The notes beneath the pieces are model-generated. The model was given only the letters and a program-made list of their open reading frames with translations, was not told where the DNA came from and made no database searches. Shown here in pieces: positions 1-64,000 of a DNA stretch of 64,000 nt. Position numbers and translations under genes: made by a program. The first letter of the stretch is position 1. Each line of letters opens with the position of its first letter. The DNA comes from Lophium mytilinum (Eukaryota), in the NCBI GenBank assembly GCA_010093605.1, contig MU004189.1:503834-567833 (forward strand), read 5' to 3'.

Positions 1-38
1 TCATGGGGAACTGGACTAGTCTGATATCTTGTGAACAG

Positions 39-999
39 GGCTATCTCTCCTTCTGGAACGACAACATATCGTATGCGCTGCGAGGATGTATCGTCATCGA
101 ACTGGCGTTCAGGGGGCGTGTGAGCATGCAAAAGGATTCCTCGCGGCGGCGCTTTCCCCTGGCAGACCGTGTCATTGAGGTCGTCGATGATACTCTGACC
201 GGCGAGGTTTTGCTTGACGAAGCACTCAAGATGATGAAGTCGAGCGAGAAGATGAGCGTCAACTCGTGGATTGATCTTATGAGCGGTAAGAATTGGAGGG
301 ACATCCTGCCCATGTTATACTCTGAACTAATTGTACTTCTTTATAGGCGAGACCTGGAATTTGATGAAGATTGGCTATCAGCTAAAGCAAGTCCGCGAAC
401 GACTCGCTAAGGGTCTCGTGGACAAGGGCATCCTCCGCACCGAGAAGAAGAACTTTCTCTTATTCGACATGGCAACACATCCTGTAGCAGACGGTGGAGC
501 GAAGGACGAGATAAGGCGTAGGGTGCGGAACGTCCTCACAAGTCGGACCGTCGTGCTCCCGGCAAGCCAGTTCCTCCCTGAAGAAATGGAGTTTCGATAC
601 CTGCGAACGATTGCTATGGTCTGCGCGGCGTATGCGGCGAATGTCCTCGAAAACGCTCTCTCAACACTCGGACATGAGGCACGAGAACGAGCCTTTGCCC
701 AGGTTGACGAACTTCTCGCTGAATACTCCCAATGGCCTTTTGGCAAGCGAGCTGGAGGGTCTGCGGGAGTGGGCGCAAACTTGGGCCAGGTCATCACTGA
801 CGAGATCAACGCCGGCAAGGATAAGGAGCTGCAGCTTGAGGTAAGTGGACTTTGCCTACAATGCCGAAATCATATATCTGTGCATGCGGAGCGATGACGA
901 GGCATTGTAGCCCTGATACTTTGAGCTTAGTACTAACATAGTTTACAGGTCGTGGCTGCGTGCTTGAGCGTGTTTACAAGGCTTGACTCTTTGCTCTGA
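39..999 (+). CDS. VPS74: Golgi phosphoprotein 3 / Vps74 (GPP34 family), 5'-truncated by the window
   Basis: Exons 39-285, 347-840 and 949-999 joined by GT-AG introns. Motifs [62 protein letters not shown]-terminus [16 protein letters not shown]. Confidence 0.93.
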
Positions 1000-2561
1000 G
1001 AGTTTGTTAAGACGTTTCAACTAATTCGTCGAGAGTAGTCGCCTTACACGTGTGCCCGATGACCCTTTGTTGTAGCAAAGATCTCTTGGAAGGACGCACG
1101 ATTCCTAGGGATTTCTACAAAGCTATTTGGGAGATCAGGGGCATACACGGGTTACTGGGGTATTGGGCTCGGTATTCGCGGTTCGAAGTTTCGGTTTTGG
1201 CAGAGTGCAGCAGTGCCTTGGGGGTGTTTGTGTACGGCGTCCGCACGGCTTCAAGCACTGTATTAGCACCACTTCTCGTTTTCTCCGTCTTTGTGAGCGG
1301 CTTTCCTCATTTTCCTCGGGCTAGGGATAAAATGGAGAACTGAGCTGCAATTGCTACACCACTCATGTTGTCTTGCTGCTGGATGCGTGTGCTTGTTATT
1401 TTATGTCGCATTGCGGCTGGGTGCATCTGCTTGCTCTCCTTGTCTTCGCTTTGCTACTACTACTTATGCTATGCTCCATATCTTCGCCTTGCTGCTAAGA
1501 CCTACGCTATGCTTCATGTCCTTGCCTTGCTGCTCAGACCTATGCTATACTGTCCATGTTTCTCAGGGTTCGTTGAACAATGTGGCAGTCAACAGCTCTT
1601 TATTATATCCTAAAACCTCCGATACTTCGATACACGCCTACTCCAAGATCATGTACCCTTGCCTAGCACTGCTTGAGGCTTCTGATACGATATCAAAAAA
1701 CTTGGAAACGACGGTTGTGCAGATCTGGTAGCTCTCTGGGCCACTTCAGACGGATTCAAATTGGAACGCTGTTTTTTATCCAGCAAAGCCTGGCTCTTCA
1801 CTCCATATCTGCTGCCGTCATGTCCACCTCATCAGTCGATGCTGACTAATTCGTCACGTGCCGTGAGAGACTCATCCATCTGCAGTGCTCCTCTTCGGCC
1901 TCACTTCAACCCAATAACACGCGGCGCACTGAGCCCTCGTCCCCCCCAGCTGAAACACAGCGCCGCGACTCGCTGGCCCGCCTTGGTCGTTGCCGTCGTC
2001 GCTGCAGGGGCGTCTACTAGAACTAAGCCACGTCAGGTCGGCAAAGGCGGCGGACAAGCGCCTTGCTCCCATCCTCAGTAACACGCACGCTTCCACGAAT
2101 TGGCATTCCGAGCTTACCCTCCGCCGCGCCTAAAACACCCAGGGGAGGACAGAGCAGCCTTCATTCCGGTCCCTCTCCGCCTCTCCGCCCTGTGTGTCCG
2201 CCCGAGTCCTGCGCGCTGCTGCCCCGTGATCGGCAAGTCTTCCCTCAGCGAACCAGGAGCGCCTGGAATTGTCGACGCGCACTCTCATCATCTGGTACGT
2301 GTGTCCCGCCTTGTGCCATCGCACCGTGGCTCCTCCATCAGCCTGCAAGTGATGCGGCGCCGATGGCCCCTGTGAAGCCCGCGGCCCTGCGCTGCGCTGC
2401 TTGTTGTTGTCTGGCAATGGCGACGCGACCGCTCCTTTGCGCCCGAACCTGATGAACTTGACCCTGACACTGACCTCTCCAGACCATTCATGTATCCGCC
2501 CTGTCTCGGCAGACCTTCGCTCAGGGCGCGCCTGTAATCTCGTCCGCTCTCCGCTGCCAGA

Positions 2562-5154
2562 ATGCCCTCTCCCTCCTCTTCCTCGGCCCTCTCAGACTCT
2601 GCGCAAAATGTGTCGTCGCCGGTGGGCGCGTCCGCAAGCCATAATGGCACCAGCGACGGTGCCGTGCAACAGCCACATGGCCCATCCAATAGTGACGCGA
2701 CAGCGGACGGACACGACGTGATACGAGAGGGGAAGGAGAAAGCCAAGGCCGTGATGGCTGCGTCGGGGGTCAACATCGAATCCGACACAGCCCGCCCAGC
2801 ACTTCCATCCCACGGCGATACCTCGCCTGCCACCACTGGCACTGTCAATGGCACAACCTCCCCGAGTCGGAAACGGTCGCGGTCGGGCTCGCGACTCCCA
2901 TCTCAGCCCGCTGCTCAGGAGTCTTCGCAACCAGGGATCCCCGAGTTTCTGTTGAACGACTACATCACACGCGATATGCTCCATGCCGACGCTATGAACG
3001 ACCAGTCCGAGCGGAACAGAATAATCATCGCGGAGAAGCTGCGCGAAGCCGACTACTACAAGGGTCTCCTACAAATACGGTCGCGCGATCCTGGCTCGGT
3101 TTACGGATATGGCTACATGGGATACGGCAACGGCATCACAGAGATGAAGCCATCGCGGCTGGAATACCCGGCATCAAGGAAAAGGCCAGGGAATAGACGA
3201 TCAAAAACTTTACACATTTCTAGGAAAGACGGCGCGACACAAGCCGACCAGCTAGAAGAACTAGTTCCCGTCCGGCTGGATATTGAATTCGACAAAATAA
3301 AACTGAGAGACACTTTTACCTGGAATCTGCATGATCGCGTAACGCCTCCTGAGGTCTTCGCCGAAAACCTCGTCGAGGATTTCCGCCTACCACCAGAAAC
3401 CAGGAGTCTCTTGACGCAGCAGATAAATCGCGAAATGGCAGAGCAGATACAAGACTTCTACCCCCACGTTTTCATCGACGAGGAACCACTCGATCCACAC
3501 CAACCCTACATGGCGTACAAGAATGACGAAATGCGGATTTTGATCAAGCTCAATATTACCATTGGTCAGCATACGCTAATGGATCAATTCGAATGGGAGA
3601 TTAACAACCCACTGAATTCGCCGGAGGAGTTCGCCAGACAAATGGCTCGCGATCTTTCACTATCAGGAGAGTTCACAACAGCAATAGGACACTCGATCCG
3701 GGAGCAGACCCAAATGTTCACGAAGAGTCTCTACATCACCGGACATCCATTTGATGGACGTCCCATTGAAGACGCGGATGTGCGGGAGGGCTTCTTGCCT
3801 TCTCCGCTTCCGTCTGTTTTCCGTCCAATGCAATCCGCCAAAGATTACACGCCCTATCTCTACGAATTGAACGAGGCAGAATTAGAACGGGCGGAGCTGT
3901 CAATCCTGAGAGAGCAGCGGCGACAGAAGAGGTCGGTGAACCGCCGCGGAGGACCTGCATTACCGGACCTAAAGGATCGCCAACGAACAGTGCGCACACT
4001 AGTGGTGTCGTCTGTCATCCCCGGAGCTGCGGAGTCAGTTGAAACCAGCCGTGTCTTCAAGTTGTCCAGATCTGCGTCTGGTCGCCGCGGCCGTACTACT
4101 GGACGAACCGATGGAGGGGATGATTCGGACGAGTCAGATAGTGAGGATTCGGCGCCTGAGTCTCCTGCGCCATCCCAGATTATGGGTGGCACTGCGCGGA
4201 CAAGAGGGATACGAGGAGCAGCAACTGCTGCTCAAGCTGCCATGCGGGCGAACCTGGGCAGATCTGCAACTCCAGAGATTGCGTCTTTGCAACACCACCA
4301 CGAGACCAGAACTTCTGCCCGTCGATTCGGGGCCTACGAAACAAGAGAAGAGAGCGTTGTCGACCCCACTACCCTTATAGTGAAGCTTCGGATTGCTCCC
4401 AAGAAGTTATCACAATGGTTGCAGGGCCAAAAGTCAAAGCAAAGCGGCGAGTACTCGTCGCAGCGAAACCTATCGACGCCTCTAATGGCATCACAGACCG
4501 CAACGCCACAGCGTAGTACTCCCACAGTAACCTCTATGCCACCTCCTCCGTCGCCTGCACTCCCACAACGCTCCACTCCAACCGCAGCTTCGAATGTTGA
4601 AGCTTCTCCTAGCAAGTCTTCAACCCCTACACCATCCGGTGGCAACACCCAATGGCATTACCTCCCTGACGGCCGTACTGATGCACCATACCCCCTGCCG
4701 GCCGGCGCCCCTATGGTGAGTACTCTTGAAAACTCGTTCCACGTCAAAGAAGGGCCGTGCATCCATCAAGGACGTCAGACCTCATTCAGGTATTATATCG
4801 CGCGTGCTGACCTATCTTTTTTAGCCTCCACCTCCAGAATGGTTGAGCAATGCTTTACAAAAGCTGCGTAACGACTACCCAGTCGATGACTTCGAGTCGG
4901 TCATGCGGTACATTATCGTTAATCAGGACAGCGGGTCAGCCTTCAAAACTGACAACCTTCCGCTTGGAGCCCCACTTCCATCCAACGTCAAAGCCCAGTA
5001 TTGCCCAAGGATTCGGTGTAACGATTGCCCTGGAAAGCTATATACCGCGGGTCCAGGAATGACCGTGGAAAACTTCGAGGTTCATCTTCGAAACAAACAG
5101 CACAAACTTGCGATTGAGAAACGGACAGGAAAGCGAAGCGCGTCGCAGGGATAA
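2562..5154 (+). CDS. SNF5: SWI/SNF chromatin-remodelling subunit Snf5
   Basis: Two SNF5 repeats ([45 protein letters not shown]). Intron 4716-4824 joins in frame to a last exon with a CxDC...HxxxxxH zinc-finger-like tail. Confidence 0.9.
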
Positions 5155-5760
5155 GGACTACGCTGGGAATGAGGAGGAGATGCTTAGGAGTTGGTTCATT
5201 GGACGAATATTATGGATAGCTTTTGAAATGGGTTTGGTGCACTGTATACATATCTCACAGCCGGGTCCTTCGACAAGCGAAGGAAGGCACACTAGCTTCA
5301 AAACGGAGTTTTGCGAGCTAGATGCGTTGCTTGAATGCGAGGTTCAATCTCGACCTCAAGAGCTTCTAGCTAGTTACTGGCAGGCGTTGATTTCGAGCCA
5401 GTTGGAATGGAAAGGCTGCTATTTGGGGACCGTGCAATTGGGTCAAGATGTAGACGGCTTGTCAGCCAGCTTCTTCATCAATTGACATTGTTTATAATCC
5501 TGCGAACATCTATTTCTTCTCGCTGTTTTCCCGGCTATTGAACGACCCACATACCCCGCCTTCTACGAGCACCTGTGAGACGTCATGAAGCCACCACATC
5601 GCTGTATACATTCCTGCAGGTGAGTTGGCATCAAAAAGCTTCCAGCAAACAATTTCTTGATCCTACGACTACATCCCAAATTCCAACTTCTCCTCTCTCA
5701 ACCATCGCAAACAGCCCTCTCCAACCCCCATCAATCCAACCCAAACCCCACAAAAAAGAC

Positions 5761-6675
5761 ATGAAAAGCTCTCCCAACCTCCCCATCCGCGTCCTCACGC
5801 ACAACATCCGCTACGCCACGACCGCCCCCTTCCCCGGCGAAGCCCTCTGGCCCATCCGCCTGCCCCGCCTCCTCGCCGAGCTGCGCTACACCACCCTCTA
5901 CAACCCTGAAGCCTTCATCTGCCTGCAGGAAGTCCTGCACCCCCAGCTCCACGACATCCTAAACCACCTCAACGCCGATGTCAATCCCACCCCTAATCCC
6001 GCCTCCTCGTCATCATCCCCTCAAATCCCATCCTCCCCCCCACAGTCCCAGGAATGGGCCCACATCGGCGTCGCCCGCGACGACGGCCACCACGCCGGCG
6101 AATACGCGCCCATCCTCTACCGCCCGGCCGTGTGGGCGCTGCAGGACTTCCGCACCGTGTGGCTGTCGCCGACGCCGGGGGTGCCGTCGAAGGGGTGGGA
6201 CGCGGCGAGTGTCCGGCTGCTGACGATCGGGGTGTTCAAGCACCGCGCGAGTAAGCGGCGGGTGGTGGCTATGAACACGCATCTGGATGACCAGGGCGCG
6301 GTGTCACGTTTTGAGAGCGCGAAGATGATTGTTGCGGAGATTGTGGCAGAGCAGGAAAAGGGGGAAGGGGAGGTGCCGGTGTTCCTGGCGGGCGATCTGA
6401 ATAGCGAGCCGAGCCAGGAGGCGTATGAGGTGCTGAATGCCGGGGGGAGTCCGGTGAGGGATGCGAAAGGGGAGGTGGGGGGGAGGGGGTATGGGCATGA
6501 GATGACGTTTACGGGGTTTGAGCCAAAGGGGGAGAGGGCGAAGAGGATTGATTTTTTGTTTGTGGGGAGGGGGGTGGCGGTGAGGGGGTTGGCGGTTCTG
6601 GAGAGTCGGTTTGAGGATGGGGTGTTTGTGAGTGATCATCGGGCGGTTGTAGGGGATTTTGTGGTCGAGGGGTAG
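5761..6675 (+). CDS. Endonuclease/exonuclease/phosphatase (EEP) family protein
   Basis: Intronless ORF from ATG 5761 with THNIRY, CLQEV, NTHLD, GDLNS, RIDFLF and SDH motifs. Confidence 0.88.
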   Translation: MKSSPNLPIRVLTHNIRYATTAPFPGEALWPIRLPRLLAELRYTTLYNPEAFICLQEVLHPQLHDILNHLNADVNPTPNPASSSSSPQIPSSPPQSQEWAHIGVARDDGHHAGEYAPILYRPAVWALQDFRTVWLSPTPGVPSKGWDAASVRLLTIGVFKHRASKRRVVAMNTHLDDQGAVSRFESAKMIVAEIVAEQEKGEGEVPVFLAGDLNSEPSQEAYEVLNAGGSPVRDAKGEVGGRGYGHEMTFTGFEPKGERAKRIDFLFVGRGVAVRGLAVLESRFEDGVFVSDHRAVVGDFVVEG

Positions 6676-6729
6676 GAGGTTGAGGGGGGCCTTGGGATGC
6701 GGAGAGGGTGGTCAAAGAGGCTATAGGAT

Positions 6730-8420
6730 GGAGATGGGTATAGTACTACTTGGGCTCTCGTCTTGCGCTTCTGATACCGCTGTGAGGAGAACCCTGGGGG
6801 AGGGATGAGGGGGGGGTTCAAAAGGTGGGCTGGTTTAGGGGGTTGAGAACGTTACATTCCAAGGGTGCTATAAATGTAATGTGCTGGAGGATAATAAGAT
6901 ATTCAAGACCTGCTCAACCGCATGGTATTAGGCGTATGATTTAAGGAGGTGCAGTAAGAGGGAGATGGGAATAGTACTATTTGGGCTCTCGTTTTACGCT
7001 TCTGATACCGCTGTGAGGAGGACCCTGCGCAAGAGATGAGTGGGGGGTTAAAAGGTGGGCTGGTTTAGTGGGTTGAGAATGTTACATTCCAAGGGTGCTA
7101 TTAATGCAATGTTCTGGAGGACAATAAGATATTTTTGAACTGCTCAAACGCATGGTAGTAGGCGTGTGATCTAGGCGGTGCGGTAAGATGATTGCAAAAG
7201 ACGTGTGAGGTAATGACTGTCTGATAGATGAGGTCAAGAACGTTACATCATGATCATTTTGCAAATGGTACCTCCTGGAGGGTTGAGGATGCTTGGAACA
7301 TGGTCAAAATGGTTGTATGATGTGGCTGGTTCTGTTGGTGGTGAGATATGGTGGTCGAAATGGAGAAAACAGACCTGGTGCCGTTTTAGGACGTCAAGCA
7401 CTTAACATACTGTTTTATCTTGGAGCTATAGGTGCTGTAGCCCTCAAGACGTTAAGGACGTGTCCAGTACTAGTAGGGACAGCGGCTGATATAGGTTGTA
7501 GCGTAAAAGTGTGCCAACATTGCGTTTAAAATTCCGTGGTCTGATATCGAACGTCAAGAACGTTACATTAGGCGTCGTCCTCGGCCTATAGGTCCTGGAG
7601 CCCATCAAGACGTCAAGGACGTGTCAAGACCAGTAGGCAGAGCGGCTGATATAGGTTGTAACGCAAAAGTGTACCGCTATTAAGGTTAAAATTCCGTGGC
7701 CTGATATTGGACGTGAGGAACGTTACATTAGGCTTCGTCCTCGAGCTATACGTGCTGGAGCGTAATAAGATGTTTAGTCTGTCTTCAAAAGTAACACGGA
7801 AGGCCGCTGATTTGAGGAGTAACGCAAAACAGCGTTGAAAAAAGAACTGAAAGTTCGAGGCCTGTCTTAGCCTCCCGAAGCCTTTACATCAAGCATAGAC
7901 TTATTTCATCACCTCTAGAGGTTCTCCAAGGTCTTTGGCATGCATTCAGACCGGACCTATCACGCGTGTAATCTCGGAGGTGATGCAAAAGCGTGTTAGA
8001 AAGGACTGAAAAGTGCGTGTGTCCGATTCAGCTTGTTGAAATCTTTACATTCAAGTTTCAACCCTGGTAGTACGTTTAGAGGTTCGTCAAGGTCGTTAGC
8101 ATATATTCAGACTCGATCTACCATGCGTGCAATCTCGGAGGTCATGCAAAAGCGTGCTAGAAAGGATTGAAAAGTGCGTGTGTCCGATTCAGCTCGTTAA
8201 GATGTTTACATCCAAGTTTCAATGCACGTAGTACGTGTAGAGTATCTTCAATGTCTCAAACATGTGTTCAAAGGGAAGACGAAAGACAACTGATCTCATA
8301 TGTAGTGCAAAAGGGCATCTGAAATGAGCCCCAAAATAAACAACTAAATTCAGCTCCTCGAAACCTTAACATGGCAACCGCACCTTCCAACATACATACA
8401 TGATGTCCTTTGAGGCACTA
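6730..8420. repeat. Degenerate tandem array: a ~231-bp duplication followed by ~9 units of 160-162 bp
   Basis: TTACAT/TAACAT anchor recurs near 6852, 7082, 7243, 7403, 7563, 7723, 7884, 8045, 8206 and 8367. AGCGGCTGATATAGGTTGTA occurs at 7481 and 7641. 7970-8050 is nearly identical to 8131-8211. 6741-6960 resembles 6972-7190. Confidence 0.9.
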
Positions 8421-8655
8421 AGCACGTATTCAAACACACGGACAAGTTGGTCTACTTTTGATTCTCTATTACTAGTACAGTGCAGTATCATCCAGTTTCT
8501 GCTACTGGAAAACTTCGGTGTGAAAAACACCAATTTCACACCCCAAATCGCCACCTTGGGCGCCATGCCCCCAGAATTGGGCCAATAGTTCATTCAAAAA
8601 GCAGCTAACTATGCTATGTTGAATCCATTCGCTATGCTATACAATAAGGAAAACT

Positions 8656-11600
8656 CTAAGAAGAACCCGCGCCATTCAGCTTGCGCGCGATCAGCTCCTG
8701 CAACTTCACCAGGAGCTCGCGCTCGGAAGCGCCGGCAGCCTGGTTACTAATAAGATCAATCACATCGGAAGGAGCCTCGGCCTAGTTGGAGATTCTGTTA
8801 GTATTGACAACATGCTGAAGACGAGGGCAGACTTACGATCAGATTGGCAACAAGAGACTCGACGTTCTCGCCAGTTAAACCAACATCAGTCTCTTTTTGT
8901 GCGAACTGGGCCAGGTTGATAGCGACTTGCTGCTCTACGATGGGTCGGGAGGAAATGCTGGTTAAGGCACCATTGGCGGTGATGGGGGCTTTTCCCTTGG
9001 CGCGCGCAAGGTTCTTGGAGGCAAGCATCGCCTTGTGGGCCTGCTCGTTCATGCGTCGGCGCTTGACGGAGCCAATGAAGTCGGCGATGATGACTTGTTT
9101 CGGGATTCTCTTGAGGACAGCGTCCTCTGGCCTGGGTTCCTTGTCGTCGTAGACCCAATCTTCTTCATCTTCCGATTCGTCTTCGTTGCTCATAACTTCG
9201 ATGATACCGTTGTTGCGGAGGCCACGTGGCAAGGCAACGTCTTGCGGAATCAACACCTTGGGGCGTCGAATACGGTGTCGCAGGACGATGTCTTCAGAGT
9301 CGAGGTCCGGGCTAGCCGCTCGCTTGCGCTTGAGAGTGCCGTTGTAGGTCGGCGTGCTCATCTCTGCAACACTCTTGAGGTCGTGATCTACGTGGAGCGG
9401 GCATTTCCAGGCGCGGCGGGTCATGCCTGATGCCGGGAACAACATGGGATTCATGGCAGCCGGTGGATCGAGGCAGTCCAAGTGCCACCACTTGTCGCAG
9501 AAATCGCACTTGATGATCTCGCGCTTGCCGGTTGACGACTGTGAGCATCCATGGCACAGGACGGCCTTGGAGTGCTCGATCAACTTGTACGTATCCGGTT
9601 TGGCATAGAAGCCCTTCTCTTTTGCGCTATTGCAGGTCAATGTCATGCTCAAAAAGCGCGTGGGGAAAACTTACAGTGCAATCTCACGTGCCGGCTGTTC
9701 TTCGTAACCACCCTCTGCGTTCGTCTTCACGCCCACAAAGTAATTGCGAACGTCGTCAGGTAATCCGAACCATTTCGAACCAGTTTCGGGAGCGGGTAAA
9801 GCGGACTCGAGCGCAGCTACCCATCGGTTCTTGGTTGGAGCCGATCGTGAGGCCTCTGCTGCGGCCAAAAGTCGTCGGCATTTGTGGCACACGAAATCAT
9901 CTGGTGCTTCTGCGCCTTCGGGAATGGGAGGCTCGGCGCAGGCAAAGTGATACCAATCCTCGCAATGGTCGCAGCCGATGATGAGGCCGCCGAGGCCACA
10001 TGAAGCGCAAACATCTTCGTCATTGACCGAAGCCTGGAAAACAATTAGTGGGACTGACAAACACTTTCGAGTGGGTGGAGATGAAAAGAGTGAGTCTGCA
10101 GGGCTCGTTCGAAGAATCATGATGGACAAAGGGGATGTGGTGGAGGAAGGATGAAAGCGAGGGAAGGACGAAAAACGTGTTGGGGTATTGGCCAAGTGGG
10201 TGCCACTCACATCGCTGTCATCCGCCCCGACCTGCGCACTCGATCCGCCAATCGCACGCGAACTGCTTGCGACAACTGCCTTCGCCTTGACGGGCCTGTA
10301 GTGTATGAAATGCATTAGCGAACTGCTCTGATTATGTTTTCGAGAATTTGGAGGCATAGGCGGGCAACGACGCTGCCAAGCGGGGAAGAAGGGTGGCAAA
10401 AGCCCGACGGTGAGACATAACGCGAAACTTCTGAACGAAAGGAAGGGAGGCTGAATAGAAGGAATGCTTACGAGAACTTGGTCTTTGCAGGGCCATTGTT
10501 GGTCTTGCGGCGCTTGGTCGCGTGTCCAGCGGCCGGAGTCGTAGGTCTCGTAACTGGCCTCGATGCGACAGCCGATCCAGCTCCTCCCGGTGAGGCAGCG
10601 TCTAGGAACGCGAAGTCCGGCGTGCCATGTGCGGGCGAGTTCAGGGTAGAGAAGGCGTGGTCGGCGTACGCGCCATTCTGCTGAGGCGTCGTAGCAATGG
10701 GAGCGGGCTGTGGGCCTTGCGAGTTGCCATTGCGTGACCGGCCGGAGCGTCGGGGAGGTGGTGGAGCTGCTGCTGATGATGATGCGGCTAATGGCTGTAG
10801 AACCTGGTTAAATTCTGTTAATACTCCGTTTGGAAAGTTGAGCGCGTCGTGTTGTGATCGAATAGCAGAAAACTCAGGATTGAAATCAGGGAATGTGCGG
10901 GCCATTTTCGATTTCTTTACCTGAATCTCGCGCTCTGCATCGTCGATACCAGCCTCATCCGCACTGCGCTTTCCGGTCATCGGTGCCGGTGTAGCAGTAG
11001 AGGACTTCGGTTTCTTCCCCTTGGGGTTGTTCTTGAGGATCAGCTTCTGCTTTGGGGCCTTCGGTGGAACGGCCACGTCCTCTTCCTTGACGGAGACGGC
11101 CTCTGGTGGCTCGCTCATGATTATGTCTTCGTTGACATCGCTGAGCTCGGAATCTGTCGCGTCAAGAGTGGCTTTTGCCTGTGCCTTGGGCGCTTTGCCT
11201 TTGCCCTTGGGCGATTTGGGTGTTTTCGGTGCTTTCGGTGCTTTCGCGGCGGGCTGCTTGGTTGCGGCGGGCGGCGGAGCAGCATCCTGCAGTGGAGCAG
11301 CGGCTTTGGCTTGTCTGCGTGTCGAGACCATTTCGGTGGACTTGGTAGTGCCGTTGACGGGGGTGAACTGGGCGGGTGGTGTTGTTGATCGAGGTGACGG
11401 AGCGAAAATGATGTTGTTGTTGTGGCTGGGAGAATGATTGGGAGAGAGGTGAGGAACGTTGGAGAGAGGATTATGTCCAGAGGTCGCTGCCAAATTCAGC
11501 TGCGCTGCTATTGTGTTTATTGAAGGCGTGGTGGAGCCAGCAACTATTGTTGTGATTGTGTCGGCGGGCCGGGCGGATGTCAGTGAAGAATTCCGTGTCT

Positions 11601-12468
11601 TGGCGTGCGAGACTGGAGAGTTTTGCAGAGAAGCCGTCAGCGTCCTCGCCCGCCGTTCCAAAGTCTTTGAGACCTTCTTCGCCTTCTTGATGTAATCGTG
11701 AAAATCAATGTGCTCCTGCGGCGTCGCTCGTTCATTCAGGATGGCATCCAGTAGCCGCGCGTAGGCCTGATTGTGGCAACTCTCGTCATATAAGCGGCGG
11801 ACTGCGTCGCCCACGAAGGGTCGGCCATCGTCCTTGGCTTTCTTCATAGCGGCGTTAACGGCCTTCAGCATGATCTGGTTCTGAGCAGGAGTGCGCGTGG
11901 TGGGCGTGGCCGTGCTGGGAGCAAGGACGGCGTCGCGATGCGGCGTGCTAGCCTTGAAACCGTTCTTCATCGCCGCCTTGCCAGACCGCGATGCGCTTCG
12001 AGCGCCGTTCGGAATGTATTCGTCATCCTCGTCTTCATCTTGCGGTTCTATTGATAGAGGGAGGATCGCGTCCTCCTCGGGCTGCTCCGACTCTGCTCGC
12101 TCAGGCTCTGCGGCCGGCGTCATCTCAGGAGTTGAGAAAGCTTCTTCCGCCGCCGACAGATTCCCGTTCTTGCCTAGCAGGGAGGGCTTCTGCATCTCCT
12201 GAACTCCTCTTAGCTTCGCCTTCAGCTTGGCGGACGGTAGTTGGCCGAGGGGCGCCATGTTTTCGAGGACTCCGTGTCGTGCGAAGCCGTGGTCTTCGAA
12301 GCTGGCGGTGGGGTTTTTTGGCAGGGGCTCGACCCAGTTGTCCAAAGATGCTTGTGCCTTCTCTTTCTTGAATACTAGTCCAGGTGCGGGTGAGGAGTTG
12401 GAATTGCGAAAGGGACTCGAGGTGCGGCTCGATTTCCTGATTGCAGGTGGGCGGATGGAAGAAGGCAT
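8656..12468 (-). CDS. Tandem PHD-finger protein, Rco1/Cph1-like (Rpd3S-type subunit, inferred)
   Basis: Exons 12468-10472, 10295-10211, 10033-9675, 9626-8837 and 8781-8656 splice in frame. PHD1 CASC...CDHC...HFAC...CHKC; PHD2 CHGC...CDFC...HLDC...CPLH. Confidence 0.82.
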
Positions 12469-13256
12469 GGCGAGGCCTGCGCGCGGCGTTAGCTACTGGT
12501 GCATCTAGTGAGGAGCAGTGGAAGGGGGTTACCACGCGTTTCACCCTCAAAGCAATCGTGTGCGTGTATGTTGCGCGAAGTGTGGTCGCGTCTTGGGGTT
12601 GTGGTATGAACGTAGGAGAAGAGTAGGTTTCGGAGGAGACGAGGGTCCGCGGGAAAAATGCCCCCCCCTAACCTTGGTAGATACTCTGGAACCAGGACAA
12701 ACGACACAGTTACCAGCAAACGCAAATATAAACTAGTGTGCGTCGCGAGTGAGCCTGATCTTTCGAGAATACACCCAATCAAGTGGAAATTGATTCCTGT
12801 CCCGTCTGGTTCATTCAGATTGTAAGCAAACCCCCGCCCATTTCAGGAGGCGATGAATGTCTTTGACTTTTTTCCCGCAGCTAAAAATGACTCTAATGGA
12901 AGGATCGCAAGACGCAAGGCTAGATGTCAGGTAGGCGGCATTGCCACGAAAGCTCACGCAAATATGTATATGACCCCTGAAGGCTGAGCACTCCTCCCAC
13001 CCCACGCTCATATCACGACGTCTAGCACAGCAGATTGAGGTGTAGTCGTCTTGTCATTTGATGGCCTTTTAATGCTAGCTACTAGATATCCATGTTCCTT
13101 GCATGCTGTGCAAGCCTGTGTGAACATAGGATGACCATCCCGAGTCTTTGTCACTTACTCACACCCCTCTTTCATGGACAGAGCAGCCTCGTTCGAGCGG
13201 GTGGGATTGCTGACTTGGTACGAATGACGACCCTCGGCCCGCATATACAGAGCCAT

Positions 13257-14874
13257 TTATTCTTCGTCGCTGCTCTCCGCATCCTCCTCCTCCGCATCTG
13301 CAGCCGCCTTCTTCGCGGGCTTCTTCTTCTTCTTCTTGTTCTTGCTCTTTGTGCCAGGCGGCTTTCCAACCGGCAGCTCAAGAATCTTGAGAATATCTTC
13401 GTCTGTGATCTTCTTGTCTGTCTTGTACTGTTCCAGATCGGGGGATGGGGGACCAGAAAGGCGCGTCAGCCCATGCTTCGTCAGTGCTAGAAGAACCAAG
13501 TCAGCCGCTATTCTCTCCGGAGTGACAGATCGAAAAAGCTCTCAATCTAGCTCCGAAGATGACCTTTAATCTTGTTCTCATCTTCTAACGGATAATAGAA
13601 GCGACCACGTTGGATCTCGTAGCGATAATAGTTGCAATTGAGGAATGTGGGATGAACATGAATTGACGCGACGATAAAGGGAGTGTCTTACCAATCGTCG
13701 TGAAGAGGCGAGCAACCGGCTCGTTGTCCTTATCGCCCACGACCTCATACTGGCGGACAACGCCGCCTCGGACGCATTCGACGACTCCGACCTTGGCCGA
13801 CCGCTCGTCCTCAAGCTGCCGTAGACTGAAGGGGAACGTGCCAAACTTCTTAACGATCTCAGAGAGAGTAGCCCGCGAGCTTGGCCGCTTCAAGCCGTAC
13901 GTTGTGGTTGTGCGGCGATGAAGCGTAGGTCTGTTGCTAAGGGTCTTGACCTTGCCAGAACCCAGGCTGACGCCCATCTCGACACCCCATACTTCGCCGA
14001 CCTCGGGTATTCCCTCACCCCTGACACCTTCTCCTGGCGCAAGAATGATCTTCTTCTTGGCCTCAATCTCGTTTCGCTCAAACAACCAGCAAGTTGTGCT
14101 CTCTACGAGGTTGCAGTCAAAGCTCTTGACGACCTTCTCCAGTAGCTGTGTGATCTTAGCTTGAGTTGGGGGCTTCTGGGCTGCGGCCTTCTTCTGCTCT
14201 TCCTCTGTGCCGGTAGGAACCAGTCCCGGGGGGATCATGAGTCTGAGAAGCAGCTCATTGGCATAGTATGTGGCTAGGAGCAGGTCCGCCTGGCGCCCGG
14301 GGAGCTTGTCGTCCTCGTTCTTCTCAGATGGGATAATGATCGAATCGCAAAGAATTGCGCCAAACCCGTCAATCTGAGCCCCAAGTTGGATCTTGATGAC
14401 CTCTCCAGGCTTGAGAACTGTAGCCGCCTCCTCCTCGTCGGTCTTCAGCGGTGTGTACGGCGTGATGTAGGAGCTGGGGGAGACGGTGGTCGGGTGTGCA
14501 ATTCCTTTGGCGATTTTCTTTCCCTTGTAGACCTTTGCAACTTCTTCTTCCAGCAGTTTGTCGCCCTTCTCGCAGACTTCAACAATGTTCGCTCCTTCAA
14601 CGCACCATCCTAGTGGTCGTCAGTGTTGGTCGCGGTGTATGGCTTGCCCACTCTGGGCCTTTGGGAATGGCGAACCTGTCACAGTCTTCAGAACCGTCTG
14701 AGAGATTCCAGCGGCGACCTTGTACTTTGTCAAGGTGTCGGGGTTCGCCAATGAGTAGTCTGAAAATCTAATTAGCAACATGTCTTCCTCCTACAAAGGC
14801 CGGACACTGTTGTGCGGTGACGTAGCGGCAACAGAGGGCCATGTAGGAAGCTCACCAACGGTTTCTTCAGCCAT
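13257..14874 (-). CDS. Curved DNA-binding protein Cdb4 / PA2G4-like (peptidase M24 fold)
   Basis: ATG at 14874. Spliced N-terminus DYSLANPDTLTKYK; KIQLGAQIDGF; SEIVKKFGTFPFSLRQL; C-terminal KNKKKKKK tract. Confidence 0.88.
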
Positions 14875-16577
14875 GTTTGCGGGGCTGACTCCTCGGTGGT
14901 AAACGAAGGTAAATCAGTGCTAAAGAATGGTCGGAAGGAGAGAAATTGATGTTGTGGGTTGGAAAGGGTGTGGACGTGCTAGTAAAACAGGTGACTGAGG
15001 GGTAATAAGAGTGGTGGGGTAGCCGAACACCTCAGAAAAATTGGGCGAATGAGATTGTGTTTCCAGCGCATCTTACACGACCAGGAAGCATCTAACCGCT
15101 GCTTTGTCCTCTGATGGTAGAGAGCCGTACGCAAGCGGTGTGAAAGCTTAATCACGTGCAAGCGAGAGATATGGAAAGTACATACTTTGTAGTCTTGAAC
15201 CTAATGGACTCTAATAGTCTAGACTTCGATACATCTAAGATCAGAAGTAGACTCTCACGCTAGACAGGAAGAAAGTGGCACATCAAGCATTCTGTGTTGG
15301 GTACACTGGTCTGCCATTGCTTAGAGTGCTTCAACACGACTCCACAATGCCCAAAGCTAAGAGTTTCTATCTAAATTATATTTAAAGAATGCATAAAAGC
15401 ACCACAAGCACCGGTAGACAGGCGTACACAACGCAGACCGCCTGCTGAGTGTGTTAACTCTGTTATGTCCAGCGGGACTCTAATGCTGTGGAAGTCCAAA
15501 TAGTAAACTTTGAGGAGGGATACTTTTGCAGCCAAGCATCCACAGTCTAGTGTTGAATGGTCCTTTACTCAAGCCTCTTTCTCTGTTGCAGTCCTTGAAT
15601 CCCCTATACGATCTTATTTCCCCGGCTCATGCCTTTTCCTTAAGAATAACAGTTGGAGACTTTCCCAGCGAGCTTTCCTACTCTTCTCGTCGTTGAAGTT
15701 ACCCAGCACAATTTAAACTTACACGAAGTTCATTCCACAGCTCGCGATTTTAAAGTTGTTTGAAGAAAGTGGATGGGTTTGATCAAAAGAACGCGTTTAG
15801 TCCAAAGGTAGCGCAAGAGATTATACATAGAATCTTGAATAGGCACGATCCATGCTTTTCAGTCTAACCCGATGGAGCGACGAATGAGTAGAAAATGAGC
15901 AAAGGTTCACCGCGAATAATGATGGATCTAGAGCTGCAAGATAGAATTTGCTTGTATCCTAGGGAGAGATACTACAATAGAGCTGGTTCGGTCTCTAGAA
16001 GTAGATGTGAGAGTGCGTAGTACTCGAATAACACTACGTTGCGGAGAGTTCTGGGACATGAAACACTCAAAACTGTTTCTCTAGAATGACGAAGATACTA
16101 ACGGACTTCTTTAACCCGTCCAATGCCCTCCTCATTCACCTTTGTTTATGTTAGACTTGGGACTCGTGAATGATCGGCCGATGCAAGCTTGTTCCCTGCA
16201 GCCAAATCAGGCCCTAGAGCACACGACAACGAACCTTCCGCGGGCCGTAGGGCAGGACACTTTCCTAATTCCCCATAATACAGCATACTTTAGACTGCCA
16301 GGCGGTATCTGAGCGCCCTTGAATGGTGCTTTTATTCCAAGCTTCGTGATCCAGACCGATTAACACTCATTCTATTAGAAAAAGAGCCTTGGCAACCCAC
16401 AAATCCGTTCCAAGGCTACCTACGTCAGAGCTCGAGACCGAGCTCAACAACAATCCACCCTTCGTCTCCACCCGTCAGTGAGAACCACCTGATGCTATCA
16501 CCACCTCAAAAGCACCATCTATCGTAGATTCTCCTCAACGCAACGATTGGGCCCTTTGCAGCTCCCTATTTCACAGT

Positions 16578-19396
16578 ATGGCCTCACACGGCAAAGCCGC
16601 CTCCACAACCAGCCCTCCCCCGACCTCAAACCCAGGTGCTGCCTCATACGCCCAAGCAGCTTCTTCAAGTCATCCAACAGCTCCCGATGCCTCCCAAGAT
16701 TCAGCCGCGGCGACCTCGCAGCAGAAGAAGAGAAAGCACCGCGGGGGCAAGAAGAGGCGCAATCGAAGGCAATCCTTCATAGCCCCTCCGGACGAATTGG
16801 GCCTTGGAACAGACATCGGCTCTCACGATGGGGCAAGAAGCTCCGGTCTAGCTAGCGAGGATGCTACACGCGCGACGTTCTACAGACTCCGGGACAATCG
16901 AAGTAACAATAGTCTTGACAGTGAGGCGTTACTGGACCATCGGTAATACATCGCTCATTTCACATTAATAAATTTGGAAAGAATCCTCATTGACTTGACA
17001 TTGCAGGGACCATGGATTCATCCAACAACGGCGTCAAAGCATCCAAGGCGGCGGCATTGGCTCGTTCTCACAAGGCTCTCCTCACCGACCTTCCCAGCGG
17101 CCACAATCTCAAACTCGCTCAAAACTGTCTCGACAACAAAGACTGACGGAGGAAGAGTCCGAGGACGATAAAGCAAATGACAGGTCGCCATTGATAGGTT
17201 CCAGCCAACGGAATGGCGCAGGTTACGGAGGGCTGAGTGCACCTTCGAGTGCAGGGCGAACGAAGGACAAGTCAACTCGAAGATCTAGCAGGTCTTCAAC
17301 CTCAAGTCGCAGGAGAAGACCTGTTTTTGGATCACAAATCTCGCATCAGAGCTTGGACTACGATGTGAATAATCCTCCATCTGTTCCATCGAGTCCTAAG
17401 CTAGGCCTTGATCATGGATTCGACGATGTCATGCTCACTACAGGCGAGGTCGGGAGATCAAGGTCTCCGGAAGCGTCACGTTCAGCGGGTGCTCCATCGC
17501 GGGACGCTCTGATTAACATTTACGAAGAACCGACGTCTTTTGCCAATTCAGCACCACCTTCCCCGAAAGCGGCACAGGGCGACCTTCTACGACGAATGAC
17601 TCTTCATGCCAGTGAAGATGTATGTTTCCCTCAAGAAGGCATGTCTGAGATGGGCCAAGAAGACTTCATGCATCTTCCCGAATCTGGAGATCCTCGATCA
17701 CGGCGAAGAAGGGCCAGGAGGTGGCCTGAGCTTTCGGTCTTGGAACATTGGAGCCATGAGGAAAAAGAGCAGCGTACTATGGAAGGCATTCGAGCAAGAC
17801 AAGTCAACGAGCCTCTTATGGTTGGAGGCCGCCTTCGCCCTCAAAAGCAAGTCTGGCATCGCGAGGTAGAAGATGCCCCTTATCGGTTTACATACTTCAA
17901 CGAGGAATTTCCAAGCACCATCCATAGTCAGACCATCTCCGAACTTGTCCAAGAAGGGCAGAGTTTCAGGAGTCTCTTTATTCCGGATCCTCCGCTACTG
18001 TCAGATGATAGCTCGGAAGAGGAAAGCGATGACGAAACGACTATTCCAGGTCGCGATAGCGTACGGGGCCGTAATCAGATGTCCTCGAACGGCATCTCCC
18101 GGGCAGGAACGAGAACATCGTCGAAGTTGAGTGAACGTAAAAAGGACTCGTCGGGAGAACAGACTGGTGCAAACTCACCAGCGCCCTCGAATAATCCTAC
18201 ACCACAGAGACCACTACGATACGGGCCGCGGCCAGCCTTTTGGCTGGATGTTTTATCTCCAACCGAAGCTGAGATGAAAGTAATTTCGAAGGCATTCGGC
18301 ATTCATCCCCTCACGACAGAGGATATTCTGATGCAGGAAGCTCGAGAAAAAGTAGAACTGTTCCGCAACTATTACTTTGTAAACTACAGAACCTTTGAGC
18401 AAGACAGCAACAGCGAGGACTACCTAGACCCGGTCAACATGTATGTGGTGGTATTCCGGGAGGGCATCATTACGGTGAGTACATCCAAACCTCTACGGAT
18501 ATGTCATTTCTAACAAACTATCCCAGTTCCATTTTTCCATGACGCCTCACCCAGCCAACGTCCGCCGTCGTATCCGGCAACTCAGCGACTACCTCATCCT
18601 CAGCCCCGACTGGATCTCCTACGCCATCATCGACGACATCACAGACGTCTACGCCCCTCTAATTCAACGCATCGAGGAAGAAGTCGACGACATCGACGAC
18701 GCCATCCTCTGCCTGCATTCCCCCGAGGAAGTCGAGCAAGCCAAGGCCGAAAAAGCGAAACGCGGCTCCCTCTTCTTCTCCGGCGACAGCCGCGGCGACT
18801 ACGAGAAACTTGAAGACGTCGACGAGTTCAAGTCCGCCGACAGCGGCGCTGACATGCTCCGTCGCGTTGGCGAATGCAGGAAGAAAGTCATGAGCCTGTA
18901 CCGCTTGCTCGGCAACAAGGCCGACGTAATCAAAGGGTTTGCGAAGCGGTGTACGGAGCAGTGGGATGTTGCGCCGAGGTCGGAGATTGGGTTGTATTTG
19001 GGAGACATCCAGGATCACATTGTGACTATGACGGGAAATCTGAGTCATTATGAGAAGTATGCTCCTATTTTCTCCAAGTCATACTTAGACGGTATAAAGG
19101 AAACGCTAACATCAATCCGCAGCCTGCTCTCCCGCGCCCACTCCAACTACCTCGCTCAAATCAACATCCGCATGAACGAGCGTCAGGAGAAGACGTCAGA
19201 TATCCTCGGTAAGCTTACCGTGCTGGGTACGATCGTCCTGCCTATGAATATCGTGACGGGTATGTGGGGTATGAACGTGCTCGTCCCTGGACAGGATATC
19301 GACAGCTTGTGGTGGTTCTTTGGTATCACTGCTGGTCTGCTGGTGTTCGGGTTTGGATGCTACTTTATGGCGAAGAGGGTTTATCGGATCGTGTAG
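16578..19396 (+). CDS. CorA-family magnesium transporter (ALR/MNR2-like)
   Basis: Introns 16943-17006, 18475-18526 and 19057-19122. FWLDVLSPT, FGIHPLTTEDI and the GMN signature between two C-terminal TM helices. Confidence 0.9.
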
Positions 19397-19820
19397 ATAC
19401 AGTGGATGGGGTAGACGGCACGTCTACGTTGCGGCGGAGTAGATGAAAGGCGGAAAATGAGAGATTGAGAAGAGATGTCACTTGTAGAACACTTGTCGGT
19501 CCTGAAAAGCAATAAGTAGCGATTTGGGGCCACGGAAGGTTTGTAAATTTGTAATGTGCTTGATATCACGACGAGGTTGTCGGGGGACACTTAGAGCGTG
19601 AATTCACTTCGATTCTAGAATATAGAAACAATACCATAAATATAATCCCGAAGAGCTGGCATTTTGTAGGTTTTTGTGCATCTCTTCATAGTTGTACAGT
19701 GTCCATACATTCAGAGCGTTACATCTCGGCTTCCCTGGTAGGTGTATGCCCATAGATAACACACCACAAGTGGGGTTATATATACTCCACTCGCCCCACG
19801 CTACTTACAATGAACTCGTC

Positions 19821-22250
19821 TCAGAGATCCACATCCCTATTAAGCTTAAACTGCTTATACCCAAACCCCTCATGCGTAATAAAGCTCCCCAGCGCCTCCA
19901 GCCTCGGCCAGATATCCGGGTAATTATCCTTGATAAACGCCGCTATGCGCTCCTGCACGAAATCATTCCGGGTAGCGTTAAAGAAGGAGCCAAGGCTGTC
20001 ATCACATTAGCAAACATCCATTTAACATCATGATTCCAGAATCAGCGGCCAGGAAGCTTACATGAGCAAATCAGGCGTGAACCCAAACGTCCCCTCGGCA
20101 CTCAAGACGGCCTTCTCTGCCTCATCGTACAGCCCATTCCCGGCTAACGCGCCTACATACGCAGCAAATACTTCCTGGTCGACGTCGACATCCATGCGCC
20201 TCAGACTGGCCCACAGCGGCTTCGCATGCCGGTCGCCGAACGGCATAATTTCGCACGCGCGAAAAGCGACCACGATACTAGCGTACGACGGCCCTTCCTT
20301 GGACTGCGAGATATCGCGCCAGAACTCCATCGCGCGCACCGGGCGGTCAGTTGCCGCGTACGCCGCCATCAGAGACGTGAGGATGCGCGTGTTTGGCTCT
20401 ATCTCTAGGTCTAGCTTCATCTGGTTGTGGATGAGCTCGAGGCTCTCCTCGTCGGCGGCGCGGGCGATGCCGGTGAACATGGCGACGTAGGTATCAGCGT
20501 TCGGGACGACAGCGGGGTCGGTCGAGTGCTTCATGTGGAAGAAGACGTGGCACGCCATGTCGGAGCGCTCGCGGGCGAAGAACTCCTTCATGAGAGGCAT
20601 GCGGGCGTCGCGGGGGGTTTCCTTGAAGATGGAGCGGAAGATCTGGTAGGTGTCCCAGACGGAGGCGAGGTCGTTCTTGCGGTCGAGGCAGAAATTGATG
20701 AAGACGTCGCGGACTTTGATGCGTTCTTCTGAGGAGTAGTGGTTGGAGTGGGTTTGAAGGAGGTCTTTAGTGTCGTCGTATTCTTCGCGTTTGAGGTGGA
20801 GGAGGCAAAGCTCGCATGTGGTTTCTGGTTCGAATCGAGCCTTGCGGTCGCCGAGGTCGTCGGCTACACCCATGATGGAGTCGAAGTCGTATCGACCTGA
20901 TCTACACATCGCTTGAATGAGCTTGTTGACAGCTGGAATTTCCTCGTTGTCAACGGCTTCTTGGCCCTGTAGTCCGAAAAAGGCGGCTCTCGCGCCATCG
21001 ATGTCGTTTACTGACAACCGGTACTCCATCTGCAATATGAAAGTCTTTGCGTTCGGGAATATAGCCCATTTCTCGCCAAGGTGGATATATCTTTCGGCCA
21101 TATAGGGGTCATTTCGTAAAATTGCGTATTCGACTAGTCGGTTGATCGTGTCAATATCTGGGCCTTCATATATCTTCTCGCTTTCATTTCGGCGCTTCAT
21201 GACTTGCATCATACGGCCCACTTCGTCAACACCCTTCCCAGTAGCCGCTGAATATAAGAAAATAACATCCCAAATCTCCTTCTTTGGCGTGACTTGCAGC
21301 AAGGATGCCACTATCTTTTGGCTAAAGCTGGATTCGTTATTCGCAGCACAGCACATAAGCATAGCTGAGTGAGCGGATGGCAGAATATATCCTTCTTCAG
21401 CTATAGGCTCAGAGTACCACGTTTTGGTTTTCGCCAGGTCGTTCCGTGCACTGTAGAACTGAACCGTGCGAGTGTGCAGTATGTTCGTGAAAGGTATGGA
21501 CAGGTTTTTAATAATCGATAGGGTCTCCAGGAATTCCTTCTCGTTGCCATCCCGCTGAAACCCCTCGAGAACCTTGTCCCAATTTTTTATTTGAGCCGAC
21601 TGGCTGCCAGTTGGCGTATGCTCCAACAACATCTTCCGTGCCTCGGCCGTCTGATCATTTTGACTCAGTATTGTAACGTAGGCAAAATCCTCATCAAATT
21701 CTTCTTCTGCACCGTCTTCAGTACCTCGAGTTGCTTTTATTGCTTCATGCAACTCTTTTGCTAATTGCAGCATCGCATGGGCAGGTCTGTCCGGACGACG
21801 CTGTAAAGCCCATAGAGCTCTCCTCAAGCTTTCCGCACTTAGCCAGGGAGCTGTGTCCTTCTCTTGTTGATCTTTCAGATACTCAAAAGCTCTCAAAGCT
21901 AACGTAACCTGCACATCTTCCACAGCTTGTTTCGAGTTTAATTTCGCATCAAAAAACTGGCGGAAGGCAGCCGCGATCTCCTTCGCTGACGGCGGCCGTG
22001 CTGCTATCTGGTCCATTTTTGCCAAATTCATCATCGGTTTCTGCCCTGGGGTATAGTTTGGAGCCTTGGGTTCCCGCGGAGGTGAAAACGAAAAACCGAA
22101 CAGAGTCCGCCTGTGAGATTGGGGAAAGGCCCCGAGGCCATTGCGAGCTGGTATGCATGGTCTTGTAGGCCTGTGAAGACATCCTCGATATGTAATAGGC
22201 TTGTTGGACAGCAGCCTTCGAAAAACTACCCGGGTGAGGTGTGACGGCAT
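19821..22250 (-). CDS. CIA84: Mitochondrial complex I intermediate-associated protein 84 (CIA84-like, PPR-like helical repeats)
   Basis: Arg-rich presequence MPSHLTRVVFRRLL and helical repeats (PDIDTINRLVE, PNADTYVAMF, PNTRILTSLM). Intron 20061-19996; stop at 19821. Confidence 0.78.
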
Positions 22251-22518
22251 CGCGATTTGCGGGTAAGGAGGAGCTTGCAATTGCGTCTGGTCGCTGTGCT
22301 TATAGGAGACGTGATTAGGCTAATGACAGAGCATAATTCAATCCGAGCAAGAAAATATAATACAAGAAGAGCACTCAAACTTCGACGTGATGGTTGAACT
22401 AACTGTGGCAAGACGTCAAGCTTGAGAACGTCGGCGCGGCAGAAGCCGTGAATGCCAAGCATCTCGACATTTCTCAGGGCCATCGACGACAGCCCTTCAA
22501 CTCCATCCATTCGACACC

Positions 22519-23253
22519 ATGGCGCTATTCAGATCCTCAATTCGACCGGCAACCTCGCTGAGCCGACAATGCACAAGATCACTATCACATACCCGCCGTT
22601 GGCTTGCAGGACCGTCTGAAACTGAGAGCATAGCTGCAGGTATGCTCACCGCAATACTCCCTCCCTCAGTCATCCAGACCTCTAACACTTCACAGAAACC
22701 CTTCGAATAATGAGTGAATCTTCTTCAACCAAGTCGACCAGCTTTTCCCGAGCAAGGTCTACCCGCGCAGCTTTCACCCAAAAGGACGTCCAGGACGCCG
22801 AACTGGCAGCAAAACGCACCGATTACGAGCTGCAGCTCGCGCGGAAATTCAAGCCCGGAGATGTGTATGCCCCGCACGACTTGACGGGACAAGAGATGCA
22901 GAAGTGGAAGAAGTCGCGGAATGCGCCGAAGACAGATGCTATCGATGCGCTGGGGCTGAATCCGATTAACGAGTACAAGGTACGACTTTCCTTTCTGCGG
23001 AACATTCATACACCCACGGGTCTGTAGGGAGAAGATTTGGGCAGGGTTAATTCGATTGCTACAGAATTTCTCTATGATGTCCGAGTTCATGACCGAGATG
23101 GGACGGATAAAGTCTGCACAGGAGACGGGACTGCGGCCGGTGAATCAAAGGAGAATGGCTAAGGCTATAAGGAGGGCAATTGGAGTTGGCTTAATGCCGA
23201 GTGTCCACAAGCATCCAGAGCTGATGATAAAACAACGCAAATCGTACCGGTGA
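22519..23253 (+). CDS. RSM18: Mitochondrial ribosomal protein bS18m
   Basis: Presequence; GDVYAPHDL; LGLNPINEYKNFSMMSEFMTEMGRI...TGLRPVNQRRMAKAIRRAIGVGLMP. Introns ~22640-22695 and 22980-23064. Confidence 0.88.
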
Positions 23254-23479
23254 TTGAATGGAAGCCGGCTGGTCGTATGGATTCGAGTGTAGGAATATTG
23301 GAAAGGCAAGGGAAGAGTGGTGTATTATACTTTTCTGAGATGGCTTGAATTTCCGGCCCATCACAAGAAGCGTTATGTGAAATACTCGAATGCTACAATT
23401 ACACAGGCATGCAAAATCAGAAAGTCTGTCGGTAAGGCTGTTGACATGCTGAACGGTGTTATTTAATCCTCGCTGTCGA

Positions 23480-23790
23480 CATGGCTCCCGTTGGATATGT
23501 GGGGGCAATCTGCAACCTCCGACAATAACAAGTCAAAAACGAGTCCAAATCACACGGACTGGCTCCCATTCATACATCTTACCATTGCCAAAGTACCCCT
23601 ATTTCCACTACCCTATCTGAGGTGTCAAGCAATACACATCGTAAAACGACGGGAAATCTGGCAGTCCTCAATTGCTTATACTTGAATAAGCTAAATTCAG
23701 GGTGTCAAGTAATAATATGCCAAAAACGACGTGAAATCGCACCGACTGGCTCCCGTTCATATATCTCAACACACCGTAATCTCAGCGTTA
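23480..23790. repeat. Short degenerate direct repeats (offsets ~80 and ~187 bp)
   Basis: caaaaacgagtccaaatcacacggactggctcccattcatacatct (~23535) vs caaaaacgacgtgaaatcgcaccgactggctcccgttcatatatct (~23721). ggtgtcaag...aaaacgacg.gaaatc occurs at 23621 and 23701. Confidence 0.75.
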
Positions 23791-24263
23791 TTCCAAGTTC
23801 AGATTTGAAGGGTGCTGGACTTGACATGGAAGTGACGAGTGAAACTCCAGCTTTAACAGAACGTAAAAAGCTACTCGAGCTACATCAGGGCCTTCATGAA
23901 ATGAGTATGAAACTGATCTAAAGATGCCTGACTAGCTCCCATATGTAAGGAGCCCGAAAAGAATAGACCCGGGAATGCTTCAAAAAGGCCACTGGTTGAT
24001 TCTGCAAAGGGTAGACTTGATGAGCTGATAACGCTCGCATGTTACGTTTACTTATCTAGCAGGTACTGACGGCACCTCAGAACTCTCGGTCAGATTGAGG
24101 CATGGGATGGTTTTGGGGTATAGAGTCTTCGTACTAGGCCTTTGGGGAAGCCTTGCGCTCGAGAGGTGAGCGCGTAATATGGGTATCGTAGTTCCGAATA
24201 GCCTTAACACAAACAGCCGGCAGTAGCAAACACGCTTCAAACTCCGTAGTCTTCTCATATCAG

Positions 24264-25377
24264 TCACTCGTCGTCTCCTCCGTATTCGTCTTCCTCCATC
24301 TCCACAAACCCCTCTGCATCCACCGGCGGGTTCAGATCAACCTTATTCTCAGCCGCCCATGCCCTAACCTTGGCCTTGTTGATCACGTTTTCGGCTCCAC
24401 CCCGCTTCTTGTGATCCAGCACCTGCATGGCCTGCAACGTCGCGATGATGTCTTCCTGCACGATATACGTCTGATCCCTGATATCCGTGACGGTGAGTGT
24501 CTTCTTCTGCGGCGCGCTGAGCAGTGTGCGAGCGATTGTGTGAGACCAATAGGACTGGTAGCCACGCTTGCCGAGTTCAGAGAGTGCTGCAGTGATTCAA
24601 GGCGTCAATTCACTACTACGTCGGCAAGTGGAGGTGGGAGTTTATACGCACGCTTCTCAGGCCCTCCCAACCTACCCTCGCGCTTGCTGAGCTCGTAGCT
24701 CGCGCCCATTAGGATCTGGCCTAGGCCTTTCTGCTGCCAGGGTGGAAAAACCAAAATACACGCCAGGTTATTGTTGTCCCAGCTCATCTTCTCTTTACTG
24801 AAGAAGCCAACAACCTGTCCATTCATCGAGTTCGAGTGCCCAGGTATGGTCACAGGCACGGGCGGCGTAGGGTCGTGAGCGACGAGGAGGTAGTAGAGGA
24901 AGGTAGTGACGTCGTAGAAGACGGACTTGGTGTCTAGGAAGAGCTTCGCGAAGAGAGACAGGTTCTGGCAATAGAGCTTGTTTTCCTCACCGTCGATTTC
25001 GTGTAAGGAGTAGCCATCTTTGGTGTATATGACAGCTCCGGGGGGTGGGGTATCTTTGAAAGCACATACTTTCTGGGGAGGTCAGCTTAGACCAGGAAAA
25101 GTGAGATACGAGAGGAACTGTGGCATACCAGATGGCCAAGGAACTCATTGATGAGATCTTTTGAGTATTTGAAGCACCATTGGCATACATACAGCCTTTC
25201 TACCTCCCTCCCGACCAGCTCCTCGGGGTAGAAGGACGGGTACCACGGCTTGATGAGCAGCGAGCCGAGCACGGCGTTGTGGACGTTTGGATCCATGGAT
25301 GGTCGCGCCGTCTTGCTCTCTGGCTTGTTGATACCATTGGGGGTCGCGTCATGTTGAATAGGTGTTTCCAGTCCCAT
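24264..25377 (-). CDS. MYST (MOZ/SAS) histone acetyltransferase, Sas2-like
   Basis: IKPWYPSFYP, LYVCQWCFKY, QNLSLFAKLFLDTKSVFYDV, VGFFSKEKMSWDNNNLACILVFPPWQQKGLG, GGPEK. Multi-exon. Confidence 0.88.
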
Positions 25378-25590
25378 TGCTCCTGCTTTTACATATTGGG
25401 TCGGAGTGAATTGGAGGGGAAGGAACGCCCGGCGCGGTTTCGCGGTGTCATTCGCTGCACGGACGTCGGTGCCAAGGCAGACATCGACGTCGTTTTCTCG
25501 AACCCAACACCTCCAGGGCTGTCTCTAATCTCTTTGCGCAGTTTGAAATTCTGTATTGGTGCGGTACCTAATTCAGCTCCCGTTCAGCTC

Positions 25591-26895
25591 ATGTCTCTGC
25601 CTACGACTACATTTCGAACCCTGTCCTCGCCACGCCTCCAACGACGGCTGATCGCGAAACCTACGACATTTCTCCCGTTTCTTTATCAGACGTCAACGAT
25701 CCAACAATGCCGTACCATCCATGAAGCGCCCAATACTCCCAAGTCTACCAGTAGCCCTTTTTCCTGGCTCAATGAAGGACAAGACGCTGGCGAGGGCCTT
25801 CCTCCAACGATCGAGGAGTTCGCTTTCCACCAGCAGCGCCCAAGTACCATTACGGAGACCGAACGGAAAGCTTTTTTGAAGCTGTATAATAACCTGGGAC
25901 AAAATGTACCGAGCAATACAAACCCGACCCACGATGACGCAGCTACGAGCACAGAAGAATCTGAAAACTCTGAAAAGCCTTTGGAAACTATCTTCCAAAA
26001 TGTTATTCAGAACATGTCAGCCAAGGATAAAATAATCCTCGCTCGAGCACAGCGTGCCAAATCCTTGAGTTTATCAAAAGTTGTGAGATCGACGGCACCG
26101 GGCTTCTATGAACGGATAATTGATCTTAACCAAGATGACGCGAAACGACTCGAAGAGCTCCAGAAGAGTCGGGAAGAGCAGTACACGAGAATCACCGAGA
26201 TGATGTCAGCCACGAAGACCGATACGGAGCTTTGGGATATCTTGGATAGGGAAGTGTTCACTTTGATCCGGAATCTTGGGTTGGATGGGATATCCGCAAA
26301 AAAAAGCAAGAGCAAGAGGAAGCCCAGGACGAAGGGGGAGAAAACTGCAGAAACGAGCTCTGCCTCCACTCCCTTAACAGACCCAGAGTCAAAGGATGTA
26401 CGACCAGATCCTTCTAGTCTTTCCATCATTGGTCCTAACTTTTCCTCTCTCCTCGTCACTGCCGCCCGTCAGCTGTGCCTGGAATTCCCAAACTCCTCCC
26501 TCCCTCTCAATCTCATCCCGACCATCAAATCCCTCGGTCGTGGTGCATATGTACTCGGCGCTAGTACGCTCCTCTACAACGAGCTCATTAGGATGGCTTG
26601 GATAAAACACGCTGACTTGCAGTATGTGGAGGAGCTGATTCAGGATATGGACAACGGGGGTGTAGATTTCGACGAAAACACGCTCGGGATGCTCGACGAG
26701 ATGGATTTAGAGGGCCAGCAGGCGCGACATCAGAAGTATGGACAACTCGTCGCGGCTGTCTGGAGCTTGGACCGCTTCGTAGGCGGATGGGCGAAGCTTG
26801 AGAGGTGGAGGGTCATAATTAAGGAACGATTGCGGTCGGATGCGCTCAGGAATGCGAACTCAGGGAGGCTTGCTCGTTCCATGCCAACATATTAG
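25591..26895 (+). CDS. Mitochondrial Mtf2-like protein
   Basis: ATG 25591 gives a presequence-like N-terminus. C-terminal TDTELWDILDREVF...SLGRGAYVLGASTLLYNELI...DMDNGGVDFD resembles the Mtf2 family. Confidence 0.72.
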   Translation: MSLPTTTFRTLSSPRLQRRLIAKPTTFLPFLYQTSTIQQCRTIHEAPNTPKSTSSPFSWLNEGQDAGEGLPPTIEEFAFHQQRPSTITETERKAFLKLYNNLGQNVPSNTNPTHDDAATSTEESENSEKPLETIFQNVIQNMSAKDKIILARAQRAKSLSLSKVVRSTAPGFYERIIDLNQDDAKRLEELQKSREEQYTRITEMMSATKTDTELWDILDREVFTLIRNLGLDGISAKKSKSKRKPRTKGEKTAETSSASTPLTDPESKDVRPDPSSLSIIGPNFSSLLVTAARQLCLEFPNSSLPLNLIPTIKSLGRGAYVLGASTLLYNELIRMAWIKHADLQYVEELIQDMDNGGVDFDENTLGMLDEMDLEGQQARHQKYGQLVAAVWSLDRFVGGWAKLERWRVIIKERLRSDALRNANSGRLARSMPTY

Positions 26896-27649
26896 TCTGC
26901 TCGGACTTGGTTGAATCTCAGAGCGTCGTGATGTAGTTTTAAAGTTGTGTAAGTATGTAAATCATGTTTTCCTGAACAATATTTAGAGCCTCTGGAGCCC
27001 GGACTGTAGGTGAACTTGACCGCCAGGACTTCTGCCTAGATATCCCCTGTTTCTGCTCAATATCTCTGTAACAGTGGCTGGGTCTTCTTTATCCTCCTCA
27101 TCGCTTTTTAAGTGCTTTCTTCGAGGTAAAGGCTGATGTTATGCCCACTTTCCAAAGCTCAATTGGATCTGGCGCATACTTGCTCTCTCCTTCTCCACAG
27201 AACATTTCCCGCACTTCCGCTACCTATGATCTCAAGTCCGCATCGGCCTACTCGACGCACCCCCTCTATCTCATTGACATCTTCGGCCGCATCAGTTGTG
27301 TGAAGGGAGGAGGAGCAGTAGAAGGCCGAGGTCGGTATCTTTATTCTCCCGAAAGTAAGACTGAGCGGGGTGTTGGTGTTGTTCCAAACCCTGGCGGCCC
27401 ACCGAGCGCCCCTTTCTAGCCTCAACCCCCCCGACAGCACCCCTTTTCCCCGAGTCCCTCAGGTAATTGCTTGTCAACCCGTCACCATGGAGGCCCCTTG
27501 GTGTTGTGAATCACCTCCTGTTTTCGGCTTCATGTTGCGTATCCTGGTCGTTGAGTCGTGCGCGAAAGAGTGGTTCTGAACTCGAAAACCCGGACAGCGG
27601 CTCAACACCAACACCGGGCCTTAGTCAGCTCGCCCGCCCGGCGGCCAAC

Positions 27650-28930
27650 TCACGACGTTTCCAGCTTCGAGCACCTTTTCGCGGATAGCTCAACAACCAC
27701 ACCTCCTATCCAGAATCCGACACCGGGACGTGATTCGCACGGCCGAGTAGTATTTTTAAGGATCTTGTGCACAAGGTGAGTTGTCCATTTCATCATGTTA
27801 GAGGGGGGTATACAGGACTCTACACTTTTCTCGTCCTTCCGGCTTGCCAAGAGTTGCCAGAAGAGGAGATTCGCAACTTCATTCTGCCGTCGCCGAGAGC
27901 AAACATTTCCACGGATCTCGAGCCCGCCGCACCTTTTTGGTAGATAGCTCCACAACCACACCTCCTATCTCGAATCCGACACCGGGACGTGACTCGCACG
28001 GTCGAGTAGTATTTTTAAGGATCTTGTGCAGAAGGTAATTTATCCATTTCACTAAGTTAGAGGGGGTTATACAGGACTCCACACCTTTCTCGCCCTTCTG
28101 GCGTGCCAAGAGTTGCCAGAAGAGGAGATTCGCAACTTCGTTCTGCCGTCGCCGAGAGCAGACAATTTCCACGGTTTCGAGCCCGCCGCACCCTTTCAGC
28201 AGATAGCTCCACAACCACACCCCGGATCACAGATTTAACACCAGGAGGTGATTCGCACGGCTTGCTAGTTATTTTGAGAGGCTTTTAAGGGGTCCGTTAC
28301 CTCAACTCATTGACATGGAGGGGGGTGTACAGGACTCCACGCTTTTTGAGCTCTTCGCAGCTGCCAAGAGCTGCCTAAAGAGGTACCTAGGTCGCGATTT
28401 CGTTCTGCCGCTGCCGACAGATAGATTTTCGCGGTTTCAAGCCTCCTACACCCTTTTTTAACGTGTACCTCCTCAACCACGCCTCGCACCATAGACCTAA
28501 CAACATGGTGGCATTTACCTAGCCAAAAAGTATTTTTAAGGGTGTTTCAGAGAAGCGATTGCTCCATTTCGTTGCGTTAGAGGAGGTCCTACAGCGCTCC
28601 ACACCTCTCAAGCCCTCTCCAGCCGCCAAGAGTACCCAAAAACGAAGAAGAACCAGCGGCGGTAATACTAAAGCGCGCGCAAAGAGAATTAGCTCGGAGT
28701 TTTTTCGAGCCTTCGCACGCTTTTCTACGAATAAAGCCGAACAGCAAACGTCTCGCATCACGAATCTTGACACCAGGACGTGTTTTCACCTAGCTGAGAA
28801 GTATATTCGTGGAAGCTGCAATATCCGTGAAAATCGCCAGCTCGTTATGTTAGAGGGGGGGGTGGCGCGATGTTCCACACGTTTCTTGTTCCTCCCAGCT
28901 GCCAGGAGTTCTCACGGAAGGACTTCTATT
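27650..28930. repeat. Degenerate tandem array, ~5 units of 259-271 bp
   Basis: caccgggacgtga(t/c)tcgcacgg at 27721 and 27980, with variants at 28239, ~28501 and 28771. TATTTTTAAG-like anchor at 27751, 28010, 28270, 28531 and 28802. Near-duplicate short ORFs in the track reflect the repeat. Confidence 0.92.
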
Positions 28931-29763
28931 ACTTAGGAGGACACTCTTCGCCCGTATGCGTCTTCTGGACTCTGGAAGCAATTAGTTATATCGGCACCTC
29001 CAGGGGGGGGGTTGCATACGTATAAACATGTGTGTAGTACTTGGGCGCTTTTCCTCTATGTCCCAAGGAAAGGGTGCACGCTTTTACTAAGGCTAGTGTT
29101 TGTTATCTGCACATCTCCTTACAAAAACCATTCACGCTTCCGCGCTCTCATGTACAGAGAGGGGTATCGCGTTCCGCTCCATTTCCCTCTTAAAGGGACA
29201 CATATTTACACGTATATATAGCGATTAAAAAGACCATTCCTATCTAGATCTCGTTGGTTCTACTTGCGTTGAGTTCTTGTGGTCACACGCACATTCGTCA
29301 CGCTCAACAGCACACACACACTCTTAATACAAATTTTTCATATTCGAATACAACCACTCTCGTCCCGCTTTCGCTGCGCTCCGGCACGCCCCTCGCCACT
29401 GGCGAAAAGCGCACATGCAAGTTGCCCCATTCAAATTAACAAAGATCTTCTATGGTTATAAAAAAATGTGCTCAAAAATCCCAAACAAAAGGAGCCGTCC
29501 GTGTCATGGGGGTTAGGTGAGTGATCTGGAATATTTCCAACCGACTGAAGCCCAAAACCAATCCGGATATCGCTAACCAAAACAACAAATCCACACAAAA
29601 AGAAAGGGTTGGTCGTAACCCTGTAAGCATGTACAAAGTAAAGTTTTCTGTTGGTATTTCTCCTCTTCTCAACTCTTCTCTGTCTCGAACTTTTATACAT
29701 TCGCTACGACGAGAGGGTACAGCGCTGGCGGTACATATTAAAAGAAAAGAGAGGCGAGGTTGC

Positions 29764-32088
29764 TTAGTACGGCCGTCCGCCATACGCCCCCGGCGCGCCT
29801 AGGTCGATATCCGGTAGCCGCGGAGCGCGGCCGCCAGGCGGCGAGACGCTACGTCCGTGGCTCTCGCTCCGGGTGTGGCTGATGCTGCGGCCGTGGCTCG
29901 TGCTGCGGCCGCCGAAGCTCGCCGAGTCTGTCAGCAGCGGATTCTGGTCTTCTGTCTGGCCGAACGCGCGGCGGCCGCTGTAGCCAGTGTGTTGCTCGTT
30001 CAGAGGCACCTGTTCGTAGGGGCCGAGCGGATTGGCGCCGACCATGGGGCCGCGGGTGTCGGTGCTCTTGTAGCCGGTGGGCTCCATGAGGAGGGAGTTG
30101 CGAGCGTCGAGTGGGGTGAGGGTGTCGAGGTCGCGGTTGAGTTTTTCTAGGCGGTTGTTAGAGGATGTGGATTTTGGGAGATTGAGAGGGATGGACTTAC
30201 CGGCTTCCTTCCTCTTCCTGCGGTGAGGGTTGTCGCGGCAGCAGGTGATGATGGCGTTGACGGCGATCAAGATAGCGAGGAGTGCGGTCAGGACGGATTG
30301 CATGACCACGAGGACGAGACCAGTGATTGTCTTAGTTGTCTGCGCCACGCCGAGCTCCTCGACGAAGACTAAGATGCAGACTACAGAGAGCACGCGAACG
30401 ACTTGGATAGTAATGTTGATCCAGTTGCCAGACTTCAAAGAGTAGGGGCGGGACCAGAGGAGGACGATGAAGAGCAGAGACTCGATGATCAGCTGGCCTG
30501 CTGTCTGGACGAGTCCGTGGCCATCAGCACCGGCGATGACACAGCCCTTAGCGAACATGTAGATGATGGCTGGTACGAAGATCCACCAGTAGCTCTTCTT
30601 GTAGTTTTCATAGAACAGGCTGTATTTCCTCCAGATGTCCTTGTCGTCGTAAAGCGCGGCGGCGTCTCCCTCAATCTTGCTGAACTTCCGGGCAGTATAC
30701 CAAATCTTCCAAGTGAAGAATCCGAGAATGGCAGTGAAAATTGCTAGGGTAACACCTGCGAGAAGTTTGGCGGCCCAGGAATCGCCATTCGTAAACTGGT
30801 ATACACAGTAAAGCACCCAGACACCGTAGAGAAGGAGGATCAAATTGGTGATGGTTTTTGCGAGGAGCCACCAATAACGCTTCCGGAAGCTCGTAAGGCT
30901 CTTGGGAAATGTTCCGAACAGTGCCCATGTTTCGAGGATGACCTTGAAAAGGAGGATACCGACGGTAATGGCTGCAATGACAATGGCAAAGATTAGAAGA
31001 ACGGTCATGAAGGTGTTAGCTTGAGGAATGGTGAGTTCCTCAACGTAGGCCTGAATTCCGGAAACAGTATGCATGAGCTTGTTGTCTGATGTGCTGTTGC
31101 CGTCTGTGCCATTGACCTGGGTGTTGAGAGAGTCGCGGGCAAAGAGAACGAAACTCTCCAGTCCACGCTTGGTAAGATTCTTGTCGGAAGAAGGGCTAAC
31201 AAGAGTCACATTCTTCAGGTAAGCGACACTGTCTTCGGTCAGGTTACCGCCAGTCGATTTGCGAAAGTTGTCGATGGACGTCTGCATTCCCTCCCAGTAT
31301 ATCAAGCCACCGCTAAAGGCAAAGTTCTTGGTGAAACTCTTGTAGAGGCTGGGATATTGGACAGTCATCATGCCGTTCAGGGCCATGGACTGGAACCATC
31401 CAATGACTTCGCCAAAGGTTGGGCTTGATGTGGCCGCACCGGAATGTCCAGCTCCAAGGGCGGAAACGCCAGACAGGACGAGTGCAGCACCAGCGATACC
31501 GGCAGCAACGTATGATACCGCTGGAACGTTGAAGGATTTTCCGTTGCTCACGGTCGATTGTATACAAGCCAGTGACTTTCCGTCTTCCAGTGATTTCAGT
31601 TGCAGGGTTGCTTGGCCATCCAGGTCGGGAACACTGAAGGCGATAGATGGGATCTGGGAGATGAAGTTATCGGGTATTGTCTGGGACCCTTTTGCGGCGA
31701 AGTCGCCCTCAGGCACTGATCGCGTGTTAGCTGATTGCCACATACATTTACACAGGTGCAAGTGCTTACCTGGACACAATTGCTGAACATAGTTGTCCTT
31801 GTCGCAAGGGTTGAAGTCCTTCTGGTAGACTTGTTTGCCGTATGCCGTCACCACCATGGTTGCTGTGACGTTCTGCACCTTTGCACTGTATGCAGAAATG
31901 TCGAAGTCGATCTTCTTCGTCGCCCGATTGAACTCCATGTCCAGTCTTTTCACTTGGATCTCGGCATCCGACTGGCAGGTGCTGAAGCCATTCGTCTTGA
32001 GGATATCGCCGGCCAGCGCTCCTATGGGGAGGCTGGCGAGTACTAGGAAAGGCGCAAGCATGTTGGAATATGTACTATGAACTCTCAT
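29764..32088 (-). CDS. FLC/Pkd2/Spray-like TRP-family membrane protein (ML-like N-terminal domain)
   Basis: Signal peptide then DILKTNGFSTC; VYQKDFNPC; WFQSMALNGM; many TM helices. 54-nt introns 31769-31716 and 30200-30147. The start could be 32088 or the next in-frame ATG. Confidence 0.87.
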   Translation of the reverse strand: MRVHSTYSNMLAPFLVLASLPIGALAGDILKTNGFSTCQSDAEIQVKRLDMEFNRATKKIDFDISAYSAKVQNVTATMVVTAYGKQVYQKDFNPCDKDNYVQQLCPGKHLHLCKCMWQSANTRSVPEGDFAAKGSQTIPDNFISQIPSIAFSVPDLDGQATLQLKSLEDGKSLACIQSTVSNGKSFNVPAVSYVAAGIAGAALVLSGVSALGAGHSGAATSSPTFGEVIGWFQSMALNGMMTVQYPSLYKSFTKNFAFSGGLIYWEGMQTSIDNFRKSTGGNLTEDSVAYLKNVTLVSPSSDKNLTKRGLESFVLFARDSLNTQVNGTDGNSTSDNKLMHTVSGIQAYVEELTIPQANTFMTVLLIFAIVIAAITVGILLFKVILETWALFGTFPKSLTSFRKRYWWLLAKTITNLILLLYGVWVLYCVYQFTNGDSWAAKLLAGVTLAIFTAILGFFTWKIWYTARKFSKIEGDAAALYDDKDIWRKYSLFYENYKKSYWWIFVPAIIYMFAKGCVIAGADGHGLVQTAGQLIIESLLFIVLLWSRPYSLKSGNWINITIQVVRVLSVVCILVFVEELGVAQTTKTITGLVLVVMQSVLTALLAILIAVNAIITCCRDNPHRRKRKEAGKSIPLNLPKSTSSNNRLEKLNRDLDTLTPLDARNSLLMEPTGYKSTDTRGPMVGANPLGPYEQVPLNEQHTGYSGRRAFGQTEDQNPLLTDSASFGGRSTSHGRSISHTRSESHGRSVSPPGGRAPRLPDIDLGAPGAYGGRPY

Positions 32089-34437
32089 GGTGAGATATGA
32101 GTCGCCTAGAGAGGCGAAAGAGTCGTTAAGGGTGCTCCCAGACCGGCGCTGGAACGGCCAAACGCGCTGAATGTGGGCGGCAAATGCAGATCGTGAGGGG
32201 GCCCGTCTGACAGAGTGGGTAGGAAAAGGTCGTAAGTTGAGCACAAAGCAAAGAAGTATTAAAGTAAGACGGTCCGGGCAGGATCAACCTTCCTCGTGCC
32301 GTAGATGAAGAGGTGTAGCAGGGAAGCAAGGATTCTCAAAGCGAGGGAAGAATGGGGGAAAGAGGTGCTGGGACGAACGAGAGGGTGAAACGAGAGAAGG
32401 CGACAAGACGTCAGGTGTTTGGAGAAAGAGTGGTGGTGGGTGTAGTGCGGTTGGAGGTTTTGATGGAGGCTTGCGAAGGGGCAGCCAGCGGTTTCAAGGG
32501 CACGCCACGGGCAGGGCCTTGGACAGGGCCTGGGCGAAGACAGGCGACGCAAGGACGGCGGCGGCGGCGACGGATTTGCTGGGGCCCTAAGGTGGCATAT
32601 GCGGGAACGTTACGCCAGAAACAGCAGTGAGTCGTAATCCGCTGCGGCAGACGAGCGCGGAAAAGCGGGTTCAGATATCGACGGGCACAGGGGAAGAGAG
32701 AGAGCAAAATGCAGTTCTGGAGGAGTCCAGCAAATCCCTTCCTCTTGTATGCATCGACGCTGGAGAGCCCTCGGCGAGCACTCCGCCCCGGCCACCACCG
32801 CTACTGCATACAAAGACATCGGCCTCCTCAGCTGGCGCCCGCGCTGGCAGCTGGACGATACGACCTTCACAGCCTGCGCAGGATGGGCCAAGCAGAGCCT
32901 TTGACGGCCAAGCACGCTGCTGCACGCCCGAGAGGGAGCTGTCAAAGAAACCATGCCCGTTCCATGCACATGCACGCGCGAAGCTGAGCAGCTGGCCGGC
33001 CTCTGCCCGACTTGCTACTGCTATTTTGAACGGTAAGCACATGGGCGCATCGTGAAGGCGGATCTGGCCTCTCTGCTCGTGTATGTAGGTTGATATGTTA
33101 CCCTGAAGCCCGGCGTGCCGCTGACACAGCGTGCGGCGGTTGCATGGCAGGTGGTACCTCCAGCTTGGGCCGCTGTGGTCCAGTGGCTCGTCTTCGGCGT
33201 GGCTGTGTATGTCTATTTATGGCCGCCAGTACCCACAGAATCTTTGCCGGTTCCTGGGGATCTTCCAATAGTGGGAAAACTGCGTCGCTGGAGGCCCTAT
33301 CGATCCTGACCAGTCCGCTCTGGGATAGCACATCTGGATGGGGATGTTAGGAGGTGACGTCTGCATTCCTTTTCGTTCAACAGAGAATCATCGAGGACCT
33401 CGAGACAGATCAGATGGACCCAGACTGTCTCGAAAGCCACTTGAGGAATGGACTGGAATAAACAAACAATGAGTAGACGAACCTGACCACCCAAGACATG
33501 ACAAGCATTTCTGGTGCGGGCCTCTAATGCTAAGACATCAACACCAAGACCGCAAGACAATTAGCCGGCGACACTCAAACGCCGTAACTGGCTGCCTTTG
33601 TTGACTACTTACGGCCTCAGATCTAGACAGAGGTCCGACACAACGTGATCAGCTCGGTCGGTTCCCCAGGATTAGAAGGAACCCACTTCTATATCGGCAA
33701 TCATCAACCTTAACCCAAAATTAAGGGGAGTGGGTGGACGAAGCTTGAAGTGGAAGGAGCGGCGGTGCTTGATGGCGCTTACCTAAGGTCAATCCAGCTT
33801 GTCAGATCCACCCAAGATACCATCTGTATGGTAGAGTACTGCTTGAGGTGCCTTCAAGGGAACTCGAGGGTCCAGATTAGATGTAGGTTCCATCCCGGCA
33901 ATATTCAGCCCAGCTTACAGGCTTTTGACGGGCCAGTTGCCCAGTTGAGCCACTACAGAAGGTATGGTTATGAGAGACAAGGAGAATCTATTTTCTAAAC
34001 CTCAAAATCAAGGGCACCGTGCTCGCATCGTGATAACGTGATGAATATATTTAGAGGTTATTTAGTGAGCAATCGACGACTGCATCATATCTGCTCTTGA
34101 TCAGACGCTCGTAAGTATTTCGTTTGATCTCGCCGAAAGTCACTAGACCACTTCATCGCCAAATGATATGGCTTCCAAACTTTCGAAAGGCTTTCCTATT
34201 TTCGCTTGTAGCAAGGGCTACTTTGAGGCACCTGCCTCGGCATGTCTATCTTGATGCTCTTGCTCAGTGCCAGTCTTCGTTACGGCACACCTTCCCTTTC
34301 CTTTCTCCTGTCATGTTGCTTCCTCTGCCGGTTCGCTTTGACCCCTCAGTGGCATTCCCATCGCTTCTCCCATCCGTCATCCATCACATCACCTCAGCAT
34401 TGTTATCATCAATTCTGATCCTCGACTCAAGACTGCT

Positions 34438-37048
34438 ATGGGTGCTATGGGACGTTTCGCACGTAGAAAGAGGAAGACCATGGCCAGAATCCGGGCCCTT
34501 CTTCGAGCGAGAGCCTCCGCCAACGCTCCGCCCCAAGGAGGATTGGATGGAGAGTCAGAGCCGCCTGCCACAGCGCCTCAACTTCCGCGACCTAGCCCGC
34601 GTCCCAAGCTGCCGGGCAAACTACATGCTAGCAAGTCAACACCTGGTTTGTCAAGACAGATCAGCCACAAGCTGTCGGCTTTCTTTCAGAGCCCTACTGT
34701 CGTGTACCGTCCGACATCACGTCTACAACCATCAACAGTGGCTTCAGTTGTGGAAGAGGTTCACACCCAATCAAACTCTTCTAGTCTTCTTTTGAGCATT
34801 CAGCCACCCGACCCACCATTGAGCACCCCCGTCGATCAGAACGATCCTTCCCCATCATCCTATCAGTCAAGCGTCAACAGCAGCAATCTCCTGAAAAGCG
34901 TCCAGTCAACAGCACCAACCTCACTATTCTCTTCGGGTGCTCTTAGGTCTGCCGAAACGATATACATCAAAAGCCGCAACCAAGATGGAGACGGAAACGG
35001 GCCTCCAGGGATCCCCGAATACGTCATTGACCAAGTGATACCCCAATCCCGTTGGTGTGCCTTTCCTAGGCAAGACGCACCTCGTGTCGTTCAACCCTCT
35101 ATCCGTACAGTCGAGAACGCTGCTGCCGCCAAAATCTTCCTCGAAAATCACTTTAATGGGCTGTTTAACCAGAGGATAAACCCACGTTCCCTCAGGCGCC
35201 GAAATCTCGAACGAACGCTCTTCAATTTGACTGTTCCAAACGAGGAGAGGAACCAAAAGCGACAAGAATGGTACCGCGGCGAAAGTGAGCACCTTCGCCA
35301 GACACGAGTGCTGAAGTCTAGGACTATGGCGAGAAAGAATATGAAGGGATTACACATCACAGGTTACGAGATCGTCCGGATATTGGGCAAAGGTAGCTTT
35401 GGTGTTGTGAGGCTAGTCCGCGAAAGAGGAGACAGTACCAGCGACCACCAACGTATTGAGACGCTGGACGGTCAAATGGCCCGAGCTATGCCCAATGATA
35501 CGTTGGTCAAAGATTTTACGCGAACCTGCAAACAGGTGTACGCCATGAAAGTCATCAGGAAGTCTGATATGCTTCGAAACAGTCAGGAAGGGCACCTACG
35601 CGCTGAACGAGATTTCCTCGTAGCCTCGGAGAACTCGCGCTGGGTTGTGCCGCTCATTGCCAGCTTCCAGGATAACAATAACCTCTACCTCGTTATGGAG
35701 TACATGGTCGGCGGGGACTTTTTGGGTCTTTTACTTAGAGAAGACGTTTTGGACGAGGGTATTGCACAGTGGTATATTGCCGAGATGATATGTTGCGTAG
35801 AGGAGGCACACCGCATGAATTGGATCCATCGCGATGTCAAGCCTGACAACTTTCTCATAACGGCATCTGGTCACCTAAAAATATCTGATTTCGGACTGGC
35901 GTTCGACGGACATTGGGCGCACAATCAAAGCTACTACAACGAACAACGATACTCTCTCATGCGAGATCTCAATATCAATGTTAGAGGTGATTCTCAGGAT
36001 TGCGAAGAGGAGATGGAAAAGAACAACGCACAGCGGGTGGCAGACATCATCAACGGCAACCCTCTAGACTGCAAAAGATCCACTGGGAAGCCGCAATCAG
36101 AGATCAACGGACCTGTTTTGGATTGGTTGAATCGGACGCAGAGGCGTAGCTTTGCAAAGAGTGTTGTCGGCACTAGCCAGTACATGGCACCTGAAGTCAT
36201 CCGAGGAGAGACGTATGACGGGCGGTGCGATTGGTGGAGCATTGGCATCATTCTCTACGAGGTACGTGTCGACAACGCTTTACATGCTACGATTCTAACA
36301 AGATCCTTCAGTGTCTATACGGCTGCACCCCCTTCTTCTCCGAAAACAGAACCGCAACAAAAGAACGAATTCTCGTAAGCTTCGCACTATTCATCTGAAT
36401 CAACCACTCTAACCCCTTCCCCAGCGCCACAAACAAGTCCTCAAATTCCCCTCCGACTTCCGCTACGCGCGCCCCTCCACCGACCGCGTCCCCCTACGCC
36501 CCGTCTCCCGCTCCGGCATCGATCTCATCTCGCGCCTCCTCGACGAAAAAGAGGTCCGCCTCTCCGCACGCCGCTACCGCGACAACGACTTCGCCATCGC
36601 CCGCCGCACCCTCTCCTCCCGCTACCTACGCAACTCGCACCTCCACTCGCCCGGTCACTTCGTCTTCGCCAACGACGCCGAAGACATCAAGGTCCACCCC
36701 TTCTTCCGCGGCATCGACTGGCAGAATATGCACCGCGCGCAGCCGCCGTTCGTGCCGCGGGTTAAGGCAGATCAACCGATCACGAAGTATTTTGACGACG
36801 AGGCGGACATTATGAGCGAGAGTGATCATTTGGATTCAAGTAGTTATGCGAGTGGGGCGGTGGAGAAGGAGGAGGGAGATGGGAAGATGGGGGGCAAGGG
36901 GAGGCGCAGGCGGAAGGAGAAAAAGAGGCCAAGGGATAAGATACTTAGGGATCCGGAGGTCGGGAGGGCGGTGTTGGAGATTAGGAAGAAGGGCGCGTTT
37001 GTGGGGTATACGTATCGGAGGCCGAGGTTTGCAATGCCGGAGTGTTGA
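34438..37048 (+). CDS. AGC-group NDR/Cbk1-related Ser/Thr kinase
   Basis: GKGSFG, YAMK, HRDVKPDN, DFG, long activation-segment insert, VGTSQYMAPE and C-terminal AFVGYTYRR. Introns 36262-36311 and 36375-36424. Confidence 0.9.
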
Positions 37049-37899
37049 GATGATGGTTCCTGTGGGAGAGAAGGTGATGGATGAGAGGAGAGGGCTGTCG
37101 GTGATGCTCTTGCTGTCTTTCTTTTGTGTGGAGTGTTATTCTTAGTTTCCAGGCTTGCTTTGGGTCTGTAGTCAAAATCCCTTTGATGTTCGAGCTACTT
37201 GAATGTGGTGCTACGTGGGTTGTCTTTTGACTTACACTCGCTGCTGCTCGGGGCACCTCGACATGGCATGTGTACCCGGACCTGATGTTAAGCTCCTAAG
37301 CCTAAGGTTCAGACGAGTTGGTGAGGTTCTTGATACGAGGCGGATCCCAGGCCCATCTATGCGACTCGCCTCCATTACACCTCGATCCTGACTCCGAGTC
37401 CCATCCCTTGAAAAACTCTCATATTGTACGAAGTCATCCTCAGCCTCATGATCCATCCCCTACAGACGTCTACTACTCATTAAAACTCGCACTCCTGTCA
37501 GCACGCCTTAGCAAATCACCACCTAGATCAGCGTCCAGAGCAAACGAGAGCCACTTATGTTGATCACACCCAGGGCCTCTTAGAGCAGAGGAGAGGTGGG
37601 AGTAGCGCATTCGATAAGTATACCTGACCACTAATCTCATAACGGGAAGTAGACCTTTGGCGAATCGTTCAAGACTCTCTCCTCAAATCAATAGTCCTAA
37701 CCTTCACGTCTCATGTAGAGTTGGAAAAGCGTATGGGGATGGATACCTGTGACAGTGACTGAGGAGTCCGCACAGGTTATCGTAATCGCGTTGTGGAACA
37801 ACAAAGTCGAAGAGTGGAGGGACTCATCTTCACTGAGATGAGAAGAGCTTCGTCTCCACCACGATTAGAAGAAGCTCGTTTATCTCTGATGCGATGAGA

Positions 37900-40253
37900 T
37901 ATAGACCACCTCCTATGTTATTTGATACTCGTCATCACCACATCAATTGCTGAAGCCGCACCACCACCACGCCCATGGGACACAAGACACAGTTATGACA
38001 ACCAACCGATCGAGTGGTGTTGTTGTTCCTTTGACCCCCCCTCTCCCACTCCACGTGCGAAGTATTTATATGCGATTTTGAAGACCCCACCTCCTTTTCT
38101 CCCCCCCCATAGCTCCGCGGTCATGCTTTTTTTGCACTCCATCCACCATGAGACTGTAGAGTGTTGCATTCGATCCACCGCCCCATTACGTCGTAATGTT
38201 TTCCATATCTAATCTTCAGCTATCGCATATTGTAGTAGTACCAGTTCTTTTTGACTGACCTCCCCTGCCTCCCCACATTAGGAGCTTGCTTGCGAATTTT
38301 CGATATTCCACTACCATGAGCATCGAATATACTCTGATCGATCCCGCCACGTTCAGTTGGGATCTGGTGGATGTTTGATCCCCATCAGTTGTTAGTGTAA
38401 GATCTTTTGATCCGCCTCCCTTGGCTTTCCAAACGCATCATTTCGCTATTGAGTTTTCGAGACTCCATCAACATGCGCCTTTGGAATGGTCTGTTTGATC
38501 CACCGGCCCATTTTGGCGTGAAGTTTCGCGTTTCTGATCCCCAGACACCACCCATAAGCGATTACCCGAGGAGCTGTTGACCGACCTCCCCTCCACTCCA
38601 CATGCATCACTCCGACTGTCAAGTTTTCGATACTCCACCAGCATACCGCTGTTGACGGGTTTTGTTCGGCCACTGCTCCATTGTCCCGTGATGTAGTGAG
38701 TCTCTGATCCCCAGCCACCACCCATTTTCAGCAGCGCTAAAATTCTTTTGATAGACCTACCCTCCTTCTCCACATATCACATTTCGCTGTCAAGTTTTCG
38801 AGACTTCAACAGCGTGCCGCCGTCGAAGTGCTTTGTCTGATCCACCTCCACATATTGACGTAGTGCTGAAGTTTCGTTTCTGATTCCCAGCCACCACCCA
38901 TCGACTCATGGCAGAGAGCTTTTGACGGACGTCCCCGCCTCTCCACATGTAGGGTATCGAGTTCGTAGTATTCAATCCACCACCCTATTCCTGCTTGACC
39001 ATCTGGTTTCTGATCCCCAACCACCACCACATGAGGGGTTTGCGTCGTGTCTTTCTACCCGCCTCTCCCCCTTCTCCCATGTAGCGGGGGCATTGGGCCT
39101 ATTTCACAAGTCCAGCACCATGTATGGCTTGGTCTCCGATTCTGAACTACTGCCCCATGAGAGAGCCTTTTCTCGATTCTTGATCCCTAGACACAACCCC
39201 TTTAGATGCCATGTCTTACGATGTTTATGACCCGCCCCTCCCCTTCTCCACATGACTTGAAGCATCGGGCGCATTTTGCAAGCCCAGCACCATAGAGGGC
39301 CTGGTCTTCGATTTTGAAGCACCAGTCCATGCCGTTGTTCCTTCCAGGTTCTGAAACCACCACATATTGACGTGTGCTTCGAACTTTTCGATTCACCTCG
39401 TCCCCTTTCTCCTCGTGCATCGAAACATCGGGCGAATTTTACAACCCCAACACCATCAGACCAATGATGATCGTTTTTTAACCACCAGCCCGTAGCAGAC
39501 TGCTGGTGTAGGTTTTTGATGCACAAACACCACACCATGAGATCTCTCATTCGAAGATTTTGATCCTCCCCTCCCCCTTTCACATGGGCTGGACCGTGTG
39601 GTTGTTTTTGTAAGCCCAGCACCATTCGAAGCACTAAATCTGCTCTTTTGAACCACCAGCCCCATGAATAGAGTGTGTCCAAGTTTTGAATACCCAGGCA
39701 CCCACCCCATGGAGTCTGTTTTGGATCTCGTTTTGATCCACCACTCTCCCTTCTCCCATTCTTCATAGTGATCGAGCGGATTTTACAAGCCCAGCACCCA
39801 TCAAAATAATACTGACGCGATGTTTTTGAACCACCAGCCCGTAACAGGCTGATGTGTAGGGTTTTGATCCACAAATACCACCCCATGAGACTCCTCCCGA
39901 AATTCCTGTTCTAATCCACCACCTCCCTCCCCACATTCCTATGTATGTTCGGAAGTTTTTGGGAGCCCACCACCATTGCTCCACGGCTGTTTCAATTCCG
40001 ATCCTCCGCCCCATCGACCATCCCATCTCGCATTTTTGATCGATGCTTTCGATCCCACCCCTCCCCTCCCACATATTGTGTTTTGTGCACCAGTTTTGCA
40101 AGCCCAGCACCATGGGGCTAAGGATGGTGAATTGTCGATCCACCGGCCCATGCCAGTAGGTGATTTGTTTTTTCGATCCCCAAACACCCACCCCATGAGA
40201 TTGTGATAGTGCCGAATTTTTGATCCACACTTCTCTCTCCCCTCCCTTCCCAT
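37900..40253. repeat. Interspaced higher-order array: four conserved block types (TTTTGA...CCAT) with variable ~18-21 nt spacers, ~170 bp unit, ~13 units
   Basis: Identical TTTTGCAAGCCCAGCACCAT at 39274 and 40094. TTTTGAACCACCAGCCC at 39646 and 39824. TCTGATCCCCAG(A/C)CACCACCCAT at 38533 and 38703. AGTTTTCGA at 38452, 38622 and 38793. Confidence 0.9.
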
Positions 40254-40319
40254 GAAAAAAAGAAAAGCAGGAACGAGGGCGGCAGGAGAGATTCTTATAC
40301 CGGACCTACCCCTCTGTTG

Positions 40320-40510
40320 CCAAGCCGCACGTGAGACATAGGAGAGACGTGGCCGGTAACACGGCATCAGCTACGGTGGTGGAACCACGTGGGAGGTGTG
40401 TGGTACGACAGAAGCGGTGTGCGAGATGACGTAGCGGCACCGGGTAATCAGAGAGCGGGGTGGAGTGGAGTATGATATCTTACGCACGCTGATAACTGAC
40501 GTGGCTCACT
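40320..40510. promoter_or_regulatory. Cluster of ACGT-core (E-box/CRE-like) motifs next to the array
   Basis: CACGTG at 40328 and 40386, GACGTGG at 40346, TGACGT at 40427 and 40497. Function is inferred. Confidence 0.4.
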
Positions 40511-41419
40511 TCAACCTTGTGCCTGAAGGGGATTTCAGATAGCCACGACCAATAGACGCACCTACAATTTCCAGTACCGCATCCAAAAGCTATAGTAAAT
40601 GGAAAATTGAGGGGTAGTAAGGAAGGCGAATGTGGGATGATGACAGATTATGAAGTTTGAAGTTATTTGATTTGATATGATGGCGTTGAATATCTACTCG
40701 AAGCAAGTTTCGTACAAGCCCTACGAAGAGTGAGTCGCGTGGCTATTAAGCACAAGAACATCTCTGCTCTCTTCTTCTCCTCCTTCCCCCCCAGCCAATC
40801 TGTCACTGAATGTCCAGAAGTGGCAACTGACTATCGAACAAGACACAAAAGGAAGAAGTATGACCGCCCCGGCTGCCAACGGTCCGCCCCAATAGGAGCA
40901 GAACCCAACAACCAGCGGCAGGAAAAGTATAAACAACGAAGAAGTAAGATGTCGAAAGACTTTTTTGACACAAATGCGTCTAATCCAGCAAGTTATAAAA
41001 AAAAAAATGAATGAAGATGTGCGGCTCTCGCCCCCAAAAAGGCCGGCCGGTAAAAACAGGGTTGTCGAGAAATGGTAAAACCGTGGGTCGTATTTCATCG
41101 TTAAGGTAAGGTGGTTGGTGGGTCCAGTCCAGAATCCCCGCCACGTGGGAAAGCGTAGTATAGGTGCACCAACCCGCCCGCCGTCTCCGCTACCCGCTAA
41201 AGACGACGGATTCCGTGGTTCGCCCCCGCGCCGATAGAATGGTAGTGGGCGGCGTAGTGCAGGTAAATGTAGTTCCGTGGTCGTAACGCGTCCAGCAGGC
41301 CCATTAGCGCTGGAGCCGCAATCGCCCTGCCTCCTTCCTCTGTCGCTCTCTTCCTCTCTCTCGTCGTCCCGCCCCGGGCCTCAGACTCGCTCTTCGCTGA
41401 GGGTGGAGTGGTGGTTCCA

Positions 41420-41792
41420 TCACCGCACTGCTCTACCTGTGCCCATGCGTGATAGCTCTTTGATGCCGACCATCGGGCTCTTGCTCATCCGCCGACTCGC
41501 GCGGCTCGCGGTCGAGTTGTTGGTCGAGCTCGACTTTGAGCTCGTGGGGCTCGAGGCGTAGATGTACTCGCCGTCGACGTACTGGGCTTCGCTGATGAAG
41601 GTGGTGCGCTTCTCGCGGCGGGTGTAGCGCTGCTCGAGGCGGTAGAGCTCGAGTTCTGTTCGAGATGGGTCAGCGTGAAGATTTTCAGGGAGGCAAGGAA
41701 TGCGTGATCAAGTCGAGGGGGGTGGGTAGTGTGATTCGAGTAATTGAGGAGAGGGGAGGCGTACTGGCTTGTAGCTTCTCGAATAGACCCAT
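41420..41792 (-). CDS. Small 87-aa basic protein of unknown function (two exons, absent from the ORF track)
   Basis: Exon 41792-41765, intron GTACGC...CTGAC...ACAG at 41764-41656, exon 41655-41420. Gives MGLFEKLQAKLELYRLEQRYTRREKRTTFISEAQYVDGEYIY...; strong C-ending codon bias. Confidence 0.8.
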
Positions 41793-42639
41793 AATGGAGT
41801 TGTGTTAAGTGTCGAGGACGTGATGGAGGGTCAGAGGTCGTCGGGATATGCTGCTGACAGATTGACAGGCGATAAGATTGTTAATCTCGAGAGAGGTGTT
41901 TGCTTTTCCGAGGGGGCAGAACAAATGAATGGTGCAGTCGGGGTCGCAATTGGCGTTTCGTCGGTGAGTCTAGGAAGCTCTTGGCCGCAAATGAGGGTGC
42001 TCGGGGTAGACTGCAGGATAAAGAGCGCAATGGGTGAGAAAGTGTCGAGCAGAAGGCGGGTTGGACGGCTGGCGTGGAGGTCGCGAGGGCGCTCATAGGG
42101 GCCCCGGCGGCGGGCTTCTTAGCGGAATAGCACGCTTCTGGAAGGCCAAAGCTGGTGCCGACAGCCCATCCTGCAGCAAACGAGTCGCCGTTCCGCCAGG
42201 GGTTCATGCAGCAAACACGTCGATGCCGCCACTGGACCGGTCCAGCTCTTGCGCCTTGCATCTTGGGCCTGGCTTGTTCGGCATCTCCTGCCGCGCACTC
42301 TTCATGCCGTGGCCACTGTCACCCTTCACGGCCTCTTGTTCCTGCGCAGTATCGAGCAGTCAGCAGCAGCCGGGCCTGCCACGCCCTGAATCTCGGGCGG
42401 GACCCGAAGCAAGCGTCCCGCAACGTGGACTTGAGCTTAACGAGTCAGGCCCGGCATCCCGGGGGTTGGTTTGGCTAGCTCTTCGAGGCCTGTTCGCCGC
42501 GTGAGTTTGCGCCATCACGAACTCCATGCGAGCCCTGGTCGACGATAGCTACCCACTCTCCACACTGCCGTCGCCCTGGGACCACCTTATCGCCCTGACA
42601 CACGCCTATCACTGCCCACTGCATCGACGGACAGGAGCC

Positions 42640-42805
42640 GGGGAACCGCCCGCAGGGTGTATGGAACCAACGACGACTTGGTGAACCTCTATTCTCGTAT
42701 GCTAGGTATATGGAAACCCAACCGGGGAACGCCTACAGAGTGCATGGAACCAACGACGACTTCGTGAACCTCTATTTTCGTATGCTAGGTATCTAGGGAA
42801 CCCGA
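42640..42805. repeat. Two-copy ~83-bp tandem duplication downstream of TPS2
   Basis: atggaaccaacgacgactt(g/c)gtgaacctctatt(c/t)tcgtatgctaggtat at 42661 and 42744. Confidence 0.9.
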
Positions 42806-42885
42806 GTCCATCCGCTTGTATGACTATGCATGCCGTGTATCATCGAACACCGCGCAAACGATAGATGCCGCCCTCACGCCGCTTT

Positions 42886-45800
42886 TCATAGTCGCGACTC
42901 CGGCACAGTTCCTTCAACTACGGCCACAGCGCCTACATTGCCCGCGTCAGCAGAGCCATTGAGCAGCGAAATGACAGAAATGACATCGGACGGCTCGAGG
43001 AGGTGCCAGCTGGCGAGCGTCTGCTTGGAGCTGGCGCCCACTGTCACCGAGAAGACGTGATCTGTAGGCAGCTTGGAATGCCGTAGCGAGCGGAACATAT
43101 CTGCCCTTGTTAGCATTCCTGATTTGCACAAGAGGACTACATCTCAATGCTCACCTTCGTCCGTGAAGTCGTCACCAAGACAGAGCACAAACTCTGGAGC
43201 CTGTCCGGGCTGGTCGCCATATGACTCAACCAATCTCTTCGCAATCTCGCCCTTGTTGACGAACCGCGGCCGCACTTCGAGGTTGGCCTTGCCCTCCATC
43301 ACTTCAACGTCGAACTTCTTGGCGACCGTGCTGTTGAGGAGCTTCTGGCATTCGCGTGCCTGGTACACTCCATACTCGGGGTCTGCTCGACGATAGTGCC
43401 AAGTGAGCGCAATCTTCTTCCGTTCGATGAAGGATCCTGGCTTGTTAGACAGCGCACATATCAATTAGACAATGGTCATACCTTGAGTCCGCTCCGTGTA
43501 GTGCTGGAAGACACTCATCACCTCCGACTGCCAGCTCATATCTTCTTTCTCCGTAAGATTCGCCCATTCCTCGCTTCTTGGATACCGCATGAAGCTCCCA
43601 TGCTCGGCACTGAAGCCAAGCTCTGAGATATGACCCATCCACTCGTCCAAGAACGCCTGGTCTCGCCCACTAATAATCCACACCGCATTCGCCGGATCCG
43701 AAGCAAGTGTCTTGAGCGTACGAAGCACGCGGTCTGATGGAATTGCCGCCTGCGGGTCTTTGACAATCGGAGTGAGAGTGCCATCGTAGTCGAACATGAA
43801 TACTCGCTTCTTTGCTTGCCGGTATTGGTACAGCAGCTTGGCCCGGTCCAGCGCTGGTGTCGCGAAAGACTGGTCGAATGAAGACAAGTTTGTCATAAGC
43901 CGCTTCAGGAAGTTGTTGGTCCAGTTCTGTACGTTGTTTGTGACAACGTGCTTGTAAAGTTTTTCTTGATGGTCCTTCCGAACGTCCATGGGCATCGTAA
44001 GAGCTTCGTTGATTGCCTCGGCCACTCCACCTAAATCCCAAGGGTTGATATGAATAGCATTCCCCAGGCTGCCAGCCGTGCCCGAAAACTCAGAGAGGAT
44101 CAATGGACCGTTATTTGCTTTTTGGCAGATGACGTATTCCAGACTGGTAGTGTTCATCCCGTCTCTAACACTGGTAATAAGACCCACATCTGCGACTCGG
44201 AGTAGCGCGAAGTACTCCTCCCGCGACAGATATTGGGGGAAGTGCTGAACCGGTGCGAAACTCAGCGAGCCATAAGTACCATTGATCCTGGCCACCAGGT
44301 CTGCGATTTTGTTGACGAATCTGTTGTCCGCATCCTCTTGATCCTCTTGGAGATGGCTAGGGCTTGTGACCTGGATCAACACGACCTTGTCGTGCCACTC
44401 TGGATATCTCTCGAGGAACATCTCAAATGCTTGGAGCTTTTGTGCAACACCTCTGACCGAATCAAGGCGATCCCGCCCCACTATGATCTTCTTTCCCGCA
44501 TAGAGCTCGCGGATCCCTTTGATCTTTTCCTCAATGAGTGGATCTCCAAAGGCCTGTCGCTGAGTAGAAGCCGCCGCGATTCCAATGGGGAAAACGTCTA
44601 CAGCAACATGAGCACCGTATGCATCAACGCCTGCCGACGATGAATCAAACCCGAGAATTCTTGTACAGCATGAAGAAAAGTGACGAGAGTAGCTGTATGA
44701 CTGGAAACCAATCATGTTTGCACCGAGAACACCTTCTAAGATCTCCTTTCTTCGGCTGAGGCAACGGTAGAACTCGCTACTCGGAAATGGTACATGAAGG
44801 AAGAACCCAATGTACACACTGGGAAGGCGCTGGCGGAGGAGACTGGGCAAAAGTAGTAGGTAATAGTCATGAATGACTATGATGTCTCCTGGCTTGTAGA
44901 TTTCCAGGATCCTATCCGCGAAGAGCTTGTTCATGCGGTAGTAGTCTGCCCAATATCGCCGTACAGCTCGGCCATCCGAAGGCTCGTTCTGTTTGTAGTG
45001 GAAAAGCGTGTAGAGCTCATGCTCTGCGTAACGACGCCACTTGGACTGGTCTTTGATGATGGCCACATCTTGGTCTGCGTCAATTCCATCTGTCAGCCAC
45101 ACTGGAACGATTCTGCCTCCATGGTCACGCTCTAGTTGTCGCTCCAAGCGTTTCCGGTCTTCACGGCCGACTCTCAGTCCCTCATACGCTGCGGGCTGTG
45201 GCGGTTTGGAAGAGCCGTCGACGGGAATTGGAGCAGATGCTTTATTCGTTTGCGTAGCGACTGGGGGAGGATTTGTGGATGAAGATGTTGCTGGTCGCGC
45301 TCCTGCACGTTCTTCGATTTCTCCAGTCCACCCTACCATTGTGTGGTTCCATGGCGATGAAGATGAAGCCAGATAGGATAGCGAGTCGAACAACGCCGAG
45401 GTCCCTCGCCTTGCTTTCAGTTCCTATTACCAGTTAGCCCACTCTCGAAACGAGTAGCGGCGTTCGCTGAGCGATCTCAGAAGACTGTTACAACTATGCC
45501 GTCGTTGATGGCAGTCAGATGTTTCCGCCCACACCATTTTTTCTTCAACTTACCCAGTCATGGCCCGGAGAGTATCCAATTTGATATGGCACACAGAAAG
45601 TTGCGGAGATGACCCCTCCACTGAGATTCAAGCCAGGGTGAGCAGCCCTGGGATCTACATCTGCGAGGTCGGGCTTCCCAACTGTATCTCCAATGAGGCT
45701 GAGCCGGCGCAACAGATCCTCTCCACTCCTAGCTCCAGCCGCCGCTTCGGTCGGAGAATCGGGTCTAGGTCCATCTTTGGGGGCGAAATAGGAATTTGCA

Positions 45801-46033
45801 TTCCATCGTGGGCCTGGCGTGGCGTTCTCATCAAAAGGAAGCTGGGTGCTTTCACCGGCTTGGCCTGGTTCGATGTATGCAGAGTGTCCGGCGAGATGAA
45901 CACCAGGAGTGACGGGGACCGATGTTATGGATGGGTGCAGTGCAGGATGGGCATCTTCCTGTTCCTCGTCGACTGCGGAGGATGGACGTGGGGAGGTAGA
46001 CATTGCTACGCTCTCTTTGGTGTCGTTCTGCAT
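42886..46033 (-). CDS. TPS2: Trehalose-6-phosphate phosphatase (GT20 plus HAD domains)
   Basis: IHDYYLLLLP, GFFLHVPFPSSE, RDGMNTTSLEY, HAD motif FDYDGTLTP, ISGRD and GDDFTDED. Four exons; last exon 43100-42886. Confidence 0.93.
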
Positions 46034-47048
46034 TTTGAGCCGTCAGTCAGGTGGAGCCAAGGGTGAAAAACACAACAAGAATGACACGGAGAAAATAGCA
46101 TAGGAAATCAGCTAGCCAGGTCATCAGGTCATTGCGTTGTGCACGCTCACCTGGCAATCACTGCGTGAAGCACCAGGTGGCTGGCTCTCTCCACGCAACG
46201 ACCACGGCTCAGATCGCGGCAGTGACGTGCTGCTATGGGGAACAGAAGCTCACCTTCTTGAAGAGTATATATCACATGTAAAAGGGTATGTCTCGAGTCG
46301 TACCTGGCAGCTGGGAGTTGAGGGCAATGCGGGATTGCGGGCAGTTGACGCCGAGCTATGGCATGTTCGGGGGAGAGGAACAATGGCAGATAGGCAAAGA
46401 GCTAGGAATTGGTGCCAGCGCGTCCAATGTCGTTGCAAGATGTACTGGAGGCTCTAGTCAAGATATACTATCGGGTCAGGAGAAAGCAGAGGTGCAGGTG
46501 GGAAGCTTGCTGCATCTAATGATTACTACGAATCGAGGTTTGAAGGCCTGGCCGCCCCGCCTGCGTCATTTCGCGGCAATGCCATTTTGTTTCCTGTGCC
46601 TGGGTTTGCCCAACCACATGACACCGATTTATTCCGCGTGATAACAACGAGCAGATAGATATTTTATTCACCATCTAGGGATCTACTCCGCTATCGGGCG
46701 GGTTGATGTGGAGATGGCTTGGCCGGGTGTTTGCACTCCAGCATCTCCAAACGTCTTCATGATTCAATTGACTGCTAGAAGGCGCCTAGGAATTGGAAAG
46801 GTTGGATCGATTTGGCAATCTGGCAATAGATGCTGTTACAGTCAAAGCTATAAGACCTGGTTATTACAAATTGCTACTTACCAGATCTCTCTGACGAGCA
46901 CGGTGGAGAGCTGTAGAGAAAAGAATATGACGCTAGGCCAGAACGAGGCCAATCGTACCGTAAATTAAATCTCCAGAATCTCGCGAGGACTTCGAGCTTT
47001 CGCGCTCAGTTGTCCAGCATTATTCACACTCCGTGCTCCGCGCCGCCA

Positions 47049-49546
47049 ATGCATAGAGCTCGCCACACAGCGGTTTGCACTGCCCAGAATGCCTTCAAGC
47101 CTTCAATTGTCCTCTGGCAGCAGTTCGTTGCTGCTGGAACCCCTAACCAGCTTCAGCGTTTCTCCTCCACCATAGCTACACACGACCCCGAACAGCCTCT
47201 ACCTCAACCGCCATCGCACGAAACATCCGAAGAGCCTTCCTCGCCAGTCATCTCCGACCAAGCCGATCAGTCTCCAGCAGAGTTGCCGCCGAAGAAACAC
47301 GCCTATCCTCGAGAGAGCATTGCTGCTGCCAACGAGCGCCAAATCGACGACATAGACCCTCATGACCTGTCCGCCACGCTTGAAGCGCATCGCGCCTCGA
47401 ATCGGGCATCCCTTCTCCGCGGTGTCCAGAGCAGTCAGCGTGGAACGTATTTCAAACAAACCAAAGTACGGTCGCCGCTGAGTTTGGTTGTCAATGTTGA
47501 GAAAGAGCCTGGAGAAATGCCTCTGATACGGCACGTGGTACCGGAAAAGCCTAGGATCCCCACCGTCGTAAGCCTTCAAGGCATTGCACTTAAGAGACAA
47601 TACCCTAGACCGCCTGTGACTGAAGACGATCCCATTACCTTTCCTCGCCAAACAGTTTTTCGAGCGGCGGCGGCGCCAATGTCCAGGCAGGTCAAGAAAC
47701 CTAAGAAAGCTGTCACCGAGTCCCAAAACGATCAAAATCTCGACGATGGGCCCCCAATCGATCTGATGCTAAGACAAGACGGGTCCAAGGCGAAACTGAA
47801 GGAGCTCAAGAGTAAATCCAGGAAGGAGTCGACGCCGAAGAAATGGCCAACCATAGCAACCTTCAAACAAGGCCAACAGCTTCTGGAATATAAAGGGGAA
47901 AATGTTGTACCACTTACTGACCTGGTTGTCCCTGAGAACGAACTTCCTTGGACTGTCAAGGAGGGGTTACAGTCGATGACGGGGGCTGAGAGGTCAGCTA
48001 TACCCACGGAAACCTTGTGGAAGCCACGCTAACTTCCTGAATTAGACTTTCGGAGGAAATATCAAGGTTTAATTCGTACATGATGCCAACACCGAACGAG
48101 CACATCGCGCGGCAAGCCGTGATTAAGGAGCTTTCTGATCTAGTCAAGCAGACTTTTCCCAAGCATACAGTGAGCGTGTTTGGATCCGAGTGGAACGGGT
48201 TGGCATTAGCCACATCAGACATCGACCTTCGACTCTCAGTGCCTACATTGGTCGGCTCAAAACTAGAAAAAGCACCACGTTACGTTATACGGAAAACCCT
48301 GCTGAAGGACCTTACTGAATTTCACTTGGTCATGCAGAAAGCGGGCATGTACATGCTCTGCTCAATTAGGCATGCCCGTTATCCCCTCATCACCGTACAA
48401 CACATCAAGTCGCGGCTAGATCTTCAAGTGGTGGGATCAAACGACACTTCAGTATCCCGGGCGTACATCCTCAAATACCTAGCAGAGTATCCCGGCCTGA
48501 AGGAACTCGTTGCTGTTCTGAAGGTGCTATTCGACATTCGAGGCCTCTCCGACGTTTTCAGGGGCGGCCTGGGCTCCTACAGCGTCTTCATGATGGCTGT
48601 TGCCAGCATCAAATTAAATCCAGAGATCCCCATCCCCGATCTCGGGCAGCGCCTCCTCTCGTTCTTAAATTTCTGGGCCAAGTTCGATACGTACTCCCTC
48701 GGAGTCTCTATCGAGCCAGCCGAGGTATTCCCTAAGAGGTCCAAAACTTTCATCACCGTTAAGCAGAAGAAGAACCTGGATGAGGTAAATATGACCACTT
48801 TCGCGTTCTAGTCACGATTGATTGACATCCTCTAGAAGGGTCTATATAGAGAGAAAATGGGCCAGATCGACCCCGCCCAACCATATCTCCTGTGCTTGCA
48901 AGACCCCGCCGATGCCACAAACGACGTCGGCAAGAAGGGCTTCGCCATCAAGCACATCCAAGCCACGTTCGCGCACTTGGAGAAAGAGCTCAGGCAATCT
49001 ATGCAGGAGAACACCAGACCGTCGCTACTGGCTCCTCTTGTGGGTCCTGCCTACATCCTGAACAGAGAACGACGTGCTGTCATGGAGGAGTACGGAGCGT
49101 CGGTCGGCCCACTACCGGAGCTGGCAGTTGAGGAGACGCAGCAGGCGCCACCGGCGGAGATGACGATCGAGGAGTTTAGGGAAGAGTTCCCGCTTCCCAA
49201 CAGCCCTCCTGTGCAACTTTCTCTGGACGAGGTGGTCGGGATTGTGAGGGAGTTCAAGGATGAGCCGGAGGAAGTTGGAGTAGCTTCTCAGGATGCGACA
49301 GAGGAGATTGTGCAAGAGGGTCAAGATGTGGTAGAAGTGATCGAGAAAGAGGCTTCAGACGCGGCGGAGCAGGTCGAGCCAGGTGCTCAGGATGCGAATG
49401 AGCTGATTGCGGAAAAAAACCAGGAAGTGGTAGAGCAGGAAGCTGAGAGTGCTTCCGAAGTGATCGAGCAAGCTGAAGAGATCACACCGAAAGAGGAAGA
49501 TGTAGGAGAGAAACAGGGCGAAGCTTCTCAGGACAAGACGGCATAG
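47049..49546 (+). CDS. Non-canonical poly(A) polymerase / Trf4-Cid-like nucleotidyltransferase with presequence-like N-terminus
   Basis: FGSEWNGLALATSDIDL, GGLGSYS and LCLQDPADATNDVG. Introns 47993-48045 and 48785-48835; acidic tail. Confidence 0.82.
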
Positions 49547-50398
49547 TCATCCACGGACGAGAGTCTATCTACGCTCACCCGATAACGGCAGAGGACGGTT
49601 TCGGATATACTCTGTATCATGGCAAGCGGCAGCAGCGTTGTTATATTTGGGGACGAGTGTACAGATAAAATTCCAGGGAATGTATTTGTATGTGTTGTTG
49701 ATGTTGGCGCTGTTCTCTGGGACTTCTTCTGACTCGTTCGTGTACACCTCGGCTGGAGGTCTGCTAACATTCTAAAGCTCTTTGTCAATCGCTTTCCGCG
49801 TCACAGACCCTGGGGCGTTCGTAGACGGGCAATACGAAGTCTTCATCGGAACCTCGCCTGAGGCAACATCGATAGGGCTGAGCTGGGTGACGCGACCTCT
49901 CCTGGCAAAGAAAAACATCACAAACATTCGAAACCATAAAGACTGAAGAATCTAGTCATATAGTCACTCACGAATATCACAAGAACACGCTTCTGATACC
50001 ATGATAAGCTAATCTAAATGCAGATTTCATCCTTAGCACTCCCGTGTAGTAGGAAAAACCCGGATATGCATCGTGGAAAGCCGCAGAAACCCGGTAAGGA
50101 AAGAGCCATCTTCCGGTTGTAGACTTTCGGGTCTACAGCGAAAGAAGGGGGGGTAATAACAGTGGGAAGGCCGTGATAGATGTGTGTGGGGGGAGAGTCG
50201 TGGGGAGTCGGGATAAGGAAACACCAAGCCGATTAACGCTGAGCCCATCTCCATGCCACTTGAACGCAATCAGAAAACAAGCCTCGTCCACCCCCGCCGC
50301 AGAGTTTTGCCCCATGTAGTAATTTAGCTGGATGGGGTCCGTCAAAGTCGTTTTTGTAGAGCCCGACTGTTATCATGCTGTGGATTCGCTTTGTAGGG

Positions 50399-51249
<851 letters not shown>

Positions 51250-52223
51250 TTTGCGAGTGTGTTTTCGGGGGTGTGGATCGGGAAAGAGGGAGTGGTTTTG
51301 CAAGAGGAAGTCTGCTGTGACGGAGAACTGAAGTGGGCTGCGTCTATCAGGTTAGCGCCATGAAAGCAGGCGGGGCGTATCGCTGGCAGGCCAGCACTAA
51401 TAACATACCTGGTCAGCGTCGGGCGGTGTTGGACTGATGTTGTGGGTGAAAGGCCGCGAAGGAAGTCGGGAGTGAGGGAAGAAGGGTTTCGAGGCAGCCG
51501 GCGACGTTTTATGGGTTGGTTGGCCCCAGGCTGAGACCCGGTGCACTTCTTCAGCAGAATTCACCGCTCACGCGTGGCAAACGATAGAACCCCGTCGTTC
51601 TCGCAACCACCTTCTACCATCGACGACGTCTGCCAGTAATACCACCAATATATTGCATATCAACCCTCCGCGTTGACAAAGCAACGAGATGTACCTATTG
51701 AGCTCCTTCACCAACTGCGTCTCGATTAGGGTTCGGGGCGGAAGGGGCCGTCTGCAAGCAGCAAGCTGTGCACTCCCCGCGAGGTGTGCTCTGAAACGTA
51801 GGACAGCAGCCTCCACGTCTCGCTCGATACAGCCGGTAGTCCTGCATTTGAGGCCTAGCATTGCTAGTTATTTGGAGGCTGAGGGTGCTTGGCGTGCATG
51901 AGTATGCTTCTATCACATATGTAGGCTTGAGTGCTGCACCGTCTGGGTCCTCAATCACGAAAGTGCTCACCCATACAGTACTTCACATTGCATAAACATC
52001 CAGAAGGTTCTTAGCGTTTCTATCTAATGTACGAAAGGTGCTCCTGCTTTTGTCGTATGTCTATGTCATCGCACGGAGTTATCTCCTGTGGTTGATTAAT
52101 TGCATACGACTACCCCATACTTTCCGGCACAGTTTTTGCGTGCCAAGAAGCGTGCATCTACAAACCCTCGATATATTTACAGCTATTGTTTCTTGTCAAG
52201 ATATCCATCGATCGATGCATGCA

Positions 52224-53657
52224 CTAGCAGAAGGCTTGAATGCCAGTGATGGCTCTTCCGAGAATGAGAGCTGCGTGACTAGGTCAGTAGTGGCCAACAT
52301 CATGCAGCCTGCCCGAGACTTACCGTGAATGTCGCTCTGTCCCTCGTACGTCTGGGTCACAAACAGATTCGCAACGTGTCGGCCTATTCCGTACTCGTCA
52401 CTGACAGCATTGCCGCCGAATACCTCTTGCAGTCTGCATGAAAGTTAGCGCATGAGCGTGCAGCCTGTCGTGACAACTCACATTCTCGCGTTGACCAACG
52501 CCCTATCACAGTTCTGTCGCTTGATCATCGAGATCATTTCCGGGGCCGCTTTGCCTTCGTCCTTGAGTCTGCCAACTTGGGTCGCTGCAAGTATACCGTA
52601 TGCAGCATCAGTAGTGGCGTCTGCAAGTTTCTTCTGCACAAGCTGGTACTTTGCGATTGGATTGCCCTTGAACTGTTTGCGATTCAGAGCATAGTCTCTT
52701 GTCCTTGAGATGCTGTCTTCAAGCGCGCCCATCGTTCCCCATGCAATTCCGTATCTCGCGTTGTTCAGGCAGCTGAATGGACCCCTCAGGCCCTCAACCT
52801 CAGGGAACATGTTCTCTTCCGGAACAGGACACTCATCTAGTTGGATCATGCCAGTTATGGATGCCCTCAGACCATTCTTGTTCTTTATTGGTGGCGTCTC
52901 CAGAGTGCCTGGTGGACACTGACTCCTCTCGATCACGAAGCCGCGGATCTTCCCGGTACTCTCGAGCTTGGCCCACACAAGGAACAGATCGGAGATGGGA
53001 GAGTTGGTGATCCATGTTTTGGCTCCAGAAAGTGAGTAGTATCCCTTCTTGGACGGGTGTGGCTTTGCGACTGTCTCCATCGATCCAGGATCCGATCCGT
53101 GATTTGGTTCTGTCAACCCGAAGCAGCCTAGCATTTTCCCCTTTGCCATCTCGGGCAAGTATTTGTCCTTCAGTTCCTGGGTGCCATGCTCCTCGATTCC
53201 GCCCATTACCAGGGAGCTCTGTACCGAGTATCCGGATCGGTAACCCGAGTCCACTCTCTCCACAGCTCGTGTGATCAAACCAGAAGCCACACTGCTCACG
53301 CCGGCGCATCCGTATCCCTGTATTGTTGCACCAAGAAGTCCGAGCTCTCCCATTTCCTCGAGGATCTTTCGATCGAAGTCTTCATTTCGGTATGCGTCTG
53401 CAATATTGTTAGCTGAGTGCTTCAGGACCTGAGGCTGGGGTCATGATACCTAGAAGCCTGGGCAGCATGCGTTCCTGACAATACGCTTCGGCAGTCTCCG
53501 CAATTGCCAGCTCATCTTCCGTAAACAGGTTGTTCGCCCCAAGGGGATCTTTCCAGTCAAACGCTGCTGGAGTATGAGCATATCGCCTTCCAACGACTGC
53601 AGAACCAGTAGGTCTAGTCAATTGGCGGACAGCCTGCCTGCAGACTGGCTTGAACAT
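52224..53657 (-). CDS. Glutaryl-CoA dehydrogenase, mitochondrial
   Basis: [59 protein letters not shown]. Confidence 0.92.
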
Positions 53658-54208
53658 ATTGGCGAACAGATAGCAGCAGTGTATAGAGTAAAGAGAGTAA
53701 GAAAATGTTAATTGCGCGTCATTGAATCATGGCAGTTGGTGAAAGAATATGTACCCCACGATCGACAATGGCCGACGGAAGGGCCGCGATTGAGCTGGGA
53801 CCGCGGTCCGATGCCCATTGGCCTTTCTGGCCCGAACTTCGCCGCCAAAGGCCGCTGTGGGAGCAAGATTTGCATAGTCTACATTTTGGGGGCCGCGGTT
53901 GATAGAACAAGGGTGCTAGCAGCTAGGCTCTTTGTTGCTCAGGCAAATATTGAGAGTTGCGACTTGAATGTGTGATGTTGAAGATATGCCAAGAGATATA
54001 GGGCTGCGACCCCGGTGGCATCACGTCGAACGCGGAAATGACGCTAGTGAGGCGCTCTTTCCCGATCTTCAACTCCAACCCTGGGATACTTCTGCCTGGG
54101 TGACAATTCGCCCACCACGACGCCTGATCTGCTTTCTTAGTTCTTCTTGCATCAAGTGCAGCAACATCTCCTCTTCTACATTCACATTTCTCTGGTAAAT
54201 TCCTCAAG

Positions 54209-55555
54209 ATGGGTATCAAGTCACTCTTCCAGGTCATCAGCGAAAACGCCCCCGATGCTGTCAAAACCGGGGAGATCAAGAACCAATTCGGCCGCAAGGT
54301 CGCGATAGTGAGCTCTTCAAATGTCTACGATGCATAGTCTCAACATACTAATCAATCCAGGACGCGTATGTACACACTTTGTGTCTCTCACTACCTGCGA
54401 CTAAAACTCCACCAGATCCATGAGCATCTACAGCTTCCTCATCGCAGTCCGCTCCGATGGCCAACAGCTCATGAACGAGACCGGCGAAACCACCTCTCAC
54501 TTGATGGGCATGTTCTACCGCACTCTGCGCATGGTCGACAACGGTATCAAGCCACTCTACGTCTTCGACGGCGCCCCACCCAAGCTCAAGTCCGGCGAGC
54601 TCGCGAAGCGATTCCAGCGCAAGTCTGAGGCACAAGCATCACATGAGGAGGCTAAGGAGACCGGTACAGCCGAGGACGTGGAGAAGTTCTCGCGGCGCAC
54701 CGTGAGGGTGACGAGAGAGCACAACGCAGAGTGCCAGAAACTGTTGAAGCTGATGGGCATACCTTACATTGTGGCGCCGACCGAGGCAGAAGCCCAGTGC
54801 GCGACGCTTGCGAGGGGTGGGAAGGTATATGCAGCCGCTTCGGAAGATATGGACACACTCACGTTCGATTCGCCAGTGCTGCTGCGACATCTTACATTCA
54901 GCGAGCAGCGGAAGGAACCGATTCTTGAGATCCACCTTGACAAGGTGTTGGAAGGACTAGAGATGGACAGGACACAGGTATGATACTTCGGGTGTGAACT
55001 GTATTCAATCTCAGTATGCTAATATTCCGTCATTCGCAGTTCATCGATCTCTGCATCCTCCTTGGTTGCGATTATCTCGACCCCATCAAAGGCATTGGCC
55101 CAACCACCGCTCTCAAGCTCATCCGCGAACACAAGAACCTCGAGGGTGTTGTCGCCGCTATCGGAAAGTCGACAAAGTACACCATCCCCGAAGACTGGCC
55201 TTATGCCGACGCTCGCCTCCTCTTCCTTGAACCCGATGTCCGCCCCGCTGACGACCCTGAATGCGACTTCAAATGGGAGGCGCCCGACCTTCCGGGCCTG
55301 ATCAAGTTCCTTGTCGAGGAAAAAGGCTTCAGTGAAGATAGGGTGAAGAACGGTGCCGCAAAACTGACGAAGAACCTCAAAACCGCACAACAGAGCCGAC
55401 TCGAGGGGTTCTTCAGGCCAGTTGCGAAGACTGAAGAGCAACAAGCGAGCCTGAAGCGCAAAAATGAGGCGAAGATTGAAGAGAAGAAAAAGAAGCAGAA
55501 GCAAGCGGCCAAGGAGAAGAAGGCCACGAAGGCGAAGCCTAGGCAAGTTGCTTAG
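54209..55555 (+). CDS. FEN1: Flap endonuclease 1
   Basis: MGIK...[39 protein letters not shown] and PIP box QSRLEGFF. Exons 54209-54307, 54361-54365, 54416-54977 and 55040-55555. Confidence 0.96.
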
Positions 55556-56443
55556 ACTGGAACAGGGATCCCCTCAGTGGTGTAGAGTGGACTACTGTAG
55601 ATGTTTCTGCGATGCTAGTGGATGACTTCATGGGTTTGCGGGCTGTCCAGGAAGGCGTTTCTGAAGCTTTCGGTTGCCGGCTAGCGATTTTCAATTCAAT
55701 TTTCGATTTCGGCGTTCATCAGGTATGGCATCATGCTATGGGGGCTTCTGGTCAGGCTCTGATGCAGATGAGTACGACGGGCTTGCCACATGCCAGGCGA
55801 TTTCTCCTTCGCCAGGGAAAAGCGAAGTGCGACAAGTATCTTATCCCACAGAATTTGATATTTAGTATGCGAAATACACATGAAACTTACTCTACCTCTA
55901 CCGTGCTCTTCCTTTTTGCATGTATGAACTGACTGCTCACGCTCGGCATGCACATGATTTGAGCTCTTGGGCATTGTCATCAACATATTGGTCTTCTCGA
56001 CCTCCAGGAACTTCAGTGCCTCCAAACACAGCCTGAACTACAACCTGACCAGAGTAACGTTTATTAAGAGTCATTATGACGCATTGAGCACTTCACGCAG
56101 CTTTCGTCATTAAGTTGTGAACGGAGCTTTTGGAGACTAGCGTTGGTCTATTAGGCTTAGGTCATAAATTTGGAGGCTATCTCAAGGAACCTCCGTCCAT
56201 CACCGCCTAACCAAAGCTCACCATCGACGCTCATTCATATATAGGCTAGAGCTAGTTCCAGAAACCGGTGAGCGATGTTTGGCCTAATCATGCTCTTAAC
56301 CTTCCGTATCAAGTACAAGGGATCCCATGTTGTAGTTTCAGCCCCCAAGGCTTGACCCCTTTTTCTCTGCACAGCACAGCCTTGTTCTCCTCCACGTATA
56401 TAGCTGTGGCTTCTGCGCAACACGTTCACCAGAGGTACTCTCT

Positions 56444-59400
56444 ATGGATCATTTACGTGGTGCTCGTCTCAGTGAGCCTCTGGTTAAGGTGCCCTATGTG
56501 CGCAAGTCCGGTTCTGATCTTTCGTCCATTTACAATTCAGATACATTTCTCAACTTTCCTCTTCACCATCTCAAATCGTTACGATCCAATCATCCTGAAA
56601 TCAGCAAAGACGATGCTCTTCTCTCACTGATACAATCCTGGCTCATTTTCGGCACGTTGATAGAGTTCTTTCGAGGGAAAGTGGTGCCCAAAGAGTTCCG
56701 AAAAATCTTAGAAGATGGCAGCGAGGTACTTACCACAAAACAGCTCCGTAAGATGATGGCGTGTTGGCCAGAGTACCAATACGGTTCCGACGACATTTCG
56801 AAAGAGGAGGTCCATAAAACGGCTGTCGAGACCAGTGGACAGCTCCTCGCCCGTTCTTTGTTTGCTTGCGAGCGATTCGGGAAAGTCAAGTCAAATGACG
56901 ACCGGCTACATCGCGTCCTCTTTTCAGTCAAAGTTCTGATATGTACCCTTACTCTCTTGGCGCGCAGCTATTCTCCAGAGTCGAATATGGCGCTGGACGC
57001 AGTTTTGACTAGGGCCCGTTTCAAGCACTCCCCCGACGGCTCACCGGAATCTACTTTCTTACTATGGGACTCTATGATTGAGAACCGGTGGTGGTATGTA
57101 GCCTAAAATATGACCCCAGCTCGACCACAAGCGCTTATCCAACCTTGTCAAGCCCGCATCAGATCCACTACATGCTCCAGACCCAGCCGGCAACTAGCGT
57201 CTGCCATATGGCTCATACAAAACGGCCGGAGTGGCACGGAGAGCATCATTCATGCGATAAACACGAATATTGCGTTGCACATCAGATCGATTGGGAAACT
57301 TTCGAGCCCACGCATGATCACAGCGCTTCATCGCACGGCCCTGGATGTTGTCTTGCACCAAAAAATGAAGAAGTAGCCCTTCTCGAAAAGCAAATGATGG
57401 CCTTACTCGACAAGGGCAAGATTCCGTTAGTATCTTGTGTGAGGAATCCGAACAACAGTCTACGACTAGACGTCATTGAAGCTAGGCAAGGTGTAGACTA
57501 CACTGCAATCACTCATGTAGGTTGTTATGCTCCGTTTGCCCCCTTTAGCTATCAAGCCTGACTAGCGAGTACTAGGTCTGGGCCGATGGACTTGGAAGCG
57601 CCAAAAGCAATCAATTGCCCGCATGTCGACTCCAGAAAGTGCTTGCAGCTATACGCCTCGTCGAGAAAAAGGACATAGAAAATGCGAAGTATTTCAAGGG
57701 GTTTCGTCGCCGCAAATTCGCAAAGAAAAGACAGCGTACCATATTCTGGATGGACATCTTCTGTGTCCCAAAAGGGTCGAAGAGCGAAAGGCATCGGATA
57801 CTTGAGCAGAGAGCCATCTCGCTCATGACAGCAACATACGTAGGAGCCAAATACGTCCTGGTTCTAGACTCCGAGTTGCAAAGTATACCGTGTAAAGACA
57901 CCGACAGACGTACCTTTGGCTTTCATCTCATGAGCTGCCGGTGGATGGGGCGTTGTTGGACTCTTCAAGAAGGTGCCCTAGCTTCTCCGTCAAGTTTGTG
58001 GTATGACTTTAGCGACGGCGTACTGCCTCACAACAAAATCGAGTCTTTCGGCTCTCCAACCGCTGCAGTAGACTGCCGTGGACCAGTCAAATGGCATAAG
58101 TGGTGGGTGCCGTTAAAGCTCCCGTTTGTAGGAAACTTCACGTTCCGTTTATCTCAAACTATTTCGATACAGGAGTATCGATTTATTACAGTATGGAACA
58201 GCTTCTTGGGTCGGTCAACTACGAAACCCAAGGACGTTCATGTTGTTCTAGCAAAGTACGTATAGCGAGGACAATGGTTGGAAGCTTATGTTTAACCATT
58301 GTATCAGCCTGCTCGGATTCAGCGCTCTCGAAATATCAGAATTATCGTCAAAGGTGCAGTCACCCGAAGAAAACGAGGAATTAGTCGATCGCCGAGGAAG
58401 ATCCGAAAGGATGAAAGCAATGCTTCTCGCACAAGATCGGCTTCCACTCGAGCTCTTTAGTATTTCTCAAGCCGAGCCATCTACTCAGCCTCGCCATCTT
58501 TCATGGATCCCAGATGCGCCAACCGGACGACAGATCACAGGCCTCGACACAAGGATGGTAAATATTGACGGTGAAGTCCTAAAAGTTGATTCTCACTGCG
58601 GTCCTTACGGCTTCTTTGTGACAATACCGTCTAGCCCACAATTGCGAACATTTTGTATCAATGTAGCAGCCACACCCGAAGAACCGCACATATGCATCAC
58701 CCTAGATATGCCCCAGCACAACACTTCGGGAGACTTTTACCTTCATCTTAATTTGCACAAGGAAGCTCATTCTCTCATTCAAGACACTTACGGTACCGGA
58801 GCATGTTTTGCAGTCCTCAGACGGCAGGGTCACGAAGTAGAAGTACGATTCGAGTCAGCCTTGCGATTCTGCCACTGCTGGGAGACCCACCTAGAGAATG
58901 GCTCGTCCGACATTTTTCTTCCCGTAGAATCAGAGACAGCGCATCATAGGATATCGATAAGCCTTCGTAAGTCGCCGTCCCTTCGAGTAGTGATTCCTCC
59001 TCCTGATGTTCCCAGACCCTCTATCCGTGTACAAACCATCAACGCAGCGCCCAGCGGATCTCTTCGACTTCTTCCCCAAACGCCGTCTTTCACTTAGAGT
59101 GATTCTCCCTACCACTGTACTATTGTGGTTTGCTGGTGCCGGAATATGCATCGCAGGTCACATCCAATTCGGATCCAGCTTCTTCGCCGTCACCTGGGCT
59201 ATCATTCTTTACTTCCCGTTCTTGGCCATGACCTGCATCATGTACCTGACAAGATCTAGCTGGCTCATGAGCTACACAACCGGCGACGTGCCCTGGTACG
59301 TCAAAGTGGCTTCGTCTCGCTGGGCGCCGTCGTTCTACAATGTGCGCATCTGGTCGAGATGGACTTGGATACGTTGCCAGCCGGGCGTTCTCTGGATTAG

Positions 59401-59647
59401 GAGATTGAAACCTGGACGCAGCGTTTTCAAATTCAGCAAGAAGGCTTCAGGGTCTACTACGGAGTTGATAAGTAAGGATCGCCAAGATTGTTTGGAAGAT
59501 GAAGATGCGACTTGTGTCAATGCGCCAGACTATGATGCTTTCAAGGACATGGAGAATATAGCATACAAGATGCTAGACGAGGAATACGCGCGGGTTCTCT
59601 GTGCTATGGACAGGCAGATGTGGTGGGCGGACAAACATACTGGATAA
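56444..59647 (+). CDS. HET-domain (heterokaryon incompatibility) protein with two C-terminal hydrophobic helices
   Basis: After splicing 57094-57152, 57517-57575, 58256-58307 and 58967-59015: YTAITHVWADGLG, FWMDIFCVP, VLVLDSEL, WMGRCWTLQEG. Confidence 0.85.
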
Positions 59648-60415
59648 TTCCTCACTCTCGGAACGCTAAGAGTTCAGATCAAAAAGAGTAAGTCTTCGCA
59701 CATTTGAAAGTGTCGAGCACAGAGGAAAAGGTGAACGCATATTGTAAAACTTTAGCGAGCGTCTAAGCGAGAATGCTACCAAGTAAGCATCACGTGAGAC
59801 CTCGAATCCAGCGTCTTAGCGTTTTATCCTCCGAGGACTACGATCTCATTTCCTCTGAGGGAAAACAGTCCTCCTAGTGCGAAAGAGCATGTTCCAGTGA
59901 CGGAACATTGGAACAGACTAACTACGTCAATAACAAAGTTCCTCACTTCAAGATTCTATTTTCCGCCCCCGTTAAGCGCTGACTTCGGAAACACGCACTG
60001 CATCATTGCGCGCCAACAGGGACCCCAGCGCTTCCCCGTCAGTGGTGCGGGCAAGCGTGCGATCAACATATCCAGCTCTTTCCAGCCTCCGGATCCAATG
60101 GAATTCTCCCTTTCCTGCATTTCTGGCGGCGGTGCCTATGCCCGCGCTCGACAACCACTCTGATCTTTTTCTGTCTTCCCGCTTGCTTTGTGTTTGCGGT
60201 TCTGCGGTTTTGAAACCAGAGCGTGCGGCGCGGATTGCGGCGTAGCAAGAGCTGGGAGGGATGATAAGAGAATTGGCTCCTGCTCGTGTGATGGCTCGGG
60301 GACTATTTTGCAAGGAATTGCCTGGAGCCGCACGTGTTTCGGAACCCGAACCCGAAGTTGGAGCTGGATTTCTATTCCCCGAGGATCATTTGAATTGTGG
60401 AGACGCTGGTCGTAC

Positions 60416-62476
60416 ATGTCTAGGTTATCGAGGTCGTCGTATGGGGATGGACGGGAAGAAGAGCACGTCAGAGGAAGGGAAGAAGGGCATGTTGGGGCGA
60501 GGCCGTGGAGCATTGGGTCGGAGCTACTAGGCCACTATCAGGAACATTGTTTGGAGGTGCCAGAGAACCAGGAATCTCGTCGTCAGCTTCATCATTCTCA
60601 TGTCTCGGAGGTCTCGGGGGTCTCTCGGACTAGTGCTTTCATCGAGATCCACAACGCTACCCAGGTGTCGGACAAGGAAGAGGCGGATTCAACTTTGGAG
60701 GGAGGACCGCCGAGGCTGATTAGGGCGAAGACCACAGTTCTCAACCGGGTACTGATGGATTGGTGGTGGTGGGAACTCTTCAGCTGGCTGGTTGCCTTCT
60801 TCGCCACTGCTGCAATAGTCGTCGTATTGTTGCTACGCAGCGAACAGCCTTTGCCGCATTGGCCTCTCGGACTTACCATCAACGCCTATATTGCGATTCT
60901 CGCGGCTTTGGCGAAAGCTGCCTTGATTCTTCCGGTGTCAGAGGCGATCGGTCAGCTCAAGTGGGTTTGGTTCAAGAATGAGTCGAAGTTGATGGACTTT
61001 TTCACTTTTGATAGTGCTAGCAGAGGTCCATGGGGCTCTTTGATGCTCATTTGGACCACGAAATGCAGGTATGTATCTGTATCATTTCCAAATGATCCTC
61101 ACTCTCGTACAAACTACTGACTAATTATTGGTCTTAGACACCTAGCAACATTAGGAGCAGTCATCACTATCCTCGCCCTAGCTTTCGAAACAATGTTTCA
61201 GCAGATTGTTGCTTATCCAGAGAGACCTGTCATCGTTGGAGAATCCACGGTCGCCATTGCTAGAAGCTTCCATGTCGACCCGGCTTGGCTGGCGGGGAAT
61301 GACAGCGCACTAACGTTGGCCAATGATCCACAAACAAGCCTGTTCATCAGCACTGCTATTTATGCCAACACTAAAGACACCTTTACTCCACCTCCGTCAA
61401 ACTGCCCCTCCGGTAACTGCTCCTGGCCAACCTATTCTTCTCTTGCAGTGTGCAACCAGTGCAAGGAGGTCACCAATTTGCTCTATTACCAATGTCGGAA
61501 TTTCACCAATGTAAACTTCCTTGTTTATGACACACAGTCGACTCCGAAGGCGTGTGGTTGGTTACTAAACAATACCCTAATGGTCGGGAAAGACGACAAT
61601 GGTTTCGCCGAGGATCATTCTTACCACTATCTGGCAATGAAAGCAGTTGACTCGCATTGGAACTCTACTCTCTTCCAGGACGTTGCATACCCGCTTCTAG
61701 ACCTATACGTAGCGTATATCCCTGGAGGAGCGAAGGCGGCCAAACGAAACGACACTCCAGTGATGCTGGAGTGTCTCATGACTTGGTGTGTCCAATCCTA
61801 TCAAAGCATACACGAGGGTGGTGTTTTGAACGAAACGCTCGTCAGCACATATCTAGATCCGACAACAACGAAGCCCTCAGAGGCAGAATTACAGGCTGGG
61901 AAGCAGCCTGTCAGCATCTCCCCGCCAGGCGCGAACGGCACATTTACCGTCTCGAATTCGACAACCGAAGCGATTAGGCAACAGCTTGCATTCGGCGGCG
62001 ATGGAGGGCTGTCGCCGGTCGATTTTGAAGATGTTGAAGGGAACTTCAGGACTGTCATGAATGGTATATACGAGTTCATTTTCCAGCCTCCCTACGACAT
62101 CGTCCCTGGTATGGACAACATCGCTGCCGCTATTACGAATAGCATACGGAGGAAAAGCGACGGGACAGAATTAGCAAAGGGCAGTGCTTGGGCTCCTCAG
62201 ACGTTTGTTCGAATCAGATGGATATGGATCTTGCTTCCCGCCCTTCTGCTTATTTTCAGCTTTGTTTTCTTGGTAGGGACGATCGTGAAGAGCACGAGAC
62301 AAAATGTTGCTGTATGGAAGACATCCGCCTTGGCGACCCTCCTTCACGGGTTATCTGGAGATGCACGTCACATGCTGGACCCAGAAACGCCGGCCAGCGA
62401 AGTTGAGGCGACTGCTCAGAGGGTCTTAGTAGTTTTGTCTTCTGAGAAGGACACTTCCAAGCTGGTTTTGGTCTAA
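60416..62476 (+). CDS. DUF3176-family membrane protein
   Basis: WWWELFS, WPLGLTINAYIAIL, EAIGQLKWVWF, FDSASRGPWGSL, CPSGNCSWP, VWKTSALATL. Intron 61069-61137; start codon uncertain. Confidence 0.82.
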
Positions 62477-63637
62477 GGCCTGTGGAGAGATTGTCGATTT
62501 GCAGAGAGATTCATAGAAAGCGCCGTCCCTTTAAGTAAATTAAACACCTAACGCAGTATTTATAAATTGACGACTAGTTGAGTTTGAGGAAACACAAGTG
62601 CTAAACGTGATTGCTGATAGTACATAGCGTCATGAAGCCGCTTGTGGCAACACTTACTGAGTATACCGCTTACACTTGACCAGTGCCAACTTGCTATTGA
62701 GCAGGACGCATATCGTATTTGCCGACCGAATGAATCGGCTAAAGCTACATGATGGACTCATGGGGTTTATGCGAGCCTAGTCAAAAGACAGAATAAGATA
62801 TGTTCGCTTTTGGAACTATCTCAGCCAGGTCGATGTAATGCGGACGCGGGGGCTATAAGGTTGGATATGAGGCTTCTTAATGGCGAACGCTCGAGGTTTA
62901 CGAGGTACTCGGTCTACAACCCACCTTGTGAGGTTAAGCAGTATACCATACGGAGGCGTCCCGAGGTCCTGTTAGATATGGAAGGTAGTGAAAGGGAGGT
63001 GTCACGTCGCTTGGAGCGACAATTCCACTTCGGCTTTTCATCCTAGTTGAGGATAGCTGGAGGTGTCTTGGTGACGACCCTTGACCTTCACATTCTACGA
63101 GTGGCCAGTGACCATGTCGGCTCGCGAAGGCGAACGGAGGTGTCTGCAGGCGGAGACGGAAGCTCCTACAAGGCATTGTTCATGCACTTAGCCGAGACTA
63201 ACTAGGGTAGGACTAGTGTCGATGGGGCTCTGAGCTTGATGAGACATCGGGACCCCTTGAACGTTTCGCATCCACCTTCACACTTCACGATTGCACTAGA
63301 GGTGGAGAGTGTCTCAGATGTCGCATCATACCTGATGTCCCATGGCCCGGTAAAAAGAATAGTTTTACATTCATCTTTCATCAACTATGGCGCCTAAATT
63401 GAAAACAGCCAACTCCCACGCAATATTGAACCAGGAGAAAGGCCTTGCTCCGTGATGTGCGAAGGGTCGCGCTGGACGGAGATATGATCTATGTGACATG
63501 ATGTAGTCCAGAAAGGTTCGAAGAAAGAAGCATTACATCTCAGTGCCTACCACCTCCACCAATCCTCTTCAGCTCGTGATTCATCCTCTCCGGGCACAAC
63601 GCCGGTCCTAGACATCTTCTAGATGGTGAAGTAGTCT

Positions 63638-64000
63638 CTACGCAATAAACTCGCGCGCTGTGAACTTCCTGGGTCGGCCAAAACGGCCGCCTTTGCCTTG
63701 ACCAAAGCGCTGGCCACCTTTGCCGGCTTGTCCCTTCCCACCAGCGGCGTTGCCGCCAGCAGCGGCCGAGGTCGTAGCGGCTGCCGCACTAGTAGCAGCT
63801 ACCGCACTGGATGCGGCTACGTTTCCTCCTGCATTTCCAGTATTGCCCGTATTTCCAGTATTGCCATTTTGTCCTTTTCCAGTATTGCCGCCCTTGCCGG
63901 CCGTAACTGTAAATCTCACACAGTCGTCCTGAGCACCACGTTGAGCCACGGGCATTAGCACAGGTTGATGATTGCTGGCCGAGGTCATAGAGCAGACACG
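63638..64000 (-). CDS. C-terminal part of a conserved fungal protein of unknown function (probably secreted), truncated by the window
   Basis: RVCSMTSASNHQPVLMPVAQRGAQDDCVRF followed by a G/N/A-rich low-complexity tail. Confidence 0.65.
   Translation of the reverse strand, partial: RVCSMTSASNHQPVLMPVAQRGAQDDCVRFTVTAGKGGNTGKGQNGNTGNTGNTGNAGGNVAASSAVAATSAAAATTSAAAGGNAAGGKGQAGKGGQRFGQGKGGRFGRPRKFTAREFIA

Follow-up and report, generated by a model that had tools for sequence, protein, structure and literature searches.

A transcribed, satellite-like repeat array in a fungal gene gap, with conserved boxes as candidate multivalent binding sites

Tandem repeats in which short conserved segments alternate with variable ones are known from several unrelated systems. 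Alpha satellite, with its CENP-B box, and the Meloidogyne satellites, with a conserved 17-bp box, consist of head-to-tail units of about 170 bp organised in higher-order repeats. For satellites with conserved domains, PMC9673304 describes short boxes conserved at about 88% in units whose remainder is 36-74% alike; euchromatic arrays that are short and close to genes, as well as satellite transcription, have also been described (PMC10048060, PMC5909420). Xist Repeat A carries conserved cores and variable spacers inside a transcribed tandem repeat, and there the cores, not the spacers, are reported to function by protein recruitment (bioRxiv 10.1101/2025.05.21.655143). Helitron-type minisatellites in transposable elements are degenerate and dispersed to several loci, and their remodelling has been described (bioRxiv 10.64898/2026.08.08.743475). 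Finally, in CRISPR and TIGR-Tas arrays, blocks resembling repeats alternate with spacers that vary in sequence but only little in length. Here, we describe an array in a fungal genome that resembles each of these systems in part; no fungal array of this kind was described in the open-access literature searched. Our preferred reading, held tentatively, is a lineage-specific transcribed satellite-like repeat whose boxes have been kept as candidate multivalent binding sites.

Architecture and origin of the array

The window, that is, the whole stretch of 64 kb that was analysed, contains the following repeat features:

37958..40253, minus strand (strand taken from the RNA contig, in which the array is continuous with a spliced gene of that strand): the array, with 14 units in tandem
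38130..38959, minus strand: left unit subfamily of 5 units with box A variant TTTTCGAKACTCCAYCARCAT, from repeat families and the unit alignment
39102..40253, minus strand: right unit subfamily of 7 units with box A variant TTTTGCAAGCCCAGCACCAT, identical at 39274 and 40094
38748..38814, no strand assigned: piece made of box D, spacer 4 and box A, related to a multi-copy sequence at another place in the genome, from which it differs by 7 mismatches and 2 gaps

The first-pass annotation had described four cycling block types separated by variable spacers in a fixed order, and the unit alignment confirmed this design. The 14 units run head-to-tail over about 2.3 kb, with lengths of 137-176 bp (modal 172), and each holds four related modules, a module being a pyrimidine-rich box of type A, B, C or D together with a spacer. 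Boxes are 20-30 nt long (medians 20, 20, 26 and 29 nt for A, B, C and D), spacers are 17-21 nt long (medians 17, 18, 19 and 20 nt in module order), and the modules measure about 37, 39, 45 and 49 bp. The whole array holds about 52 boxes, which are C-rich on the plus strand; on the minus (RNA-sense) strand a box reads ATGG, then a G/T-rich stretch, then GATCAAAA. The array does not start at 37900, as had been given, and a weak first unit begins near 37958 instead. Other details of that annotation were borne out: the box A copies at 39274-39293 and 40094-40113 are 100% identical, units with a missing or incomplete block do occur (the one at 38960 has no box A, and the one at 39957 has a truncated box C), and the two pairs of spacers named as related are both present among the repeat families.

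Self-identity of the array reached its maxima at lags of 170-173 (0.319-0.328; over lags 1-719 the mean is 0.261 and the sd 0.017), a peak that the same test did not find in the array flanks. A profile of the 14 units gave 14/14 matches inside 37954-40255 (E 7.7e-34 to 1.3e-13) and no match elsewhere in the 64-kb window, while the array was not detected by Tandem Repeats Finder because its sequence is too degenerate. There is also a higher level of periodicity, with a two-unit super-period of about 340 bp visible in the right subfamily and several copy pairs lying about 325-348 bp apart. The spacers point to the same nesting, as their likeness two units apart equals that one unit apart.

Spacers at the same position in the unit are more alike than those at different positions (0.405 versus 0.386, p 2.6e-4), and their likeness declines along the array from 0.44 at 1-2 units apart to 0.385 at 5-6 units. 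Since the spacers of neighbouring units retain this faint likeness, the array grew by tandem duplication and not by spacer acquisition. The earlier proposal of tandem duplication followed by unequal constraint is supported by this descent and by the rejection of uniform decay described below. The array is an old and decayed higher-order tandem repeat of satellite-like character, specific to its lineage. It goes back to a single module of about 43 bp (a T-run, GA, a C-rich box, CAT and then about 18 nt), which gave rise to the four-module unit of about 172 bp; this unit was then multiplied to 14 units with a two-unit super-period. No RIP signature was found in the array (TpA/ApT 0.45; (CpA+TpG)/(ApC+GpT) 1.36). 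The relative of 38748-38814 stands at DNA depths of 602 and 1568, compared with 160 and 140 for single-copy sequence (4-11x), and it carries the same spacer sequences as the array; this multi-copy relative fits a selfish or satellite family.

Unequal conservation of boxes and spacers

The mean pairwise identity was 0.656 for boxes and 0.332 for spacers, with chance levels of 0.305 and 0.258, respectively, and box identity exceeded spacer identity in 91/91 unit pairs. Column conservation was clustered, with a lag-1 autocorrelation of 0.48 that 0 of 2000 permutations reached. Likewise, all of 120 simulations of uniform decay, matched in mean identity (0.48-0.53), stayed below this autocorrelation, the largest value being 0.34. 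Uniform divergence of boxes and spacers, the case that a per-column comparison had been proposed to detect, is rejected by both. The transition/transversion ratio is 0.59 in the spacers, which are saturated, versus 1.12 in the boxes, which are not. Two younger arrays of the same window showed column clustering of only 0.21 and 0.26, so the strong clustering in the present array is not simply a property of the method. Two box words occur 5 times each, always within the array, versus 0.19 and 0.29 occurrences expected. That the boxes were kept while the spacers drifted suggests that the boxes are putative docking sites for some factor. Selection on spacer length, which had been suggested as well, found no support: 39/56 spacers lie within 1 nt of the median length, and neutral simulations reach this figure unless indels make up at least 8% of events. 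With rare indels, neutral drift accounts for the near-constant spacer length.

The main rival to the binding-site reading is a functionless decaying satellite or minisatellite whose boxes look conserved for non-selective reasons and whose RNA is read-through from a highly expressed neighbour, an account that we consider somewhat unlikely. Low mutability of C-rich, G-poor tracts, slippage at T- and C-runs, or short-tract gene conversion might each maintain the boxes; nested higher-order repeats are typical of satellites; a multi-copy relative exists elsewhere in the genome; and the spacer length is compatible with neutrality. Furthermore, uneven variability along a monomer is common in satellites, and the conserved region with an assigned function in PMC9673304 is a single one, the CENP-B box. 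However, uniform decay was rejected (0/120 simulations), the younger arrays cluster far more weakly, and the array lacks a RIP signature. Complex, non-repetitive words such as GCAAGCCCAGCACCAT are also kept, at up to 100% in copies 820 bp apart with unrelated flanks, and upkeep of low-complexity sequence therefore fails to explain the boxes.

Transcription and genomic neighbourhood

The genes around the array and the features at its two ends are as follows:

34342..37048, plus strand: protein kinase gene converging on the array from the left (Pkinase 4.3e-42)
38063..38108, minus strand: end of the RNA contig, at 38107 within a G8 run (38108-38101 on the minus strand)
40254..40700, minus strand: non-repeat stretch with promoter-like words directly upstream of the array, recognised from sequence words
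41420..41792, minus strand: small spliced gene of 87 codons (exon 1 41792-41765, exon 2 41655-41423, stop 41422-41420)
42889..45423, minus strand: trehalose-phosphate synthase/phosphatase family gene (Glyco_transf_20 7.2e-148, Trehalose_PPase 2.3e-38)

The first-pass annotation placed the array in an intergenic region; it does lie between two genes, but the region is not silent, as an RNA contig covers the array. This contig from run X3 (5867 nt, mean depth 576) covers 38107-41655 unbroken with 0 differences from the window, and extends past the minus-strand intron of the small gene (41764-41656, GT..AG; joint 41655/41765 in runs X3 and X4). X3 is not on record as RNA and is taken as such because its contigs carry three GT..AG splice joints; since the contig spans the array, the array is transcribed. 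The depth in X3 is one mean per contig, and a contig spanning genes does not prove a single transcript. Over the array the RNA forms one colinear contig of >3.5 kb, without splicing in the array portion. It is probably a G-rich, minus-strand RNA, because the contig joins the array to the minus-strand spliced gene, and two further hints of strand are the mean folding z-score (-0.90 for the minus and -0.16 for the plus strand, with the flanks at about 0) and a depletion of TpA in the array (TpA/ApT 0.45 versus 0.70 for the whole window). In the non-repeat gap to the left, 37181-38106, only RNA fragments of depth 4-6, with holes, were seen; the protein kinase gene beyond shows two GT..AG introns in its RNA contig.

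The stretch 40254..40700, through which the RNA contig passes, is a candidate promoter judged by its words: TATAAGA at 40299-40293, which lies 46 nt ahead of the first box, two copies each of CACGTG (40328, 40386) and TGACGT (40427, 40497), and one CCAAT (40549). At the other end, the G8 run is followed by TATAAATA at 38070-38063 on the minus strand, resembling a fungal poly(A) signal; the words at both ends are a further hint of the minus strand. The continuity of the RNA contig with the upstream genes counts in favour of the functionless satellite, whose RNA would be read-through.

Using exon 2 only as the query, relatives of the small gene, whose protein matched no Pfam family, were found at 51 metagenome loci. 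The trehalose-phosphate synthase/phosphatase gene, also on the minus strand, precedes the small gene, and this adjacency is kept in 8 loci. By contrast, the array was absent downstream of the small gene in 51/51 loci (unit profile, 0 matches), and DNA-level likeness with these loci was limited to 41553-41653 of the region. Any function of the array is therefore young or narrow, and its lack of conservation in these relatives also speaks for the functionless satellite. A period-178 signal in two of the metagenome loci (L002, L003) lies inside a coding region, transporter-like by eye, and is not the array. Run X4, from a close relative, covers 40709-42042; the array falls outside this cover, which says nothing on its presence there.

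All three arrays of the window, the present one and the two younger tandem arrays, lie in gaps between convergent genes; according to the unit profile, the younger two have no boxes in common with the present one. Arrays thus occupy 3/5 convergent gaps versus 0/12 other gaps (Fisher p about 0.015, computed by hand from a reading of the ORF list). Three arrays within 64 kb, all in convergent gaps, fit plain tolerance of junk DNA there, and two more degenerate arrays in such gaps count in favour of the functionless satellite. The same distribution would suit a protein-binding array acting at the DNA level, as a terminator, roadblock, insulator or chromatin organiser separating two transcription units, to which we give a rather low chance. 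At 20-30 nt, its boxes exceed what a single factor site would need, and they lack palindromes. The unit length of about 172 bp comes close to that of the nucleosome repeat, and PMC8122249 describes most satellite units as nucleosomal in length; however, the module lengths (about 37, 39, 45 and 49 bp) are out of step with the helical repeat. G-runs are clustered on the minus strand, with 20 two-tetrad G4 motifs versus 9.6 +/- 2.6 expected, while only one canonical G3 quadruplex motif was found in the array. RNA depth does fall to 4-6 just beyond the array, but the other two arrays lack the shared boxes, and the box words were not found in other gene gaps of the window.

A deficit of stop codons on the minus strand (49 in three frames versus 93 +/- 6.5 in 500 dinucleotide shuffles) and a 268-aa ORF there, a length reached by 2/500 shuffles, raised the idea of a relic or cryptic form of repetitive Trp/Gly-rich coding sequence. 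Every box begins with ATG on this strand, and spacer-only stop words are also fewer than expected (22 versus 34.5, p 0.016), those on the plus strand being as expected (42 versus 47.7). We regard this explanation as very doubtful: the stop deficit comes largely from 14 inherited copies of four stop-free boxes, no frame is open across the entire array, the modal unit length of 172 nt is not divisible by 3, copies of a given box fall in different frames of a single ORF, and no splicing occurs inside the array in the RNA contig. The 268-aa frame matched only itself among 5.8 billion proteins of 147-469 aa, and three array frames, this one included, matched no Pfam family. Mini-ORFs were likewise rejected, the 69 ATG-started frames having no common length, end or design.

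Boxes that resemble repeats and alternate with variable spacers of about 19 nt, in an array that is transcribed, would also be expected if the boxes were processing signals freeing spacer-derived small RNAs, as in a CRISPR/TIGR-like guide array. Such a processing array had been raised by the first-pass annotation and is unsupported; we hold it to be extremely improbable, and it can be dropped whether or not the array has a function. The boxes are of four types, with a mean pairwise identity of 66% in the box columns, and do not form one near-identical direct repeat, the spacers descend from one another and recur in the multi-copy relative, the RNA assembles as a long colinear contig in a long-RNA run, and the host is a eukaryote with spliced genes. 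A Pfam scan of 26 window frames returned kinase, trehalose-phosphate synthase, SNF5, PHD, CorA, TRP channel and similar families, the other frames matching none. No nuclease-effector, Cas-like, Nop-like or transposase family was among them, and the earlier remark that no effector gene is visible nearby held up. No spacer target was found in the window, where the sole match to the array outside itself is 21 nt long (E 0.31).

Nor do the boxes form hairpins: the consensus fold of 13 units on the minus strand contained 0 pairs, and folds of each box with its adjacent spacer, in 16 box/side/strand combinations, gave mean z of -0.52 to +0.59, none consistent. Rfam at E up to 1 found no match in the array (two sub-threshold matches lie outside, at 37558-37778), and ARAGORN found 0 tRNA genes. 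A repeat borne by a transposable element found no support either, with no terminal inverted repeats above chance, no target-site duplication and no element gene. The array is bracketed only by a 24-nt inverted pair of 71% identity (37668-37691 and 40667-40690), which is at chance level and shows no target-site duplication at its ends by eye.

The binding-site reading and comparison with known systems

Under the tentatively preferred binding-site reading, the array would be transcribed from the minus strand. The product would be either a separate non-coding RNA of about 2.2 kb or a transcript of the small upstream gene with a long 3' extension. The roughly 52 boxes, G-rich in the RNA sense (AUGG...GGAUCAAAA), would be maintained by purifying selection because a sequence-specific factor docks at each of them, the RNA may serve as a multivalent scaffold or sponge, and the spacers would be linkers only, free to drift. 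The phased binding sites proposed by the first-pass annotation may lie on the DNA or on the RNA. This would follow the logic of Xist Repeat A, with its conserved cores and dispensable spacers. A bolder version, which we think unlikely, is that in this filamentous ascomycete a young satellite became a non-coding RNA, about 2.2 kb long and driven by a dedicated promoter, whose roughly 52 G-rich boxes form a multivalent platform gathering or titrating an RNA-binding protein; in fungi it would then correspond to Xist Repeat A or NORAD, and its sister copies elsewhere in the genome, including the multi-copy relative, would be a small RNA family.

If the boxes are real binding sites, the array would be a repeat-built regulatory RNA or DNA element born from a satellite in a compact fungal genome, and a clean natural example of selection on cores with drifting linkers; the compact genome makes quick deletion and pull-down tests possible. 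If the array is functionless, a strong contrast between boxes and spacers can still arise within a satellite, and the convergent gene gaps of this fungus are still shown to collect tandem arrays.

Compared with known satellites, the present array is only 2.3 kb long and lies in a gene-dense fungal region without a centromere link; it has four boxes per unit instead of one, near-saturated spacers, and binding sites that are putative. Helitron-type repeats share with it a degenerate minisatellite character, one unit here having a multi-copy relative; in contrast to them, the window holds no transposase or other element gene, and the bracket is a weak 24-nt, 71% inverted repeat. CRISPR and TIGR-Tas arrays are prokaryotic or viral, with one near-identical repeat, foreign or independent spacers and an adjacent effector, none of which is seen here. 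Xist Repeat A, which mammals share, comprises about 8 copies of a single GC-rich core separated by U-rich spacers, whereas the array described here combines about 52 boxes of four types with spacers mixed in composition and shows no conservation outside its lineage.

Organization of the array and its gene context

The region 37900-40259 is a genuine, very degenerate tandem repeat. Its self-identity peaked at 0.319-0.328 at lags of 170-173 (mean 0.261, sd 0.017), and no comparable lag peak was present in either flank in the same scan. The array was not reported by Tandem Repeats Finder; a repeat search found families at 163-176 bp spacing within it and confirmed the earlier observation on box A, whose copies at 39274-39293 and 40094-40113 match at 100% identity. 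We defined 14 units (37958-40253) by cutting at the box A starts and aligned them. A profile from this alignment matched all 14 units within 37954-40255 (E 7.7e-34 to 1.3e-13), with zero further matches in the 64-kb window. When the array was compared with the remaining window by sensitive blastn, a single match of 21 nt (E 0.31) was obtained, and two box words had 5 matches each, all inside the array, against 0.19 and 0.29 expected.

Each unit comprises four modules, each a box (a conserved pyrimidine-rich block in the plus-strand view) followed by a variable spacer.

Median lengths of the boxes and spacers
Box A: 20 nt
Box B: 20 nt
Box C: 26 nt
Box D: 29 nt
Spacer 1: 17 nt
Spacer 2: 18 nt
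Spacer 3: 19 nt
Spacer 4: 20 nt

Base composition was C 41%, T 29%, A 21% and G 9% in boxes, and G 30%, T 29%, A 21% and C 20% in spacers. As read from the unit alignment, all boxes start with a T-run plus GA and end with (C)CAT, and boxes A and C share CCCAG.CACCA; from these common motifs, the four modules look derived from a single ~43-bp module. The box A variants of the five left units (38130-38959) differ from those of the seven right units (39102-40253), and many best copy matches in the repeat search lay ~325-348 bp apart, indicating a two-unit super-period. Such nesting is what unequal crossing-over is expected to produce in satellites.

The array is placed between convergent genes, and two younger arrays occur in the same window.

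Genes flanking the array and other arrays in the window
34342-37048, plus strand: protein kinase gene, left of the array
41792-41420, minus strand: small spliced gene of 87 codons, right of the array and downstream of a trehalose-phosphate synthase/phosphatase family gene (trehalose gene)
~6700-8450: second degenerate tandem array, intergenic, younger; periods 230 and 160-161 bp, 81-88% identity between paired copies
~27250-29000: third degenerate tandem array, intergenic, younger; period 259 bp, copies 66-90% identical

The ~6700-8450 array, with the recurring word ACGTTACAT and borderline indices of repeat-induced point mutation (RIP) type (TpA/ApT 0.99), lies between convergent endonuclease/exonuclease/phosphatase family and PHD-finger genes. 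The ~27250-29000 array, along which copy identity decays, lies between convergent Mtf2-family and TRP-channel genes. By our own reading of the window ORF lists, 3 of 5 convergent gaps contain an array vs 0 of 12 other gaps; either junk DNA is tolerated at convergent sites, or the arrays have some role there. A further convergent gap of 2.9 kb (49546-52478), flanked by genes for a Cid1-like nucleotidyltransferase and an acyl-CoA dehydrogenase, had no periodicity flagged.

Conservation of boxes and origin of spacers

Per-column pairwise identity was 0.7-0.9 in boxes and 0.2-0.3 in spacers. Box identity exceeded spacer identity in 91/91 unit pairs, with means of 0.656 (chance 0.305) and 0.332 (chance 0.258), respectively, and the transition/transversion ratio of 0.59 in spacers (1.12 in boxes) indicates that spacers are near saturation. 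Conserved columns were clustered, with a lag-1 autocorrelation of 0.48 that 0 of 2000 permutations matched. We then simulated 14-unit arrays growing by duplication under uniform decay that included indels. Of 120 simulations matched in mean identity (0.48-0.53), none reached the observed clustering (maximum 0.34), and column spread was at most 0.20 vs 0.235 observed; clustering was likewise low (maximum 0.21) in an initial 40 over-diverged simulations (mean identity 0.35). Moreover, clustering in the two other arrays was just 0.21 and 0.26. Uniform decay, named in advance by the first-pass annotation as the refutation of unequal box and spacer constraint, is therefore rejected, and the unequal constraint is upheld. 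RIP was also tried as the cause and rejected (TpA/ApT 0.45; (CpA+TpG)/(ApC+GpT) 1.36; GC 0.50). The main rival, a functionless satellite whose RNA arises by read-through, is somewhat unlikely; in its favour, uneven variability along satellite monomers is described in excerpts of one source as common and seldom explained (PMC9673304).

Spacer likeness was 0.405 at the same position vs 0.386 at different positions (Mann-Whitney p 2.6e-4); it was 0.44 for spacers 1-2 units apart and had dropped to 0.385 at a separation of 5-6 units. This supports the earlier proposal that spacers arose by tandem duplication and drift over independent acquisition; we consider a guide array extremely improbable. 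Spacer length was regular, with 39/56 within 1 nt of the median. With indels at 3-5% of events, 852-1904 of 2000 neutral-length simulations were this regular, and such regularity was rare solely at indels of at least 8%; the proposed selection on spacer length is therefore not demonstrated.

Transcription, RNA structure and coding tests

We compared contigs from sequencing runs with the window over 35500-42500. Two DNA runs were identical to it and are probably from the source strain. A further run was identified as RNA by its spliced contigs, in which GT..AG joints occur at three places: two lie in the kinase gene and one at 41655/41765 (minus). One contig of 5867 nt (mean depth 576) covered 38107-41655 with zero differences and extended past the 41655/41765 intron to beyond 42500. 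This result indicates that the array is transcribed, with minus the likeliest sense; we infer the strand, level and ends of its RNA, because depth is one mean per contig and a contig may span several transcripts. The kinase contig had a depth of 9.6, and the non-repeat stretch 37181-38106 was covered by fragments at depth 4-6 only, with holes. On the minus strand, TATAAGA lies upstream, 46 nt before the first box, together with two CACGTG, two TGACGT and one CCAAT; downstream lies a G8 run, where the RNA contig ends, followed by TATAAATA. This layout would fit a separate ~2.2-kb RNA, and the words could be chance. Contigs of a close relative (roughly 90-95% identical) covered just 40709-42042 and are uninformative on the array. 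A weak 24-nt inverted repeat (37668-37691/40667-40690, 71% complementary, chance level by word statistics) encloses the array and the promoter-like stretch; its right arm is close to 40709, where the relative's RNA contigs cease matching.

No Rfam family or tRNA was found in the array, no consensus RNA structure in the units, and no systematic pairing of boxes with adjacent spacers. Minus-strand windows were somewhat more stably folded than their shuffles (34 windows, mean z -0.90), compared with -0.16 for the plus strand and about 0 for the flanks.

An ATG opens every box on the minus strand, and stops in its three frames over 37958-40253 numbered 49 vs 93 +/- 6.5 in shuffles. In spacers alone there were 22 minus-strand stops vs 34.5 expected (p 0.016), and plus-strand stops showed no deficit. 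Much of the deficit is due to inherited stop-free boxes and TpA avoidance. The 69 ATG-started minus-strand frames had no common design, an identical box was read in differing frames within a single ORF, the modal unit length, 172 nt, is not divisible by three, and a 268-aa frame matched only itself in the protein collection. A coding relic is thus a very unlikely origin. Overlapping minus-strand ORFs of 268, 180 and 143 aa are Trp- and Gly-rich, and no frame is open across the whole array.

Distribution and possible role of the array

Relatives of the small gene were found at 51 metagenome loci, of which 8 retain the trehalose gene upstream and none carries the array; at one locus (L002), a different gene is the downstream neighbour. 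DNA-level likeness was confined to 41553-41653 (46/51 loci, 68-92% identical). The array is therefore lineage-specific. This ~100-nt segment (minus, exon 2), encoding the N-terminal part of the 87-codon protein, is kept far better than either the remaining gene sequence or the flanking DNA; the protein has no Pfam family. Another contig from this genome, whose depth was 4-11 times that of single-copy sequence, aligned to 38748-38814 (7 mismatches, 2 gaps); the RNA run contained it as well (2915 nt, depth 654). Its loose ends, compared by eye, resemble the adjoining array spacers onward, which suggests that the array family, spacers included, is present elsewhere in the genome. The match spans box D, spacer 4 and box A of one unit, to which this multi-copy, expressed relative is nearer than array units are to one another.

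Taken together, these results show that the array is a transcribed, lineage-specific higher-order tandem repeat under strongly unequal constraint. Boxes serving as sites on the DNA itself are an improbable explanation. Our preferred, still tentative reading is that each box may be retained as one of a series of docking sites, with minus-strand RNA the most likely place of docking. Such docking sites would be comparable to Xist Repeat A, with its logic of cores and spacers (10.1101/2025.05.21.655143).
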